Source of the DNA: an uncultured cyanobacterium
Lineage (GTDB): Bacteria; Cyanobacteriota; Cyanobacteriia; Cyanobacteriales; Nostocaceae
Assembly: GCA_963706595.1 (NCBI GenBank)
Contig: OY970166.1
Coordinates: 4,160,001-4,224,000 of the forward strand
DNA length: 64,000 nt
Reading direction: 5' to 3'
The notes below the pieces were generated by a model. That model saw nothing but the letters and a program-made list of their open reading frames with translations. It was not told where the DNA came from and made no database searches. Positions 1-64,000 of this stretch are shown in pieces. The number at the start of each line of letters is the position of its first letter. Position 1 is the first letter of the stretch. The position numbers and the translations under genes are program-made.

Positions 1-1119
1 ATCCAGATCAGATAAATCTGATCGTCCCAACACAATCCCAGTCAGCGCCGTGATTCCCTGTTGTAAAGTCTGTTGCATCAAACCGGGTTTTTCTGCTGTT
101 GTCTCGGAAGTACGAGTTTCTGCAATTAACCGATCCAGCTTGGCGTTGAGTTCATCTGTCTTCGTTTGTCCTGGGGGAAGTGACTTCAAATAGTTGACTA
201 ACTCACCTAAATTGTCTTGGATGGGTTTTTGCTGACCTACTACCTGCTGCCAAACATTGTATAGTGTATCGGCAATCCGGTTAACATCTCGTTTAGAAAG
301 GTCGGTGCGACTGCTAACTAAATCGATAAACCTTTGGCGGTCAATATTGCGGAGGTCTGGACTCCCCGCGATCGCTTGAAATTGTGGGTCTTTGAGTAAA
401 CCTTCAAAATCCCGGCGAATGTGGGATAAATCTAATTCTGGGGGACGTAGCTGTTCGAGGTAATCTTCGATATTTTCCCGAATACTACCAGGATCAACAA
501 CATGGCCTAATTCCCGACGCACAGCAGAGGCCGCAGCTTCCGCCGTTGCAACTACCTGCTGATTCACCGCTTTAGCACCTAATGCCGCCGTAGCAGTCCC
601 CATAATCGCCTGAAAACCGGAAGTGGCGGAATTGACCACCGAACCAACCAAGGAACCCACAGTAGTCGAACTCACCCACACCAGGAGCAAAAAGTATGCA
701 CCCCAAATGACTAATCCCAGAATTGCGCCCAGTCTGGGATCTAAAACCAGTAAACTTAATTTAACCGCGAGAAAGCAAGCAATTAATAAAGCGATCGTCA
801 CAGTCACTAATGTCCACAAACCCAGTGCTGTGCCAATTTTGCGAATCGTACCCCCGAAACTTCCCACTTCCCCCACAACTCCATCCGAGTCAGATGGCCG
901 CCCCAAGTAGGAAATACCAGCTGCGACGGAGAGGTTAGTTAATACTAATTGGAAAGCAAAAGCGAGGATTACACCGGAGATTAAAGCCACAAAAAAGCGC
1001 GGACCAGAATTGAGAACTGATGCTTGCGCCGGTGTAATCCCTGTGGGAACTACTGGAATCTGCGCCAACCATAATAGTGGCTTGTAGACTCCCACTATGT
1101 TTTCCGTACATTGAAACAT
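1..1119 (-). CDS. Conserved cyanobacterial membrane protein (often auto-annotated 'MFS transporter'), running off the window start
   Basis: Manual translation from ATG at 1119 (MFQCTENIVGVYKPLLWLAQIP...SGPRFFVALISGVILAFAFQLVLTNLSVAAGISY...) stays open to position 1; three N-terminal TM helices then a helical region; absent from ORF track because it has no stop in the window. Confidence 0.75.
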   Translation of the reverse strand, partial: MFQCTENIVGVYKPLLWLAQIPVVPTGITPAQASVLNSGPRFFVALISGVILAFAFQLVLTNLSVAAGISYLGRPSDSDGVVGEVGSFGGTIRKIGTALGLWTLVTVTIALLIACFLAVKLSLLVLDPRLGAILGLVIWGAYFLLLVWVSSTTVGSLVGSVVNSATSGFQAIMGTATAALGAKAVNQQVVATAEAAASAVRRELGHVVDPGSIRENIEDYLEQLRPPELDLSHIRRDFEGLLKDPQFQAIAGSPDLRNIDRQRFIDLVSSRTDLSKRDVNRIADTLYNVWQQVVGQQKPIQDNLGELVNYLKSLPPGQTKTDELNAKLDRLIAETRTSETTAEKPGLMQQTLQQGITALTGIVLGRSDLSDLD

Positions 1120-1460
1120 TATATTTCCTTATTCTAAGTTTAAATTTGGGGAGGATGAGAAATTTCATGAGCAGCCAGTAAACATCTATTTATCTGGTGT
1201 ATCTATGGCAATACCCAACTATTGCCAACTTTCAGAATCGTGGAATTTAGCTGTTGAAAGCATCCCCCTAAAGTTTGAAAAGTATATCTAGCGCGAGACA
1301 GAAGTTATTGAGCTAACAAGGTAAATTTTGAGCTAAATAGTAGCTATGAAGAACTAAAAATCTAATTTATTCGCGACTGCAAGGTAATATTTGAAAATTG
1401 CTGCTCACAACAAGTTTATTTGCTTAAATGCTAAAAACATTCTCCTTGCTCAAGTGTTAA

Positions 1461-1478
1461 TTTACATTTATTTATAAT
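1461..1478 (+). promoter_or_regulatory. Possible HLR1 (RpaB-binding) direct repeat upstream of hli genes
   Basis: TTTACATT-TA-TTTATAAT is a one-mismatch match to the (G/T)TTACA(T/A)(T/A)-N2 direct repeat, ~160 bp upstream of HLIP genes; AT-rich context lowers specificity. Confidence 0.3.
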
Positions 1479-1639
1479 TAGAATTTTCATCACCTCCTCA
1501 AGGTGGATTTACCCATACTTATAAATTTCTGATAATCGTCCCCAAGAGGTGTGTGTAGTTTGTACCTACAGATGGAAAGCAACTTACTGATTAAAAGGTA
1601 AATTTAAGTTAAGCAAATAAATGATTCAGGATAAAAAAC

Positions 1640-1852
1640 ATGGAAACTCGAGAAACTCGCCCTGCCACTGATTTACCACCAGTGGCTCTGGAATACAATG
1701 GTAGAGACCGCAATGCATTTATATTTGGCTTTAATCCTCAAGCCGAACTGTGGAATGGCCGCTTCGCAATGATTGGCTTTTTGGCTTACTTACTGTGGGA
1801 TTTAGCTGGATATAGCGTTCTGCGGGACGTGCTACATCTCATTGGTTATTAA
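1640..1852 (+). CDS. High light-inducible protein (HLIP / CAB-like)
   Basis: AELWNGRFAMIGF chlorophyll-binding motif, single TM helix, 70 aa. Confidence 0.93.
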   Translation: METRETRPATDLPPVALEYNGRDRNAFIFGFNPQAELWNGRFAMIGFLAYLLWDLAGYSVLRDVLHLIGY

Positions 1853-1893
1853 CGATTAAACATTCAATAATTAGTTTGATTTTGGAGTAAAAA

Positions 1894-2106
1894 ATGGAAA
1901 CTAGAGAAACTCGTCCTTCCAGTGATTTACCACCAGTTGCTAAAGCTTATAACGGTGTAGACCGTAACTCATTTCTGTTTGGTTTTAATCCTCAAGCCGA
2001 ACTGTGGAATGGTCGGCTAGCAATGATTGGCTTTTTGGCTTACTTACTGTGGGATTTAGCTGGATATAGTGTCTTACGGGACATACTCCACTTCATTAAA
2101 TATTAG
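1894..2106 (+). CDS. High light-inducible protein (HLIP), tandem paralogue
   Basis: AELWNGRLAMIGF motif; near-identical to the upstream HLIP. Confidence 0.93.
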   Translation: METRETRPSSDLPPVAKAYNGVDRNSFLFGFNPQAELWNGRLAMIGFLAYLLWDLAGYSVLRDILHFIKY

Positions 2107-2171
2107 TCATCAACATGGCATGAGGAGTTAAAATCTGACACTAATTAACTCCTCAATAATACAGATGTGAC

Positions 2172-2202
2172 AAGGCGGAACCGAAACTGGCGACCGCCTT
2201 TT
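2172..2202 (+). terminator. Putative intrinsic terminator after hli pair
   Basis: AAGGCGG...CCGCCTT stem followed by T-run. Confidence 0.55.
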
Positions 2203-2220
2203 GAATAGCTCTCTTTTTTT

Positions 2221-2331
2221 GGCGTTGCTGATTTGAAGTATGAACACCATTTTTGATGATCTCAAAACCCCTGTAGAGACGTTCCATGGAACGTCTCTAC
2301 ATTTAAATTAATACTTGGTTTCAGCAACGCC
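2221..2331. repeat. MITE-like dispersed repeat with internal palindrome
   Basis: TIR GGCGTTGCTGA/TCAGCAACGCC enclosing GTAGAGACGTTCCATGGAACGTCTCTAC; second copy at 6306-6424. Confidence 0.8.
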
Positions 2332-2345
2332 ATTTTTTGAGATGA

Positions 2346-2559
2346 TCAAAGAAGAAAACGCACCATTACATACAATGCTAAAGCCACCAGTTGCACAAGC
2401 ATGACTGGAATTCCATAACGGAGAAAAGTTTTAAAGGAAATGCGTCGTCCGTGTTGTTCAGCAATACCTGCGGCTACGATGTTAGAAGATGCTCCCACTA
2501 AAGTGCCATTTCCTCCCAAAGTCGCACCAAACATCATGGCATAAAACAGTGGTAGCACT
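2346..2559 (-). pseudogene. 3' remnant of ArsB/NhaD (CitMHS) family ion transporter
   Basis: C-terminal motif [39 protein letters not shown]; only ~70 codons remain, with a repeat element directly upstream. Confidence 0.85.
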
Positions 2560-2685
2560 AAATAGTGCATTAAACGTAGGTTGGGTTAAGCGCAGCGCAA
2601 CCCAACGCTGCCAATGATGTTGGGTTTCCTTACGTCAACCCAACCTACAATTTTTTGCAACATTTTAAGCTTGCCACGCCACTAC
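2560..2685. repeat. Truncated composite MITE-like repeat
   Basis: GTAGGTTGGGTT...AACCCAACCTAC hairpin plus one TIR end (CATTTTAAGCTTGCCACGCCACTA); same family as 13876-14020, 25941-26069 and 37960-38308. Confidence 0.75.
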
Positions 2686-2746
2686 ATTGAGGTGACTTTT
2701 TGGCAATTTTAATGGGATGAAAAATTACTAGCATCCAGCCCAGTCT

Positions 2747-3397
2747 TTATTCATCAATACAATTGGGTATACCCAAAACGGCACAGGGAAAATTAGAACC
2801 TAGTATTTGGATTAGGGGATGATTAACAGATTTACATCCCAAAAATAAGATATTAGCAGTTTCCAATTCCACAACTTTTTTAAGTTCTGTAGCAACGCAA
2901 CCAAACCGCAGATGAGATTTAAAATCACCCTGCCATTCTTCAGCTAGGCTTCGTGCTTGCCAAAGAATTCTGTCCGCTTCTTGGACAGGAGTAATGGTTT
3001 TTTCTGCTAAAAATTGGGTGATTCCTCTTAATTTGGATTGAGTTAAGACCGGGATATCTGACTTTGATACTGCACTTACTGAACACTCTAAAGTCGGCAG
3101 AGTTTTTGTACAACTCAACACATCTGTAACCTGATTATAATCATGATTTTCTACCACATAAACGGCTTGCACGTTCACTGGTGCATTTGTAGCTAAACGC
3201 GTTTGGTGGGCAATGCAGAAGGCTAAATCGAGTGCAGTATGACTATTAGGCGAAGCATCATAAGCAACGATTAAGTTAACAGCTTGAACTTCTGGAGAAA
3301 AAGGTTTTTTTGGCTCTGGTAATAATACCATTTGCTCAATTAAGTCATCTCGACCGATGGCGCTTTGCAAACGCACTAACATGGGCTTTATTTTCAC
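2747..3397 (-). CDS. Universal stress protein (USP)
   Basis: NLIVAYDASPNSHTALDLA N-terminal USP motif, G..ATELKKVV...LFLG C-terminal motif; GTG start. Confidence 0.85.
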   Translation of the reverse strand: MKIKPMLVRLQSAIGRDDLIEQMVLLPEPKKPFSPEVQAVNLIVAYDASPNSHTALDLAFCIAHQTRLATNAPVNVQAVYVVENHDYNQVTDVLSCTKTLPTLECSVSAVSKSDIPVLTQSKLRGITQFLAEKTITPVQEADRILWQARSLAEEWQGDFKSHLRFGCVATELKKVVELETANILFLGCKSVNHPLIQILGSNFPCAVLGIPNCIDE

Positions 3398-3532
3398 AAT
3401 TTGAACTTCTCCCCAAAGAAACGCATGGTGAATGAGAAGTAGGTTAAAAACGGATAACCCCTATCCCAGAGGATAAACAAGTCATATCCGCAAAGAAACC
3501 CCAATAACAACTGGTGTTAAAGCCAAAGTTTT

Positions 3533-3619
3533 GGGAGTTCCTTCCATTGCCGACGGAGTTAGCTGACGGGCTAAGACTGGAAGGTGTCTCTCGTTAAGAT
3601 TAGCCCCAAACATTGGTTC
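3533..3619 (-). ncRNA. c-di-AMP (ydaO/yuaA) riboswitch, 3' portion (split by IS)
   Basis: Minus strand reads GAACCAATGTTTGGGGCTAATC...CCCGTCAGCTAACTCCGTCGGC, the conserved ydaO core, upstream of the USP/ion transporter genes. Confidence 0.88.
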
Positions 3620-4885
3620 CTGCTATATAACACCTAGACAAGTCTAGACATTATTTAACGTTTCACAGGGTAGCGTCGGCGCAATTAACCCTCCACGTTC
3701 AGACACGGGTAAGCCCTCCGTGTTTCTTGCGTAATTATTTAAGTTGATCGCCGCATTTAAATCACGATCTAAGCTATGTCCACAATTCGCACAGTTAAAT
3801 GTCCTTTCTTTTAAAGGCATTTCTTGTTTGTGTCCACAATTAGAGCAAGTTTTGCTGGATGGATACCAACGGTCAACAACTACTAACTTAGATCCAAACT
3901 TAGTGCATTTATATTCTAACTGTCTTCTAAACTCATAAAAACTAGCATCGGAAATAGCACCAGCTAATTTGTGATTAGACAACATACCCTGAACATTTAA
4001 ATTTTCAATAGCTACAACTGCGTGGTTTTTGCAAATATGTGTTGTAGCTTTGTGGGTATTATCTAACCTAATGTCAGATACACGTTTGTGAGTTTTTGCA
4101 ATTAAGTTTTTCTGCTTTCTATACCTGTGAGATGCTTTCTCTTTGCGTTGTAGTTTTCTTTGCCGTCTTGCTAGTAACTTTTTAGCTTTTCTGTAAGCCT
4201 TTGGGTTTTCAATTACAACGCCAGTAGACAGCGTAGCTAAGGCTTTGATTCCCAAGTCAACACCTACAGATGGGTAGGATTTGACATTTGACTCTGTAAC
4301 TACATCATAAGTGAAAGCTATGTACCAATCACCAGCACCCTTACTAATAGTTATTGATTTGCAAGTAGTATGTGGCAGAAATTCATAAGTTTTTACCCAG
4401 CCAATCGTAGGTAATTTTATTGATTTACCGCCTACATGAATAGGTTTGCCACTGGCATCTATAGTAAAACTATCGTTGACATCTTTTTTCTTGAATCTTG
4501 GGTAATCACCTCTTTTCTCAAAAAAGTTTTTAAATGCTTTGCCAAGATTGTCAAAAGCATATTGAGTAATTTTTTGACAAATACCTTTTTCTTTAATCCA
4601 GGATAGTGCTGTCTTTACCTGGTTATTAAAGAACTTTTTCAAAATGAAGTGATTGGGTTTAAACCCATCTTGATACAATGCTGTCCAGGTAGCTAAACCC
4701 CAATTGTAGGTAAACCTGGATATACCCGCGTGTTTACTCATTGATTGCTTTTGGGCATCCGTAAGATTGAGTTTAGTTTTCCTGGATAGCAGCATTGTTC
4801 GACCTCAATTACTGATATATTCGGATTTTACACTTTTGTACATAGATGTAGATTAATGTCTAGTTTATTGAGGTCTAGTAGTAAG
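3620..4885 (-). mobile_element. Non-autonomous IS607-type element (tnpB only)
   Basis: Subterminal CTAGAC-type short repeats at both ends, no room for tnpA, AG dinucleotide at both junctions; removing it restores riboswitch CGGAG-GAACC. Confidence 0.8.
3644..4795 (-). CDS. tnpB: RNA-guided endonuclease TnpB
   Basis: RuvC-I VGVDLGIK, RuvC-II AIENLNV, Zn finger CSNCG...CANCG, RuvC-III DRDLNAAIN all intact. Confidence 0.95.
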   Translation of the reverse strand: MLLSRKTKLNLTDAQKQSMSKHAGISRFTYNWGLATWTALYQDGFKPNHFILKKFFNNQVKTALSWIKEKGICQKITQYAFDNLGKAFKNFFEKRGDYPRFKKKDVNDSFTIDASGKPIHVGGKSIKLPTIGWVKTYEFLPHTTCKSITISKGAGDWYIAFTYDVVTESNVKSYPSVGVDLGIKALATLSTGVVIENPKAYRKAKKLLARRQRKLQRKEKASHRYRKQKNLIAKTHKRVSDIRLDNTHKATTHICKNHAVVAIENLNVQGMLSNHKLAGAISDASFYEFRRQLEYKCTKFGSKLVVVDRWYPSSKTCSNCGHKQEMPLKERTFNCANCGHSLDRDLNAAINLNNYARNTEGLPVSERGGLIAPTLPCETLNNV

Positions 4886-4930
4886 CTCCGTTCCAAATCC
4901 AGTTTTGATGAATTTGAATTAGGCTACCCA
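4886..4930 (-). ncRNA. c-di-AMP riboswitch, 5' portion
   Basis: Minus strand GCCTAATTC...GGAACGGAG; CGGAG is complementary to CTCCG (3554-3558) in the 3' portion. Confidence 0.75.
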
Positions 4931-5040
4931 CTAAATAAATAATAGTCTAATTTAACACTAATTTCGTTGATTTGTACTAGACTCGCTAAAATCATTGTAT
5001 ATGTAAGTTTACTCATCTACTCCAGACGCACTTTAAAATA

Positions 5041-6228
5041 ATGGATTTTAGTCTTTTCCTGGCTGAAAATACTGAGATTATTCTCAAAAAATGGGTTGCC
5101 GCAGTTCTTAAAGATAGAAAAATTGAAAGTGCTGAAGACTTACCTTATACAGCAATCCAAAATGACCTTCCAGATGTGTTAGAAGCAATGGTAACAGTGC
5201 TTTCTAAGTCTCAGGGTAGTGATATTCAGTCTATAGTTACGGCTAGTTGGCATCATGGAATACTTCGGGCTAAACAAGGTTTTGATCCAGCCGAAATTAC
5301 TCATGAATACCATTTACTAAGAATGGTAATCTTTGATACTCTTGAAGCTGAGTTATTGAAGGGAAGTCCTTCAGAAATTATCCGTTCTATGCGTTTAATT
5401 GATGCTGTGATCGACGAAGCGATCGCTCAGTGTGTTAATAGTTATATTGAAGAACGCTTACAGGAATTTAAGCAGTTGTATTCGTCATTAGTGCTGCATA
5501 ATCAGCAACTCAATCGCTTAGTGATCGCCAATCAAGATCATATTTCTCAACTCGCCCATGATCTCAAACATCCTTTAAGTTCAATTATTGGGTACTCAGA
5601 TTTATTTTTACGCCAACAACGAAAAAAGCCAGAACTAAAAGACAACTACGCCAATATTGAACATATTGAGCGCGTGCTACGCAATGGGAGACAATTACTC
5701 CGTTTAATTAACGATGTCCTCGAAATTTCGCGGTTTGATGCCGGACAAACAAAACTTCATCCAGCATTGATTAATGTCCGTGAGTTAATCGACAATGTGT
5801 GTGAGATGTTGCAGCCTTTAGCTGACGAAAAAAAATTACCAATGGTGGTCGATTACGATAGTATCCCTCAACAAGTAGTCACAGATGAATTTCAATTACA
5901 ACAGATTATAATCAATCTGGTGAGTAATGCGATTCGATATACAGAGTCTGGGACTATTAGCATCCAATGCCACTTACTGGATAATAATCAGTGGTCGATT
6001 GCAGTTTCCGATACAGGAATTGGCATTACGCCAGAAAACCAAATTCAAATCTTTCAACCCTACTTTCGCGCTAATTCGGGTAATCGGTCTTATCTTCCTG
6101 ATAGTACTGGGTTAGGATTAGCAATAGTATCGCGTTTGGTAAAATTATTACAAGGTAAAATTGATGTAGTTTCCGAAGTAGAAGTAGGTTCTACTTTTAC
6201 AGTAACTATGCCTTTAGAATTGGAATAG
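5041..6228 (+). CDS. Soluble sensor histidine kinase (RsbRD-N-like N-terminus, HisKA, HATPase)
   Basis: H-box LAHDLKHPL, N-box NLVSNAIRY, DTGIGI and GLGLAIV G-boxes; no adjacent response regulator. Confidence 0.9.
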   Translation: MDFSLFLAENTEIILKKWVAAVLKDRKIESAEDLPYTAIQNDLPDVLEAMVTVLSKSQGSDIQSIVTASWHHGILRAKQGFDPAEITHEYHLLRMVIFDTLEAELLKGSPSEIIRSMRLIDAVIDEAIAQCVNSYIEERLQEFKQLYSSLVLHNQQLNRLVIANQDHISQLAHDLKHPLSSIIGYSDLFLRQQRKKPELKDNYANIEHIERVLRNGRQLLRLINDVLEISRFDAGQTKLHPALINVRELIDNVCEMLQPLADEKKLPMVVDYDSIPQQVVTDEFQLQQIIINLVSNAIRYTESGTISIQCHLLDNNQWSIAVSDTGIGITPENQIQIFQPYFRANSGNRSYLPDSTGLGLAIVSRLVKLLQGKIDVVSEVEVGSTFTVTMPLELE

Positions 6229-6305
6229 TTGAACTTTTGAAAATATTCTTTATTTTTGGTGGCTAGTCTTTTTATGAAAAATCTAGAAAGACTAGACAAA
6301 ATTCA

Positions 6306-6424
6306 GACGTTGCTGATTTGAAGTATCAACATATCAACACGATTTGTGATCATGTCAAAACCCCTGTAGAGACATTCCATGTAACGTCTCTAAATTTAAA
6401 TTCATACTTGGTTTCAGCAACACC
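6306..6424. repeat. MITE-like repeat, diverged copy of 2221-2331
   Basis: GACGTTGCTGA...TCAGCAACACC ends, degenerate internal palindrome. Confidence 0.75.
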
Positions 6425-6479
6425 AAAATTCGGATTGTTATATATTTGTGGGGAATATTTATAATTTTATAACTGCGTA

Positions 6480-8114
6480 ATGCTAGAAAGTTTGATCTTA
6501 ATCTTGCTGATCGGCTTTTTTGTGGGACAAATTGCCCGACGGCTGAAAGCCCCTGCACTAGTAGGCATGGTTTTGGTGGGAATTATACTGGGACCTCAAG
6601 TTGCTGACCTAATCAGCCCTGATGTACTGGCAGCGTCTGCTCCTTTGCGAACGATCGCTGTCATGGTAATTTTGATGAAGGCAGGCTTAGGTTTAGACCG
6701 GGAAAAACTGGTACAACAAGGAACAGTAGCACTGCGATTAGGGTTTCTGCCTGCGGCGTGTGAAGCCCTATGTATTGCCTTCGCTGCCATCTGGATTTTT
6801 AAATTCGACTTTGCCACCGGGCTATTGCTAGGTTGTATCATTGGCGCAGAGTCACCGGCGGTGATTGTACCGGGAATGCTGCGACTAAAAAGTTTGGGTT
6901 GGGGAGTTCAAAAGGGGATACCTGATGCCATCCTCACTGGTAGTGCGTTGTCAGATGTATTACTACTGCTATTATTTAGTTTGTTATTGAACTTTTTAGC
7001 ACAAGGACCAACTGCCACAATCACCTTGCCTTTAGGTTTCACCCTGAGTGCAGTTCAAATTCTGCCTCTTCAAATTATTTGCCAAATTGTTTTGGGAATC
7101 GGACTGGGTTTAGTGACCGCAAGGCTTTTGGTGTTGTTGCTGACGCAGCAGAACTGGACTCAAAATGCAGTTCAAGATAGCCTAGTTGCAGCCAGTTTAG
7201 CGTTGTTGCTAGTAGTAATGGCAGAAAAATTACCCTTCTTCTCTGGCTATTTGGCAGTAATGGCAACAGGATTTTTCTTGATTGAGTTGGATGCTCCTTT
7301 AGCACGACGGTTGCGTTCTGGCTTCGATAGCCTGTGGACTATAGCAGAAATCGTTTTATTTGTGTTGTTAGGGGCAAGTATTCAATTACAAGTGTTAGAA
7401 AAAACGCTGCTCCCAGGATTGGTAATTCTGGCAATGGGGACGTTGATCGGACGCGCTCTGGGATGGTATTTATCTACATTAGGGAGTAACTGGAATTGGC
7501 GGGAGCGAATGTTTTTGCTGCCAGGGAATTCGGCTAAAGCAACCGTTCAAGCCGCAATCGGGGCGATTCCCTTAGCAGAGGGAATTCCGGGTGGTGAGAC
7601 AATTCTGGCGATCGCAGCTTTATCTATCCTCGTCACAGCCCCCTTGGGAGCTTGGGCTATTCCCACTTTTGCACCAAAATTGCTAGAGCGGGGCGAGGTT
7701 GATCCCACAAAGGTGGCGATCGCTCGGCGGATTCTCATCCTAGCTGCTGTTGATACCTCCCCTCTAGCTCGTCAGGTATTAACTAAAGCGGCTGAACTTG
7801 CCCGTCGTAGTGATGCCGAAGTGATTGTATTACATATCATTTGCAGCAACGATCCTCAAGAAGTAGAGGATCTGCGACAAAAAACTCAACGACTTTTAGC
7901 AGACATCCGCCATCAGTTCATTGCTATTACAGGCTCAATTCCAGAGGAAATTATCCGTGTGGCTCAGGACTATCAAGTTGCTGATCTTGTCATGGGTAAG
8001 CGAGGACATCAATCTTGGCATCAAGTTCTTGTGGGTTCTGTCTCCCAGGCAGTATTGGCATCCAGCCCGATTCCTGTGATTTTAGTTGAGGATGATCGTA
8101 TTAGGACTGACTAA
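6480..8114 (+). CDS. Cation:proton antiporter with C-terminal USP domain
   Basis: About 12 TM helices, AESPAVIVP and KATVQAAIG motifs; C-terminal ILAAVDTS...VMGKRG...VGSVS USP motif. Confidence 0.9.
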   Translation: MLESLILILLIGFFVGQIARRLKAPALVGMVLVGIILGPQVADLISPDVLAASAPLRTIAVMVILMKAGLGLDREKLVQQGTVALRLGFLPAACEALCIAFAAIWIFKFDFATGLLLGCIIGAESPAVIVPGMLRLKSLGWGVQKGIPDAILTGSALSDVLLLLLFSLLLNFLAQGPTATITLPLGFTLSAVQILPLQIICQIVLGIGLGLVTARLLVLLLTQQNWTQNAVQDSLVAASLALLLVVMAEKLPFFSGYLAVMATGFFLIELDAPLARRLRSGFDSLWTIAEIVLFVLLGASIQLQVLEKTLLPGLVILAMGTLIGRALGWYLSTLGSNWNWRERMFLLPGNSAKATVQAAIGAIPLAEGIPGGETILAIAALSILVTAPLGAWAIPTFAPKLLERGEVDPTKVAIARRILILAAVDTSPLARQVLTKAAELARRSDAEVIVLHIICSNDPQEVEDLRQKTQRLLADIRHQFIAITGSIPEEIIRVAQDYQVADLVMGKRGHQSWHQVLVGSVSQAVLASSPIPVILVEDDRIRTD

Positions 8115-8165
8115 ATGTGCCAGAAATTGCTATGCTAAAAATCGAGACTCGTTATTGTGCCAACC

Positions 8166-10208
8166 ATGCCCGCGCCTACTATCAACCCCACAATCACAGC
8201 CTTCCCTTTGACAGCTGTAGTCGGTCAAGAAGCAATTAAAATAGCCTTGCTGTTAGCAGCAGTCGATCCCGGTTTGGGAGGAGTAGCGATCGCAGGTCGT
8301 CGCGGTACGGCAAAATCAGTCATGGCTCGTGCTATCCACGCCTTACTCCCACCCATTGAAGTTGTTAAAGACTCCATTAGTAACTGCGATCTCAATCACC
8401 CAGAAGACTGGGATGATTATCTGTTCGCCGAGTATGGAGACAAAGATATTCAAGATGTCCCCACCCAAATTATTCCCGCACCCTTTATTCAGATTCCTTT
8501 AGGAGTCACAGAAGACAGACTCCTGGGTTCTGTGGATGTAGAAAAGTCTGTGCAGCAAGGTGATACTATTTTTCAACCTGGGTTACTCGCCTCAGCTAAC
8601 CGGGGTGTGCTGTATGTAGATGAACTGAATTTATTAGATGACCAAATTTCCAATCAGCTATTAACAGTATTATCTGAAGGACGCAACCAGATTGAGCGCG
8701 AAGGCATTAGTTTTCAGCATCCTTGCAAATCCTTATTTATAGCCACCTATAACCCAGAGGAAGGTGCATTACGGGAGCATTTACTCGATAGAATTGCCAT
8801 TTCTCTTTCTGCTGATGGTGTCCTGGGCTTAGATCAAAGAGTATCAGCTGTAGAGCAGGCGATCGCCTATTCTAAATCTCCCCAAGCATTCCTCCAGCAA
8901 TACGAAGAAGACTTAGACTCCCTGAAAACCCAAATTCTTCTAGCACGGGAATGGTTGAAAGAAGTCACCATCACCCAAGAACAAATTACCTATTTAGTAG
9001 CTGAAGCCATTCGGGGTGGAGTCCAAGGACATCGCGCCGAATTATTTGCCGTGCGTGTAGCGAAAGCGGCGGCGGCTTTAGAAGGACGGACAACAGTCAA
9101 CGCGGAAGATTTACGCCGGGCGGTGGAATTAGTGATTGTCCCACGTTCCACAATCGTCCAGACCCCACCACCAGACCAACCACCACCACCCCCACCACCA
9201 CCACCTCAAAATCAAGACGAAGAAGACCAGCAAGAACAAGAAGACGACGAAGAAGAAGACAAAGAAGAACAGGAACAAGACGAACAAGACGAACAACAAC
9301 CCCCCGACATTCCAGAAGAATTTGTCTTTGACCCTGAAGGGGTAATTCTCGATGAGAGCGTGCTTTATTTTGCCCAAATGGCGAAACGACAAGGCAAATC
9401 GGGGAATCGCAGCATTATCTTCTCTGATGACCGGGGACGCTACATTAAGCCGATGTTACCCAAAGGGAAAGTCAGACGCATTGCGGTAGATGCAACTCTG
9501 AGGGCGGCTGCACCCTATCAAAAAGCCAGAAGGCAAAGACAGCCCAATAAAAAGGTGATTGTGGAACAAGGCGATATCCGTTCCAAACGTTTGGTACGCA
9601 AAGCTGGAGCCTTAGTAGTATTTGTCGTGGATGCTTCTGGTTCCATGGCTCTAAATCGGATGCAATCAGCCAAAGGTGCTGTCATGCAACTTTTGACAGA
9701 AGCTTATCAAAACCGTGACCAAGTAGCCTTGATTCCCTTCCGAGGAGAACAAGCCGAAGTATTATTACCTCCAACACGTTCCATAGCCTTAGCCCGTAAC
9801 CGCTTAGAAAGGCTACCTTGTGGCGGTGGTTCGCCTCTAGCACATGGTTTAACTCAAGCAGTCCGTGTGGGTGTAAATGCCCAAATGAGTGGTGATATTG
9901 GGCAAGTTGTAATTGTGGCTATCACTGATGGACGGGGTAATATTCCCTTGGCGCGTTCCTTGGGTGAACCGTTAGAACCAGGAGAAAAACCAGATATTAA
10001 AGCCGAATTGTTAGAAATTGCCGCGAGAATTCGAGCCTTGGGGATGCAATTATTGGTAATTGATACCGAGAGTAAATTTGTGTCTACTGGTTTTGCTAAA
10101 GAGTTATCGCAAACAGCCGCAGGTAAGTATTATCATTTGCCCAAAGCCAGCGATAAAACCATTGCTGCCATGACTAAAGGTGCGATCGCTGATTTAAAAT
10201 CAAGATAA
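8166..10208 (+). CDS. chlD: Magnesium chelatase subunit D
   Basis: AAA domain (GRRGTAKS), poly-Pro/acidic linker, vWA DASGSM; ATG at 8166 preferred over GTG at 8157. Confidence 0.97.
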
Positions 10209-10270
10209 TTAGTCATTAGTCATTAGTCATTGTTAGGATTTTCGAGTTTTGATTCGCTTGTAGAGACGCG

Positions 10271-10483
10271 ATTTATCGCGTCTTTTAGACATTTATCGCG
10301 TCTTTTAGACATTTACCGCGTCTTTTAGACATTTACCGCGTCTTTTAGACATTTATCGCGTCTTTTAGACATTTATCGCGTCTTTTAGACATTTACCGCG
10401 TCTTTTAGACATTTATCGCGTCTTTTAGACATTTATCGCGTCTTTTAGACATTTATCGCCTCTTTGAGAGATTTATTGCGTCT
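10271..10483. repeat. 20-bp tandem repeat ATTTA(T/C)CGCGTCTTTTAGAC, 9 near-perfect copies plus degenerate ones
   Basis: Units begin every 20 bp from 10271 to 10471, with no spacers. Confidence 0.95.
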
Positions 10484-10498
10484 GAGTCTCAGCAATTT

Positions 10499-11284
10499 TC
10501 AAAACCCTGTTGGCACTGTTTGTGGTTGTAAATAGCAAATTAGATCCTGAATGCCTTTTTGCAAATATCGTGTGACTGTCATCGGACTGGTGCCAATATT
10601 CTTCGCCGCATCCTTGCGAGAAAGTTCCTTCAGAAACACCATTTCCACTGCCATTCGGGGCTTGTCTTCTAACATATTAATTGCTCCTTGCAGTTGTTGC
10701 CGTTCTTCATTTTGTTGCTGAAGCGCAGTAGAACGAGGACAAGGAAGCGCCTCACCCAGTGTGATTTGGCAATCCAGATAATGGGCGGCGGTAGCGTCTA
10801 AACTTAAAGGCATCCGATTTTGAGATGCTAACTTAGTTTCTTGCCATTCTTGGACAGAGACTTGTAGTTTCTCCGCAATTTCTGTATCTCTGGGAGAGCG
10901 ACCCAAAGAAATTGATAATTCTTTACGAACTTTTTGCCCCTCGTTATATAGTTCTTGCCAACGACGGGGGATTTTTAATAGACTACTGCGATCGCGTAAA
11001 AAGTGCAGCATCTCGCCTCGAATGTATGGCACAGCAAAGGAACTAAACGCATATCCTTGGCTAGGATCGAAGCGTTCAATAGCCCTAATTAAGCCAAAAT
11101 AACCTATTTGTTCTAAATCCTCATAAGGTTCATGACATTGATGGCTGAATTTATGAGCAATCTTTCTGACTAAACCAGTATGTAACTGTACGAGTTGATT
11201 ACGAAGTTTAATAGAGGGATTTTGGTGGTATGAGTGCAATAACTCCATACCATCAATTCGCATAGAGGTTTCACAGGTTGCCAT
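10499..11284 (-). CDS. sigJ: Group 3 sigma factor (SigB/SigF/SigG family), SigJ-type
   Basis: Region 2 DLEQIGYFGLIRAIERFDP...FSSFAVPYIRGEMLHFLRD and region 4 HTH; IAHKFSHQC/GEMLHF residues recalled as SigJ-like rather than SigF-like. Confidence 0.75.
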   Translation of the reverse strand: MATCETSMRIDGMELLHSYHQNPSIKLRNQLVQLHTGLVRKIAHKFSHQCHEPYEDLEQIGYFGLIRAIERFDPSQGYAFSSFAVPYIRGEMLHFLRDRSSLLKIPRRWQELYNEGQKVRKELSISLGRSPRDTEIAEKLQVSVQEWQETKLASQNRMPLSLDATAAHYLDCQITLGEALPCPRSTALQQQNEERQQLQGAINMLEDKPRMAVEMVFLKELSRKDAAKNIGTSPMTVTRYLQKGIQDLICYLQPQTVPTGF

Positions 11285-11728
11285 ATAAAAATTCCTTTTT
11301 TATAACTCCTTTTTCTTAAAAAAATGGAGTTGCGTATATTGCCTTCAAATCTCTCATTATTTTCCTTAGTCAAGGCTGAATAAACCATCGTTGTTTTACT
11401 GAAATTAGGGAAAATCCTACTATACTAATCAGTAATTTTACGCAAGTTTCGCGGTTTTTTGCTGTTGCTAGTTATTTTATTTTTCCAATGAATAATTGTT
11501 CCCCCAAAAATGTTGCGTTTTTACAACAAAAGCTAGCTATTTATGATTAAAAATGCCTACCTTACCCCATAGCCGTATTTCTACTTGAGGGCAACAAAGT
11601 CTGATACTAAGTTGAGGTCAAAAATAGCATCTAGAAATTGTATTGTTGATCAGTGTGAACCTTGGCTGTTCACCGCAAAAGTTGGTAAAAATGGAATATA
11701 TAGGATATTCATCTCAAAAAATTGACAA

Positions 11729-12457
11729 ATGAGCAATACCAGCAACTTTCGTGACGCTATTCGTGAGGCTAAAACTCAAGCCCTCATTGGCCCAAATGTC
11801 ATTGCCAATGCCCTACCCTTTGTCGGTGGCGGTCTTGTGCTAACAGCCTTGGGAACCTATGGCGGTCTAGGCGTTATTCGTACCAACCCCGCTATTTTCT
11901 TTCCCACCTTCATTGGTGCAGTGATTGTGGAGTTAATTCTATTCTTTGTTGCCAGAAATATTGCGGAAAAAGGTAACAAGAGTTTAGCACTACCTCTACT
12001 AGCAACCTACAGTCTCTTATCTGGATACACCCTCAGTGGCTTAGTATTCCTTGCCTTGCAAACCCAAGGCGTTGGCATTCAAGGTATTGGTTTAGCTGCC
12101 CTTGGTTGTGGCGTTACCTTCATTGTCGCTCGTCAAATTGGTTCCAATCTTTCCGAAAAAGATGGGATGGCTTTGACAAAAACCATCAGCCTGGGTGTAA
12201 TTGCCTTGGTCGTTGTCTGTCTTGTCCAATTTGCATTCGCCATGTTTGGTGTTTACACACCTAGTTGGTTAGAAATCGGGATCTCAGGTTTAGGGGTTTT
12301 CCTGTTTGTGGGGGTCTCTGTGGTTGATTTCTACATTTTGCCTCGGACTTATCGGGACGACCAATATCTACCTGCGGCTTTGTCGATGTACCTTACCTAC
12401 GTGAATCTGTTTGTGTTTATCTTGCGGTTGTTAATTGCCCTGAATGGTCGTGATTAA
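11729..12457 (+). CDS. Bax inhibitor-1/YccA family membrane protein
   Basis: 7 TM helices, C-terminal AALSMYLTYVNLFVFILRLL. Confidence 0.9.
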   Translation: MSNTSNFRDAIREAKTQALIGPNVIANALPFVGGGLVLTALGTYGGLGVIRTNPAIFFPTFIGAVIVELILFFVARNIAEKGNKSLALPLLATYSLLSGYTLSGLVFLALQTQGVGIQGIGLAALGCGVTFIVARQIGSNLSEKDGMALTKTISLGVIALVVVCLVQFAFAMFGVYTPSWLEIGISGLGVFLFVGVSVVDFYILPRTYRDDQYLPAALSMYLTYVNLFVFILRLLIALNGRD

Positions 12458-12546
12458 GGGTCCTCAAAACAATCCAAATTATAGCAACCGCCAAGGAGGT
12501 TAAGACATAAACGGATAATCAAACTTAGACACCATTCGGGTTTTAA

Positions 12547-12585
12547 CCCACTCCCTACTCCCTACTCCCTACTCCCTACTCCCCA
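12547..12585. repeat. Heptamer STRR (CTCCCTA)n within a dispersed repeat
   Basis: About 5 tandem copies. Confidence 0.8.
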
Positions 12586-12702
12586 ACTATAATCATTAAT
12601 TGTCCGCCGTGGTGACTGTAAATGAACCACGGTTTTTTGTGGTCAGATAAAGAATGGCAATTTTATACTACAATAGTTAGTTGACCTTCTTTAGCAAGCA
12701 CT

Positions 12703-13825
12703 ATGGAAGTATTAGAACTCAAACGCGAAATCGAAATATTGTCCGGTCGTCTGGGTAAAGCCCAGGACTATCTTTGACATACCTGCACTGACTGCCAAAA
12801 TTCAAGATTTAGAACAAATAGCCGCACAACCAGAATTGTGGGACGACCAAACTCAAGCACAACAAACGCTGCAAGAACTTAACGACCTGAAAGCCCACCT
12901 CCAGCAATATCAGCAGTGGCGTTCTAGTCTGGAAGATACCACAGCAGTTGTTGAACTATTGGAGTTAGAAACTGACGAAGCACTATTGCAAGAGGCAGAA
13001 TCTACAGTCATCAAGCTCAATCGTGAACTTGACCAGTGGGAGTTACAACAGTTACTTTCTGGCCCCTATGATGTAGAAGGGGCAGTATTGACAATTAATG
13101 CGGGCGCTGGTGGCACAGATGCCCAAGACTGGGCGTTTATGCTCATGCGGATGTATACCCGTTGGGCAGAATCCCACGGTTACAAAGTCAGTTTAGCTGA
13201 AGAATCAGAAGGTGATGAGGCTGGGATTAAATCAGCAACCCTGGAAATTACTGGTCGCTACGCCTATGGTTATTTGCGCTCGGAAACAGGCACACACCGC
13301 CTAGTACGCATTTCACCTTTTAATGCTAACGGTAAGCGGCAAACCAGTTTTGCTGGAGTGGAAATCATGCCGCAATTAGACCACTCCGTACAACTAGACA
13401 TTCCCGAAAAGGATTTGGAAATTACTACATCCAGGGCTGGCGGTAAAGGTGGGCAGAATGTCAACAAAGTAGAAACAGCAGTCCGAATTGTTCACTTACC
13501 CACTGGACTGGCAGTGCGTTGTACAGAAGAACGTTCTCAACTGCAAAATAAAGACAAAGCCCTCGCCCGCCTGAAAGCTAAACTGCTGGTCATTGCCAGA
13601 GAGCAACGGGCTAAAGAAGTCGCCGAAATTAGAGGTGATATGGTGGAAGCTTCTTGGGGCAACCAAATTCGTAATTATGTGTTTCACCCTTACCAAATGG
13701 TCAAGGATTTGCGAACAAACGTGGAAACAACTGCCATATCTGATGTCATGGATGGCGACCTCGATTCGTTTATTCAAGCCTATCTGCGGCAAGAAAACCA
13801 GCTGGTAGAAAACACTTTGGCCTAA
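12703..13825 (+). CDS. prfB: Peptide chain release factor 2, with programmed +1 frameshift
   Basis: ATG 12703, 24 codons to CTT-TGA-C (12772-12778), continues in +1 frame into the ORF with SPF and GGQ motifs. Confidence 0.97.
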
Positions 13826-13828
13826 CCC

Positions 13829-14072
13829 CTACCGTGTACACACAAGTGATTGAATCACCCCAAATCCTTTAAAAGTAGTGGCGTGGCAAGCCTAAAATGT
13901 TGCAAAAATTGTAGGTTGGGTTGAGGTTTTGGGAAACCCAACATCATTGGTCCGGTTGGGTTGCGCTGCGCTTAACCCAACCTACGTCTAGGGCATCATT
14001 TTAAGTGTGTCATTCCACTACGAAAAGAAAATGAGTGCAGGTTATATTTTCCGACTTGTGTGTACACCGTAG
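13829..14072. repeat. Three-layer nested MITE-like repeat
   Basis: Outer TIR 13829-13847/14054-14072 (18/19 match), middle element 13876-14020, inner hairpin 13911-13985. Confidence 0.85.
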
Positions 14073-14174
14073 GTCCTAACCCAGGGCGCAGGGTGAAAGA
14101 ATAGGCACAATGACGATAGAAGCATAGGTAAGCTGTTACATTTATAGATAAAAGAGATTGGGGAGTAAATTATT

Positions 14175-14327
14175 ATGAGCAATTCACCAACAGAATCCAA
14201 ACCTAGCTACGTAAAATTGGCCATGCGAAACATGGTGCGTAAGGGAGGCACTTCTATGAAACATTTTGCCCTCACTACTATAGGGCTTTTAGCTGTTTTC
14301 GTGGGTCTGGCTTACCTAACTCACTAA
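14175..14327 (+). CDS. DUF3285 family small membrane protein (50 aa)
   Basis: Manual translation MSNSPTESKPSYVKLAMRNMVRKGGTSMKHFALTTIGLLAVFVGLAYLTH; GGGAG SD; below ORF-track cutoff. Confidence 0.85.
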   Translation: MSNSPTESKPSYVKLAMRNMVRKGGTSMKHFALTTIGLLAVFVGLAYLTH

Positions 14328-14369
14328 CAACAAACCAAAATTGCAAGCTGTGAGGAGAGTTTAAAGCTG

Positions 14370-14897
14370 GTGCAAGTTGAACTAGATGTGCAGGATTTGT
14401 TTTATGAATCGTCCCCAATAGAAGCTAGAGATTTTGGGGATAACAATAGTCGAATTGCTACCCAAACTTGGTCAGACTGGTTTAATCGCTGGCTGGAATC
14501 TCTACATCCTCATCTGCCGCCAGCGCCAAGTTATGAAATAGGGCTGCGTTTGACAGATGACGCGGAAATTCAGGCATTAAATTCTCAATATCGTCATCAA
14601 GATCAACCCACAGATGTTTTGTCATTTGCGGCCTTAGAAGTAGATTTTCCTCAAAGTCCGGAAATGCTGGATGCGCCTTTGTATCTAGGTGATATTGTGA
14701 TTTCAGTAAATACAGCTCAACGTCAAGCTCAACAGCAGGGGCATAGTTTATCAACAGAGTTAGCTTGGTTAAGCGCTCACGGGCTATTGCATCTGTTGGG
14801 TTGGGATCATCCAGATGAAGAGCAGTTGATGCAAATGCTCAAACAGCAAGTAATCTTACTGAAAATAATCAGTATTGATCTTGACATAGAATATTAA
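14370..14897 (+). CDS. ybeY: rRNA maturation endoribonuclease YbeY
   Basis: PTDVLSF, LGDIVIS, HGLLHLLGWDH metal-binding motif. Confidence 0.95.
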   Translation: MQVELDVQDLFYESSPIEARDFGDNNSRIATQTWSDWFNRWLESLHPHLPPAPSYEIGLRLTDDAEIQALNSQYRHQDQPTDVLSFAALEVDFPQSPEMLDAPLYLGDIVISVNTAQRQAQQQGHSLSTELAWLSAHGLLHLLGWDHPDEEQLMQMLKQQVILLKIISIDLDIEY

Positions 14898-15027
14898 GGA
14901 TTATTTATGTCTGTAAGTGTTTATAATACTTCTGTAGAAAAATCCTTCCAACTTGATTGCATCATAAAAAAAGCAAAAAATCAGTGATATTCTGCTGTAA
15001 TTACTTTGTTGTTCTATTTTTAAGCTT

Positions 15028-15483
15028 ATGTCCCAACAAGTTTCCCCTCCATCAACACCAAACTGTCTACCAACACTAGTCACTAAGGAACGGGAACTAT
15101 CCTGGCAAGTTGCTTCTAATTTATTCATCAGCTTTAAATATGCCTGGGCTGGAATCAGTTATAGTTTTCATACTCAACGCAACTTTCGCATCCACCTAAG
15201 TGTTTGTGCTTTAGCGATCGCTTTAAGCATTTTCTTGCATTTGCAAGCAGTAGAAATTGCTATCATTGGTATAACTAGCGGCTTAGTCTTGGCATTAGAA
15301 TTACTGAATACAGCAGTTGAGTCCCTTGTAGACTTAACCGTGAAGCAGACATACCATGAGTTGGCAAAAATCGCTAAAGATTGCGCTGCTGGTGCTGTGC
15401 TGGTCTCCGCTTTGGTAGCTGTACTGGTTGCGTGTATACTCTTGCTGCCGCCTTTGGTGATTTTAATTATGTCAAATTTCTAG
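15028..15483 (+). CDS. dgkA: Diacylglycerol/undecaprenol kinase family protein
   Basis: ELLNTAVESLVD and AKIAKDCAAGAV motifs; located after ybeY. Confidence 0.9.
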   Translation: MSQQVSPPSTPNCLPTLVTKERELSWQVASNLFISFKYAWAGISYSFHTQRNFRIHLSVCALAIALSIFLHLQAVEIAIIGITSGLVLALELLNTAVESLVDLTVKQTYHELAKIAKDCAAGAVLVSALVAVLVACILLLPPLVILIMSNF

Positions 15484-15644
15484 GTTTGGTTGTTATTCCC
15501 AGATGATCATGCTGATAATATTTGAAAAGTGGACATACTTTGTACATGTCGGCTTCAGGCAGGGCATCAGTTGGTATGTCTGGTTATTTTTGATAATTAA
15601 TGACTATAAATAATATGGGTGATAGAAACCAGGAGTTATAAGTT

Positions 15645-16244
15645 TTGATTATAGTCATCGATAATTATGATAGTTTTACATATAATTTGGTGCAGTATTT
15701 AGGAGAACTAGCAGCAGAGTTCCCTGTAGCATCAGATATTCAAGTTTTTCGCAACGATAAAATCACAGTAGACGAAATTCGCGCCTTAAATCCGGCGCTT
15801 GTAGTCATTTCTCCTGGGCCTGGTCGTCCAGAAAACGCTGGAATCTCGCAAGATTTAATTAAACAGCTAGGTCACAATTTACCAATTTTGGGTGTCTGTT
15901 TGGGGCATCAAAGTATTGGTCAAGTATTTGGTGGTAAAATCGTTTCGGCTACAGATTTGATGCATGGTAAGACTTCTCAGGTGTCTCACACTGGGGTAGG
16001 TGTTTTCCAGGGGTTAGAAAATCCGATGGTCGCAACCAGATATCATAGTTTAGTCATTGATCGTGACACCTGCCCAGAAGTCCTAGAAATCACCGCTTGG
16101 GTTGAAGATGGCACTATTATGGGAGTGCGACACCGGAACTATCCTCACATTCAGGGTGTCCAGTTTCATCCAGAGAGTGTTTTAACATCTTCAGGAAAGC
16201 AGTTATTACGAAACTTTCTGGAACAATTACAGTTAAGAGAGTGA
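15645..16244 (+). CDS. Anthranilate/aminodeoxychorismate synthase component II (glutamine amidotransferase, TrpG/PabA)
   Basis: [29 protein letters not shown]. Confidence 0.95.
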
Positions 16245-16247
16245 TTA

Positions 16248-17012
16248 ATGAAACGACGACAGTTGATAGGCTATGCTGGGGCGGGTTTATCCACAGCACT
16301 AGTTACTACTTTGGGTTTGCATCTGAAAGCTGACGCGCAATCTAGCGGTTTATCAGTTCAGTGGTTGGGTCATACTTGCTTTCTATTTACTGGTGGCGGG
16401 GTGAGAATTCTGGTTAATCCATTTCAGACGGCTGGCTGTACAGCTGGTTATCGTCTGCCGCGAGTTGAGGCAGATTTAGTCATGATTAGCAGTCAATTAC
16501 TGGATGAAGGTGCTGTAGACGGACTACCAGGAAACCCCAAGTTAGTATTTGCACCGGGTGCTTACGAATATCAAGGTATTAAGTTACAAGGAATTGCCAT
16601 AGACCATGACCGCAGAGGTGGTAGGCAATTTGGGATAAATACTGCTTGGCGTTGGCAGCAAGGGGGAATTAATATCCTGCATCTAGGAGGCGCTGCTGCA
16701 CCTATTTCCACTGAACAAAGAATTATGATGGGTCGTCCCGATGTGGCGTTAATTCCAGTGGGAGGTAGTGATAAGGCGTATAATGCCCAAGAAGCCAAGC
16801 AGGCTATTGGGGTGTTAAATCCTAAATTGGTGATTCCCACTCACTACCGTACACAAGCTGCTGATGCTGTATGTGATATTTCTCCAGTGGATGAATTCCT
16901 CACTGTGATGCAGGGTATGACTGTGCGTCGTAGTAATAGTGATACTATTGCTATTAGCGCTAGTAATCTCCCAGAGAATAGTGAGATTCAGCTTTTAAGC
17001 TACAAATTTTAA
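16248..17012 (+). CDS. MBL-fold metallo-hydrolase-like protein with Tat signal
   Basis: MKRRQLI twin-Arg signal, WLGHTCF, VIPTHY; the HxHxDH motif is degenerate (SSQLLDE). Confidence 0.8.
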   Translation: MKRRQLIGYAGAGLSTALVTTLGLHLKADAQSSGLSVQWLGHTCFLFTGGGVRILVNPFQTAGCTAGYRLPRVEADLVMISSQLLDEGAVDGLPGNPKLVFAPGAYEYQGIKLQGIAIDHDRRGGRQFGINTAWRWQQGGINILHLGGAAAPISTEQRIMMGRPDVALIPVGGSDKAYNAQEAKQAIGVLNPKLVIPTHYRTQAADAVCDISPVDEFLTVMQGMTVRRSNSDTIAISASNLPENSEIQLLSYKF

Positions 17013-17129
17013 TTAATAAATTTTAGTTAATCAAAGACCCCACCCCTAACCCCTCCGGTGCAAGCGAGGAGGGGAAAAGAGTATAGGGGTTCAAGATGTA
17101 ATTAAACTGAGTTTACACTCAGCACTGAT

Positions 17130-18356
17130 CTAGGCGGTAAACCATTGTGGGGTCAGTCTATTTTCTTCAGCAACAAAAGACTCAGTTGCTGTTGTGCCAT
17201 TCATAGACCAAATTTTATCTACACCTGTTTGTTGGTCACGCCAGTAGATATCAGTTGTGCCATTACCATCGAAGTCACCCAATGATGGGGACAAACCAGG
17301 AGCAATGCTTGGTAGGAAAGCTTCTGTGCTAACTGTTGTACCATCCATCAACCAGGCGGTATTCTCACCAGTTACCTGATTATGCCAGAAGATATCTGTC
17401 TTACCATCGCCATTAAAGTCACCAATAGAAGATGTCCAGGATGAGTCTAGTGTTGCTAGCGCACCTTCAGTGACAAAAATACCGTTCATTGTCCAAATCT
17501 TGTTTTCACCTGTTTCGCTGTTGCTCCAAAGAATATCAGTTCTAAAGTCACCATTGAAATCACCAAGGGTAAAGTCCCAAGATGGGTCTTGTGATTGGAG
17601 ACCAAATTCGGTTTTGTTATTACCATCCATAAACCAGACTTTGTTCTCACCAGTTGTCTGATTGCGCCAGAAGACATCACTCTTGCCATTACCGTCGAAA
17701 TCTACAATGGTGGGAGCGTAGGTTGTGTCTGTGGTGTCTAGAACGGCTGCGTCAATAACTGTGATACCATCCATTGTCCAGATAGCATTTTGACCAGTTT
17801 GAGCATTATGCCAGAAAATATCGGTCTTGCGATCGCCATTAAAATCGGCAATTTTAGCAGTCCAATTGGGGTCAACTGTTTCCAGCGCCACTGTATTAGC
17901 AATTCGTGTGCCTTCCATTAGCACAATGCGATTTTCACCTGTGGCTTGGTTACGCAATAAGAAGTCAGTCTTGCTATCACCATTAAAATCAGCAATTTCG
18001 TAAGACATAGATGATAGGTCATATTGACCGAGGGAAGCCTCTTCAATAATCCTGGTTCCATCCATGAGGCGAACGATGATTTCACCAGTTTCAGCATTGA
18101 CCCAAAGTTTATCTGTTTTGCCATCTCCGTTGAAATCAGGCACAATCGCCGCACTGGTTAAGTACGGATTAGGGTTAGGGTTGGCTCCTCCAAATAGGTT
18201 GGGAATTGTTGGTGTAGTGTTTAAGGGTGAGGAACTGCTACTGCTTCGTGATATAGGATTGAATTCTAGGTCTGAATTAGATACTAAAGCTGTTGATATT
18301 GCCACAGATTCATCAAATGAACTCTTTATTCTTTCGTCAAATCCAGAAGTAGGCAT
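17130..18356 (-). CDS. FG-GAP/VCBS repeat beta-propeller protein
   Basis: Seven DFNGDGKTD-type Ca-binding repeats. Confidence 0.9.
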   Translation of the reverse strand: MPTSGFDERIKSSFDESVAISTALVSNSDLEFNPISRSSSSSSPLNTTPTIPNLFGGANPNPNPYLTSAAIVPDFNGDGKTDKLWVNAETGEIIVRLMDGTRIIEEASLGQYDLSSMSYEIADFNGDSKTDFLLRNQATGENRIVLMEGTRIANTVALETVDPNWTAKIADFNGDRKTDIFWHNAQTGQNAIWTMDGITVIDAAVLDTTDTTYAPTIVDFDGNGKSDVFWRNQTTGENKVWFMDGNNKTEFGLQSQDPSWDFTLGDFNGDFRTDILWSNSETGENKIWTMNGIFVTEGALATLDSSWTSSIGDFNGDGKTDIFWHNQVTGENTAWLMDGTTVSTEAFLPSIAPGLSPSLGDFDGNGTTDIYWRDQQTGVDKIWSMNGTTATESFVAEENRLTPQWFTA

Positions 18357-18801
18357 AATGTATTTTTATGAGTTGTTCTGATTCAAGTTTTAACTTTTTT
18401 GTGGAGTAAGATTCTGTAATTTAAAAACTTTTTTTATTATTTCCATATTTCTTTATAAACATTTATCTTTAATAATTGTCAGTCTTTCCATACATTTATT
18501 AGTCTCGTTAATGATTTTAATCTGCGAGTGAATTATCAGGCTTTATAGACAAATTAACAATATTTTTGAAGGTGAATTATCATGAAAAAACTATATTTAA
18601 ATAGCGGCTAATATTGCCAAAAATACCGTTATTTTCAATACATTAAAAATCCGGCATTTGAGTTCAACCCAGATATTAATCAGGGTGTGAGTAATTATTC
18701 AAAGAAATATTGGCTAAAATAATTGAAATTAGACACAACTTTCCCTAGTTTACAGTTGTCTAAAGTGTAAAATAATACTAAAAGTTACAAATTGATTACT
18801 T

Positions 18802-20112
18802 ATGCAAGCAGAATATCAGCAACGTCGCGATCGCTTAATGGCAAAAATTGGTCATGGTACGGCGATTTTTCGCAGTGCGCCAATGGCCGTCATGCACAAC
18901 GATGTGGAATACACTTATCGTCAGGACAGTGATTTTTTCTATCTGACTGGGTTTAATGAACCGCAAGCCGTCGCAGTGTTAGCCCCACACCATGCAGAAC
19001 ATCGGTTTGTGTTGTTTGTCCAACCGAAGGATCGGGAAAAGGAAGTTTGGACTGGTTATCTTTGTGGGGTGGATGCAGCCAAGGAAAAGTATGGTGCGGA
19101 TGCAGCTTACCCCATATCGGAACTTGATGAAAAGTTGCCCCAGTATTTGGAAAAAGCTGATCGCATTTACTATCATTTAGGACGCGATCGCACTTTTAAT
19201 GATACCATCCTCGGACATTACCAACGCTTACTGCGGACTTATCCCAAGCGGGGGACAGGGCCAACTGGCATTGAAGATACTGGAACCATCCTCAACAGTA
19301 TGAGATTGGTGAAAAGTGAAGCCGAATTAGAATTGATGCGCCAAGCGGCGGACATTGCTGTGGAAGCACACAATCGCGCTAGGGAATTTACCGCACCTGG
19401 ACGTTATGAGTACGAAATCCAGGCGGAAATAGAACATACCTTTAAGTTACGGGGTGGGATGGGGCCAGCTTATCCTTCCATTGTGGCTTCTGGTGTGAAT
19501 GCCTGTGTATTACATTACGTCGAAAATCATCGGCAAATGCAAGATCAAGAATTGCTGCTGATTGATGCTGGTTGTGCTTATGGTTATTACAACTCTGATA
19601 TTACCAGGACATTTCCGGTAGGTGGTAAGTTTACACCAGAGCAAAAAACATTGTATGAGATTGTTTTAGAGGCTCAAAAACAGGCGATCGCTCAAGTAAA
19701 GCCCGGTAATACTTTTAACGCCGTTCACGATGCAGCCGTGCGTGTAATCACAGAAGGATTAGTAGAACTTGGTATCCTCAAAGGTGAAATTGACAAGTTA
19801 ATTGAGGAAGAAAAATATAAACCCTATTATATGCACCGTACCAGCCATTGGTTAGGTTTGGATGTTCACGATGTGGGTGTTTACCAACACGGCGAAGATA
19901 AACCGCAGATTTTGCAACCTGGACAGGTGTTAACCGTGGAACCGGGAATTTATATAGTTCCAGAGACCAAACTAGCAGAAGACCAACCAGAAACAGACCC
20001 GCGCTGGGTGGGGATTGGGATTCGCATTGAAGATGATGTTTTGGTAACACCTACAGGAAATGAAGTTTTAACGGCTGGGGTTCCCAAAGAAGTAGCGGAA
20101 GTGGAACGATAA
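18802..20112 (+). CDS. pepP: Xaa-Pro aminopeptidase
   Basis: YRQDSDFFYLTG, DAG, SDITRTFP, HWLGLDVHD, TVEPGIY, GIRIEDD. Confidence 0.95.
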   Translation: MQAEYQQRRDRLMAKIGHGTAIFRSAPMAVMHNDVEYTYRQDSDFFYLTGFNEPQAVAVLAPHHAEHRFVLFVQPKDREKEVWTGYLCGVDAAKEKYGADAAYPISELDEKLPQYLEKADRIYYHLGRDRTFNDTILGHYQRLLRTYPKRGTGPTGIEDTGTILNSMRLVKSEAELELMRQAADIAVEAHNRAREFTAPGRYEYEIQAEIEHTFKLRGGMGPAYPSIVASGVNACVLHYVENHRQMQDQELLLIDAGCAYGYYNSDITRTFPVGGKFTPEQKTLYEIVLEAQKQAIAQVKPGNTFNAVHDAAVRVITEGLVELGILKGEIDKLIEEEKYKPYYMHRTSHWLGLDVHDVGVYQHGEDKPQILQPGQVLTVEPGIYIVPETKLAEDQPETDPRWVGIGIRIEDDVLVTPTGNEVLTAGVPKEVAEVER

Positions 20113-20124
20113 AAAATGGGGATG

Positions 20125-20211
20125 GTTAACAGTTATCAGTTAATAGGATAACTTGTTAACAGTTAACTGTTAACTGTTAACTGTTAACTGTTAACTGTTA
20201 ACTGTTAACTG
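20125..20211. repeat. Heptamer STRR (CTGTTAA)n with inverted copies, between convergent genes
   Basis: About 7 tandem copies plus upstream inverted units; could fold as a bidirectional terminator. Confidence 0.8.
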
Positions 20212-20213
20212 AT

Positions 20214-20768
20214 TTAAGTGCGATCGCATATCTGTTCTACGGAAATAGAAACATCTGGAAATGCCAGAGGTTGAATTGTTCCTGTCCTCAAGGTTTGTTT
20301 TGTGGCGTATTCTCCATCTAGGATGTCTCTAAACACCACTAAATGTAACTTTTTCAGATTTACAACCCAATACTCTAAAATACCTGCTGCGGCGTAAATT
20401 TTAGGCTTTAGTGCTAAATCTTTCTCTAAACTAGAGTTAGCATACTCAATTAACCAAAAAATATTTTCAGGATAGGGATGATGTTCTCGATACTCCCGTC
20501 CTAAACATTGGACAATGGCTAAATCAGGTTCGGGTTCCGAGTCGTTGGGTAGGGTAATGGGTTTAGCTTGACGTATCGTGGCACGTGTACCTAACAAATC
20601 TGTGAGATACTGACCCGCTTCATGGCTACAATAAGCATGGGGTTCTCCTTCTGGCGACATTTCGACGATTTCTCCTTCCAGTAATTCCACCTTGCGATCG
20701 CACAAAATACCAGAGTCAATCATGCTGTGATATTCGTCAATTGTCCACTTAGCCAGAATTACGTTCAT
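20214..20768 (-). CDS. Uma2 family (PDDEXK_3) endonuclease-fold protein
   Basis: VELLEGEIVEMSP, EPEPDLAIV, K..IYAAAGILEYWVVNL. Confidence 0.92.
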   Translation of the reverse strand: MNVILAKWTIDEYHSMIDSGILCDRKVELLEGEIVEMSPEGEPHAYCSHEAGQYLTDLLGTRATIRQAKPITLPNDSEPEPDLAIVQCLGREYREHHPYPENIFWLIEYANSSLEKDLALKPKIYAAAGILEYWVVNLKKLHLVVFRDILDGEYATKQTLRTGTIQPLAFPDVSISVEQICDRT

Positions 20769-20955
20769 GACGATTGATTCCTCCCAATCATGCTTTCATC
20801 TACTATACAGCTGCGCTAATTCGGCCTGTGGTGTGCTGTAATTCCTCTTCTGGGTAGTAGCAGTCAATACTAAACTATCACGCCATAATAGTTTATTCAT
20901 ACTTTAAAATAATTACTCTAAATTATTACAAATAATCTATCCTGTCCTACTACCC

Positions 20956-23900
20956 ATGATTGAATTTACCAACTACATCCAAGACTTACAAACCAATATT
21001 AAACGCGGTGGAGAACGCAGTCATTACCCCAGTTTACAACGGCTGATTGAAGGCTTAATGATTGGAATTAATGCCACAATTGAAGAAAAAGGTAATCAAG
21101 AGGGTATTCCTGATTTCACTATCAGAAAAAATGATCGAGTTTTAGGATATATAGAAGCTAAAGATATTAATGTCGATTTAGCTAAAACCGAAAAAAACGA
21201 ACAACTCAAACGTTATTTAGAATCAAACATTGGTTATAACTTGATTTTAACTAATTATCTCGAATTTCGTTGGTACGTAGATGGAGAATGTGAAAAAACT
21301 GCTAAATTAGCTAATTTAGAACAAGGTGAAATTATCCTAATTGATAATTTACAGCCCATTGAAGAATTACTGCAATTATTTCTCAATCAAAAAGCCAAAG
21401 ATATTAATAACTATTATGATTTGGCTAAAGAAATGGCAGCTTATACTAAAACTATTAGAAATGCGATTTTCTCAACTTTAGATATAGAAGCAAACACCGA
21501 AGAATTAAATCAATTAAAAGAAACATTTAAACAAATATTGATTCTGGATATAGATAATCAAAGTTTTGCTGATATGTATGCTCAAACCATTGCTTATGGT
21601 TTATTTACAGCGAAAATTGGTCACGCACAAAACCCAGGACAATCTGCATTCAACCGCACAACAGCAAGTATTTATATTAGTGATAGAATCCCTTTTTTAA
21701 AAGGTTTATTCGATATAGTTATTGCTACTGATGGCGTGAGCAAAATTCACAAATCAATTGAAAATTTAGTAGAATTACTAAATTCAGTTGACATGACCAA
21801 TATTTTAGAAACATTTGGACAAGAAACCCGCACAGAAGACCCAGTTATTCACTTTTATGAAACATTTTTAGCAGCTTATCAATCTTCATTAAGAAAAAGT
21901 CGCGGAGTTTATTACACTCCTGAACCTGTAGTTAATTTTATAGTTCGTGCTGTAAATGATATTTTAGTGAATGAAGAAATATTTGATTTACAACGTGGTT
22001 TAGGAAATCGTAAAGTCACAATTCTTGACCCCGCAACAGGAACCGGAACTTTTTTATATGCAGTTATTAAACAAATTCGGGATAATGTTTCTAAATATGG
22101 AATCGATAAATGGAATACTTTTTTAAGAGATGCTAAACTTGTAAATCGCCTATTTGGCTTTGAGTTATTCATGACTCCTTATACTATAGCACATTTAAAA
22201 TTAGGGTTATTATTAGGAGATTTAGGTTATAAATTTGATTCAGAAGAAAGATTAAAAGTTTATTTAACTAATGCGTTAGAGGAAGGCATAAAACAAGGTG
22301 ATTTAATTCCTGGTATTACCCAAATTATTGCGGAAGAATCAAGTCAAGCAGGAAAAGTAAAAACCGAAGTTCCGGTAATGGTGGTATTAGGAAATCCTCC
22401 TTATTCTGTTAGTTCTCAAAATGCGAGTAAACGCAAAAGGCTTTTAAATCAAGACGAGAAATATTTAGCTGATGTTGAATATACTGGTTCAGCTTGGAAT
22501 AAGAAATATAAAACTGGGAAAGCTGGTAAAACTATTACTGAGTTAACCCATATTGGCGAACTTTTAGAATTATATAAAGGTCGAGTCAGGTTAGAAAAAG
22601 AAAAAAATATTCAACCTCTGGATGATGATTATATTAAATTTATTCGTTTTGCTCAATATCAAATTCAAAAAACACCCAAAGGTTATGGAATTATTGGTTT
22701 TATTACTAATCATTCCTATCTCAATGGTTTAATTCATCGGGGAATGAGAGAGGAGTTATTAAAGTATTTTGATAGTTTATATATCATGGATTTGCATGGT
22801 AATTCTTTATTAAAAGAAACTACACCCGATGGAAATATTGATCAAAATGTTTTTGATATTCAGCAAGGAGTAGCAATTTTAATTGCTGTGCGGGAAAAAA
22901 GCGAACCTGATTATTTTTCTACTGCTTATAAATCCAGAGATGGTGTGAAGGAAATGGCGAAGGTGTTATATTATGATCTCTGGGGAAGTCGTGAAGATAA
23001 ATATCGGTTTTTGGAATCTGCAAGTTTAAATGATGTTGATTGGATAGAGTTAAAACCAACAGCACCTAATTACTTTTTTGCACCGAAAGATTTTGATTTA
23101 GTTACAGAATATAATCAAGGTTGGATTGTTACAGATATTTTTCCTGTTAATTCTAGTGGTGTTAAAACACATCGAGATCATTTTGCAATTGATTTTGATT
23201 TAGATAAACTTTATAAAAGAATAAAAGATTTTATAGACTTACGAATCACAGATGAACAAATATCTACTATTTATGATTTAAAAGATACTCGTGATTGGAA
23301 GCTTTCTTTCAAGAGGTTATCACTAAATAAAAATTTAAAATGGGAAAATTATTTCACTACATATTTATATCGTCCCTTTGATAGCAGATTCTATTATCAT
23401 CACAAAGATATTGTAGAACTGACCAAACATGAAGTCATGAGAAATTTACAATTTGATAATTTAGCATTCATTTTATGTCGTCAGCAAAAAGAGATCGGTT
23501 TTAAACATTGTTTTGTAACGAATGAGATAGGAGATGGTAATACTATTTCAATTCATTCAAGAGAATACAACTATTATTTCCCTCTCTATACTTACCCAAA
23601 TACAGAAAATCAACAAACGAACCTATTTATAGAAAAAACTTCTAATTTATCCCCAAAATTTTTAGAAACCATCAAAATAAAATTGGGTAAAAAACCAACT
23701 CCAGAACAAATATTTTACTATGCTTATGCTATTTTTCATAGTCCCACCTATCGCAGCAGATACGCTGAATTTCTCAAAATAGATTTTCCTCGTCTTCCCT
23801 TAACCAGTAATCAAAAACTGTTTAACTTATTAGCTGAAAAAGGAGAAGAATTAGTCAATTTACATTTAATGAAATCTAGCACACTGAATAATTTAATCAC

Positions 23901-24195
23901 GACATTTGTAAATCAGGGAAATAACCAAGTTAATGAAGTAACTTATAATTCAGAGTTGCAAAGAATATATATCAATAAACAGAGTTATTTTACAGATATT
24001 CCTCAACATATCTGGGAATTTAAAATAGGTGGATATCAAGTATTAGATAAATGGTTGAAAGATAGAAAAAATGCTCATCGTCTATTGTCAGAAGAAGAAG
24101 TTAACCACTATCAAAAAATTGTTGTTGTTTTAACAGAAACCTTGCGGTTAATGCAGGAAATTGATAGTTTAATTCCTGGGTTTCCCATAGAATAA
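20956..24195 (+). CDS. Single-chain restriction-modification enzyme (PD-(D/E)XK nuclease + N6-adenine MTase + Type ISP-like C-terminal specificity domain)
   Basis: PDF...GYIEAKD, GVYYTPEPVV, motif I ILDPATGTGTF, motif IV GNPPY, YRPFD, DFPRLP and IGGYQVLDKWLKDRK; no helicase domain. Confidence 0.9.
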   Translation: MIEFTNYIQDLQTNIKRGGERSHYPSLQRLIEGLMIGINATIEEKGNQEGIPDFTIRKNDRVLGYIEAKDINVDLAKTEKNEQLKRYLESNIGYNLILTNYLEFRWYVDGECEKTAKLANLEQGEIILIDNLQPIEELLQLFLNQKAKDINNYYDLAKEMAAYTKTIRNAIFSTLDIEANTEELNQLKETFKQILILDIDNQSFADMYAQTIAYGLFTAKIGHAQNPGQSAFNRTTASIYISDRIPFLKGLFDIVIATDGVSKIHKSIENLVELLNSVDMTNILETFGQETRTEDPVIHFYETFLAAYQSSLRKSRGVYYTPEPVVNFIVRAVNDILVNEEIFDLQRGLGNRKVTILDPATGTGTFLYAVIKQIRDNVSKYGIDKWNTFLRDAKLVNRLFGFELFMTPYTIAHLKLGLLLGDLGYKFDSEERLKVYLTNALEEGIKQGDLIPGITQIIAEESSQAGKVKTEVPVMVVLGNPPYSVSSQNASKRKRLLNQDEKYLADVEYTGSAWNKKYKTGKAGKTITELTHIGELLELYKGRVRLEKEKNIQPLDDDYIKFIRFAQYQIQKTPKGYGIIGFITNHSYLNGLIHRGMREELLKYFDSLYIMDLHGNSLLKETTPDGNIDQNVFDIQQGVAILIAVREKSEPDYFSTAYKSRDGVKEMAKVLYYDLWGSREDKYRFLESASLNDVDWIELKPTAPNYFFAPKDFDLVTEYNQGWIVTDIFPVNSSGVKTHRDHFAIDFDLDKLYKRIKDFIDLRITDEQISTIYDLKDTRDWKLSFKRLSLNKNLKWENYFTTYLYRPFDSRFYYHHKDIVELTKHEVMRNLQFDNLAFILCRQQKEIGFKHCFVTNEIGDGNTISIHSREYNYYFPLYTYPNTENQQTNLFIEKTSNLSPKFLETIKIKLGKKPTPEQIFYYAYAIFHSPTYRSRYAEFLKIDFPRLPLTSNQKLFNLLAEKGEELVNLHLMKSSTLNNLITTFVNQGNNQVNEVTYNSELQRIYINKQSYFTDIPQHIWEFKIGGYQVLDKWLKDRKNAHRLLSEEEVNHYQKIVVVLTETLRLMQEIDSLIPGFPIE

Positions 24196-24280
24196 TATAA
24201 GTGTATATGGTTGACACAATGCTCATTTTTTTATATCTTTACACACCCCAACAGATAAAACAAAAAATATCTGTAATTAA

Positions 24281-25867
24281 CTAACCTCTTTCCTTAAACC
24301 AGCGCACAATTTTATCAGCTAAATTATTAAAAAAGTGTTCAGTCAGCGTATCCTCACCACCCCAAGCGGGAATTTTTGCCCCCAATCTAGTGAAAAAATC
24401 ATAGATAATAAATTGAGCGAGTTTGCTTCTTTTTCCAGTCGCTGAATAAATCATCTGACAGGGGTAAGCTAAAGTACCAACAGTAGGAAGTAAACCTACT
24501 ATCAAAGCGAACCAAGGTACTTCTCTACCTTCCCTGGCTTCTTCAATCATTCTCCAGGATGTATAGATACTCCTATATACTGGACCACCAACCGCGAACC
24601 AAATTATCAATACTATTTCATTAATAATCCCGGTAGAATATAATATTGGTAACATTAAAATTTCTAGTCCTTTAAAAAATCCTTTAATGCCCAGATGTAC
24701 ACCAAAATCTGTTAAATAAGCACTAGCATTTTCACTAGATAAGCGTGTAAATAGATCATTGGCTTCTTCAGATTTAAGTTGACCACGTTTTTGCCAAGCC
24801 AAAATTCTATTAGAGACATAATCTCTGGCAATTTTTAATCTATAACGCTGAGAAACAAAAAATTTACCCAACTGTTTCACTATTCTTTGATAATGAATAG
24901 TTTTTAGTTTGTTAAATATTTTTGATGGCAAAGAAATTATCAGGAATTTCACGCCTATGCTAATTATTTTCCCTAACTCTCGTATATACCAAATCAACGG
25001 ATATTGAGAAAACCAGTTAGCCTGTTCTTCAGTGATATAACTCTTGTGTAATTGATATTTAATACTTCTATCAAACCTCCTCATTGATTTCCATTTTTTT
25101 TGATTATATTCGAGATGTTCGACCTGTTCTAAAATTTCTAAATATTCTTCAGTTCCTAATATATCTTCTAAACCAACCTTTTCCTGAGAGATATATTGCT
25201 TCAATTTATTAATATCTACATCATCAAATAATGGATTTCTATGTTTAAATGCCTTTGGTAAATAAAATGAGAAAAGTGTGAAAAAATTAATAGGAAATAA
25301 GGCCGGAACACCAGACTCGCAGTCTATAAATACAAAAACATATTTTTCTGCTGTATTACTTTCTAATAAAAAATTGTTTAAAGCTGTGGGACTACCTTTA
25401 CCAGCTTGCCAAACCAGACCATCAAAGCCAGATTTTATTAGTAGTTTTTGCAAAGGTATCATAATAACGTGAACTAACTCCCGCAACTCTTCGCCTTGAT
25501 TTTGATTAAAAGGTTGGTGTAGTTCAACGTGTCTCCCACTAATAAATTCTGTATCTAATTGATAGGCTTGAAATTCTTCATTCCACCCCATAGCAAATGC
25601 GTCCGCAACTCTGAGTTGAGAACCAAACCAAAATTTAACCAGTTGCTTTAATATTTTGCGGCGATAGTAAGCACAGCTTAAGGCATTTTGGTTCCAAACG
25701 TAAGGATTAGGAACACCAAAGAAAAAATAATGAATTAAGTTGGCTATCTTGTCCTCAAAGAAGATTTTTCTAGCAATAGAACCTTCAGGTGTATTAACTA
25801 AATAAACTTGTCCTGATTTACCTGCACCTAACAACTTCGGGGGAGAATCCTGTGGAATGTCTACCAT
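24281..25867 (-). CDS. Hypothetical protein with atypical kinase-like N-terminus and C-terminal TM helices
   Basis: LLGAGKSGQVY Gly loop, ARKIF, NNFLL, FIDCE; hydrophobic segments near the C-terminus. Confidence 0.6.
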   Translation of the reverse strand: MVDIPQDSPPKLLGAGKSGQVYLVNTPEGSIARKIFFEDKIANLIHYFFFGVPNPYVWNQNALSCAYYRRKILKQLVKFWFGSQLRVADAFAMGWNEEFQAYQLDTEFISGRHVELHQPFNQNQGEELRELVHVIMIPLQKLLIKSGFDGLVWQAGKGSPTALNNFLLESNTAEKYVFVFIDCESGVPALFPINFFTLFSFYLPKAFKHRNPLFDDVDINKLKQYISQEKVGLEDILGTEEYLEILEQVEHLEYNQKKWKSMRRFDRSIKYQLHKSYITEEQANWFSQYPLIWYIRELGKIISIGVKFLIISLPSKIFNKLKTIHYQRIVKQLGKFFVSQRYRLKIARDYVSNRILAWQKRGQLKSEEANDLFTRLSSENASAYLTDFGVHLGIKGFFKGLEILMLPILYSTGIINEIVLIIWFAVGGPVYRSIYTSWRMIEEAREGREVPWFALIVGLLPTVGTLAYPCQMIYSATGKRSKLAQFIIYDFFTRLGAKIPAWGGEDTLTEHFFNNLADKIVRWFKERG

Positions 25868-25940
25868 CTGAGGTTTTATATTTTAATAAAATTAAGATCC
25901 GTCCATCAATACCTTCGCCAAATTGAAAAAAGCCTAAATT

Positions 25941-26110
25941 CGTAGGTTTGGTTGTTCGCGGTAGCGTTGCGGAGCAATCAGCATGAAACCCAACAAATGC
26001 GTTGGGTTGCGCTGTCGCTTAACCTAACCTACAATTTTTTTGCAACATTTTAAGCTTGTCACGCCACTAAATATACTTGGATTTTTTCAATAATCAAATC
26101 GGATTCCTAT
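25941..26110. repeat. Composite MITE-like repeat fragments
   Basis: GTAGGTT..AACCTAC hairpin, TIR end CATTTTAAGCTTGTCACGCCACTA, tail ATAATCAAATCGGATTCCTAT shared with 38407-38427. Confidence 0.7.
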
Positions 26111-26226
26111 ATATAGATCCATTATTAGAGACAACCGTAAATTTATTAACATTTAGTCAAAAAAATAGGGATGGTTGATACCATCCCCATTAATCTCAAA
26201 TTCAATCTCAAATTCAATTCAAAACC

Positions 26227-28113
26227 TTACAGTTGTGGTACAAACTGAACTTTTTCAGGTACTTCAGCGTACTCAGCGACAATTTGGCGGAATTCTTCAC
26301 CGTCAATGGTTTCTTTTTCGATGAGCAAATCTACTAGGCGATCGCAGACGGTACGATGATCACGCATAATTTGTTTAGCGTTGTCATAGCACTTTTCTAC
26401 AATTTCCCGGACTTGAGCATCGATTCGAGCCGCAATGGATTCCGAATACTCAGAGCGGGTAGTCCAATCACGACCCAAGAATACTTCTCCCTGTTGGCTT
26501 TCCAAGGATAGTGGACCTAAGTCGGACATTCCGAAGCGAGTCACCATTTGGCGAGCCATTGCTGATAGCTGTTGCAAGTCTCCACCCGCGCCAGTTGTGA
26601 CTTCCGCAGCGCCAAACACAATTTCTTCAGCAGCGCGTCCACCTAACGCACCAGTAATTCTGGCTTTGAGTTGAGAACGGGAAATTAATCCTTGTTCTTC
26701 ATCAGGAGTAAACCAAGTTAAACCCTGTGCTTGTCCGCGTGGGATCAGAGTAACTTTCTGCACGGGGTCATGTTCTTTTAACAAAGTCCCGACTAAAGCG
26801 TGTCCGACTTCATGGTAAGCAATTAAGCGTTTGCTTTTGCTGTCTACCAAAGGAGTACCTTCCATACCCGCAACCACTCTATCCACTGCATCATCAATTT
26901 CGCGGATGGTGATGGCTTCTTTACGCCTTCTAGCGGTAAGAATTGCGGCTTCGTTGAGTAAGTTGGCTAAATCTGCACCAGTGAAACCAGGAGTTCGACG
27001 AGCGATCGCATCTAAAGATACACTAGGATCAAGCTTCTTATTCCGGGAGTGAACTTGTAAAACTTCCAAACGTCCTTTAATATCAGGTGCATCAACAGTG
27101 ATTTGGCGGTCAAAACGACCGGGACGCAATAAAGCTGAATCTAATACGTCAGGACGGTTGGTAGCAGCAATAATAATAATCCCTGTATTGCCTTCAAAGC
27201 CATCCATTTCGGTGAGCAATTGGTTGAGGGTTTGCTCTCTTTCATCATTACCGCCACCAATCCCAGCGCCTCTTTGCCGTCCCACAGCGTCGATTTCATC
27301 GATAAAGATGATACAGGGAGCGTTATCTTTGGCTTTCTTGAACAAATCGCGGACGCGGGATGCACCCACACCAACGAACATTTCCACAAATTCTGAACCA
27401 GAAATACTAAAGAAAGGAACACCAGCTTCCCCAGATATAGCCTTAGCTAGTAAAGTTTTACCAGTTCCTGGAGGTCCAATTAACAACACACCTTTAGGAA
27501 TGCGTGCGCCTACAGCCGTAAACTTTTCTGGCTGTTTGAGGAAGGTAACAACTTCTTGCAGTTCTTCTTTAGCTTCTTCAATACCTGCTACGTCGTCAAA
27601 TTTGACTCCGGTTTTTGCTTCCATTTGGAAACGAGCCTTCGATTTGCCAAAGTTCATCGCTTGACCAGGACCACCGGGCATATTGCTAGAGCGACGGAAC
27701 AAAAAGAACAATCCAGTAATCAATAAGATTGGAAAAATGAGATTCCCCAACAGTCCCCAGATCGCGCCATCATTACGCATAGGGTGGGCATCAAAACTAA
27801 TGTTTTTTTCTTTGAGCTTGGTAATTAACTCCGGAGAATTAATCGGCAAGTCCACCCGCCACCGTTGGATACGATTTTCGATATCTTGATCGTTTGCTTC
27901 GACAATTGCCGTTCTGCCGCCTTCATACAAGTCAACACTGGTAACACGGTTAGCGTCCAAGTATTCCAGAAAGCGACCATAGGTCATGCGGGTGTTGGCT
28001 GTATTTCTACTCATATCAGCCGGAGCGCCAGCAAAAGCCCCTTGCCAGAAGAAAAAGCCAATTACCAAAGCAGGCAATGTCCAGAGTACTGCGACTCTCC
28101 AGGAGAATTTCAT
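26227..28113 (-). CDS. ftsH2: ATP-dependent zinc metalloprotease FtsH2
   Basis: [22 protein letters not shown]-terminal MKFSWR and [10 protein letters not shown] typical of FtsH2. Confidence 0.93.
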
Positions 28114-28525
28114 TTTAATTTGCCTCTAGATGCCAATACAATTAACCATCTCTAAAAACTGATGATGCAATTCACCTGCGATTAGATTAGGTGTGTCATT
28201 TTGTTTAATTTGATCTTTGATCTTAGATCGCGGTAGAGCCATGAGGGCATTACGGCGATGTCAAAAAGTATCTTAATTAAAGTTAACTTAATTTTAATAC
28301 AACTTTGCACTAGAAGAGAAGGAGTTAAGGAGACGAAGAAACAGGTAAAATCGCCACAACAACTATGAATCGGTTATTGCAGCATTTTTACATCACTTAA
28401 AAATTTCCTGAATTCTGGTGAAGAATGGAGATTTGCTTTTTTATCTCCCTCATTTTTCTTGTACAGACGCGATAAATCGCGTCTCTCTTGTTTTTCTTGT
28501 CCGATTGATTGCGTCTCTGAGGTCC

Positions 28526-29020
28526 CTACTTAACTTCTGTAATTTGTAACGTATAGGGAAAATACTTGTCTTTTTGGTATGAACCCACCCAAATTTGGTA
28601 GTTTCCCGGTAGCCATTCCCCCACTATGCCGGGATGTTTGCCCTCAAAATCGTCATTACACCAAGTACCGCCAGGTCCTTTGATAATCATGGTGGTGTCT
28701 TGAGGACTTTGTACTACTAGCTTCAGGTACTCAAAGGAACTTGTTAATTTTAATGTATGTCCTGGGGTGTCATCTACAAATCCGGTACAGGGTCCAGTGG
28801 GTGTTTCAGACCGCCCTGCCACTTTTTTCCCTGGTACTGAGCCGCCACTCATACCCCGAACTGTCAAAGGATCTGGAGAAAATTTTCGCTTAATAGTGAT
28901 GTCTCCAAATATCGGTGATCCTTCCTGAGCATCAGCTATGGCCAGAATTCCTGATGTGAGTCCGAGCGTAACTATCATCAACGATAATCTGATCCCTTGG
29001 TTTAGCGCTATTTTCGGCAT
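28526..29020 (-). CDS. Secreted hypothetical protein (PPC-like domain)
   Basis: Signal peptide; DTTMIIKGPGGTWCNDD...GNYQIWVGS. Confidence 0.65.
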   Translation of the reverse strand: MPKIALNQGIRLSLMIVTLGLTSGILAIADAQEGSPIFGDITIKRKFSPDPLTVRGMSGGSVPGKKVAGRSETPTGPCTGFVDDTPGHTLKLTSSFEYLKLVVQSPQDTTMIIKGPGGTWCNDDFEGKHPGIVGEWLPGNYQIWVGSYQKDKYFPYTLQITEVK

Positions 29021-29136
29021 TGCAGTTACATAAGTTGCTCAGTTTCTTCTCAGACCAGGATTTTAGACAGCAAGTTCCCAAAATCAGAGAAATTGGAGTA
29101 GAGACGTTGTATGCAACGTCTCTACATTCTTTGTTG

Positions 29137-30582
29137 CTAATTTGCAGCCGCGATCGCTTGATTTAAACGTGGCTGGTCTAAACTAACCTGATGCAGGAGT
29201 AACCAAGATTGAATTAGATCAGGTCCATGAACATCTCCGGTTAAAGCGGCTCGAAGCGATCGCATCACTAAGCCTTTCTTGAGTTTTTGCTCTTTGACTA
29301 CCTGTTTAATAATATCTTGGGCGGCTGCTTCCGAAAATTCGGGTTGACTGGACAAAGCTGTGAGAATTGCTTGAAGAGCAACGGCTGAACCTTCTTTTTG
29401 CAGTTGTTCCCTACCTTCTTCAGTAAATTCCACTGTTTCGGTGAAGAAAGGTTGACTCATCTCTACAGCATCTACCAGACGAGTTAAACTCTGGCTGATT
29501 AAAGTCACTAACTGCTCTAACCAGGGGCGTTCTCGTCCACCTGCAAAGCTAAATCCAGCCTCTTCCCAAAAGGGGATGATTGAATCTGTCAGTTTATCTA
29601 TGGGCATACTATGCAGATACTGACTATTTAACCAATCCAGTTTTGCCCAGTCAAATTTAGCCCCGGCTTTGTTCACACGCTCAAAGCTAAAGTTTTTCGC
29701 TGCTGTTTCTAAAGTGAAGATTTCTTCAGTAGAGTCTGGAGGCGACCAACCCAGCAAGGTCATGTAATTGACCAAACCTTCAGCAGTGAAGCCCAATTTC
29801 TGAAAATCCGAAATAGAAGTGACTCCATCCCGTTTAGAAAGCTTGCGCCCTTCCATATTCAAAATCAAAGGCGTGTGGGCAAACTCTGGAATTTTTGCGC
29901 CTAAAGCTTCATATAACAGAATTTGCTTGGCGGTGTTGGCGATGTGGTCTTCTCCCCGGATGACATGGGTAATTTGCATATCTATGTCATCAATCACAAC
30001 GACAAAGTTATACAAGGGTTGACCAATACCTGTTTCTGAGGCGCGGGCGATGACCATATCACCACCCAGATCACTACCTCGCCAAGTCATGGTTCCCCTT
30101 ACTAAGTCATTCCAGACAATTTCTCGTTCGTCAGCAATTTTGAACCGAATGACACAGCTGCGTCCTTCGGCTTTGAAAGCGGCTTCTTGTTCTGGTGTGA
30201 GGTGACGGTGACGGTTATCGTAACGGGGAGCTTCGTTTCTGGCTTTTTGTCTTTCTCTGAGGGTTTCTAATTCTTCTGAGGTTGTATAGCAGCGATAAGC
30301 TAAACCTTGTTCTAAAAGTTTTTCTACCGCCTCTTTATACATATCCAGGCGTTGGGATTGAAAAAATGGTCCCTCATCCCAATTCAGCCCCAGCCAGCGA
30401 AAACCAGCCAGAATATTTTCAGTATATTCGGGACGCGATCGCTCTAGGTCTGTGTCTTCAACGCGTAAAATAAACTGACCACCGTGGTGGCGGGCAAATA
30501 ACCAGTTAAATACAGCAGTTCTGGCTGTACCAATATGTAAATTACCAGTTGGACTCGGTGCAATACGGACTCTAACAGTCAC
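29137..30582 (-). CDS. gltX: Glutamate--tRNA ligase
   Basis: [11 protein letters not shown] (HIGH), KLSKR (KMSKS). Confidence 0.98.
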
Positions 30583-30731
30583 AATTAATTCTCTCTTTCA
30601 CAATCATGATAAATTTAGCTTATAACAAGCCCTGAATCCTGAGTTAAAGGAATAAGGACTTAATATAGATATCCCCAGTCAGATATATATCATCTGCTAG
30701 GGGAAGCAAGAATTATTACTCGAAGTTAGAA

Positions 30732-40873: not shown

Positions 40874-42058
40874 ATGACTAATATTTCGACTGCACAGACT
40901 AAATTAGATCAACATCGGTCACAATTTCCGGCTTTAGCAAATAAGATTTATTTTAATTATGGTGGGCAAGGTCCGATGGCTCAAGGGGCGATGAATGCCA
41001 TTACTCAAACTTTAGCTGACATCCAACAAGCTGGACCTTTTGGGAATGAAGCCTACGCCAAGGTTTCTCAAGCAAAGGAAAGTCTCAGAGATGCGATCGC
41101 CTCCCAGTTGCAAGCACCACCAGAAACCATTACGCTAACAGAAGATGTCACTGTTGGCTGCAATATTGCCATCTGGGGTATTGACTGGCGCGCTGGTGAT
41201 CATCTTCTACTCTCAGACTGCGAACACCCCGGAGTAATTGCTGCATCCCAGGAAATCGCCCGCAGATTTGCTGTAGAAGTTACCACCTGTCCCCTCCAGG
41301 AAACTTTAAATACTGGCGATCCCGTTTCTGTGATTGCTCAACACTTACGCCCCAATACTCGCCTAGTAATTTTAAGTCATGTCTTCTGGAACACCGGACA
41401 AGTTTTACCCCTTGACAAAATTGTAGAAGTATGCAGAGCGAATAATTCTTTGGTTTTAGTGGATGCTGCCCAGTCTGTGGGTTTATTACCTTTAAATTTA
41501 ACCGCATTGGGGGCAGATTTTTATGCCTTCACAGGTCACAAATGGTTATGTGGTCCGGCGGGTGTGGGTGGTTTATATGTCCGTCCCCAAGTTAGAGAGA
41601 ATTTGCAACCGACATTTATCGGCTTGCGTGGTATTGTGGTCGATAGTCAAGCTCAACCTGTGAATTGGCAACCCGATGGACGAAGATATGAAGTATCGAC
41701 ATCAGCGACTTCATTATATGCTGGTTTAACACAGGCGATCGCCATCCATCAGCAATGGGGAACCCCAGAAGCACGTTATCAGCAAATCTGCCATAACAGT
41801 GAGTATCTCTGGCGGAAATTAAATACACTATCCAATGTCCAATGTCTGCGAACTTCCCCACCCGAAAGCGGTATAGTTTCCTTCCAACTTACCCAGCCAC
41901 AATCGCCAGAGCATTTCAAATTGGTACAATTCTTAGAATCACAAAAAATATTAACGCGTACAATTGCTAATCCTGATTGTATCCGCGCCACTGTTCATTA
42001 TTTGACTTTAGAATCCGAAATTGACCAATTAGTTGAGAGTGTACAAAGGTTTGCTTAG
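40874..42058 (+). CDS. Class V aminotransferase, L-cysteine/cystine lyase (C-DES-like)
   Basis: YFNYGGQGP, EHPG, DAAQSVG, FTGHKWLCGPAG PLP lysine; ATG 40874 preferred over track start 40808. Confidence 0.88.
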   Translation: MTNISTAQTKLDQHRSQFPALANKIYFNYGGQGPMAQGAMNAITQTLADIQQAGPFGNEAYAKVSQAKESLRDAIASQLQAPPETITLTEDVTVGCNIAIWGIDWRAGDHLLLSDCEHPGVIAASQEIARRFAVEVTTCPLQETLNTGDPVSVIAQHLRPNTRLVILSHVFWNTGQVLPLDKIVEVCRANNSLVLVDAAQSVGLLPLNLTALGADFYAFTGHKWLCGPAGVGGLYVRPQVRENLQPTFIGLRGIVVDSQAQPVNWQPDGRRYEVSTSATSLYAGLTQAIAIHQQWGTPEARYQQICHNSEYLWRKLNTLSNVQCLRTSPPESGIVSFQLTQPQSPEHFKLVQFLESQKILTRTIANPDCIRATVHYLTLESEIDQLVESVQRFA

Positions 42059-42094
42059 ACAGGAATCTCTCCCACTCATTACCAGCATCTGTCT

Positions 42095-42306
42095 CTAAGG
42101 AATGCGGATTTAATAAAATACACCAACCTCACCCCCAACCCCTCTCCTTACTAAGGAGAGGGGAGACTTTGACGCAACTTTTTAGGCGGGGTGAGGTCAA
42201 AACCCAGAATTTGGATGTTATTTAATTCATGTTCCTAAGAGGATGTTTTAAAAGTTGTAGAGACGTTCCATGGAACGTCTCTACATTCTTTATCGGAGAT
42301 GTCTAA
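42095..42306. repeat. Cluster of palindromic dispersed repeats
   Basis: TAAGGAATG...CATGTTCCTA ends, CCCCTCTCCTTACTAAGGAGAGGGG hairpin, GTAGAGACGTTCCATGGAACGTCTCTAC palindrome. Confidence 0.75.
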
Positions 42307-42334
42307 GGATCATCTGAAGTATTTTGTCTGATTG

Positions 42335-42883
42335 TTAAAGCAAAAACGGACGCGCTAGCATAAAACTAGTAATCGATTTAGCATCTACCGCCTCGCCCTG
42401 GAGAATAGCTTTCTCCAATTCTTCGGGAGTCATTAATACAGTTTCGATATCCTCATCTTCATCCTGTTTGGGCGGATTTTCCAACTTTTGCAAATCTCGT
42501 GCCAAAAAAGCATAGATAATTTCATCAGAATAACCCGGAGCCAGGAAAAACTCACCTAGTTTGTCCCACTTTTGAGCGCCATAACCAGTTTCCTCCTCAA
42601 TTTCACGCTGTATTGTCTCCAGAGGATCTTCATTCCGTTCCAAAGTCCCGGCGGGAAACTCCAATATCCGACCTTGAATAGCAAAACGATACTGGCGCAC
42701 CAATACAAGTTTACCTTCGGCGGTAACAGGCACAGCTAAGGCTCCACCAGGGTGACGAATACATTCCCAATCCCCTTCTGCTTTATTCGGCAAACGCAGG
42801 CGATTGACTTCAAAATCAAACTTGCGTCCTTTATAAAGCAAGCATTGTTTCAGTAGCTGTGGTAATTCTCTACCTAATGGCAT
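42335..42883 (-). CDS. NUDIX hydrolase (ADP-ribose pyrophosphatase-like)
   Basis: Nudix box EFPAG...REIEEETG. Confidence 0.93.
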   Translation of the reverse strand: MPLGRELPQLLKQCLLYKGRKFDFEVNRLRLPNKAEGDWECIRHPGGALAVPVTAEGKLVLVRQYRFAIQGRILEFPAGTLERNEDPLETIQREIEEETGYGAQKWDKLGEFFLAPGYSDEIIYAFLARDLQKLENPPKQDEDEDIETVLMTPEELEKAILQGEAVDAKSITSFMLARPFLL

Positions 42884-42968
42884 AGTAAATTTTTGTTATA
42901 GGTACACAGGTATATAAACATTGTTCCATTAGTAGAAACAGTGTTTTTTAGGTTTATGGTTGGCAAAT

Positions 42969-43487
42969 TTAAGGGCTAGTAAATAAATGTACATCAGAAC
43001 AGTCTACCTCTTTGACTAAATCTTTAATCACACGTTGGGAAATTGGCTCTACCCAATCTGGGGCAATTTCTGCCAATGGGATTAAAACAAAAGCCCGCTC
43101 TCCCATTCGGGGGTGAGGAATTTGGAGGTTGGGTGTATCTATGATTAAGTCATCATATAACAACAAATCTAAATCCAGCGATCGCGGACCCCAACGTTCC
43201 TGACGCACTCGCCCAAACTGCTGTTCCGTTGCCAGTAAAGTCTCTAATAATAAAAGTGGTGACATTTCTACTTGTAATATAGCGCAACCATTTAAATAAT
43301 CTGGCTGCGGTGGTCCTACAGCTTTAGTTCGATACCAACTGGATTTCGCTAGTAGCTTAATTCCTGGAGTTTGGGCTAATGTCTCTATGGCTGCTTCTAG
43401 AATTTGATATGAATCGCCCATATTACCACCCAGAGCGATCGCACTAGCTTGACCAGATACCTTAAATGAACTTGCTGGTTTGAACAA
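42969..43487 (-). CDS. folK: 2-amino-4-hydroxy-6-hydroxymethyldihydropteridine diphosphokinase
   Basis: IALGGNMGD, RWGPRSLDLDLL, IPHPRM.ERAFVL; start uncertain. Confidence 0.95.
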   Translation of the reverse strand: MFKPASSFKVSGQASAIALGGNMGDSYQILEAAIETLAQTPGIKLLAKSSWYRTKAVGPPQPDYLNGCAILQVEMSPLLLLETLLATEQQFGRVRQERWGPRSLDLDLLLYDDLIIDTPNLQIPHPRMGERAFVLIPLAEIAPDWVEPISQRVIKDLVKEVDCSDVHLFTSP

Positions 43488-43709
43488 TTAGTTAAAACTG
43501 GTGTATGAATCCTGACAAGAAAATTAACGAACAGGGAAGGAATATTTTTATGTAATACTGAATTAAGTTAATTATTTATAGGGTATTATACTAACACAAA
43601 CGTGGTGCGCTAACCCCAATAATTTTACATCATGGATAGGTTTCAGGTACTTTAAGAGAGGACTGATGTGGGAAAGCTCACCTCCTAGTTCAAGCAAAGA
43701 TCAACCAAT

Positions 43710-46010
43710 TTGAGCGACTCTGACCAGGAGCAACCGCCATTGATCCCTGGTAATCATTACGAGAACAAGGAAGCCACAAATGAGAGCTTATCACCCACAA
43801 GGTTTATGAAAACAAGGCAGTTCTGGAATCAAATAAATAGTGTCTCATCGGGGATCACTAGTATATTTAGCAGCCGAGATCGACCGTTTTATCGTCGGCT
43901 TTGGTTTTGGGCAACGCTAGGTATAGGTAGTAGCTTATGTGGTACAGTTATTGGCCTGCACTACTTAATTAGCATCATCGATCAAAGCTTGCCAGATAAA
44001 TCGCAACTACAAGTAGTCCGCCGAGCCAAAACCCTGACCATCAAAGCCGTTGATGGCAGCATCCTACAACAACAAGGTGAAGCCACCAGAGAACGACTGA
44101 GGGTAGAGGAAATACCTGAGCAACTCAAACAAGCTTTTATCGCCTCAGAAGACCGAAGATTTCAAAATCATCATGGTATTGACCCACAAGGAATTCTCAG
44201 AGCAGCTCTGAAGAACTTGCGATCGCAGACTGTAGCAGAAGGTGGTAGTACCATCACCCAACAGCTAGCGCGAATTCTTTTCCTGCAACAAGAGCAGACA
44301 ATCTGGCGCAAACTCAAAGAAGTCCGTCTAGCTCATCAACTAGAACAAGAATTGACCAAAAACCAGATTATCGAGCGTTACCTAAATTTGGTATATTTAG
44401 GATCTGGAGCTTATGGTGTAGGAGATGCTGCCTGGGTCTACTTCAGTAAAACGGTAGATCAACTCACCCTAGCCGAAGCAGCAATGATTGCTGGATTAGC
44501 TCCCGCCCCAAGTTTATACTCCCCCATACAAAATCCCACAGTTGCTATACAGAGGCGAAACATAGTACTGCAACGGATGTATGAAGATGAATTAATTACA
44601 GCCGCCGAAAAGCAAGCCTCATCACAGGAAACCCTAAACCTCAACAGCAGCTTTCCCAAACGCCTAGAAGTAGAATCTCCCTACTTTGCCAGTTACGTCC
44701 TCCAAGAATTACCCAAATATGTTTCCCCCGAAATCCTCAAACAAGGGGGTTTAATAGTTGAAACTACCCTAAATCCCACTTGGCAGCAAGCCGCAGAAGC
44801 AGCAGTTGCCAAAACCTTGAAAAATCAAGGTCGCTGGCAGAACTTCACCCAAGCGTCTTTAGTCGCCATAGACCCCCGCAACGGTGAAATTCAGGCCATG
44901 GTGGGAGGAAAAGACTTTAGTAAAAATCAGTTTAATCGAGTTACCCAGGCACAACGTCAGCCAGGATCGACATTTAAGGGATTTCTCTATGCCGCAGCCA
45001 TAGCCACTGGTAAAAGCCCTTACGACACCTACCTAGATGCACCTTTTGTAGTCGATGGTTACGAACCACAAAACTTTGGGAAAACCTTTCGTGGCTCCAT
45101 GAGCATACGAAATGCCCTCACCCGTTCCACTAATGTAATTGCGGTGAAAGTTTTGCTTGATGTAGGCTTTAAGCCAATTATTAATACCGCCCACAACTTG
45201 GGAATTAAATCCGAACTGCAACCGACCTATTCTTTAGCTCTTGGTTCCCATGAAGTCAATTTACTGGAATTAACCAACGCTTATGGTAGCTTTGCTACGC
45301 AAGGATTATACATAGAAGCTCATGGCATTCGCCGCATCCTCAACCGTCAAGGACAAGTCATTTGGTCAAATGATTTCCAGCATCAACGGGTTCTTGACCC
45401 CACAAGTGCCGGCATTATGACCTGGATGCTACGCCAAGTAGTAGAAGCCGGTACTGGCGGTCCTGCACAATTAAAGAATAGGCCTGTAGCTGGGAAAACC
45501 GGAACTTCCGATGAAGCCCGCGACTTGTGGTTTATTGGCTACATTCCCCAAATAGTCACAGGCGTTTGGTTAGGCAATGATAACAACCGCCCCACTTCAG
45601 GAGACAGTGCTAGTGCTGCTTACACCTGGAGGGAATTTATGGCAAAAGCAGTAGAGGGAATGCCTATAGAAAAGTTTCCCGAAAGACCAAAACTCCAAGG
45701 TCGCGTAGGTAGCATTAAAGCACAGCCCATCAAACCGAAATCAATACAGCATCGTTCTCTTTCCACTACTGCAAATCAGCCAAGTCCCACCACAGCTAAC
45801 GTTACCCGCTCATCTAGAAGGTCTAGAAGACGTTCACAGCCACAGGTCACAAATACACCCGCCAGTGTATCTTCACCGAGACGGCGTAGAAGAGTACAAT
45901 CAAATCCTACGCCACCCGCCACAACTAAACGGCCTAGTAGTTCAATTCCTTCAACACCCCCACCTTCGTGGCGGGAAAGACTTAGACCCGGCTCAAATTC
46001 TTCGGATTGA
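43710..46010 (+). CDS. Class A penicillin-binding protein (transglycosylase/transpeptidase); start uncertain because of an upstream in-frame TAG
   Basis: EDRRF, GGSTITQQL, RKLKE, STFK, STN, KTG motifs; basic disordered tail. Confidence 0.92.
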   Translation: MSDSDQEQPPLIPGNHYENKEATNESLSPTRFMKTRQFWNQINSVSSGITSIFSSRDRPFYRRLWFWATLGIGSSLCGTVIGLHYLISIIDQSLPDKSQLQVVRRAKTLTIKAVDGSILQQQGEATRERLRVEEIPEQLKQAFIASEDRRFQNHHGIDPQGILRAALKNLRSQTVAEGGSTITQQLARILFLQQEQTIWRKLKEVRLAHQLEQELTKNQIIERYLNLVYLGSGAYGVGDAAWVYFSKTVDQLTLAEAAMIAGLAPAPSLYSPIQNPTVAIQRRNIVLQRMYEDELITAAEKQASSQETLNLNSSFPKRLEVESPYFASYVLQELPKYVSPEILKQGGLIVETTLNPTWQQAAEAAVAKTLKNQGRWQNFTQASLVAIDPRNGEIQAMVGGKDFSKNQFNRVTQAQRQPGSTFKGFLYAAAIATGKSPYDTYLDAPFVVDGYEPQNFGKTFRGSMSIRNALTRSTNVIAVKVLLDVGFKPIINTAHNLGIKSELQPTYSLALGSHEVNLLELTNAYGSFATQGLYIEAHGIRRILNRQGQVIWSNDFQHQRVLDPTSAGIMTWMLRQVVEAGTGGPAQLKNRPVAGKTGTSDEARDLWFIGYIPQIVTGVWLGNDNNRPTSGDSASAAYTWREFMAKAVEGMPIEKFPERPKLQGRVGSIKAQPIKPKSIQHRSLSTTANQPSPTTANVTRSSRRSRRRSQPQVTNTPASVSSPRRRRRVQSNPTPPATTKRPSSSIPSTPPPSWRERLRPGSNSSD

Positions 46011-46014
46011 CTTG

Positions 46015-46320
46015 TTCGTAGGGTGTGTTATGCCGTAGGCTAACGCACCTTGAATTGCTGACATTGAAGCCGAAGTTTTAACGGTGCGTTGCGCTACGCG
46101 ACAACACACCCTACATTAAAAGTTCTTAATATAACTTGAAATACTAGTGCCGACTTACTTACCTACTTAGATGAAATATAATATATAGGACTCCTATCTG
46201 ATTTTTATTGGCGCGGCATAAAACAAAAAGGTTATTCCCCACTCCCCACTCCCCACTCCCTACGCAAATAAATATGGCTACGCCACGCTACGCAAACAGA
46301 AATCAAACCTGATTACTATA
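46015..46320. repeat. Dispersed palindromic repeats and short STRR
   Basis: GTAGGGTGTGTT...AACACACCCTAC hairpin (also 38308-38386, partial at 56920-56952), CCCCACT heptamers. Confidence 0.75.
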
Positions 46321-46335
46321 TATTCGCAGTTCCCT

Positions 46336-47730
46336 TTAGTTTTTCTGAATTCCATAACACAAACGACCAATTAACCAATTATTATCTTCACTATTATTTG
46401 ATTTTCCAGACTGTAGTATTTCTGTTCTATTTTTCAATCCAATGAAAAACTCCTCTATACCCTGAGTCTTTGTCCCATCTTGTTCATTACTTCTTGCTTC
46501 CCAGTCCCACTCTTTCCACCAAATAGGCGTTTGTAACCTTTGAGCAAAAATATCAAATTTAAACTTATAAACACCCGATTCGGGAAACTTGTTAGGCTCA
46601 ATTAATGCCGAGAAATTTAATTTATTTTCCTGAATCTGCCAATCTTGTAATTGAAAAGCAGTATTAATATCTGAACTATTCATAACTTTGAATTTTTTTT
46701 CAAATTCATCAAATTTTTCCACATCGACTTTTGAATTAATCAAACTTTTGTCAGTATCAATAAGCAAACTATATTTAGCCGCATAAAAAGGGAGAGTATA
46801 ATTAATTGTCAAACTTTCCTCTTGTCGATTGTCTATTTGCAAAAGTTCACCAGGATAATTATCTTTAGTAACAGAAACTCCATTTTTAACCAAAGAAACA
46901 GGTCGGTTCACACCTGGAACTGTTATTGTTGGTAAAGTTTCTAGACTTGAGACACCATTAATTATATTTTCTGGATGAAAAATCATCAAATTACTATTAA
47001 CCATCAATTGTTGTGAATCATTCTTTTTTAAATAATCAAAATAATACTGAATATCACGATATGGACCAACAAACAGAACGTAAAATGGTCTGAATTTCTC
47101 CGGTTCTTTTCCAGAAGAATACGCAAAAGTTTTGAGTTTATTTAGCTCTTGTACATATACAGTCCCATTAAACTCACTTTTTATCGCCCAAATTCCCACT
47201 GCATAATCCTTTCTATCTAGGTTAAAATAAATATCTTGGATTTTTTTGGTTAGCCTAGTCACATCACCGCTATTTTGCTCTAAATCCGTAACTATAACCG
47301 TCATTCTTTCCTCATCTTTTTTGGGAGGAATAATCGCAGCATCAATGGGGCTAGATACAGCTTTAAATTTTGTATTACTACCATCATAAAATACAGGCGC
47401 TCCGGCATAACTATAATATTCACCTCCTGTAATTTTTTGGTTTGGATTATCCAGACGATAGTATTCAACTGGTAATTTACCTATTAATTCAAAGGCATTT
47501 CTAATACTATTTAAAGCTTTCACATAATTAGTCTTTCCATCTCTCACATACCCCAGCATTGAGCCACTACCATCAACATAAATTCCTACATTGAGATTGT
47601 CAGATTTAGAAAGATTACTTTGATTGAATGCCGGAATTTCACAGGTTAATTTATCCTTAACTGCCACTGGATTGCAAGCTGTTAAAACAGTTATTACAAA
47701 TCCTAAAAAAAACCATCTAAATTGCATCAT
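46336..47730 (-). CDS. Putative lipoprotein with divergent vWA (MIDAS) domain
   Basis: From ATG 47730: lipobox VLTAC; IYVDGSGSM (DxSxS) and VIVTD. Confidence 0.7.
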   Translation of the reverse strand: MMQFRWFFLGFVITVLTACNPVAVKDKLTCEIPAFNQSNLSKSDNLNVGIYVDGSGSMLGYVRDGKTNYVKALNSIRNAFELIGKLPVEYYRLDNPNQKITGGEYYSYAGAPVFYDGSNTKFKAVSSPIDAAIIPPKKDEERMTVIVTDLEQNSGDVTRLTKKIQDIYFNLDRKDYAVGIWAIKSEFNGTVYVQELNKLKTFAYSSGKEPEKFRPFYVLFVGPYRDIQYYFDYLKKNDSQQLMVNSNLMIFHPENIINGVSSLETLPTITVPGVNRPVSLVKNGVSVTKDNYPGELLQIDNRQEESLTINYTLPFYAAKYSLLIDTDKSLINSKVDVEKFDEFEKKFKVMNSSDINTAFQLQDWQIQENKLNFSALIEPNKFPESGVYKFKFDIFAQRLQTPIWWKEWDWEARSNEQDGTKTQGIEEFFIGLKNRTEILQSGKSNNSEDNNWLIGRLCYGIQKN

Positions 47731-48095
47731 TTTGTTTCCTGAAGAAATTGAGAACTTATGAATCAGAAGGGACAAGCAAGAAACCAGGAGAAAAAACCCC
47801 TAAATAAATTCAGAGTTTTCCCACGAAAATGCCTTTTTGCTATCACTATGTGTCCTGAAAATTTTTCTTAACTTTATTAATAATTAAATTTTAAAGGATT
47901 TAAGCCTGTGGAAAGAAGTCAAAAAATATTTCTTTCCTTTAGCTCCTGCCTTGATTGGGTAAAGATTTTTAAGTAAATGTACGGTAGTTTTAATTCTTAT
48001 AAAAAAAGGATGATAAAAGTATATCAAAAAATACTAGCGATAGCTTTAAGCACGATGTTAAGACTCTGGATACAGAACAACAATAAGGAGAGCTA

Positions 48096-48569
48096 ATGAA
48101 GCCGTGGGAAATAATTAGGATCATCATTTTTAACGTTATTGGTGCTGCACTAATGTTTTTGGGGCAGCGTCTCATCTATGAAAATCAAATCATACCCATT
48201 CAAAAAGTCCCCCTTGATACTTGGCTTGGTGCTGACTATACCACAGCCGCACTGATCATGTTTGGAGTTTGTCTGTTGTCCACGATGATTTGGTGTCTCA
48301 TTGCCGCAGTCAGTAAGTTTACTGATAGTAGAAATGCTGGGAGTTGGATGTTGTTTTGGTGGTTGTTAGGACTTTTACCCATAGCCAGCATTGGTTTTAC
48401 AGTGTTTTACATTAACCGCAGCGACGAAGCCCAGTTTTCGCTGATGGGATTTTTCCTTTTAGATGCTATCTGGCTGTATTGGTTCAGCACCGCCACTAGT
48501 TCTCCTGAAGCCGTGAAATATATTCCACCAGGAGCTTTTTTTATCCGTCATAAGCTGATGGGAGATTAA
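48096..48569 (+). CDS. Hypothetical 4-TM membrane protein, first gene of the tubulin/actin operon
   Basis: AAGGAG SD; four hydrophobic helices; 3 bp from next gene. Confidence 0.8.
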   Translation: MKPWEIIRIIIFNVIGAALMFLGQRLIYENQIIPIQKVPLDTWLGADYTTAALIMFGVCLLSTMIWCLIAAVSKFTDSRNAGSWMLFWWLLGLLPIASIGFTVFYINRSDEAQFSLMGFFLLDAIWLYWFSTATSSPEAVKYIPPGAFFIRHKLMGD

Positions 48570-48572
48570 TAA

Positions 48573-50072
48573 ATGTCAATTTATGTGATTGGAATTGGTG
48601 GTACTGGCGCTAAGTGCATTGAAGCTGTAATTCAATTAGCATCCATAGGACTTTTTGGCGAAGAAACCCTGAATTTATTGTTTGTTGATGCTGATGAAAA
48701 TAATGGTAATTTAGAACGGGCATTAAAAAGCCTAAAAATTTATCAAGATTGCCAAAATTTAGGTCTTGCTGATAAACATCCCTGGATGAAAACCAAAATT
48801 GAGTCCTTTGGTTTATGGTCGCCTTTTGCCAACACCAGCGTCAATAAAAACCTTAGCTCATTCTTTGAATATAATATTCTCAAAGATGATGAATCAGCAT
48901 TAGGAAATTTATTTGATGTTCTTTATACTTCAGAAGAACGCGATGCTAATTTAGACGTGGGTTTTCGTGGTCGCCCTGCTATTGGTGCGGCGGTGATGAG
49001 TCAGGTAAAACTTGATTCTTTAGACCATGACTCATGGGGACAACTAATGAGTCAACTGCAAAAAGACACTGGAGGAGGTAAACGCCCCAAAGTATTTTTA
49101 TGTGGCTCAATTTTTGGTGGTACAGGGGCTTCAGGATTACCAACTATTGGCCGTTTAATTCATAATAAGTTGGAAACTCTGCAAATTAGAACTAAAGTTG
49201 ATATTGGTTGCTTATTTGTTTTACCTTATTTTGGTTTTACTCCTACTTTGGGAGAAAATGCAGAAACAGTCTATGCTCGTTCTGAACAATTTTTATTAAA
49301 CACAGAAGCAGCACTGCGTTATTATGGCAGTCAAGCCCAAGACAGTTTTGACACTGTATATCTGTTGGGAAATCAAAACTTATCTCCAGTTAAAGTTTTT
49401 AGTGTTGGTAAAAATACTCAACGCAATGACCCCCATTTTATTGAACTCTATGCGGCATTAGCAGCACGGCAATTTTTATTGAATACAACTTCCGAACAAA
49501 AAAAAGTGGTGTTGATGAATCGGGAGAATTTGAGAAATCTGATTTGGAAAGATATTCCCGACCAAAAAGCAGTTAACTCAGAGTTAGTTAATGCCACTCG
49601 TTTTGCTTTTATGTGGTTATCTAATATTGCCCCAGCGTTAGCGGAAGCTAAGAAAATTGGTGTGAAAAGCTTCCAAAAAGGTAATAGTTGGTTTGTGAAA
49701 TTCTTTCCTGACCGCATTGTTTTTCGCAACAATCAAAGACAAGAAATAGATTTTAATGATCCAGAACAGCAAAATGCTATAGAAACAATTACTGTCTGGT
49801 GTCAAGATTATTTACGTTGGCTGTCATTAGTTCATCAATGTGCTGGTGAAAATATTCAATTATTCAATGCTCAACATTTCAGTAATAGTAAGCTGAATCC
49901 TCAGCATTTATCAGATTTAATTAGTGGCTTAGGTGACAGTCGAGATCAAAACCAGAAATCTCAGGACACAGTACAAAAACTCAAAGAACGTTTGCATCCT
50001 CCAGCTATCAGTCTGCCCAATCAAGGCATATTGGGACTGTCTAAAGCTTTATATCTTGTTTGTCGGTTGTAG
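48573..50072 (+). CDS. Divergent FtsZ/tubulin-superfamily GTPase (Tubulin_2-like)
   Basis: VIGIGGTG, GFRGRPAIG, signature loop GSIFGGTGASG. Confidence 0.85.
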   Translation: MSIYVIGIGGTGAKCIEAVIQLASIGLFGEETLNLLFVDADENNGNLERALKSLKIYQDCQNLGLADKHPWMKTKIESFGLWSPFANTSVNKNLSSFFEYNILKDDESALGNLFDVLYTSEERDANLDVGFRGRPAIGAAVMSQVKLDSLDHDSWGQLMSQLQKDTGGGKRPKVFLCGSIFGGTGASGLPTIGRLIHNKLETLQIRTKVDIGCLFVLPYFGFTPTLGENAETVYARSEQFLLNTEAALRYYGSQAQDSFDTVYLLGNQNLSPVKVFSVGKNTQRNDPHFIELYAALAARQFLLNTTSEQKKVVLMNRENLRNLIWKDIPDQKAVNSELVNATRFAFMWLSNIAPALAEAKKIGVKSFQKGNSWFVKFFPDRIVFRNNQRQEIDFNDPEQQNAIETITVWCQDYLRWLSLVHQCAGENIQLFNAQHFSNSKLNPQHLSDLISGLGDSRDQNQKSQDTVQKLKERLHPPAISLPNQGILGLSKALYLVCRL

Positions 50073-50086
50073 AAGGAAAGTTAATT

Positions 50087-53000
50087 ATGACCAGTGCATA
50101 TACTACCAATCAATCTGCTTTGTTGCTACCCAAACTCAAAGATGATTGTGATGTCAAGTCTGGGAATCCCGGGATTTGGGATTCTCAAGCCCCAAAAGCT
50201 TTTAATGATGTCGCCTCCAGCTTAGATTACAAAGCACCGGGAGAAGTTAAAAGTGTTAGTTCTGTTCCCACGATTTGGGCGCGTCCTTTATCAATGGAAA
50301 TGGCATTACACAATGATGCTTATCCGATTCGGGAACAAATGATCATTCAATGGCAAGGAATGTTAGCGGCTTTAGCATTAGCAGAAGTACGCGGTTTTCC
50401 GATTAAAGCGGAACTTTTGGAACTGGGAACGAAAAAGGATAGTCACGTTTTTGCCCGTTCTCTGTATGAACTTTTACCTGATCCAGTTAACACCCTTTAT
50501 ACGTTCAATAATAATAAACATCCTTGGGAAGATTTATATGTCTTTACTTGGAAGAATCAACCTATAGGGATGAGTTCTCCTAGTACCTTGGTTGTACCTT
50601 CAGAAGAAGGCATCTGGGACGGTTTACCTTGGTGGGATAGTAATATATTACAGTTGCGATCGCCTCATAATTACCTTAACGACACAGAAAAAGCCCAACT
50701 AGCATTTTGGTTAGATAACCTCCGCAGAGAAATTAGAAGATATAACGGTCAAAGTAAAGCAATTGACCGCATTGTTGGCTTAGTCAATGGCTTTATTAAC
50801 AGCTTAGGTGTGACAACTACACCTAACTTTCAATTTAGTGATAATCCTGCCTACTTTGAAGTAGAAATCAACCGAGGCGCGTTAACTGCACTCAATTTAC
50901 CTGTTAAAGTTGAGTCTAGGGAATCTAATGTGAGGATTGTTCCCAGTTTAGTTAAACCAAATGTTCCCCCACTACTGATAATTGATCCCGCCATTGCGAC
51001 CGCTTGGAATGAACCACCGCAGAACATTTGCGTTTATGAAGGTAAAAATTTAGCAGCTTTTCGTCCTGAAGATTTAGAAACCTGGAACCGGAGTAGAAAA
51101 GTAATCTGTCTGGAATCGAAAGATTTATTTTTACCAGACTTGAAATTTATTGATCAAGAAGGAATTTTACCAGGGGCTTTACTTCCCGAAGGAACTCAAA
51201 GCTTGGTCTTTAAAAATAGGAATATTACCCCTTTAATTCCTTTGAATCCGATTTTGTTAAATTACTTCACCCCAGAAGATTTAACCAAAAAGATTAAACT
51301 CCAACTGGTTAATAATGGTGCTGGCGGTTCACAAGTTCGGGTAAGTTTAACCTTACCTTTATATGGTGTTAAAGGTGGTAAAGTACCGCAAAACTTCTTT
51401 TTAGTTAAAGACTATCCTTTGCTAGAAGAAAACATCATTTACCAAGTACCTGTTTTAGAGGTATGGCCTGACTTCCGTGCTGAAGGTTGGAAAGAATATT
51501 ACGGCTTTTACTACGATGCTGAATATGGGGAAGAAACATTTCAAGTCAGTTTCCCCAATGCGAAAGATATTCATATTTTTAAAGAACGTAAAGGTTCTTA
51601 TCAAACAGTACAGCTAGAGGAATTTCCAGCATTTATTGAGTGTAAAGACATTTATACCAATACTGTTGGATTAATCCTATTAGCTACTCCAGAAGAAATT
51701 TCTCCAGTCGGAAACTGGGTAGTTGGTGTTGACTTTGGAACTTCTTTTACTAACGTATATGTCAACAAAAATGATAAAGTTACAGAAAGACTAAATCTAG
51801 AAAATCTGCATCGTAAAATTACTTACGTGTTGGTGGAAACTAGATTTCCAGTATTGTTTGAATACTTTATTCCCGAAAGCTTTATTCCCATAGATAAACC
51901 TTTCCCCATGTCTACTGTATTAACAAGGAAAGGCAGCAAAAATGCCAATGAAGACCAATTAAATCCAATTTTTGATGGTCGGCTGTATATTCCTGCTCGT
52001 AATCGCTTTGAGCCTCAACAGACATGGATTAGAACCAATCTTAAATGGGACACTATTAACTTAACCGATAATCAACTTTTTCTCAAACACCTGGCGCTAC
52101 ATATTACTGCGATCGCAGCTAAAAATGGCGTAAAAAATATTCAATGGTCTTTATCATTTCCATCTGCTTTCTCAGCAAAACAAGAACAAAATTATGCCAA
52201 GAATTGGCAGAAAATAACCAAAGAAATAGAAGCTAAGTCAAGTATTAAACACCAGAGTCCCGCCAAAGATGACCCCACTTATTTCCGTACAGAAAGTTTA
52301 GCATTTGCTCAATACTTTGCTGAATACGAAGATGAAAATCTTGTCAATACAACTTGTATTGATATGGGTGGTGGAACATCAGATATTTCCATTTGGCAGG
52401 ATGATGAGCTAGTTCATCAATGTTCAGTTGAATTAGCAGGTCGTGATTTATTCTCTCAATTCATTAAAATTAATCTTAATTTTCTCAAGAAGTTAGATAT
52501 CAATCCTGATGAGTGGAAAACACTGAACAAAGAAGAAGCTTTCAATGCCAAACTCGATGTATGGATGCGTCTAGAAGCCGCTAATTGGTTAGAGAAAAAA
52601 CGAGATTTATTAGAAGAAGATAAAGACTTTCAAGGACTGCTGCGTTTAATGGCAATAGGTGTATCTGGCTTATACTTTTATGTTGGTCAGATTCTTTCTG
52701 TTCTACACAAAGAGGATAAATATACTCTTGATGAAATTACTCCAGTGTATATAGGTGGTAATGGTTCGCGTTTGTTGCATTGGTTGGCTGAAGGTGGTGA
52801 ATTTGATAAAAATTCAGAAATTAATGGTTTATTAAGTCGAATGATGAGTGTAGCTTCTGGTTTTACTGATACAGAAGAACTCACACGCCTAAGTCAAAAT
52901 CCCAAAGATGAAGCTGCTTGCGGTCTAGTTTTGAAAGATAAAAAACTCAAAGGGTTAAATAAAAAGGAAAAAGATCATGTAATTGCCGGCGAAGATTGTG

Positions 53001-53362
53001 AAATTGATGGTCAAATCTTTAGTTGGCAAGATCGGTTACAAATTAAAGCAAAAACAATTTCTAAATATCAAATTCCTGAACTAACTCAGCTAAGATTATT
53101 TCTTGATGCTTTCCATGCTAGTTTAGAAGACTTAGGAATTGATGGCATTAAACCTCTAGAAGGTTATGAATTTGAAAAAGAATATCCAGATGATCCAGAC
53201 CCTGACTATAATCAAAAACTATGGAAAGCTACAGCTAGGGAGTTAAAAGATTCTTTAAATTCTATTAAAGGTGATGTTGAAAATATCCGTGAAGAACCAC
53301 CATTCATTCTAGCGTTAAAAGCATTGCTCAAAGTTTTAGCTAAGAATTGGGCTGGTAAATAA
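50087..53362 (+). CDS. Large protein with C-terminal actin/Hsp70 (ASKHA) fold ATPase domain
   Basis: Phosphate-1 VGVDFGTSFT, connect-1 TESLAFA, phosphate-2 IDMGGGTSDIS, adenosine IGGNGSRL, connect-2 PKDEAACGL; ATG 50087 with AAGGA SD. Confidence 0.8.
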   Translation: MTSAYTTNQSALLLPKLKDDCDVKSGNPGIWDSQAPKAFNDVASSLDYKAPGEVKSVSSVPTIWARPLSMEMALHNDAYPIREQMIIQWQGMLAALALAEVRGFPIKAELLELGTKKDSHVFARSLYELLPDPVNTLYTFNNNKHPWEDLYVFTWKNQPIGMSSPSTLVVPSEEGIWDGLPWWDSNILQLRSPHNYLNDTEKAQLAFWLDNLRREIRRYNGQSKAIDRIVGLVNGFINSLGVTTTPNFQFSDNPAYFEVEINRGALTALNLPVKVESRESNVRIVPSLVKPNVPPLLIIDPAIATAWNEPPQNICVYEGKNLAAFRPEDLETWNRSRKVICLESKDLFLPDLKFIDQEGILPGALLPEGTQSLVFKNRNITPLIPLNPILLNYFTPEDLTKKIKLQLVNNGAGGSQVRVSLTLPLYGVKGGKVPQNFFLVKDYPLLEENIIYQVPVLEVWPDFRAEGWKEYYGFYYDAEYGEETFQVSFPNAKDIHIFKERKGSYQTVQLEEFPAFIECKDIYTNTVGLILLATPEEISPVGNWVVGVDFGTSFTNVYVNKNDKVTERLNLENLHRKITYVLVETRFPVLFEYFIPESFIPIDKPFPMSTVLTRKGSKNANEDQLNPIFDGRLYIPARNRFEPQQTWIRTNLKWDTINLTDNQLFLKHLALHITAIAAKNGVKNIQWSLSFPSAFSAKQEQNYAKNWQKITKEIEAKSSIKHQSPAKDDPTYFRTESLAFAQYFAEYEDENLVNTTCIDMGGGTSDISIWQDDELVHQCSVELAGRDLFSQFIKINLNFLKKLDINPDEWKTLNKEEAFNAKLDVWMRLEAANWLEKKRDLLEEDKDFQGLLRLMAIGVSGLYFYVGQILSVLHKEDKYTLDEITPVYIGGNGSRLLHWLAEGGEFDKNSEINGLLSRMMSVASGFTDTEELTRLSQNPKDEAACGLVLKDKKLKGLNKKEKDHVIAGEDCEIDGQIFSWQDRLQIKAKTISKYQIPELTQLRLFLDAFHASLEDLGIDGIKPLEGYEFEKEYPDDPDPDYNQKLWKATARELKDSLNSIKGDVENIREEPPFILALKALLKVLAKNWAGK

Positions 53363-53379
53363 AACACTTGCTTTAAAAG

Positions 53380-53404
53380 TGGGCGATATATTCATATTCG
53401 CCCA
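53380..53404 (+). other. Intra-operon stem-loop
   Basis: TGGGCGATAT...ATATTCGCCCA without a T-tract. Confidence 0.45.
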
Positions 53405-53446
53405 AATTATATTAAAGTCAGTAAATCAACTATAAGGAGGTTAAAA

Positions 53447-54259
53447 ATGGAAAAAAATTCTAATAAATGTCCAGTTTGTCACACTGAATTTAGTGAGCAG
53501 GAAAAAAGAGAAATAGTAATAAACAATATAAATAAAATAAATAACTTTAAGATAAATTGTGAAAAACTAAACGAAGAAAATAAAAACTTGAGAATTCACA
53601 TAGAGGAATTAAACCAAAAAATACAAGAACTTCAAGAACAATTAATCAAGTATGACAGTCCTGATGATTCAGTAGTTCAATATAATGATGTAGAAATACA
53701 AGAACTTCTACAGAAATTAAAACATCCACTGGTTATTGAGGCTATTAAAAACATAATTCATAATCATGTTGAAAGCCAAGATAATTCAATATCTAATCAA
53801 GTTGGAGAAGATCTCAAAAATCAAAATGTAGATGAAATAATAACTGATGATGTAGAAAATAATTCTCCTGAGTCTGATACAGCTATAACATTACACGAAC
53901 AGGAATTAGTCAAGAATTATCAAGATTCAAATTTCGATTTTCAGCAATTTATAATTAGGGTCTCTGAACCAGAGCAAAGTCAAACTAATCGTTGGGGTGG
54001 TAGTAAAGAAGCAACAAGTTTTAAATATAATCGCCAAGGTAATTATTGGATAGTCAATATGGATAATGGTTTGTATATCGTGCCTCAAAAAAAGTTTAAG
54101 ATTAATGAATATAGCCAAGAAACATTAACCTCAACTTTTGATTGTCGTAACTATCAACCAGGAAAATCAGAAGATTTTGTTTTAATAAAACCTGGGAAAG
54201 TAATTGCTATAAGCGCAGAGGAATGGCAATTAGTAGAACGTGGTATCCTACACTTTTAA
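53447..54259 (+). CDS. Hypothetical coiled-coil protein with C-terminal repeat-family domain (copy 1)
   Basis: AAGGAGG SD; CPVC, coiled coil, GNYW...KPGKV...WQLVERGILHF. Confidence 0.8.
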   Translation: MEKNSNKCPVCHTEFSEQEKREIVINNINKINNFKINCEKLNEENKNLRIHIEELNQKIQELQEQLIKYDSPDDSVVQYNDVEIQELLQKLKHPLVIEAIKNIIHNHVESQDNSISNQVGEDLKNQNVDEIITDDVENNSPESDTAITLHEQELVKNYQDSNFDFQQFIIRVSEPEQSQTNRWGGSKEATSFKYNRQGNYWIVNMDNGLYIVPQKKFKINEYSQETLTSTFDCRNYQPGKSEDFVLIKPGKVIAISAEEWQLVERGILHF

Positions 54260-54269
54260 TCATTACATT

Positions 54270-55718
54270 ATGTTAAAAAGCAATTACATCAAATCTCTCC
54301 CTGTAGTTTTACTAATATCTCTGATGGTTGGGTGTGAACGTCCTCCCTTGGATTCCCAAAATAGTAATCCTACAGTTAAAATCAGTACATCTCCAATTGT
54401 TCAAGAGAAACCAGATAATTTAAATGCAGTTTTATCTGCATACAGTGAATTTAAGAACTCAATCACTAAGCTTAATTCTGAACTGAAAAATTTTGTAGTA
54501 GGGAATTTACAGCCAGACCAAGTAAATTTTAGCGAACCTAACAAAAAGCTAATTAAATTACAGGAATCTATTTTAGCTTTAAAAATACAGCTTAATGGCA
54601 TAAGTAATAATTCCGATATTAATCAATCTATTGATGATATAAATACAACAATTACAGATATTCAGAGAGTAATTAAACCAATAGAAAAAGGATTAAATTC
54701 TGCTGTTGTGCGTGAAGTTCAACAATTAATAGACCTGCAAAAAAATACAGGAATAGCTCCTACAGGTATTTTTAAAACCACTACACAGGAACAACTCGAA
54801 AAATTCCTTGTGCTAAGACTTGGAAATTTAGACCAGCAATTTAAAGAAATTGATAACCTTATTCAAAAAACAGAAAATATTTCCATTAATAACAATATTA
54901 TTAATCCTGATAGTCCAATTATCGCAAATTCTACGGCGGAAAATCAGGACGAAATTCTGATATCTAAATCAGCACTTGATAATATTTATAACCGGCTGAA
55001 TCTGACTGTGACTATTACCAGTTGTGGGTTTATTATCCTAGCTGGATTATTCGCATGGTTGATGTATAGGCTAAATCTCGTCGAAACCAGACTAAAATCT
55101 AGTAATTCCTCAAAAAATGAAACTCAATTAGGGAATATTAAAAATTATATTGAGAGCGAATTTACACAGATTGAACAGTATTTACAAAGTTTAGATACTA
55201 GGTTCAAAAATTTAGAAATATCTTCTCAAAATTATAGTTCACCAAATTATAAAGGTGAAAATAATCAATCCTATACTTCACAAAGTAACACAGCAACAAA
55301 TCATCCACAACCTAAAGTAGTAAATATTTCTCATTCTCAATCATCTACATCGAATAAAGAAACTCAGATAGTGACATTATATAATAATCAGCCTCGTTCT
55401 CTATCTGCAAATGCAATTACTGTGGCAGAAACTGATCACACAGTTGAACAACGTCGTATGGGTAGAACTGTTGCACCTATTTTAGAGGAAAATCAGCTAG
55501 GTAATTATTGGATAATTCAAGAAGGTCATAACGAATATCTTGTACCTAAAGGAAGTATTAAAATTAATGAATATAACTATGAAACAATATCAAGCTGTTT
55601 TGAATGTTTAGCATATAATCCAAATTATTCCAGTAATTTTATATTGTTAAAACTAGCAATAGTTTCATCTATAGGACAAAATTGGCAATTAATAGAACCA
55701 GGTGAATTACAATTTTAA
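54270..55718 (+). CDS. Putative lipoprotein with internal TM helix and C-terminal repeat-family domain (copy 2)
   Basis: Lipobox LMVGC, TM ITSCGFIILAGLFAWLMY, GNYW...WQLIEPGELQF; ATG 54270. Confidence 0.75.
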   Translation: MLKSNYIKSLPVVLLISLMVGCERPPLDSQNSNPTVKISTSPIVQEKPDNLNAVLSAYSEFKNSITKLNSELKNFVVGNLQPDQVNFSEPNKKLIKLQESILALKIQLNGISNNSDINQSIDDINTTITDIQRVIKPIEKGLNSAVVREVQQLIDLQKNTGIAPTGIFKTTTQEQLEKFLVLRLGNLDQQFKEIDNLIQKTENISINNNIINPDSPIIANSTAENQDEILISKSALDNIYNRLNLTVTITSCGFIILAGLFAWLMYRLNLVETRLKSSNSSKNETQLGNIKNYIESEFTQIEQYLQSLDTRFKNLEISSQNYSSPNYKGENNQSYTSQSNTATNHPQPKVVNISHSQSSTSNKETQIVTLYNNQPRSLSANAITVAETDHTVEQRRMGRTVAPILEENQLGNYWIIQEGHNEYLVPKGSIKINEYNYETISSCFECLAYNPNYSSNFILLKLAIVSSIGQNWQLIEPGELQF

Positions 55719-55732
55719 TCAACACAAATTAC

Positions 55733-56848
55733 ATGGAAATGCAAAATATTGAAAAGGTGGATTTTTCGGAAAATGAATTAATTATATTATATAATTATAT
55801 TCCCCGTCTAATTGAAAAATCTGCAATATTAGTTAATTTATCTCCTAGTTACTATACAAACGGTAAGCAGGAAATATTGCTGACAGAAGATACAAAAGGA
55901 AATTACTGGGTTATTGCAACTGATTATGATATTTATTGGCTGTTTCCCATTGCGACACTCAAGGGTAAATTTAACCACCATGTCAATGAAGCATTAAATC
56001 TATTATTTGAGTTTAAAAATTACGAAAATTCAGAAAATCGTGAATTTACGCTGAAAAAACCAGCTAAAGTTTATCCTGCGATTAGTCGGGAAGGTTGGAT
56101 ACTAGAATCAACAGGTTTTCTGGATTTTACTAATTTACGGTTATTATCTATTGAAACATCAAATGGCAACAGCAATAAAATACCATTAATACAGGAAAAT
56201 TCAACTTTACAGCTATCACAAAAAGAATTTGAGGAATATAGAAGTAAAGTTGAGGCGGAAATTAATCTATTAAAAATGCAAGTTCAACAGTTGACGGAAG
56301 CGCGAGAACAATTTAAAACCGAAATTAAAGAAATTAAGGATAGGTATTTTAGTTTAGAAACTCAACTACCAGCGACAGCAGAACACAATAGTTCTAGTAA
56401 TCATCAGGTTGAGAATACTCAAGAGGTAAAAATATCAAATCAGGATAATTCAATTAATATATCTACAGAATTAAATCTCACTTCTGAAGAATTACGAATT
56501 GTTGAAACATATAATTATAATCCTGTGATAATTTCACAGCAAGCGAAGCAAGTTTCTGAAACTACAACTAGTATTGAAAAGCGTAGTCAGGGTATTAATG
56601 ATACAGTTGTTTTAGAAAAACAATCTCAAGGTCATTACTGGTTGGTTGGTAAAGAGACATTATATTTAATGCCTAGACGAGGTTTCAAGATAAATCGCTC
56701 AACTGTAGATACTTTTAAAGCTTTATTTCAATTTCGAGGAAGTAAAGTTCCAAGTAAGTTTAAGTTAATCAAACCTGCTCAGGTAGCTATGATAATTAAT
56801 TCACAAACTTGGCAACTAACCGAGCGGGGAATTATTGAATTTGAATAA
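55733..56848 (+). CDS. Hypothetical protein with two repeat-family domains (copies 3, 4) around a coiled coil
   Basis: GNYW...KPAKV...WILESTGFLDF and GHYW...KPAQV...WQLTERGIIEF. Confidence 0.8.
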   Translation: MEMQNIEKVDFSENELIILYNYIPRLIEKSAILVNLSPSYYTNGKQEILLTEDTKGNYWVIATDYDIYWLFPIATLKGKFNHHVNEALNLLFEFKNYENSENREFTLKKPAKVYPAISREGWILESTGFLDFTNLRLLSIETSNGNSNKIPLIQENSTLQLSQKEFEEYRSKVEAEINLLKMQVQQLTEAREQFKTEIKEIKDRYFSLETQLPATAEHNSSSNHQVENTQEVKISNQDNSINISTELNLTSEELRIVETYNYNPVIISQQAKQVSETTTSIEKRSQGINDTVVLEKQSQGHYWLVGKETLYLMPRRGFKINRSTVDTFKALFQFRGSKVPSKFKLIKPAQVAMIINSQTWQLTERGIIEFE

Positions 56849-57191
56849 GCTTAAGTAAGTTGTTGAGAAAAATTTAATGTATATAAAAAGATATTAGCTG
56901 TTGCACTGTAAATTGGTGAAGGTGCGTTGCGCTTCGCGACAACACACCCTACTTAATTTGTCTTTAGATTGTCAGAAGTATTCGTGCTTACCTACTTATT
57001 TATATGAAGTATAATTTACGAAGTCTCAAACCTAAAACAGAAAAGCTGTTAGATAAACTCAAGGAACTGAAACTTCAACTGCAAGATTTATTTTTACCTA
57101 AAATAGGGGGGAAATGTGTACACAACCTATATTTATAGTAGAATTAAAGGCTTTATTGACTATTTTATCACAAAGGTGGGATTAATAACTA

Positions 57192-57926
57192 ATGTCTACA
57201 ATAAAGTTTGATGAACTTGTCCGCAGTTTTAATAATTTGAGACAACTTTGTTATCAGAATTTTGCCGTTAGAATAACTAATATAGAAGATTATCTATCTA
57301 CACTTACTGACCGAGTTATAGAGGGAAAGGTGATAGTTAATGGTAATTTTGAGGCAGAAAAAGTTAGCCGTGTGAATATTTCTGAGTCTCAGTTGGTGCA
57401 AGTTTATAATGATGTTCCTCAAGTTTTAGGGAAAAATTCTGTTGTTTTGGAATTAACTGCTAAAAGTTATCGTAATCTTCAACATGGTGAACCAATTTTC
57501 CTGGAAAATGATGAGAATGGTAAATATTGGATGATTACAACTGATATAGATCGGTTTTTTGTTGTGCCAAGTATGAATGTTAAATCAAATATACACAAAT
57601 TAAGAACTGTCAAAATGTTGTTTGATTTCTCTGGTGATGAGCCGTCAGCAGATAGTGATTTTATATTAATTGAACCTGCAAAAGTTTCTAGTCAAGCCAG
57701 TGGTAAGGAATGGAAACTAAAAGAAAGGGGGATTTTGGAATTTAAGAATGCTTTTTTGCCGAATCAAAATTTTCAAACAAATGTGGAAGATTCTAATTTA
57801 GAAATAAAAAAAATTGCTCAACAGTTAGATGATTTAAAAATTCAGTTCTATGAGTCGCAGCAAGAAAGAATAAAATTACAGTTGCAAGTTGAAGAAATAG
57901 CGAATAAGTTAAAATGGTTAGATTAA
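57192..57926 (+). CDS. Hypothetical protein with repeat-family domain (copy 5) and C-terminal coiled coil
   Basis: GKYW...EPAKV...WKLKERGILEF. Confidence 0.8.
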   Translation: MSTIKFDELVRSFNNLRQLCYQNFAVRITNIEDYLSTLTDRVIEGKVIVNGNFEAEKVSRVNISESQLVQVYNDVPQVLGKNSVVLELTAKSYRNLQHGEPIFLENDENGKYWMITTDIDRFFVVPSMNVKSNIHKLRTVKMLFDFSGDEPSADSDFILIEPAKVSSQASGKEWKLKERGILEFKNAFLPNQNFQTNVEDSNLEIKKIAQQLDDLKIQFYESQQERIKLQLQVEEIANKLKWLD

Positions 57927-57942
57927 TTTAGTTTTAATAAGC

Positions 57943-58044
57943 TATAGCGGTTATCAGTTAAGTGAGATGAACCCCACCCCCAACCCCCTCCCCGCAAGCG
58001 AGGAGGGGGCTATGATGTACTTCATTGAAGTGGATACCGCTATA
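57943..58044. repeat. MITE-like repeat
   Basis: TATAGCGGT...ACCGCTATA TIR; copy of 35795-35991. Confidence 0.8.
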
Positions 58045-58303
58045 ATCTCTATTTAATATCAATGTCAATGTCGCATGAATGAATATTTGTAATGGAGAAG
58101 GTCGCCAAGTGAAGAGGTTCAGAAATGATTTAGGACTGCTATAGGTTAGGTTGAGCAATGCAAAACCCAAAGTTGGCGAGGATGTTGGATTTCCCAAAGC
58201 CTCAACTCAACCTACTTTAATTATAAGTTGTAATTTAAATATGCGTTTTCGGTGAACTGTCGTAGAGAGCTTGTATACAATGTTTCTAGATTCGGTGGCA
58301 TTT

Positions 58304-60940
58304 TTACAATTTTAATTGTTCGTTTTGGAGAATTTCTGTGGCTTTTTCAGCCGTAAGTGGTCTGTAGAACAGAAAACCCTGGACATCCTCACAGTTGATG
58401 GATGCTAAAAAATCGAGTTCTTCTTGCTTTTCTACTCCTTCGGCGGTTAATCTTAATCCTAAACTCCTGCCTAAAGTGACGATCGCCTGGACAATATGAG
58501 CAACTTTCGCATCCTTTGTCAACCCGTGGATGAAAGACCTGTCAATTTTTAAATTGTGAAATGGTAACAGTTGTAGGCGCGAGAGTGAGGAATGACCAGT
58601 ACCAAAGTCATCAATGGAAATATGAACGCCCATTTGTTCTAAACTTTGCAACACTGTTCTAGTAAAATCTAAATCTTCAATAGCTGTAGTTTCTGTAATT
58701 TCTAATTCTAAAAAGTTGGGGTCTAAACCTGTCTGTTCTAAAATTTTAGCTACTGTCTCTACTAGTTTAGGTTGGCGGAACTGTTGAGGAGATAAATTGA
58801 CAGCAATAGTCAGAGGAGGAAATCCAGCTTTTTGCCAAGCTTTATTCTGAATACAGGCTGTCCGTAATACCCATTCGCCAATCTGGACTATTAATCCATT
58901 GGCTTCAGCCAGGGGAATGAAAACATTGGGCGCGACTAGTCCCAAATCAGGATGCTGCCAACGTAACAGCGCCTCCATACCAGTAATTTTTTTGCTATTA
59001 ATGTTGATCTTAGGTTGATAATATATCGTTAATTCTTGCTTTTCTAGGGCATGGCGCAAGCTTTTTTCTAAAGTTAGAAGTTCAGGATTTTTGGTATTTA
59101 GGGTATTGGTGTAGAACTGGTAGTTATTTCTGCCTTCATCTTTGGCATAATATAAGGCGGTATCTGCGTGCTGAATTAAAGTTTCGGCATCAGAGTTATG
59201 TTCATCAAGTAAGGCAATGCCGAGGCTGGCACTCACATAAAGTTCATGTCCATCCAGATAAAATACATCTTCTAAGGCTTTTAAAATTCTCTGTGCTACC
59301 TGTGAAACTTCTTCAAGATAATTCACGCGAGTTAGTAGGATAGTAAATTCATCACCCCCCCAACGGGCAAGAGTATCCCCGCTTCGGAGAGAGTTTTTCA
59401 ATCTTTCTGCCACATGTTGTAACAATCGATCTCCCAATGTATGACCCAATGTGTCATTGATGATTTTGAAACGATCCAAATCAAGAAACATCACAGCTAA
59501 ACTTTCCTGATTACGAACCGCGTTGGGTACGGCTTTTTCCAGCAGCTCATTAAATAACAACCGATTGGGTAATCCAGTGAGGAAATCATGAAGAGCCTGG
59601 AAGCGGATTTTGCCTTCGACCTGCTGACGCTGCCAAGCACCACTAATACTAGCTGCCATTGTCAAAAGTGTAGATTCTTCATGCTTTGACCAAAGGCGCT
59701 CTGTTGAACAATCTGCCAAGCCCAGATAACCCCAAAATTTTGCCTCTAGCCGCAAAGGTACTAGTAGCAGAGATTTTATACCGTCTCTGGAGAGTAATTC
59801 TCGCTCGCTGGGAGGAAATTCTTTTGTGAGTCCGTTAATAGATTCTCCACTAGAGAGAACAGCATACCAACGTCCTAATTCAGCAGATTGATAAGACTGA
59901 TTCTGCCAGTCTTGAAGAGAAGATTCAGTGTTGATGTTTGTCCATTCAAACTGGAGGCTAACTGCCATTTCCCCTGTTACTGAATGAAGATGATTACTAA
60001 AGACATAGACACGATCTACCTTGGCAGCTTTCCCCAACACAGCCAGAGCTTTGTGAATAGCGATTTCGTAGTTCATTTCTACTAGTAAATAATTGGCTGC
60101 TTCGGCAACTGCCTGTAGCAAGCGATCGCGTTGCTGGAGTTCGGCTTGGGCTTGTTTTTGCTCAGTAATATCCCTAGCAATAAAAGTTCTAATTAAGTCA
60201 CTTTCTGGCAGAAAATGTACTGATTGCTCAAAGATTTTTTGACCAACCTGCACTTCCCGGACAAAAGGATTTTTCTGGCGATTAGCAACTGCATTGAGTA
60301 ATCCTGTGAGGATAGGATGTTGTTTGCCCATTTGCTTGAGTTTGGGAAACTCCATAGATGCAGCTGGATTGAGATAAGTCACCCTCTCCTTGAGATCCAT
60401 CTCAATAATCGGATTGGGGATAAGTTCTGGGAAAGAAGCTAGGCGAGCTAAAGCTGTATTATTAGCTCCGTCAGAGCCAGGATCAATAATTAGAGTTTGA
60501 AAAGGATTGAGGGTGTTGACTTGGTTAGTCAGAAAATCAGACAGGTCTTCGGCTTCACAAGAGGCAAAAAATTCTGTTTCAGATAGGTTAGAAACAGCAT
60601 AATATTTAGCCTGAGCTTGATGGTCACCAAACACAATCACATCTCCATGCTTGAGGTTATGAGAGAAGGATTTATTCCCATTTACTAATAAGCCATTAGT
60701 ACTACCCTGTCCTGTGAAGTTACCATCTATAATCCAAAAGCCATATTGGTCAGTTTCTGGAAGAGTTACCCGTAATAAAATTGCATGTTGTCTAGATACT
60801 GAACGTGAACGCAGGACAATAGAGTTTTCACGATGCCGTCCTAAAGAATAAATAGCCTCGTGAAGGGGGATAGTCTGCCGTCCTCGCAAGTCTTGGATAA
60901 CTAACAAGTGGCGTATTTTTTCCCGCTCATTTCCTGACAT
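58304..60940 (-). CDS. FHA-PAS-GAF-GGDEF-EAL c-di-GMP signalling protein
   Basis: FHA LGR...SVSRQHA...STNG; WGGDEF; MEALLRW; DDFGTG. Confidence 0.92.
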   Translation of the reverse strand: MSGNEREKIRHLLVIQDLRGRQTIPLHEAIYSLGRHRENSIVLRSRSVSRQHAILLRVTLPETDQYGFWIIDGNFTGQGSTNGLLVNGNKSFSHNLKHGDVIVFGDHQAQAKYYAVSNLSETEFFASCEAEDLSDFLTNQVNTLNPFQTLIIDPGSDGANNTALARLASFPELIPNPIIEMDLKERVTYLNPAASMEFPKLKQMGKQHPILTGLLNAVANRQKNPFVREVQVGQKIFEQSVHFLPESDLIRTFIARDITEQKQAQAELQQRDRLLQAVAEAANYLLVEMNYEIAIHKALAVLGKAAKVDRVYVFSNHLHSVTGEMAVSLQFEWTNINTESSLQDWQNQSYQSAELGRWYAVLSSGESINGLTKEFPPSERELLSRDGIKSLLLVPLRLEAKFWGYLGLADCSTERLWSKHEESTLLTMAASISGAWQRQQVEGKIRFQALHDFLTGLPNRLLFNELLEKAVPNAVRNQESLAVMFLDLDRFKIINDTLGHTLGDRLLQHVAERLKNSLRSGDTLARWGGDEFTILLTRVNYLEEVSQVAQRILKALEDVFYLDGHELYVSASLGIALLDEHNSDAETLIQHADTALYYAKDEGRNNYQFYTNTLNTKNPELLTLEKSLRHALEKQELTIYYQPKININSKKITGMEALLRWQHPDLGLVAPNVFIPLAEANGLIVQIGEWVLRTACIQNKAWQKAGFPPLTIAVNLSPQQFRQPKLVETVAKILEQTGLDPNFLELEITETTAIEDLDFTRTVLQSLEQMGVHISIDDFGTGHSSLSRLQLLPFHNLKIDRSFIHGLTKDAKVAHIVQAIVTLGRSLGLRLTAEGVEKQEELDFLASINCEDVQGFLFYRPLTAEKATEILQNEQLKL

Positions 60941-61352
60941 TGCTCATCCTTAAATTTTTATATCTGAGAATTTTTTCGGAAAAAACACTGGTCAATCGAT
61001 TGTGGATTTTGGACTGATCCTGACCAGCAGGGTAAGGGGCTTGGGGATTTTGGATAATAGAATTGCTTCACTCACAGGGGGGAGGTACTGAGGTTCTTTA
61101 GTTTCCAAAGGTGGGGCAAGTGGCGTTGAGGCATGAAAAAAAATCTACAATTGGCACGGTCAATTTAACCTGAATTTTCAGTCTCTGTTTTCTGAAAAAA
61201 CTCTGGTGGTATCTATCTTACATTTGGACAGAGGACTCCCTCTACATCCTATCGGATTAGCGGTGAGATGAATGGCGGTCAAAAAAAAACTAACGCCATA
61301 GAGTTTCCTGTTTTGGTTGATTTTAGTTGTTCAACTTATTATTTTAGTTGCT

Positions 61353-61760
61353 AAACAATCAATTCCTTACTCTGAAAGCTGCTCCATAAAAAAGGGCGAT
61401 TAAAACTACCAAAGCTAAAAACTTTAAAGCAAGTATTTCTAGAAATATGAGCAGAAAAATCAAATATGGCACTGTTTCTCAAAGAAGCACAGATAAGTCT
61501 TTTGCAGCAATATTGTTTGAGATAGAAGAATTCAAAACTAATAATCAAGGGAAAATAGCAGGGATTGATTTAGGCGTAAGTAGTTTAGTAACTGGATTTG
61601 ATGGAAAGAACTGCTACAAAGGTAAAGCAGTTCAGGTAGTAGCCAGAGTTTACGAGAGCATATCTCATATCAGACCAGATTTGTTTCATGAAAAATTAGT
61701 ATAATTTAGCAACTATCTTAAGAATGGACTTTTGGAAATCAAGCACTGCGACTGAAAAAC
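61353..61760 (+). pseudogene. tnpB: Degraded IS200/IS605-type tnpB fragment
   Basis: GRLKLPK, TVSQRSTDKSFAAILFE and KIAGIDLG spread across frameshifts and deletions. Confidence 0.75.
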
Positions 61761-61898
61761 ACCGCAGCTAGCACAATTAAACTTAACAACACTAAAGGCA
61801 CCCATAGATTAGGTATATCTGATAAATTCATTACACATTTCTGTTAACAGTCCTGATCAGCGATAATTCCTTTATACATGAACCCGCACGGAGAATAG

Positions 61899-64000
61899 AT
61901 GATGACATCTCCAGAAACGGTTATATGGCTACAAGAACGCACACCTTTAGGAATTCTCTCACCTGGGGTGCTAGATGCGATCGCTCAAGTCATTGAGGAA
62001 AAATTTTTCCCAGCCGGAAGTAGTTTAGTTAGTGAAGGTACTGCCCCAGAAGCACTTTACATTCTGCAACAAGGGCAACTCGAAAGCAAGACCAGCAATC
62101 AAAATAACCCCGCCTTAGCCTGTGGTCTTCTACCTGGGGCAATTGTTCAACTCAAGGAATTACTCTTAGATGAGTTAACCCCAAGCACAATTACCACTAT
62201 AACTGAATGTCAGTTCTGGGTGATATCTGCTGCTCAATTTCGCGCATTAGTTGCCCAATACCCAGAAATCGCTCAGGCTTTTTCTCGTTTACTAGCTCAA
62301 GAATTAGCCGAGGTGACATCTGCACTTGGCTATGAACAAGAACGGGCTGTAGCCTTACGACCATATTTAGTTACCAAAGCCCAACGAGGAATTGTCGGTA
62401 CAAGTCGCTATGCTGTGCGTCTGCGTGAGCAAATTAGAACAGCAGCAAGCACAGGTGAATCTGTAGAAATTTTTGGGGAACCTGGCTTAGAAAAAGACAA
62501 TATAGCCGCCCTAATTCACTACGGTTCACCGAAAAGGCGAGAAGCGATTATTAAGGTCAATTGTGGAATTCTCCAAACGAGCGGCATGGATTTATTCGGT
62601 CGCGCTGGTGGTAAGCCCGGACTGTTAGAATGGCTAGGGTCAGGCACTATTGTTTTTAACAACATCCAAGAATTGCCTCCAGAATTATTACCGTCTGTAG
62701 CACAGTTACTAAAAACAGGCAAATATACTCCCGTGACTCGTTCGGGAGAACCAGCTGCCCAACCTCGCCCCTGTAAAGCCCGTGTGATCATTGTTTCCGA
62801 AAAAACACAATCGGACATTGAACAGTGCGTTGGTTGTGTGATTAAAGTGCCGCCGCTACGGGTACGGAAAACAGATATTCAAGCCCAAGTAGAATATTAC
62901 ACCAGTCTTTATATTCGCGGGAAGGGTCTTTCTAAACCGAAAATTACCCCAGAAGCTTTGCGGCGCTTACAGTCTTACGATTTTCCCGGTAATCTCAAAG
63001 AATTAAAAAATCTTGTGGAACGGGCGATTGTGCAGGTAGGTGATGGACGGGAGTTAACAGAAGAAATATTTTGGTCAGCCCAAACGCAGAAAAAACAATT
63101 ACGTTTGAATCTGTTGAATGCTTATCCTGGGTTGCGGAAATTTCTGCGGAGTCCTTGGTGGCCAGACCGGATTAATTATGGTTTTACTTTCGCCGCGTTT
63201 GCTGTGATGATCGCCATTTTATTTATGGGACCGCAAACACGCGATCGCAATTTCATTTTAAACTTCTTTTGGGCTTGGTGGTGGCCTTTCTTTCTCTTTC
63301 TCTTCCCTTTCTTAGGTCGGATCTGGTGTTCTGTCTGTCCTTTTATGATCTACGGCGAAATTACCCAAAAACTTTCCCTCTGGCTGTTTCCGAGACAACT
63401 CAAAGGCTGGCCGAGACAACAAGCTGAAAAATGGGGCGGATGGTTCATTTTTGGACTATTTACCCTAATTTTCCTCTGGGAAGAACTCTGGGATTTACAA
63501 AATACTGCCTACCTTTCCGCTTGTTTACTACTGTTAATTACAGCTGGGGCGATGATTTTCTCAGCCATTTTTGAACGGCGGTTTTGGTGTCGGTATCTTT
63601 GCCCCATTGGCGGAATGAATGGTTTATTTGCTAAACTCTCGATGACGGAACTCCGGGCGCAGCAAGGTATCTGTTCGGCTTCTTGCAATACTTATCAGTG
63701 TTACAAAGGTGGTCCCGAAAAGGGCGAAGGAATGGAAACTAATGGCTGTCCGGTATATTCCCACCCCGCACAGTTACAAGATAATCGCGACTGTGTATTG
63801 TGTATGACTTGTCTCAAAGCTTGTCCCCATCGTTCCGTTGAGTTCAATTTACGTCCCCCGGCGATTGAACTGTGGACAACTCATACACCCCACAGCTATG
63901 AAGTGGCGTTGTTGTTTTTGCTATTGGGTGGAGTGTATCTGCATCGCTTACCAGAGTTACAGTCTTGGTTAGGTTTAGAAATCGATTTAAGTTTGTTTTG
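61899..64000 (+). CDS. cNMP-binding + sigma-54-activator-like AAA + membrane 4Fe-4S protein (partial, runs off the window end)
   Basis: Manual translation MMTSPETVIWLQERT...; GEPGLEKD, YDFPGNLKEL, GRIWCSVCPF, RFWCRYLCPIG, CVLCMTCLKACP. Confidence 0.88.
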   Translation, partial: MMTSPETVIWLQERTPLGILSPGVLDAIAQVIEEKFFPAGSSLVSEGTAPEALYILQQGQLESKTSNQNNPALACGLLPGAIVQLKELLLDELTPSTITTITECQFWVISAAQFRALVAQYPEIAQAFSRLLAQELAEVTSALGYEQERAVALRPYLVTKAQRGIVGTSRYAVRLREQIRTAASTGESVEIFGEPGLEKDNIAALIHYGSPKRREAIIKVNCGILQTSGMDLFGRAGGKPGLLEWLGSGTIVFNNIQELPPELLPSVAQLLKTGKYTPVTRSGEPAAQPRPCKARVIIVSEKTQSDIEQCVGCVIKVPPLRVRKTDIQAQVEYYTSLYIRGKGLSKPKITPEALRRLQSYDFPGNLKELKNLVERAIVQVGDGRELTEEIFWSAQTQKKQLRLNLLNAYPGLRKFLRSPWWPDRINYGFTFAAFAVMIAILFMGPQTRDRNFILNFFWAWWWPFFLFLFPFLGRIWCSVCPFMIYGEITQKLSLWLFPRQLKGWPRQQAEKWGGWFIFGLFTLIFLWEELWDLQNTAYLSACLLLLITAGAMIFSAIFERRFWCRYLCPIGGMNGLFAKLSMTELRAQQGICSASCNTYQCYKGGPEKGEGMETNGCPVYSHPAQLQDNRDCVLCMTCLKACPHRSVEFNLRPPAIELWTTHTPHSYEVALLFLLLGGVYLHRLPELQSWLGLEIDLSLF

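Follow-up and report, generated by a model that had tools for sequence, protein, structure and literature searches.

What does the cluster of eight genes in this AT-rich part of a Nostocaceae genome encode, and what might its products do together? The original prediction, made on the 64,000-nucleotide stretch of DNA analysed here (the window), was of an envelope-spanning system coupling a tubulin-like GTPase and an actin-fold ATPase to a vWA lipoprotein and a repeated novel domain. The best explanation of our results is that the locus encodes one multi-protein machine around an actin/Hsp70-fold ATPase hub, and we tentatively read that machine, with a probability of about 0.4, as an NTP-switch biological-conflict system with an envelope sensor arm.

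The whole cluster lies in an AT-rich accessory island of 12.3 kb (window ~46009-58324). The eight open reading frames (ORFs) were recovered exactly where they had been predicted (Table 1), and the operon gaps of 3, 14, 84, 10, 14 and 343 bp were reproduced with the internal ATG starts of the ATPase (Act) and of the second repeat-domain protein (cc2). The claim of AT-richness also held, the GC content of 1-kb bins being 0.30-0.41 across the island (46001-58000) against 0.465-0.475 on the left (44001-46000) and 0.40-0.42 on the right (58001-61000). Besides the cluster genes, the island holds no ORF of at least 80 aa except one nested antisense ORF. It is flanked on the left by a 766-aa ORF (43710-46010), presumably a penicillin-binding protein as read from its translation, and on the right by an 878-aa ORF. 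Searches with the left (43000-46008) and right (58325-61000) flanks revealed an empty site in four of five same-genus genomes, where no more than 48-157 bp, with no insert, separate the two flanks (48 bp in G405, 64 bp in G403, 74 bp in G318 and 157 bp in G402); in the fifth, G376, the two flanks are on two contigs.

Table 1. Features of the island in window coordinates.
Feature	Position	Strand	Basis or remark
Short dispersed repeats, left island end	46012..46324	.	Query 3013-3162 and 3180-3325 match dozens of same-genus sites
Periplasmic lipoprotein with MIDAS-like motif	46336..47775	-	Invariant lipobox and conserved motifs
Small membrane protein, 3-4 TM helices, 157 aa	48096..48569	+	Hydropathy scan
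Short Tubulin_2-family GTPase (Tub), 499 aa	48573..50072	+	PF13809 match
ATPase (Act), 1100 aa	50060..53362	+	Structure model and motifs; probable ATG start 50087
cc1: N-terminal CxxC, predicted coiled coil, C-terminal repeat domain 53894-54256	53447..54259	+	
cc2: signal/lipobox, TM helix 257-275, cytoplasmic repeat domain 55356-55715	54240..55718	+	Probable ATG 54270
cc3: two repeat domains 55766-56128 and 56486-56842, predicted coiled coil between	55733..56848	+	
cc4: repeat domain 57381-57743, then predicted coiled coil	57192..57926	+	
Short dispersed repeats, right island end	57943..58143	.	Query 14944-15045 and 15095-15144 match dozens of same-genus sites

The proposed FtsZ/tubulin-like GTPase proved to be of the tubulin family at the Pfam level. 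Tub matches PF13809 over residues 165-320 with a whole-protein score of 32.3 bits (cut-off 27), its domain score in a six-frame scan being 24.3 and thus under that cut-off, and PF13809 is precomputed, among the matches listed, in 112 of 120 Tub homologues. Two glycine-rich nucleotide loops, which we take to be T1 (GxGGxG) and T4 (the ‘tubulin signature’ GGTGxG), are conserved across 26 sequences: in GIGGTGAK, residues G9, G10 and G12 are invariant and G7, A13 and K14 are kept in at least 90%, and in GSIFGGTGASGLP, G178, S179, F181-A186, G188 and P190 are invariant. The T3-T4 stretch aligns in register with FtsZ GGNPAIG...GGGTGTG in hhalign, where the comparison with 14 cyanobacterial FtsZ sequences reached a probability of 1.4% (E 0.037, 51 columns); a PDB profile search with Tub found neither FtsZ nor tubulin. 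We know of no experimental function for the Tubulin_2/FtsZl1 family since 2010.

Act is composed of an N-terminal putative Tub-docking domain (~18-290), a beta-rich middle (~300-545), an ATPase domain (~550-961) and a helical C-terminus. The AF2 model, Foldseek and VIA together confirmed the anticipated actin/Hsp70 fold, the ATPase domain being a two-lobed, actin-like member of the ASKHA superfamily. The nucleotide motifs, presumably phosphate-1 (DxG), phosphate-2 (DxGGGT) and adenosine (GG), are intact: across 62 sequences, D558, F559 and G560 of VGVDFGTSFTNV and D768, G770 and D775 of CIDIGGGTSDISIW are invariant, as is G900 of VYxGGNGSR, with G899, N901 and G902 kept in at least 90%. Two family assignments for Act were tried and rejected, namely the Hsp70/DnaK family proper (no PF00012 or NCBIfam DnaK match at E<=1) and the MreB/FtsA/ParM actins (FtsA 17.8 bits against a cut-off of 31.8 and MreB 14.3 against 27, over residues 752-805 only). 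The core of Act belongs to a large unnamed family of 1312 representative clusters (E<=1e-3), in which relatives carry caspase, CHAT, TIR or kinase N-terminal heads in place of Act's own, and these swappable heads tilt the likely function towards biological conflict.

How the two NTPases may be coupled is suggested by structure prediction. Tub and the N-terminal domain of Act are predicted to bind, with an ipSAE of 0.87, a model confidence, against 0.01 for the best control; the modelled interface is very large and is predicted to include loops that we take as the nucleotide-face loops of Tub. In addition, two metagenomic proteins are natural Tub-Act fusions. On account of the predicted binding and these fusions, it is unlikely that the two NTPases act as separate switches. 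If true, Tub and Act would form a direct actin-fold/tubulin-fold heterocomplex, and theirs would be the first bacterial system to hold a tubulin-family GTPase and an actin/Hsp70-fold ATPase in one complex, for the study of which the two fusions and the high-scoring model provide a clear starting point.

The four proteins encoded downstream had been described as paralogous coiled-coil proteins. Their paralogy was upheld by a common repeat domain of ~120 aa (BLASTP E 1e-11 to 7e-25), present in five copies, every one within the cluster; the coiled coils are suggested by weak matches to coiled-coil families. Searches for sequence or fold relatives of the repeat domain found none, which makes it a candidate new adaptor fold. 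Three of the four proteins carry neither a signal peptide nor a TM segment, and cc2 has a part of ~230 aa that is probably periplasmic. A TM-bearing member of this kind, with an N-terminal signal/lipobox and a mid-protein TM helix, occurs in 23 of 27 loci, and cc1 orthologues possess an N-terminal CxxC in 20 of 27, most of those with two. A locus holds between 1 and 7 of these paralogues, and in the loci surveyed repeat-domain proteins always accompany Act.

The proposal that the divergent gene (likely start near 47730; database copy 464 aa) encodes a lipoprotein is supported by its lipobox Cys34, which is invariant in 23 homologues, as are C45 and C473. Its assignment to the vWA family could not be confirmed. 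A MIDAS motif reads DxSxS ... T ... D, and this pattern is present, as a sequence pattern only, in VDGSxSM (D68 and S72 invariant) and TDLEQ (T163 and D164 in at least 90% of the 23 sequences). None of the 23 homologues matched a Pfam VWA family at E<=1, none of 114 homologues carries a precomputed Pfam domain, a PDB profile search gave no match, and the hhalign alignment with VWA_2 (probability 11.6%, 45 columns) is confined to the surroundings of the DxSxS motif, a form also quoted for MIDAS in the part of PMC2875224 drawn on here. One UniRef name, that of a 71%-identical orthologue, reads ‘VWFA domain-containing’. The small protein described as having four TM helices is indeed a membrane protein; the hydropathy scan gave three clear segments (5-23, 54-72 and 86-104) and a possible fourth, and family profile scans gave no match. 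It adjoins Tub in 11 of 14 and 19 of 20 loci. The invariant lipobox, the 3-4 TM protein and the signal/lipobox-TM repeat-domain protein together make an envelope-spanning layout plausible.

The neighbourhood survey showed that homologues of the cluster occur together across genomes, as expected of a conserved system, with the order lipoprotein, TM protein, Tub, Act in 11/14 and 19/20 cyanobacterial loci. The distribution is patchy: Tub was found in only 33 of 401 genomes, some genomes contain decayed copies of the cluster, chromosomal copies occupy many different locations and one homologue lies on a plasmid. Among 84 flanking proteins from 28 loci, ~6 resemble defence proteins (a Zeta toxin, two AAA_15/AAA_21 ATPases, a Uma2, a DNA methylase and an SMC-like AAA_23) and the rest are ordinary metabolic or photosynthetic proteins, so there is no defence-island signal. 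In PADLOC-DB v2, six of the eight cluster proteins had no match, and the weak matches of cc1 and cc3 fell in the coiled coils of LmuB, DruG and PtuB (best E 1.7e-5). No description of the system was found in the literature searched, in keeping with the view that it matches no characterised system.

We propose that the Act hub may act as an ATP-driven switch or oligomeriser of an anti-phage or programmed-death type, comparable to STAND NTPases, with Tub as an output arm in the place where sister proteins bear a killing or signalling enzyme. The repeat-domain proteins would be adaptors, one spanning the inner membrane and reaching into the periplasm, one with a Zn-ribbon-like head and the others cytoplasmic and variable in number; along with the lipoprotein and small TM protein, they would link the hub to an envelope sensor. 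An envelope trigger could alter the nucleotide state of the hub and thereby set Tub free or switch it on; Tub would then assemble at the membrane in a GTP-dependent manner, and the cell would be arrested or remodelled. Any signalling across the cluster proteins, in whichever direction and of whatever kind, is putative. Several observations speak against the conflict reading: there is no PADLOC family match beyond the weak coiled-coil ones, few flanking proteins look defence-related, the operon lacks an enzyme of obvious toxic activity, the caspase, TIR and kinase heads sit on paralogues and not on Act, Tub drew neither FtsZ nor tubulin from the PDB and reached an hhalign probability of 1.4% against FtsZ, and the Tub-Act complex score is a model confidence. 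A bolder version, which we consider unlikely, is that hitherto undescribed actin/Hsp70-fold hub ATPases replace STAND proteins in cyanobacterial immunity or death, clamp the nucleotide face of Tub and are wired to the envelope through a new-fold adaptor, an insult leading to GTP-dependent tubulin assembly and arrest.

The main rival is a membrane-remodelling or cytoskeletal apparatus, in which Tub and Act would assemble, at the inner membrane, on the TM and coiled-coil proteins to shape envelope membranes, thylakoids or vesicles, and would play no part in conflict. We regard this as possible, though on the unlikely side. The membership of Tub in Tubulin_2 alongside an actin-fold ATPase, the membrane and periplasmic partners, the mostly ordinary metabolic and photosynthetic neighbours and the lack of PADLOC matches favour it, as does the remodelling role proposed for FtsZl1 operons (Makarova and Koonin 2010, PMC2875224, in the part drawn on here). 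However, the patchy presence, the precise empty sites in close relatives, the variation in cc paralogues, the decayed copies and the swapped heads on sister ATPase cores are traits of accessory conflict genes. It is improbable that Act is an Hsp70-like chaperone that builds an envelope structure for adhesion, a surface layer or cell-cell contact by folding, assembling or exporting the repeat-domain proteins, with Tub as co-factor. The Hsp70 nucleotide-binding domains at the top of the Foldseek list, the constant company of repeat-domain proteins, one of them membrane-inserted with a periplasmic part, and a UniRef name of one Act homologue, ‘Molecular chaperone’, are consistent with it, but Act has no Hsp70 substrate-binding domain and no PF00012 match, the cluster encodes no J-domain (DnaJ) or GrpE partner, VIA ranks MreB, BeeR and FtsA above Hsp70, and three of the four cc proteins lack both a signal peptide and a TM segment. 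Plasmid partition is driven by both tubulin-like and actin-like NTPases, and a segregation or maintenance machinery by analogy with TubZ and ParM would suit a mobile or polymorphic island with one plasmid-borne homologue, but is highly improbable for an island that lacks an integrase, replication gene, centromere-binding adaptor or repeat array, encodes a lipoprotein and TM components instead and is chromosomal at many different sites.

The head swapping on the Act core suggests that cyanobacteria, a group with an immune repertoire that is, to our knowledge, poorly explored, may possess an equivalent of NLR-type switches that does without a P-loop. Swappable N-terminal heads on a conserved NTPase core are a hallmark of STAND/NLR-type switches, and the Act core family shares this arrangement; unlike them, Act has an actin/Hsp70 fold, no P-loop and a predicted Tub-docking head in place of an enzyme. 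That an HSP70-like NTPase can replace STAND has been put forward by the Aravind laboratory (bioRxiv 10.64898/2026.10.19.760177, in the part considered). MreB, FtsA, ParM, BeeR and CorM/FcmB are stand-alone filament formers of ~320-400 aa, CorM/FcmB being cyanobacterial and ParM-derived (PMC12645912; 10.1101/2025.06.27.661541) and FcmB ubiquitous in heterocyst-forming cyanobacteria (PMC12645912), as far as the parts of these sources used here describe them. Act differs from these bacterial actins in its 1100 aa, its three extra domains, its patchy occurrence and its scores under every Pfam cut-off of these families.

The GAP1-N2 GTPase-centric conflict systems are built on tubulin/vWA or HSP70/GrpE/DnaJ themes (Kaur et al. 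2020, PMC7159879). Like the cluster, they are predicted NTP-dependent conflict systems with NTPase-driven multimeric assembly as output, and they unite tubulin homologues with coiled coils and with envelope proteins of the vWA type, putative in the case of the cluster, or else contain Hsp70-fold proteins. In the part of that article used here, they contain a P-loop GTPase and FNIII-repeat proteins, occur in Firmicutes and Actinobacteria, and keep the tubulin and HSP70 themes non-overlapping, whereas the present cluster has a cyanobacterial host and unites tubulin-like and Hsp70/actin-fold proteins that are predicted to bind. Membership in these systems was rejected, none of the eight proteins matching a P-loop (TRAFAC-class) GTPase or fn3 family.

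Another close comparison is with the FtsZl1 (Pfam Tubulin_2)-vWA operons, for which membrane remodelling was proposed (Makarova and Koonin 2010, PMC2875224; the statements that follow concern the part of that article used here). The cluster could not be assigned to this operon type as described, Tub having 499 aa, where FtsZl1 proteins have 763-1393 aa (supplementary file 5, parts 1-2 of 4), and profile scans matching none of the eight proteins to vWA, OmpA/MotB or GTPase families. FtsZl1 neighbours are mostly vWA proteins recognisable by Pfam or COG (COG2304), whereas the lipoprotein is not; FtsZl1 operons often include OmpA/MotB or a novel GTPase, with ‘B7’ and OmpA/MotB as the cyanobacterial partners, in contrast to the 3-4 TM protein, ASKHA ATPase and repeat-domain proteins of the cluster. 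One FtsZl1 operon listed there encodes a 1626-aa DnaK-like protein (Magnetospirillum amb2961). Both types are patchy, count a cyanobacterial clade among their members and lack functional characterisation, and both place a divergent Tubulin_2 GTPase beside a secreted or lipid-anchored MIDAS-type protein and membrane proteins. We regard the cluster as a novel form of the predicted tubulin/vWA NTPase systems, and its compact, conserved operon offers a tractable entry to Tubulin_2/FtsZl1 function.

The cluster proves genuine: it is a conserved system that has yet to be characterised. All eight of its open reading frames lie exactly where the original prediction had placed them (see table), and the intergenic gaps of 3, 14, 84, 10, 14 and 343 bp are reproduced using internal ATG starts for Act, the large actin/Hsp70-fold ATPase, and for cc2, the second of the four repeat-domain proteins (cc1-cc4). 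The block is AT-rich, as had also been claimed, with a GC content of 0.30-0.41 over window positions 46001-58000 versus 0.465-0.475 just upstream and 0.40-0.42 downstream. The scan for promoter-like and terminator-like sites did not improve on shuffled sequence (41 promoter-like sites where shuffles averaged 47.6; 10 terminator-like sites where they averaged 6.9). We searched window positions 43000-61000 against five same-genus genomes. In four of the five, the left flank (84-86% identity) adjoins the right flank (85-90%), separated by 48 bp in G405, 64 bp in G403, 74 bp in G318 and 157 bp in G402; in the fifth, G376, the two flanks fall on separate contigs. The 12.3 kb segment between the flanks comprises exactly the eight genes, and the adjacency of the flanks in four relatives therefore identifies an island that is present in some close relatives and missing from others. 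Short repeats of ~100-150 bp, dispersed in dozens of copies in same-genus genomes, occur at both ends of the island and may be MITE-like recombination substrates for its gain and loss.

Coordinates of the cluster genes, of associated features in the window and of features at homologous loci (L-numbers)
Feature	Sequence	Position	Strand	Remark
Lipoprotein	window	46336..47775	-	
TM protein (small membrane protein)	window	48096..48569	+	
Tub (short Tubulin_2-family GTPase)	window	48573..50072	+	
Act	window	50060..53362	+	internal ATG 50087
cc1	window	53447..54259	+	
cc1 N-terminus	window	53447-53560		one CxxC only
cc2	window	54240..55718	+	internal ATG 54270
cc3	window	55733..56848	+	
cc4	window	57192..57926	+	
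Left flank	window	43000-46008		
Island (eight-gene block)	window	~46009-58324		
Right flank	window	58325-61000		
Dispersed short repeats	window	46012-46324, 57943-58143		
Genuine VWA_2 domain	window	9615-9932		59.7 bits, in 689-aa ORF
Kinase-headed Act-core gene run	L011	1540-10606		
Core-only second Act paralogue	L025	5649-8579	-	
Core-only second Act paralogue	L007	16780-18978	+	
Insertion between Tub and Act	L021	5532-10548		~5 kb

Tub was found in 33 of 401 cyanobacterial genomes and 24 of 155 genera. In the gene-neighbourhood survey, 19 of the 20 regions fetched around Tub matches in other cyanobacterial families contained Act, 19 the TM protein and 19 the lipoprotein, and 18 contained repeat-domain proteins; the order lipoprotein, TM protein, Tub, Act is kept in 11 of the 14 loci found through Act, the other three carrying a core-type Act alone. 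The co-occurrence anticipated in the original prediction was thus recovered. Among Nostocales, identity to the window proteins is 75-87% for Act and Tub, 59-75% for the lipoprotein and 32-68% for the cc proteins. The upstream flank is common only to Chrysosporum bergii among the loci compared. Homologues of Tub, Act and the lipoprotein bear exclusively cyanobacterial organism names, both filamentous and unicellular, are nearly always annotated as hypothetical, and include one on a plasmid of a Synechococcus strain. The cluster also lies, at 63-68% identity to the window proteins, on a 4.1-kb contig labelled as a Chloroflexaceae MAG (L014); this contig probably derives from a cyanobacterium and was misplaced in a Chloroflexi MAG by binning, and so would not be a genuine occurrence outside cyanobacteria. 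Decayed copies were also observed: Act is split in L012 (819+281 aa) and in L018 (706+382 aa), where the TM gene is split as well, and interrupted in L020 (947+107 aa); in L034 Tub is truncated and Act is missing, and the Tub match in G071 contains one in-frame TGA. L021 carries an insertion between Tub and an Act ORF with a 281-aa N-terminal extension.

The proposal that Tub is a tubulin-like GTPase agrees with its match to Pfam Tubulin_2 (32.3 bits versus a cut-off of 27; six-frame domain score, 24.3), and PF13809 is present in 112 of the 120 Tub homologues listed. Across 26 homologues, most residues of the motifs GIGGTGAK and GSIFGGTGASGLP are invariant and the others at least 90% conserved, and N285, H288 and E291 are invariant. 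Neither tubulin nor FtsZ was among the results when PDB sequences were searched by profile, and hhalign against cyanobacterial FtsZ was weak and confined to the T3-T4 stretch (probability 1.4%); the putative Tubulin_2 assignment therefore rests on Pfam and the motifs. For Act (1100 aa), sequence matches to FtsA, MreB and EutA around residues 752-805 were all sub-threshold, and the NCBIfam scan of the cluster proteins gave no match over cut-off. In an alignment of 62 relatives, all three nucleotide motifs typical of the actin fold are present: D558, F559, G560, D768, G770, D775 and G900 do not vary, and G899, N901 and G902 are at least 90% conserved. The actin/Hsp70 fold claimed for Act is further supported by its AF2 model (pLDDT 89.1, pTM 0.78), for which Foldseek returned Hsp70 nucleotide-binding domains, MreB, ParM and BeeR (best E 2.2e-7). 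Besides the ATPase domain, the protein has an N-terminal region (~18-290), a beta-rich middle (~300-545) and a helical C-terminal part. The cyanobacterial actin CorM/FcmB was considered for Act and rejected, being a different, ParM-derived actin (PMC12645912).

Complex prediction suggests that Tub docks on the N-terminal domain of Act (N-domain). Tub with Act 18-300 gave an ipSAE of 0.87 in all three runs, whereas the highest of three controls reached 0.01. Among solved complexes, 116 of 157 attain this mark, as do 2 of 215 mismatched pairs; these counts are only approximate for this pair because the prediction used custom alignments. The runs share at least 96% of their contacts, with partner pLDDT of at least 85. 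The predicted interface comprises ~270 contacts, including Tub 133-137, 186-191 and 217-219, which we assign, on our own reading, to the nucleotide-face loops T3, T4 and T5. In two Act-family representatives, P0063 (1341 aa) and P0057 (1605 aa), Tub is naturally fused to full-length Act.

The Act family is large: 1312 representatives match at E<=1e-3, of which 493 pass E<=1e-30. The N-domain is present in 109 of the best 150 representatives, and 16 of the 41 without it have another N-terminal region of at least 150 residues; of the 14 of these 16 heads scanned with Pfam, five matched caspase, two kinase and two TIR, and five had no match. The Act-core protein of L010 has a CHAT head, and in a second Act core of L025 the N-terminal head is the repeat domain. 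At L011, the gene for a kinase-headed Act-core protein is in a run that also encodes a trypsin-TPR-WD40 protein, a trypsin-like peptidase and a Ser/Thr kinase, which looks like a separate conflict-type neighbourhood. Core-only second Act paralogues occur within repeat-domain gene arrays at two loci, L007 and L025, the latter copy being the one headed by the repeat domain.

The repeated novel domain foreseen in the four paralogous proteins was recovered as a ~120-aa domain common to cc1-cc4, in five copies, and these are the only five matches in the source genome. Searching the loci and the window with its HMM gave 110 copies, distributed over 88 proteins. The domain has no relative in Pfam, PDB or Atlas; ESM Atlas returned unnamed clusters only (best score 0.92). 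The confident AF2 model (pLDDT 88.8, pTM 0.83) predicts two N-terminal helices, about ten strands and one helix, a candidate new fold. Loci encode one to seven repeat-domain proteins, one of which has a TM helix at 23 of 27 loci. The first has an N-terminal CxxC at 20 of the 27, and two in most of those, cc1 orthologues mostly having a zinc ribbon-like CxxC-x12-15-CxxC; the window cc1, with a single CxxC, may therefore retain only one half of the metal site. A Rad50 zinc-hook match to cc1 (21.6 bits versus 24.3) was rejected as a CxxC-plus-coiled-coil artefact.

The 'vWA lipoprotein' of the original prediction held in part. The lipobox cysteine is invariant, as are two further cysteines, and VDGSxSM and TDLEQ motifs are conserved; the tests of vWA identity by family and structure were all negative or weak, with no match in a profile search of PDB, no usable match in ESM Atlas and a weak hhalign result against a purpose-made VWA_2 alignment. 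The window does contain a genuine VWA_2 domain, unrelated to the cluster.

What the cluster does is best read, at a probability of roughly 0.4, as NTP-dependent conflict with Tub as output. By analogy with effector-NTPase-sensor immune proteins, the swappable N-terminal heads suggest that the Act core may be a switch or hub, whose head here would dock Tub. The repeat domain would act as an adaptor, as it is cluster-specific, multi-copy, fast-evolving and, at L025, fused to the hub, and the lipoprotein, the TM protein and membrane-spanning cc2 would form an envelope arm; together, these features lead us to favour conflict. Three points count against it: PADLOC, used to look for a characterised defence system, gave weak coiled-coil matches only for the cluster proteins; the defence-island test found mostly ordinary metabolic and photosynthetic genes in the flanks, which vary between loci (~6 of 84 flanking proteins look defence-related); and there is no obvious toxic enzyme. 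Membrane remodelling is the main rival to conflict, at a somewhat lower probability.

No account of this architecture was found in the literature searched; 'Hsp70' and 'actin-like ATPase' do not occur in the surveyed portions of the cyanobacterial caspase, metacaspase and cell-death literature, and Tubulin_2 serves solely as an outgroup in a 2023 review. Makarova and Koonin (2010; PMC2875224) described FtsZl1-vWA operons, with Hsp70 unmentioned in the available main text. In parts 1-2 of 4 of their supplementary file 5, the FtsZl1 proteins of the neighbour table are all 763-1393 aa, whereas Tub here is 499 aa; cyanobacterial FtsZl1 is paired there with vWA, 'B7' and OmpA/MotB, and one Magnetospirillum FtsZl1 operon in the covered material encodes a 1626-aa DnaK-like protein. 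For Firmicutes and Actinobacteria, Kaur et al. (2020; PMC7159879) described systems built around GAP1-N2 GTPases whose themes are either tubulin/vWA or HSP70/GrpE, and a later preprint by that group (2026; bioRxiv 10.64898/2026.10.19.760177) remarks that an HSP70-like NTPase can stand in for STAND. We place the cluster, as a distinct form, among the predicted tubulin/vWA NTPase systems; it brings to them a domain whose fold is a candidate new one and a predicted complex of tubulin-fold and actin-fold proteins.

Follow-up and report, generated by a model that had tools for sequence, protein, structure and literature searches.

The question raised by this locus is what purpose a giant ATPase of the actin/Hsp70 fold may serve when its gene directly follows that of a tubulin-like GTPase. 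Both genes lie in the window, by which we mean the whole 64-kb stretch of DNA that was analysed, and they belong to a cassette of about eight genes (46336-57926), the flanks of which within the window are housekeeping genes. The cassette encodes a vWA lipoprotein, a small membrane protein, the tubulin, the ATPase and one to seven proteins with a new domain of ~118 aa, here called X. Its genes are as follows.

46336..47727, minus strand: lipoprotein with a vWA domain, divergently transcribed, with MIDAS-like D52/S56/T147/D148
48096..48569, plus strand: small membrane protein of 157 aa, three hydrophobic segments (simple scan), without a family
48573..50072, plus strand: short tubulin-like GTPase of 499 aa, weak Tubulin_2 match (32.3 bits, cut-off 27)
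50087..53362, plus strand: giant actin/Hsp70-fold (ASKHA) ATPase of 1091 aa, one open frame from ATG, single-copy in the genome
53447..54259, plus strand: X1, Zn-ribbon-like start, then a coiled coil and an X domain (aa 153-270)
54270..55718, plus strand: X2, beginning with a lipoprotein-type signal (read from sequence), then an exported part, a single TM helix, a coiled coil on the cytoplasmic side and an X domain at the C-terminus
55733..56848, plus strand: X3, a coiled coil joining two X domains
57192..57926, plus strand: X4, X domain followed by a C-terminal coiled coil

Scans for promoters and terminators gave chance-level results only.

The giant ATPase

The first-pass annotation, made from the sequence, had proposed a giant actin/Hsp70-fold ATPase with a ~540-aa N-terminal region, and the 1091-aa frame does encode such a protein. 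In an AlphaFold2 model (pLDDT 89.9, pTM 0.80) the ASKHA fold is recovered over residues 541-955, and the top fold matches are MreB (4cze, Z 20.1, rmsd 3.4, 275 aligned), FtsA (Z 18.3) and BeeR (Z 18.2); the Foldseek check suggested at that time ranks DnaK, BiP and Hsp110 first, with DnaK at E 5e-8. The five motifs occur in the order claimed, namely D549-F-G-T-S, T-E736-S-x-A, D759-M-G-G-G-T-S-D766, G-G891-N-G-S and P-K940-D-E-A-A-x-G-L, which we take to be the phosphate-1, connect-1, phosphate-2, adenosine and connect-2 motifs. In fact D549, G551, E736, G761, D766, G891, K940 and E942 are conserved in all 131 full-length homologs, and D759 in 130 of them. Judged from its fold and from the conserved D549, E736 and D759, the domain very probably binds and hydrolyses ATP.

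The sequence itself belongs to no Pfam family: searches against Pfam, NCBIfam, PADLOC and PDB sequences gave sub-threshold ASKHA matches or none, with scores below the FtsA (17.8 against 31.8 bits) and MreB (14.3 against 27 bits) cut-offs in Pfam and far under those of NCBIfam. SrfB is an actin-fold protein of ~1000 aa with a long N-terminal extension, and the ATPase resembles it in all three respects; this identity was rejected, for the ATPase gave no match to the SrfB model (PF07520) at E<=0.1, and in the same genome that model matches another gene, of 1137 aa. With the nucleotide-binding domains of MreB, BeeR (PMC11929497), CorM and Hsp70 the ATPase shares the fold (Z 17-20, 11-18% identity), whereas it is longer by 540 residues at the N-terminus and by 135 at the C-terminus.

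The N-terminal half and the tubulin-like partner

The ATPase can be divided into five parts, three of which make up the N-terminal half; the boundary of the first was set from ATPase forms that lack it.

50114..50896, plus strand: N domain (aa ~10-270), predicted to clamp the tubulin through contacts at aa 10-175, without PDB fold match
50909..51442, plus strand: middle beta-rich region (aa ~275-452), without PDB fold match
51443..51703, plus strand: Ig-like beta-sandwich (aa 453-539), weak match (Z 3.5, rmsd 3.6, 80 aligned)
51707..52951, plus strand: ASKHA nucleotide-binding domain (aa 541-955), all five motifs intact
52952..53359, plus strand: C-terminal extension (aa 956-1091), modelled by AlphaFold2 as three helices with short strands

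The N-terminal half was said at first sight to match nothing recognisable, and in Pfam, NCBIfam, PADLOC and PDB sequences it indeed has no match. Searched alone, it gave none in Foldseek at E<=0.001 and at best Z 3.5 in a wide search; residues 60-450 have a confident fold with no PDB structure match, and because the fold matches cover mainly residues 453-539, this part is barely probed, which falls short of proving a new fold. Residues 15-60 are conserved, yet of low confidence if folded alone. In the ESM Atlas the leads for this half are unnamed clusters, the best at 0.89, and one lead with a score of 0.82 bears the name SrfB on 19% of its members.

The multimer prediction with the protein of 48573-50072, also suggested in the first-pass annotation, gave a complex score of 0.84-0.86 with the best control at 0.00, where the mark for this score is reached by 116 of 157 solved and 2 of 215 mismatched pairs, counts that are no more than a rough guide for our own alignments, and where pairing the 40-row alignments may have biased the result towards a complex. 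In the model, residues 10-175 of the ATPase surround the tubulin-like GTPase with 258-270 contacts, the contact agreement between runs being at least 93% and the partner pLDDT at least 84. The main contact of the ATPase is a family-specific tubulin insert (aa 105-122), which is missing in FtsZ and in the three FtsZl1 rows displayed. Moreover the interface is more conserved than the rest of either protein (0.515 vs 0.435 for the ATPase, 0.63 vs 0.51 for the tubulin), and two natural tubulin-ATPase fusions, P0178 and P0184, are found. The model with its controls makes it likely that the N domain binds the short tubulin on this family-specific surface.

The pairing is also seen across genomes. 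The tubulin occurs in 30 of 301 genomes, all of them among the 32 with the ATPase, and the remaining two have C-terminal fragments only; 49 of 52 ATPase genes bearing the N domain lie at most 1.5 kb downstream of a tubulin gene, a count that omits L067, L012 and L020 as duplicates. The link to the tubulin-like neighbour, suspected from the 14-bp gap between the genes, holds up by complex model and co-occurrence, and the gap itself is confirmed. As for the translational coupling read from it, the purine-rich RBS of the ATPase overlaps the stop codon of the tubulin-like gene, which fits co-translation, but coupling is not proven and the gap varies from 2 to 1307 bp in relatives.

In 40 aligned rows, most positions of the tubulin's GTP loops G9-G12 and S179-A186 are invariant, and the GGTG loop is conserved in all 40. 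These 40 proteins measure 450-578 aa and form one clade (support 0.84) in a tree that sets them apart from six cyanobacterial FtsZl1 and one FtsZ only.

The X proteins and their neighbours

Besides the pair, the cassette has X proteins in varying number. In L001 they have diverged faster (57-63%, vs 85-86% for the core), and their genes are AT-rich (29-31%, against 41% for the genome). X1 has one CxxC motif here and two in most relatives, and an X2 relative in L050 has a weak PG_binding_1 match (22.9 bits, cut-off 23). The domain itself has no PDB match and no consistent Pfam match, and the ESM Atlas lead for X1 scores 0.78. In five proteins it is fused to the ATPase, at either end. Gene order and fusions suggest, on balance, that the X proteins bind the ATPase at its middle or nucleotide-binding part and so help to hold the pair at the envelope. 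In a profile comparison the vWA lipoprotein matches the vWA domain of TRAP (E 0.0057), and in more distant relatives its gene is co-oriented with the cassette.

It might be supposed that the ATPase is a specialised Hsp70-like chaperone or remodeller, with the tubulin as either its client or its co-chaperone, and with the X proteins in the role of GrpE-like exchange factors for the assembly of envelope complexes. The DnaK/BiP/Hsp110 top of the Foldseek list is in its favour, as are a phosphate-2 Asp and an SFPSAF motif that are presumably Hsp70-like and the build of X as a coiled coil with a small beta domain and a GrpE-like PA-x-V motif, and HSP70 and GrpE themes occur in GAP1-N2 systems according to Kaur et al. 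2020 (PMC7159879). However, as the first-pass annotation had noted, there is no Hsp70 substrate-binding domain: residues 956-1091 are helices and short strands with no substrate-binding sandwich, and an HSP70 Pfam match is absent. Moreover X against a 25-sequence GrpE profile reaches 1.2% probability over 11 columns, so that GrpE as the identity of X is unsupported, and the neighbours that could be annotated include no DnaJ gene. We consider the chaperone reading improbable.

Distribution and comparison with known systems

About one tenth of the genomes sampled from the phylum have the cassette, and culturable Picosynechococcus strains carry it on plasmids. Its spread is patchy, with 8 of 35 genomes in its own family and five full-length plasmid copies; in these counts, as in the others given here, kin are not independent. 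It is also found at distant, apparently non-cyanobacterial loci, which carry downstream genes for ZorB, trypsin, TerD or a DO-GTPase. Of 50 loci considered, ~34 were set aside as ordinary single-motif ASKHA matches, and L109 was left unscored. The protein P0109 carries trypsin with VMAP-M1, and at the distant L110 the downstream gene is a DO-GTPase, with no GAP1 Pfam match.

The plasmid copies, together with ParM, CorM and Alp structures among the fold matches, could suggest a ParM/TubZ-like system segregating plasmids or islands. This is very unlikely, since the locus is chromosomal here (one 5.57-Mb contig), the cassette has no DNA-binding adaptor, the partners are a membrane protein and a lipoprotein, and a phage collection gave no match.

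Among known systems, the FtsZl1 (Tubulin_2, PF13809) operons are alike in joining a divergent non-division tubulin with small membrane proteins and a (lipo)protein of the vWA type (Makarova and Koonin 2010, PMC2875224). Their variable partners include a GTPase as well as genes of the MotA/OmpA type (ZorAB-like). However, FtsZl1 measures 763-1393 aa in the rows with a stated length, with a coiled coil described, against 499 aa here; none of the 40 aligned cassette tubulins is the ~1000-aa form that has a coiled coil and ends in a helical domain, and the Tubulin_2 model gives ~370 bits for cyanobacterial FtsZl1 vs 20-40 bits for the cassette tubulin. Nor do the operon components of supplement 6 to that paper include a giant actin-fold partner, a 1626-aa 'DnaK' being given in one Magnetospirillum operon in supplement 5.

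The GAP1-N2 DO-GTPase systems share NTPase threshold logic, tubulin, HSP70-fold and vWA components and inactive enzyme copies, but they are defined (Kaur et al. 2020, PMC7159879) by DO-GTPase and GAP1, are nearly absent from cyanobacteria, and have tubulin and HSP70 themes that do not overlap, whereas tubulin and ATPase form a near-obligate pair here. Neither DO-GTPase nor GAP1 was found among the cassette genes of the window. The ATPase-tubulin pair is undescribed in the open-access literature searched; the supplements of Kaur et al. 2020, outside that scope, could list it. Synechocystis locus tags considered as a possible studied copy proved wrong, sll0176 being listed as the nickel sensor InrS.

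The textbook bacterial pairing of tubulin fold and actin fold is FtsZ-FtsA, where likewise the gene of a tubulin-fold GTPase adjoins that of its actin-fold ATPase binder near the membrane. FtsA binds FtsZ by the tail peptide of FtsZ on the ATPase, whereas here a separate N domain of the ATPase is predicted to bind the tubulin core, and the cassette is not universal. The cassette adds a second such coupling, unrelated to the first, for which a specific interface is predicted; it also brings ~400 residues that match no PDB fold and a new adaptor domain of ~118 aa, and turns the question of what non-division (FtsZl1-type) tubulin operons do into a directly testable one, with two soluble proteins and a named interface.

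Proposed function and the domain-swapped forms

We propose, with a probability of about one half, that the cassette encodes an envelope-anchored switch of two NTPases, probably for biological conflict. The ATPase would be one half of a dedicated tubulin-GTPase/actin-ATPase heterocomplex distinct from FtsZ, FtsA and MreB, its N domain wrapping the family-specific tubulin surface; the X proteins would dock on the ATPase, and the pair would be anchored to the envelope by X2, which spans the membrane, together with the vWA lipoprotein and the small membrane protein. A cue from outside or from the envelope (adsorption or injection by a phage, contact with a predator or neighbour, damage to the envelope) would be passed to both NTPases, whose nucleotide state may then drive a higher-order structure to assemble at the membrane or to be released there. 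The conflict part is suggested by typical features, namely patchiness, plasmid copies, AT-rich X genes, X turnover and the ZorB, trypsin, TerD or DO-GTPase neighbours. No toxic effector is obvious in the intact cassette, and PADLOC 2.0 models gave weak coiled-coil noise only on its genes.

Its main rival, which we regard as a tentative possibility, is an accessory cytoskeleton or envelope-remodelling machine without a defence role, the ATPase tethering or regulating tubulin filaments at the membrane (shape, vesicles, surface structure). MreB, FtsA and BeeR as best fold matches would suit it, as would the lipoprotein, TM and weak PG-binding parts and the absence of a defence-island signal (PADLOC matches in 18 of 116 flanking or intervening ORFs at 31 cyanobacterial loci, mostly generic domains, a count without a control set and of little information), and membrane remodelling was proposed for the sister FtsZl1-vWA operons (Makarova and Koonin, PMC2875224). 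Against it speak the patchy, sometimes plasmid-borne and often broken or fragmentary occurrence and the quick turnover of X paralogs; besides, canonical FtsZ and an MreB-like gene are present elsewhere in the same genome, and caspase, TIR and kinase domains have repeatedly captured the ATPase.

These captures bear on the two-NTPase switch. In 12 scored forms a caspase, TIR, kinase or X domain stands in place of the tubulin-binding domain, and the middle region is mostly retained in the effector-fused ones, where the homologous part starts at aa ~250-345. Among 271 proteins screened for catalytic residues, 22 being unscorable for an incomplete ATPase domain and 21 short forms without the N domain being kept apart, the residues are intact in 214 of 216 N-bearing forms vs 1 of the 12 with a foreign domain; the short forms, 11 of 21 intact, are probably truncations. 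Ten of the 12 swapped forms are nearer a non-fused homolog than one another, and sequence comparison indicates that the swaps arose repeatedly. Under the proposed switch, copies losing the tubulin-binding domain would decay to pseudo-ATPases, and active caspase, TIR or kinase effectors would then employ them as the body of a sensor or decoy.

A bolder, likewise tentative extension is a second, independently evolved bacterial tubulin-actin machine, in which a new-fold domain would lock the pair as an envelope immune switch across several phyla, the ATPase body being repeatedly captured as an integrated decoy by such effectors; within this immune reading, the repeated capture would imply that invaders target or trigger the ATPase. 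The fusions may also show mere module capture, since caspases fuse to many C-terminal domains, in one system up to 50 different ones (Kaur et al. 2020, PMC7159879). The natural pseudo-ATPase fusions can serve as built-in controls, and in them the active-site motifs of the fused caspase and kinase are intact.

ATPase family and predicted fold

The two features at the center of the analysis are:
48573-50072, forward strand: short tubulin-like GTPase, 499 aa
50087-53362, forward strand: actin/Hsp70-fold (ASKHA) ATPase, 1091 aa

The gap between the genes is 14 bp, and a purine-rich ribosome binding site overlaps the tubulin stop. The ATPase gene is single-copy in the one-contig 5.57-Mb genome, where the family profile matched elsewhere only an MreB-like ORF. 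Pfam and NCBIfam gave only sub-threshold FtsA/MreB matches, at one motif, and a PDB sequence search gave none; family tests ruled out Hsp70, MreB, FtsA and SrfB. Among 8000 scored candidates the family counts 489 proteins, the named members being cyanobacterial, while at 50% identity there are 1311 clusters with E<=0.001 and 493 with E<=1e-30.

The first-pass annotation had proposed an actin/Hsp70-fold ATPase, and the fold is borne out by ASKHA residues invariant in 130-131 of 131 homologs and by the ASKHA fold of the AlphaFold2 model (67-sequence alignment; pLDDT 89.9, pTM 0.80). For residues 541-955, structural matches include MreB (Z 20.1, rmsd 3.4, 275 aligned), FtsA (Z 18.3), BeeR (Z 18.2) and Hsp110 (Z 17.2), and Foldseek ranks DnaK/BiP first. 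The C-terminal 135 residues form three helices and short strands with no sandwich, in agreement with the earlier statement that an Hsp70 substrate-binding domain is lacking. A specialised chaperone appears improbable.

The N-terminal half (aa 1 to ~540), previously said to match nothing recognisable, reached pLDDT 86.0 modelled by itself, and Foldseek returned no structure at E<=0.001. The top match of a wide structure search was an Ig-like sandwich (Z 3.5) at 453-539, so that aa 60-450 are left without an assigned fold, although novelty is not thereby proven. Residues 15-60 are conserved (L14, P15, G29, W31, L46) yet of low confidence in this model, which suggests that they may fold on a partner.

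Predicted contact with the tubulin

Tubulin 1-499 and ATPase aa 8-452 were modelled together from two 40-row alignments, both drawn from one set of loci. The pairing, a check proposed at first pass, scored 0.84-0.86 against 0.00 for the best control, with 258-270 contacts, at least 93% run-to-run agreement and partner pLDDT of at least 84. In benchmarking, 116 of 157 solved pairs attained this score mark, as did 2 of 215 mismatched ones, rates that carry over only roughly to a model made with our own alignments. The model supports binding of the tubulin by the N domain (aa ~10-270), and since PDB searches found no similar complex, recall of a solved structure is unlikely. All predicted ATPase contacts lie within aa 10-175, including the conserved low-confidence stretch, and the closest tubulin contacts fall in an insert (aa 105-122) absent from FtsZ and from the displayed rows of FtsZl1, the long non-division tubulin (Tubulin_2) of vWA operons. 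Conservation is higher at interface residues than elsewhere; a permutation test that ignores burial and relatedness gives p ~0.008 for the N domain and <1e-4 for the tubulin. Two natural tubulin-ATPase fusions exist, and a tubulin gene lies <=1.5 kb upstream of 49 of 52 N-bearing ATPase genes.

Cassette and its distribution

In the window, the cassette runs from a divergent vWA lipoprotein gene through a 157-aa membrane protein, the tubulin and the ATPase to four paralogs sharing a ~118-aa domain, X. A profile of the lipoprotein aligns with the vWA domain of TRAP (E 0.0057), and MIDAS-like residues are present. The tubulin is immediately upstream of the ATPase in 12 of 15 genome loci, the others being two stand-alone fusions and one locus ended by a contig edge. 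Among 301 genomes of the phylum, surveyed with a tubulin model built from cassette loci, the ATPase occurs in 32 and the short tubulin in 30, all within the 32; the remaining two carry only C-terminal fragments of the ATPase. Most of 34 additional genome stretches retain the order, as do 10 of 50 loci from metagenomes, with ~14-25% identity. These ten look non-cyanobacterial by their neighbours, with a weak Prevotella match and sub-0.9 Atlas leads as the only backing; downstream they carry different genes (TerD pairs, trypsins with ZorB, DO-GTPase, TPR proteins). In two distant loci (L100:6723-8339, L117:8062-9705) the gene after the ATPase encodes a 539-548-aa protein that by eye resembles another degenerate Hsp70/actin-type protein and has no Pfam match.

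Full-length ATPase copies are found on five plasmids and none in a phage collection; DNA segregation is a very remote reading. In three related genomes (L060, L062, L072) Uma2-type endonuclease genes are inserted between tubulin and ATPase genes, in L072 together with a gene like PDC-S09 of PADLOC, a set of anti-phage system models. Split or fragmentary cassettes (L049, L054, L013, L015, L077, L078, L128), with stop codons, frameshifts or missing parts, point either to frequent decay or to errors in assembly.

X-domain proteins

Each locus has 1-7 X proteins, built as Zn-ribbon, coil and X, as signal/TM, coil and X, or as tandem X. Their genes are AT-rich, and in L001, one of the compared loci, their divergence outpaces that of the core (57-63% versus 85-86%). 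The domain has no consistent match in Pfam, PDB or GrpE. At three distant loci the gene directly after the ATPase matches X weakly (E 2e-4, 9e-4, 8e-3), ranking 1, 2 and 4 among ORFs outside cyanobacteria-like loci. Because X is fused to the ATPase at either end, in five proteins, it may contact the middle or ATPase part. Further fusions to WD40 repeats, a TM2 domain or four TM helices (L047:2275-4386, L063:13620-14867, L052:13526-14944) add variable sensor-like architectures. The best GrpE match in the source genome (3209644-3210130) is split over two adjacent frames of 151 and 149 aa, suggesting a frameshift or sequencing error.

Loss of the N domain

Six catalytic residues were scored in 271 proteins, with 21 short N-less and 22 unscorable forms set aside. 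The N domain is kept in 216, of which 214 retain all six, whereas in 12 proteins a foreign domain replaces it (four caspase, three TIR, two kinase, one X, two unassigned) and the residues are intact in one, which has 86% identity to a normal copy. The short N-less forms are intact in 11 of 21 cases, and the ATPase of a CHAT fusion (L011) is degenerate. Second N-less copies with broken motifs, amid X genes, are putative pseudo-ATPase paralogs: three of ~730 aa (L007:16765-18963, L009:15846-18038, L066:7513-9693) and one of 976 aa with a fused X (L056:4949-7879). For ten of the 12 replaced forms the nearest relative is a homolog without a fusion, not one of the other fusions, and caspase and kinase catalytic motifs are intact in the fusions. 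The pattern indicates that ATPase activity is under selection mainly together with the predicted tubulin-binding domain, and that immune-type effectors have captured the ATPase body repeatedly.

Proposed role and relation to known systems

Our computations established the fold, motif conservation, cassette, co-occurrence and the pattern of fusion and decay. Following the threshold-switch grammar described by Kaur et al. 2020 (PMC7159879), we give about even odds (0.5) to a role in biological conflict, as a threshold switch anchored at the envelope. ATPase and tubulin would hydrolyse ATP and GTP, X proteins would dock on the ATPase, and the envelope link would run through the membrane-spanning X protein X2, the small TM protein and the vWA lipoprotein. 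Against a conflict role, PADLOC gave no cassette match, housekeeping genes flank the cassette, the intact cassette has no toxic effector, no clear defence-island signal emerged (18 of 116 flanking ORFs matched, mostly generic, counted without a control), and caspase fusions are promiscuous according to Kaur et al. 2020. Envelope remodelling or an accessory cytoskeleton is a tentative second reading.

The closest described systems are the FtsZl1-vWA operons (PMC2875224) and the GAP1-N2 DO-GTPase systems. Compared with FtsZl1, the cassette tubulin is half as long and scores 20-40 bits versus about 370; a small tree places it in a separate clade. The tubulin-ATPase pair was not found described in the open literature, though supplements could list it. 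Our verdict is that family and system are real and unstudied, a new form of the operons predicted around non-division tubulins.

Additional observations

A second, unrelated giant ASKHA protein, a 1137-aa frame with a weak SrfB model match, lies outside the window (5348911-5352321 of the same contig) behind an ~850-aa ORF; of 35 further genomes from the family, 34 have similar SrfB-type matches. Inside the window and outside the cassette, a 141-aa ORF (38655-39080) has a weak DUF2281 (antitoxin-like) tail and adjoins a 500-aa gene which we take to be RecB-nuclease-like.

Follow-up and report, generated by a model that had tools for sequence, protein, structure and literature searches.

A diverged domain family behind tubulin-like and Hsp70-like genes of cyanobacteria, with a possible docking role

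The 64,000-nucleotide window from an uncultured cyanobacterium of the Nostocaceae encodes exactly five copies of a domain of about 121 residues in four adjacent genes (g1 to g4). The copies are paralogs of a new family of ~120-residue alpha/beta domains without a named relative. Because the domain sits almost always behind a tubulin-like/Hsp70-like gene pair, it probably plugs changeable coiled-coil proteins into that pair. We give this explanation as a whole, in which the domain would dock each array protein onto the tubulin-like/Hsp70-like core, a probability of roughly 45%. What the analysis shows is the repeat, the gene linkage, the fold of the ATPase, that the domain has no named relative, and that the array evolves fast and as a mosaic. 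The physical docking is inferred, and the machine may serve the organisation of the cell envelope or cytoskeleton or, about as probably, an immunity-like conflict.

Five copies of one domain in four genes

All four array genes lie on the forward (+) strand. The 270-AA product of g1 (53447-54259) combines an N-terminal CPVC motif and a heptad-rich stretch with a C-terminal domain copy (53894-54256). An N-terminal CxxC, mostly arranged as CPxC-X~12-CxxC, occurs in 43 of 67 first array proteins. g2 (54270-55718; 482 AA from the ATG at 54270) encodes a lipoprotein-like signal, a heptad-rich region, a single membrane helix at about residues 243-271 (hydropathy scan), and a C-terminal copy (55356-55715); the ORF list starts this gene at GTG 54240. 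g3 (55733-56848; 371 AA) carries a copy at either end (55766-56128 and 56480-56842) with a heptad-rich linker between them, and its orthologs (P0002-P0013) have the identical two-copy layout. A gap of 343 nt (56849-57191) separates it from g4 (57192-57926; 244 AA), which comprises a 63-residue N-terminal piece, a domain copy (57381-57743), and a C-terminal heptad-rich tail. This tail is replaced by a WD40 propeller or an FGE-sulfatase domain in g4-layout proteins of other loci, and seven of the ten long array ORFs scanned encode WD40 or FGE-sulfatase proteins bearing the domain. At least one WD40-fused member (P0083) lies on another contig of the MAG that contains locus L012.

The initial annotation had recognised the five copies by manual alignment, and phmmer, HMM, and shuffling analyses place all of them where it did. 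All 20 ordered phmmer comparisons between copies scored 26.5-72.1 bits, against at most 11.0 bits for the best of 200 shuffles per target. In the alignment, identity with the first copy is 31-36%, and 16 columns are invariant. A five-copy HMM run against the 516 stop-to-stop frames of the whole window recovered the five copies with domain E-values of 1e-46 to 2e-54 and no sixth copy, the next-best match having an E-value of 0.4. The description of the domain as unnamed agrees with the lack of any sequence match in Pfam, NCBIfam, PHROGs, PADLOC, and the PDB.

A profile search with the domain identified 996 representative proteins. Across 70 diverse members, five domain columns are invariant and 11 are nearly so. 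Among 208 family proteins the domain occupies the extreme C-terminus in 99, both ends in 65, and other positions in 44. These proteins carry one to four copies, and about half have at least two, which frequently flank a coiled coil on both sides.

The copies had also been described as always next to a coiled coil. Heptad-rich stretches do lie beside every copy (g1 residues 28-71; g2 49-136 and 281-324; g3 157-212; g4 15-50 and 191-241), and the same stretches give sub-threshold Pfam/NCBIfam matches to the coiled-coil families bZIP_1, TolA_bind_tri, SMC, Rad50, and prefoldin. The scan was a crude home-made one and is not specific, because two signals also fall inside the g3 domain, so that it backs the coiled coils only roughly.

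The AlphaFold model of the domain (pLDDT 90.4) opens with two or three short helices and continues with nine strands. Foldseek found no neighbour of this model at E ≤ 0.001 in the PDB or BFVD, and the best PDB match had an E-value of 0.14 with TM ≤ 0.21. GrpE is an Hsp70 nucleotide-exchange factor that accelerates nucleotide release, and the initial annotation had suggested a possibly GrpE-like architecture for these proteins. A lack of structural similarity to GrpE had been named beforehand as a refuting outcome, and the resemblance is not supported for the fold: there were zero PDB matches at E ≤ 0.001 and GrpE is absent among the 50 Foldseek matches listed. Nor is it supported by sequence, as the GrpE family (PF01025) is absent from the Pfam and NCBIfam matches of g1 to g4 at E ≤ 1, and a PDB sequence-profile search taken to E ≤ 10 lists no GrpE chain.

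Core genes beside the array

The first gene of the operon (48096-48569, + strand) encodes a 157-AA membrane protein with hydrophobic segments at about residues 3-28, 48-76, and 83-107 (hydropathy scan). Of the 55 loci that extend 2.5 kb or more upstream, 54 keep it. The following gene (48573-50072, + strand) encodes a 499-AA FtsZ/tubulin-like protein that matches Pfam Tubulin_2 (PF13809; E = 8.3e-8; 32.3 bits, above the cut-off of 27) over profile positions 155-310 only. It adjoins the ATPase gene in 53 of 55 loci and is present somewhere in all 55. The Gloeothece homolog is listed in RefSeq as a 'tubulin-like' domain-containing protein.

The ATPase (50060-53362, + strand; 1100 AA) has a C-terminal half with an Hsp70/actin (ASKHA) fold, preceded by ~545 residues without assignment. 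Its AF2 model (pLDDT 85.3, pTM 0.73) yielded 313 PDB matches in Foldseek at E ≤ 0.001, led by the nucleotide-binding domains (NBDs) of DnaK, Hsc70, and BiP (target-normalised TM 0.50-0.56) and by MreB/MamK (~0.5), which supports the earlier view of this neighbour. At the sequence level, residues 752-805 give only sub-threshold Pfam matches to FtsA, MreB, and EutA, there are Hydantoinase_A fragments at E ≤ 1, and a PDB profile search returned FtsA alone (E = 0.15). An Hsp70 chaperone proper would be recognised by an HSP70 family match and a substrate-binding domain; no HSP70 family matches the ATPase in Pfam or NCBIfam at E ≤ 1.

The product of a divergently transcribed gene (46336-47775, - strand) is 479 AA long, has an N-terminus like that of a lipoprotein, and contains the conserved motif VDGSxSMLGY, of which D68, G69, and S72 are invariant in 20 homologs. 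Both plasmid versions have a homolog, as do 40 of the 52 loci that extend 5 kb or more upstream. The protein has no Pfam, PDB, or Atlas match, so the reading that it may be vWA-like is based on the likeness of this motif to the MIDAS motif of vWA domains.

Linkage of the domain to the ATPase

Seventy-eight loci were selected by ATPase alignment. The ATPase ORF is full-length in 60 of them, and 54 of these extend at least 1.5 kb downstream. In 53 of the 54 informative cyanobacterial loci, a membrane protein, a tubulin-like protein, and the ATPase are followed in this order by 1-10 domain copies, at least one of which starts on the same strand less than 2 kb from the ATPase stop, in a g1-type first array gene; these counts start from ATPase loci. 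Linkage across genomes was a check set beforehand, and it came out in favour of the proposed tie to the ATPase. The exception (L034) has a full-length ATPase and 10 kb of downstream sequence with zero copies. All domain matches within ±10 kb of the ATPase are downstream and on the same strand, apart from two in L059.

Copy number ranges from 0 to 10 in the 40 loci that extend 8 kb or more downstream. Four of these, titled Thermosynechococcus (L049), Thermosynechococcaceae (L055), Altericista (L060), and Acaryochloridaceae (L078), have a single copy. Since none of these four loci has a second domain protein within 10 kb, the partner of the domain should be in the core, whose proteins (ATPase, tubulin-like protein, membrane protein) do not contain the domain themselves. 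The layout is kept on Picosynechococcus plasmids at 30% ATPase identity, and the downstream proteins there match the domain HMM with E-values of ~1e-5. The named loci are all cyanobacterial except one titled Tatlockia (L033).

Some arrays contain a second, N-truncated ATPase paralog that covers query residues ~280/347-1100 (L002, L006, L013, L051, L053, L071, and also L059). In L002, L006, and L059 it is directly followed by a g4-type gene, whose domain copy begins 183-195 nt past the end of the paralog; this is the basis for regarding an ATPase plus a domain gene as a unit. No remnant of a second paralog was detected in the window.

Complex prediction with home-made alignments covered one pair, ATPase residues 345-1100 and the g1 domain. 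The pair scored 0.50 (runs 0.54, 0.50, and 0.49) against 0.00 for the best of three controls, the runs share at least 81% of contacts, and the partner pLDDT is at least 80. In the calibration, 116 of 157 solved complexes attained the mark, as did 2 of 215 mismatched pairs; with scores of 0.60 or under it was attained by only 18 of the 157 solved complexes and by both passing mismatches. The counts hold only roughly because our own alignments were used. The tool rates a pass of this kind as wrong in the majority of cases, except where the pairing was already likely. For the complex that the initial annotation had envisaged, the verdict is weak support, with no interface reported, so that the refuting outcome named beforehand for it, a lack of interaction with the ATPase, did not come about.

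We propose that the domain would be the common handle of otherwise dissimilar proteins, which are coiled-coil, membrane-spanning, or elsewhere WD40- or FGE-sulfatase-bearing, and that it would dock them, probably on the C-terminal two thirds of the ATPase. As the core proteins lack the domain, the ATPase is preferred to other parts of the core because of adjacency and the weak prediction only. One conserved NTP-driven machine could thereby be coupled to a changeable set of arms, with g1 as the near-universal first adaptor and the later genes as an expandable layer.

Evolution of the array and alternative explanations

The array proteins evolve much faster than the core, are mosaic between close relatives, and show tandem duplication, which bears out the variable layer suggested initially. 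The domain is always better conserved than the rest of the protein (77% against 23% for g2 versus L003). The first copies co-diverge with the core: over 1225 locus pairs, first-copy identity correlates with ATPase identity with a Spearman coefficient of 0.63, compared with 0.84 for the tubulin-like protein versus the ATPase.

Instead of binding the core, the domain could be a homotypic association module, the g1 copy recruiting the variable copies, two-copy proteins such as g3 bridging a lattice, and some other part of g1 linking to the core. Its presence both on the near-universal g1-type gene and on the WD40 and FGE-sulfatase proteins of the arrays suits this possibility, as do the many family proteins with a copy at each end of a coiled coil. 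The logic would be like that of the effector-associated domains (EADs) of NTP-dependent conflict systems, described as homotypic adaptors common to core and effectors (Kaur et al. 2020, PMC7159879; Kaur et al. 2021, PMC8195603). The Pfam library holds EAD models as well as VMAP-M1 of the 2020 paper, and no described EAD family matches g1 to g4 at E ≤ 1. The resemblance to those systems as described there extends to one small shared domain linking a constant NTPase core to variable proteins, including WD40 and FGE/FGS-type ones, and to their occurrence in cyanobacteria; one ATPase homolog (P0316) carries Trypsin_2 and VMAP-M1, which are parts of such systems. Unlike the EADs, which are likened to Death-like domains (PMC7159879), the array domain is alpha + beta rather than helical and is not found on the NTPases themselves. 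The single-copy loci, where a homotypic partner is missing within 10 kb, and the weakly supported complex with the ATPase also speak against self-association, which we consider unlikely.

The domain may alternatively be the recognition part itself and bind an external ligand that varies, for example a protein of an invader or a component of the envelope, its divergence reflecting target diversity. Relative to the core, the copies do evolve fast: between loci whose ATPases share 75% identity or more, the first copies have a median identity of 53% (range 25-95%). The arrays are also mosaic between close relatives, and 63 of the 272 copies match another copy of their own locus best. Within each protein, however, conservation is higher in the domain than in the more variable flanks, and the invariant and nearly invariant columns across the 70 members fit a common partner better than diverse ligands. 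WD40 and FGE-sulfatase modules, which are classic recognition modules, occur in addition to the domain rather than in its place, and we regard ligand recognition as quite improbable.

A GrpE-like exchange factor opening the nucleotide cleft of the Hsp70-like ATPase is highly improbable. In its favour, the domain genes are tightly linked to a neighbour with an Hsp70-NBD-like fold, the weakly supported docking falls on the part with the NBD, and helical or heptad-rich regions flank a small strand-rich domain as in GrpE. Against it, the Pfam, NCBIfam, PDB-profile, and Foldseek searches gave no GrpE match within the limits stated above, and a single exchange factor would explain neither 1-10 divergent copies per locus nor the N-terminal as well as C-terminal positions, the membrane-spanning member, and the fusions to WD40 and FGE-sulfatase domains. 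Of the initial annotation, the tie to the ATPase and the idea of a variable layer have support; the GrpE resemblance does not.

A wider picture is possible, though rather unlikely: many cyanobacteria may carry an undescribed machine in which an FtsZ-like GTPase, together with a giant Hsp70-fold ATPase and a membrane anchor, bears diversifying arms through a docking domain, forming an immune-like sensing array. The arms would be coiled-coil, WD40, and FGE-type proteins that diversify rapidly and recombine, mounted by a docking domain without a detected structural relative. Such a sensing array on cytoskeletal NTPases would stand apart from the DO-GTPase and MoxR-vWA systems described so far.

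Comparison with described systems

As in FtsZ/FtsA, the gene of a tubulin-superfamily GTPase adjoins that of an ASKHA-fold ATPase and a membrane anchor, and FtsA and MreB are the best sequence-level matches of the ATPase, though far below family cut-offs. Unlike FtsA, the ATPase has a 545-residue N-terminal region without assignment, and its Hsp70 NBD match is at least as good as its MreB match. We know of no array of shared-domain proteins for FtsZ/FtsA.

The DO-GTPase/GAP1 systems of firmicutes and actinobacteria, as described in PMC7159879, likewise combine tubulin- and HSP70-family proteins, there as separate themes, with membrane components, zinc ribbons, and variable linked genes. The loci found here differ in that both NTPases occur together and that the named loci are, but for the Tatlockia one, cyanobacterial. 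No GTPase or GAP1 family matched the eight proteins encoded at 46336-57926 in Pfam or NCBIfam.

The FtsZl1-vWA operons (Makarova and Koonin 2010, PMC2875224) share a divergent FtsZ-like Tubulin_2 protein, membrane proteins, lineage-specific genes of unknown function, and possibly a vWA-like neighbour, for which the conserved, divergently transcribed gene with its invariant D-G-S-x-S is the candidate. The FtsZl1 proteins described there are ~1000 AA long and combine an extended coiled coil with a helical C-terminal domain; the 499-AA protein, with its partial Tubulin_2 match, has half that length. The main text of PMC2875224 does not contain the term 'hsp70' and mentions no Hsp70-like partner. 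FtsZl1 of Trichodesmium is Tery_1707 at 2.60 Mb (PMC2875224), whereas the Trichodesmium locus found here lies at 1.85-1.87 Mb.

A compact cluster with five copies of one domain

A single compact run of plus-strand genes spans 48096-57926 of the window, with intergenic gaps of, in order, 3, -13, 84, 10, 14 and 343 nt. Its core consists of a 157-aa membrane protein (48096-48569), a 499-aa tubulin-like protein (48573-50072; Pfam Tubulin_2, E = 8.3e-8) and an 1100-aa ATPase with weak FtsA/MreB matches (50060-53362). Four further genes follow as an array: g1 (53447-54259), g2 (54270-55718), g3 (55733-56848) and g4 (57192-57926). The initial annotation described five diverged copies of an unnamed ~120-aa domain in these four genes, and the copies are real. 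They align across ~121 residues with 16 invariant columns, and their pairwise phmmer scores (26.5-72.1 bits) far exceed those of shuffled sequences (200 per target, at most 11.0 bits). An HMM of the five copies, run against all six frames of the whole 64-kb window, matches only these same five. The copies are bordered by heptad-rich stretches in a crude scan, and g2 carries a lipoprotein-like signal and a single membrane helix besides the domain. GC content is 0.30-0.33 over 52-58 kb versus 0.38-0.47 in the flanks. Promoter and terminator scans of 47700-58400 gave site numbers no higher than in shuffles and are thus uninformative on operon boundaries.

A domain family of its own

The domain is indeed unnamed: it has no family match in Pfam, NCBIfam, PADLOC or PHROGs, and a PDB sequence-profile search with the domain profile returned nothing meaningful. 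The sole PADLOC matches were LmuB coiled-coil/zinc-hook regions against the g1 N-terminus, and the ESM Atlas returned only 'hypothetical protein' clusters for the domain, with recognition under the reliable mark. A profile of the five copies retrieved 996 representative proteins (clusters at 50% identity) at E ≤ 0.001 and 694 at E ≤ 1e-10 from a library of 1.84 billion. All matches bearing an organism name are cyanobacterial and labelled hypothetical.

The AlphaFold model of the domain (pLDDT 90.4, pTM 0.84, 70-sequence alignment) opens with two short helices at the N-terminus, followed by a strand and a third short helix; eight further strands come next, interspersed with two short helices. 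At E ≤ 0.001, Foldseek with this model matched nothing in PDB or BFVD. TM-scores were at most 0.21 among the best 50 PDB rows, and a BFVD entry from an uncultured phage (A0A7M1RZK7_1, ART-PolyVal-like) aligned over 117 columns with a TM-score of 0.47 and E = 0.65. Judged by this model against PDB and BFVD, the family is one without a name, a solved relative or a detectable structural neighbor. The proposed resemblance of the copies to GrpE is not supported: GrpE is excluded as the family by the Pfam and PDB sequence-profile searches, which gave no match, and by Foldseek, where it is absent from the best 50 PDB rows. GrpE is also a poor functional model because the number of divergent domain copies runs from 1 to 10, they sit at either terminus, and WD40 or FGE domains can be added.

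The domain behaves as a mobile module. Among 208 stored family members, 101 carry one copy, 99 two, seven three and one four; 99 of them have the domain at their very C-terminus, and 65 have it at both ends. Pfam was run on 81 of 142 representatives, selected by eye from the longer proteins (at least 399 aa), and found WD40 in six, only coiled-coil-type or small matches in eight and no match in 67. Ten long array ORFs were also scanned, giving WD40 in six and an FGE-sulfatase domain in one; all of these matched ORFs share the layout of g4, in which a short N-terminal piece precedes the domain and a variable module. The FGE-sulfatase protein (locus L039, 18156-19973) has one domain copy at residues 55-176 (PF03781, E = 9.5e-58). 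FGE-sulfatase domains of this type are discussed, in the part of PMC8195603 consulted, as hypervariable sensors in cyanobacterial conflict systems.

The domain is linked to the ATPase across cyanobacteria

Because the domain alignments are too divergent (no 7-10-column stretch is conserved enough), loci were collected with the ATPase alignment. This gave 151 confirmed matches; 78 loci were retained, and linkage is thus counted from ATPase loci. By title the 78 loci are cyanobacterial, bar one short MAG contig labelled Tatlockia (Legionellales; L033, JACCVJ010000648.1, 2385 nt), on which a domain copy comes after an ATPase fragment of 57% identity; this contig is probably cyanobacterial and mis-binned. 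Of the 78 loci, 60 have a single full-length ATPase ORF, and 54 of these have at least 1.5 kb downstream. In 53 of the 54 a same-strand domain copy starts no more than 2 kb past the ATPase stop (the exception is L034), which supports the proposed link between domain and ATPase. The 18 loci left out as partial include frameshifted and contig-end cases; several of the 18 have downstream copies too.

The rest of the core is conserved as well. Among 55 loci with at least 2.5 kb upstream, the tubulin-like gene is adjacent in 53 and the membrane-protein gene present in 54. Copy number varies: for the 40 loci whose downstream sequence reaches 8 kb or more, zero, one, two, three and four domain copies occur in one, four, one, six and eight loci, and five, six, seven, eight and ten copies in five, five, four, five and one. 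In total, 285 domain copies were found on 220 ORFs.

The cluster is sometimes plasmid-borne. Gloeothece PCC 7822 carries it on a 47.5-kb mobilizable plasmid, and Picosynechococcus plasmids encode a form in which the ATPase is just 30% identical to that of the window and two downstream proteins match the domain HMM at ~1e-5. On one of these plasmids (L080), a 'TM2 domain-containing' protein (15729-16976) has two weak domain-HMM matches (E = 4e-4 and 1e-5), and a TROVE-domain gene lies ~4 kb beyond it.

A diversifying array beside a conserved core

Each window copy has a positional ortholog in a close relative with 70-79% identity, whereas the copies are only 33-36% identical among themselves; the five are thus old paralogs. 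Of 272 copies across all loci, 63 are most similar to another copy of the same locus, with identities of up to 95%, and by sequence these are recent tandem duplications. In eleven close relatives, the ATPase is 66-87% and the tubulin-like protein 75-86% identical to the window proteins, versus 27-70% for g1-g4, and the domain is more conserved than the remainder of each array protein. The arrays of these relatives are mosaic. Shared with the window are g2 and g3 in L001 (not g1 or g4), g1, g4 and the g2 domain in L003 (not g3), and g3 and g4 in L009 and L010. Identity of the first copy correlates with that of the ATPase (Spearman 0.63, 1225 locus pairs), and where ATPases are at least 75% identical, first-copy identity has a median of 53% and ranges from 25 to 95%. 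These sequence comparisons support the view that the array is a fast, variable layer, as the divergence of the copies had suggested initially.

The ATPase as candidate docking partner

The neighboring ATPase is predicted to have the Hsp70/actin fold that the initial annotation ascribed to it. Its model (pLDDT 85.3, 69-sequence alignment) yields 313 PDB matches at E ≤ 0.001. The C-terminal half resembles the nucleotide-binding domains of DnaK, Hsc70 and BiP, and also MreB and MamK; the N-terminal ~545 residues have no assignment. Sequence methods see only fragments of this fold. ATPase homologs are common across cyanobacteria and nearly all are annotated as hypothetical.

Our best reading, to which we give slightly less than an even chance (about 0.45), is that the domain is a new docking domain coupling a diversifying set of coiled-coil proteins to the conserved tubulin-like/Hsp70-like core. 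In the main rival reading, the domain would instead be a homotypic adaptor. Single-copy loci leave no other domain protein for pairing, which points to a partner in the core; the near-universal first array gene points the same way. Most simply, that partner would be the ATPase, given these two observations, the pairing of ATPase paralogs with g4-type genes, and a complex prediction.

Seven loci encode a second ATPase paralog, inside or after the array, that lacks the first ~280-350 residues (L002 15873-18032, L006 16783-18975, L013 12713-14983, L051 15762-18140, L053 10255-12744, L059 1029-3272 and L071 21720-23263). In L002, L006 and L059 a g4-type gene directly follows it, so ATPase and domain gene seem to travel as a unit, and since these paralogs are N-truncated, the pairing does not seem to need the first ~345 residues of the ATPase. 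At the corresponding site the window has only the 343-nt gap (56849-57191).

Complex prediction of ATPase residues 345-1100 with the g1 domain, both supplied as alignments, gave weak support for docking and no reported interface. The score was 0.50 (runs 0.54, 0.50 and 0.49) against 0.00 for the best of three controls; the runs share at least 81% of contacts, and partner pLDDT is at least 80. Of 157 solved complexes 116 attained the score mark, compared with 2 of 215 mismatched pairs; these counts are only rough for this complex because custom alignments were used. Just 18 of the 157 solved complexes attained it with scores of 0.60 or below, as did both passing mismatches.

Other ATPase arrangements also occur. 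L066, L069, L075 and L077 hold solitary N-truncated paralogs (query residues ~282-334 to 1100), with neither a tubulin-like gene nor a domain copy within each locus's sequence; these appear to be a separate family branch. Calothrix anomala (L016) has two full-length ATPase genes (3914-7159 and 9992-13261) ~2.8 kb apart, with the membrane and tubulin-like genes between them and one array after the second.

Relation to known systems

The closest logic is that of effector-associated domains (EADs) and of the tubulin-/HSP70-containing GTPase systems that the consulted part of Kaur et al. 2020 (PMC7159879) reports from firmicutes and actinobacteria. Those systems differ in that the DO-GTPase, GAP1 and EAD families are all unmatched here in Pfam, and the modelled domain fold, unlike the EADs described there, is not helical. 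One 1364-aa ATPase homolog (P0316) bears N-terminal Trypsin_2 and VMAP-M1 (PF19963) domains, which are components of vWA-MoxR conflict systems; this fusion, a single metagenomic sequence, could be an assembly artefact. Tubulin_2 is a model tied, in the portion of PMC9871819 seen, to the FtsZ-like families of Makarova and Koonin. Two points argue against filing the tubulin-like gene as FtsZl1: its 499 aa are half the FtsZl1 length described in the consulted part of PMC2875224, and the Trichodesmium FtsZl1 of the supplement is another gene. Full-text literature searches gave no description of the cluster, though supplements of the eLife papers could list it.

The cluster is conserved, is marked by the domain and encodes a tubulin-superfamily protein together with an Hsp70-fold protein. 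Its hosts include the ecologically important cyanobacteria Trichodesmium, Microcystis, Crocosphaera and bloom-forming Nostocales. The system may serve either cell-envelope organisation or biological conflict. If docking is true, the domain offers a handle for pull-down and imaging of an uncharacterised NTP-driven assembly, and it becomes testable whether bacterial cytoskeletal NTPases were recruited into diversifying, immunity-like systems. If the array is a structural scaffold instead, it represents a new class of coiled-coil partners for the cyanobacterial cytoskeleton.

Further features of the locus

A conserved divergent neighbor (46336-47775, minus strand) encodes a 479-aa protein whose N-terminus is lipoprotein-like and whose D-G-S-x-S motif is invariant; homologs occur in 40 of 52 loci with at least 5 kb upstream. 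The motif recalls the MIDAS site of vWA domains. Pfam and PDB searches (sequence and 20-sequence profile) did not confirm a vWA domain, and the ESM Atlas gave no usable named match.

The g1 protein begins with CPVC (53447-53500). In other loci, 43 of the 67 first array proteins have an N-terminal CxxC, mostly as a four-cysteine CPxC-X~12-CxxC. This zinc-ribbon-like pattern is the usual start of g1-type proteins in L004-L074; only the first cysteine pair is present in the window, L001, L002 and L003. Reading the g1 N-terminus as a zinc hook of the Rad50 type (Pfam E = 1.9e-4, under the cut-off) was rejected, as its relatives have the four-cysteine arrangement instead.

A PBP1A-like protein (43710-46010) and an FHA/PAS/GGDEF/EAL-like protein (58304-60940), both named by eye from translation, flank the cluster. 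Among the eleven close relatives the former lies beside it only in L003 and the latter only in L010, so the surroundings differ even among close relatives. Also by eye, an 85-aa ORF with a GIDLG-type motif (61447-61704) resembles a transposase-related fragment, and a long ORF running past the window end (61899-63998) has a regulator-like N-terminal part and a cysteine-rich membrane part.
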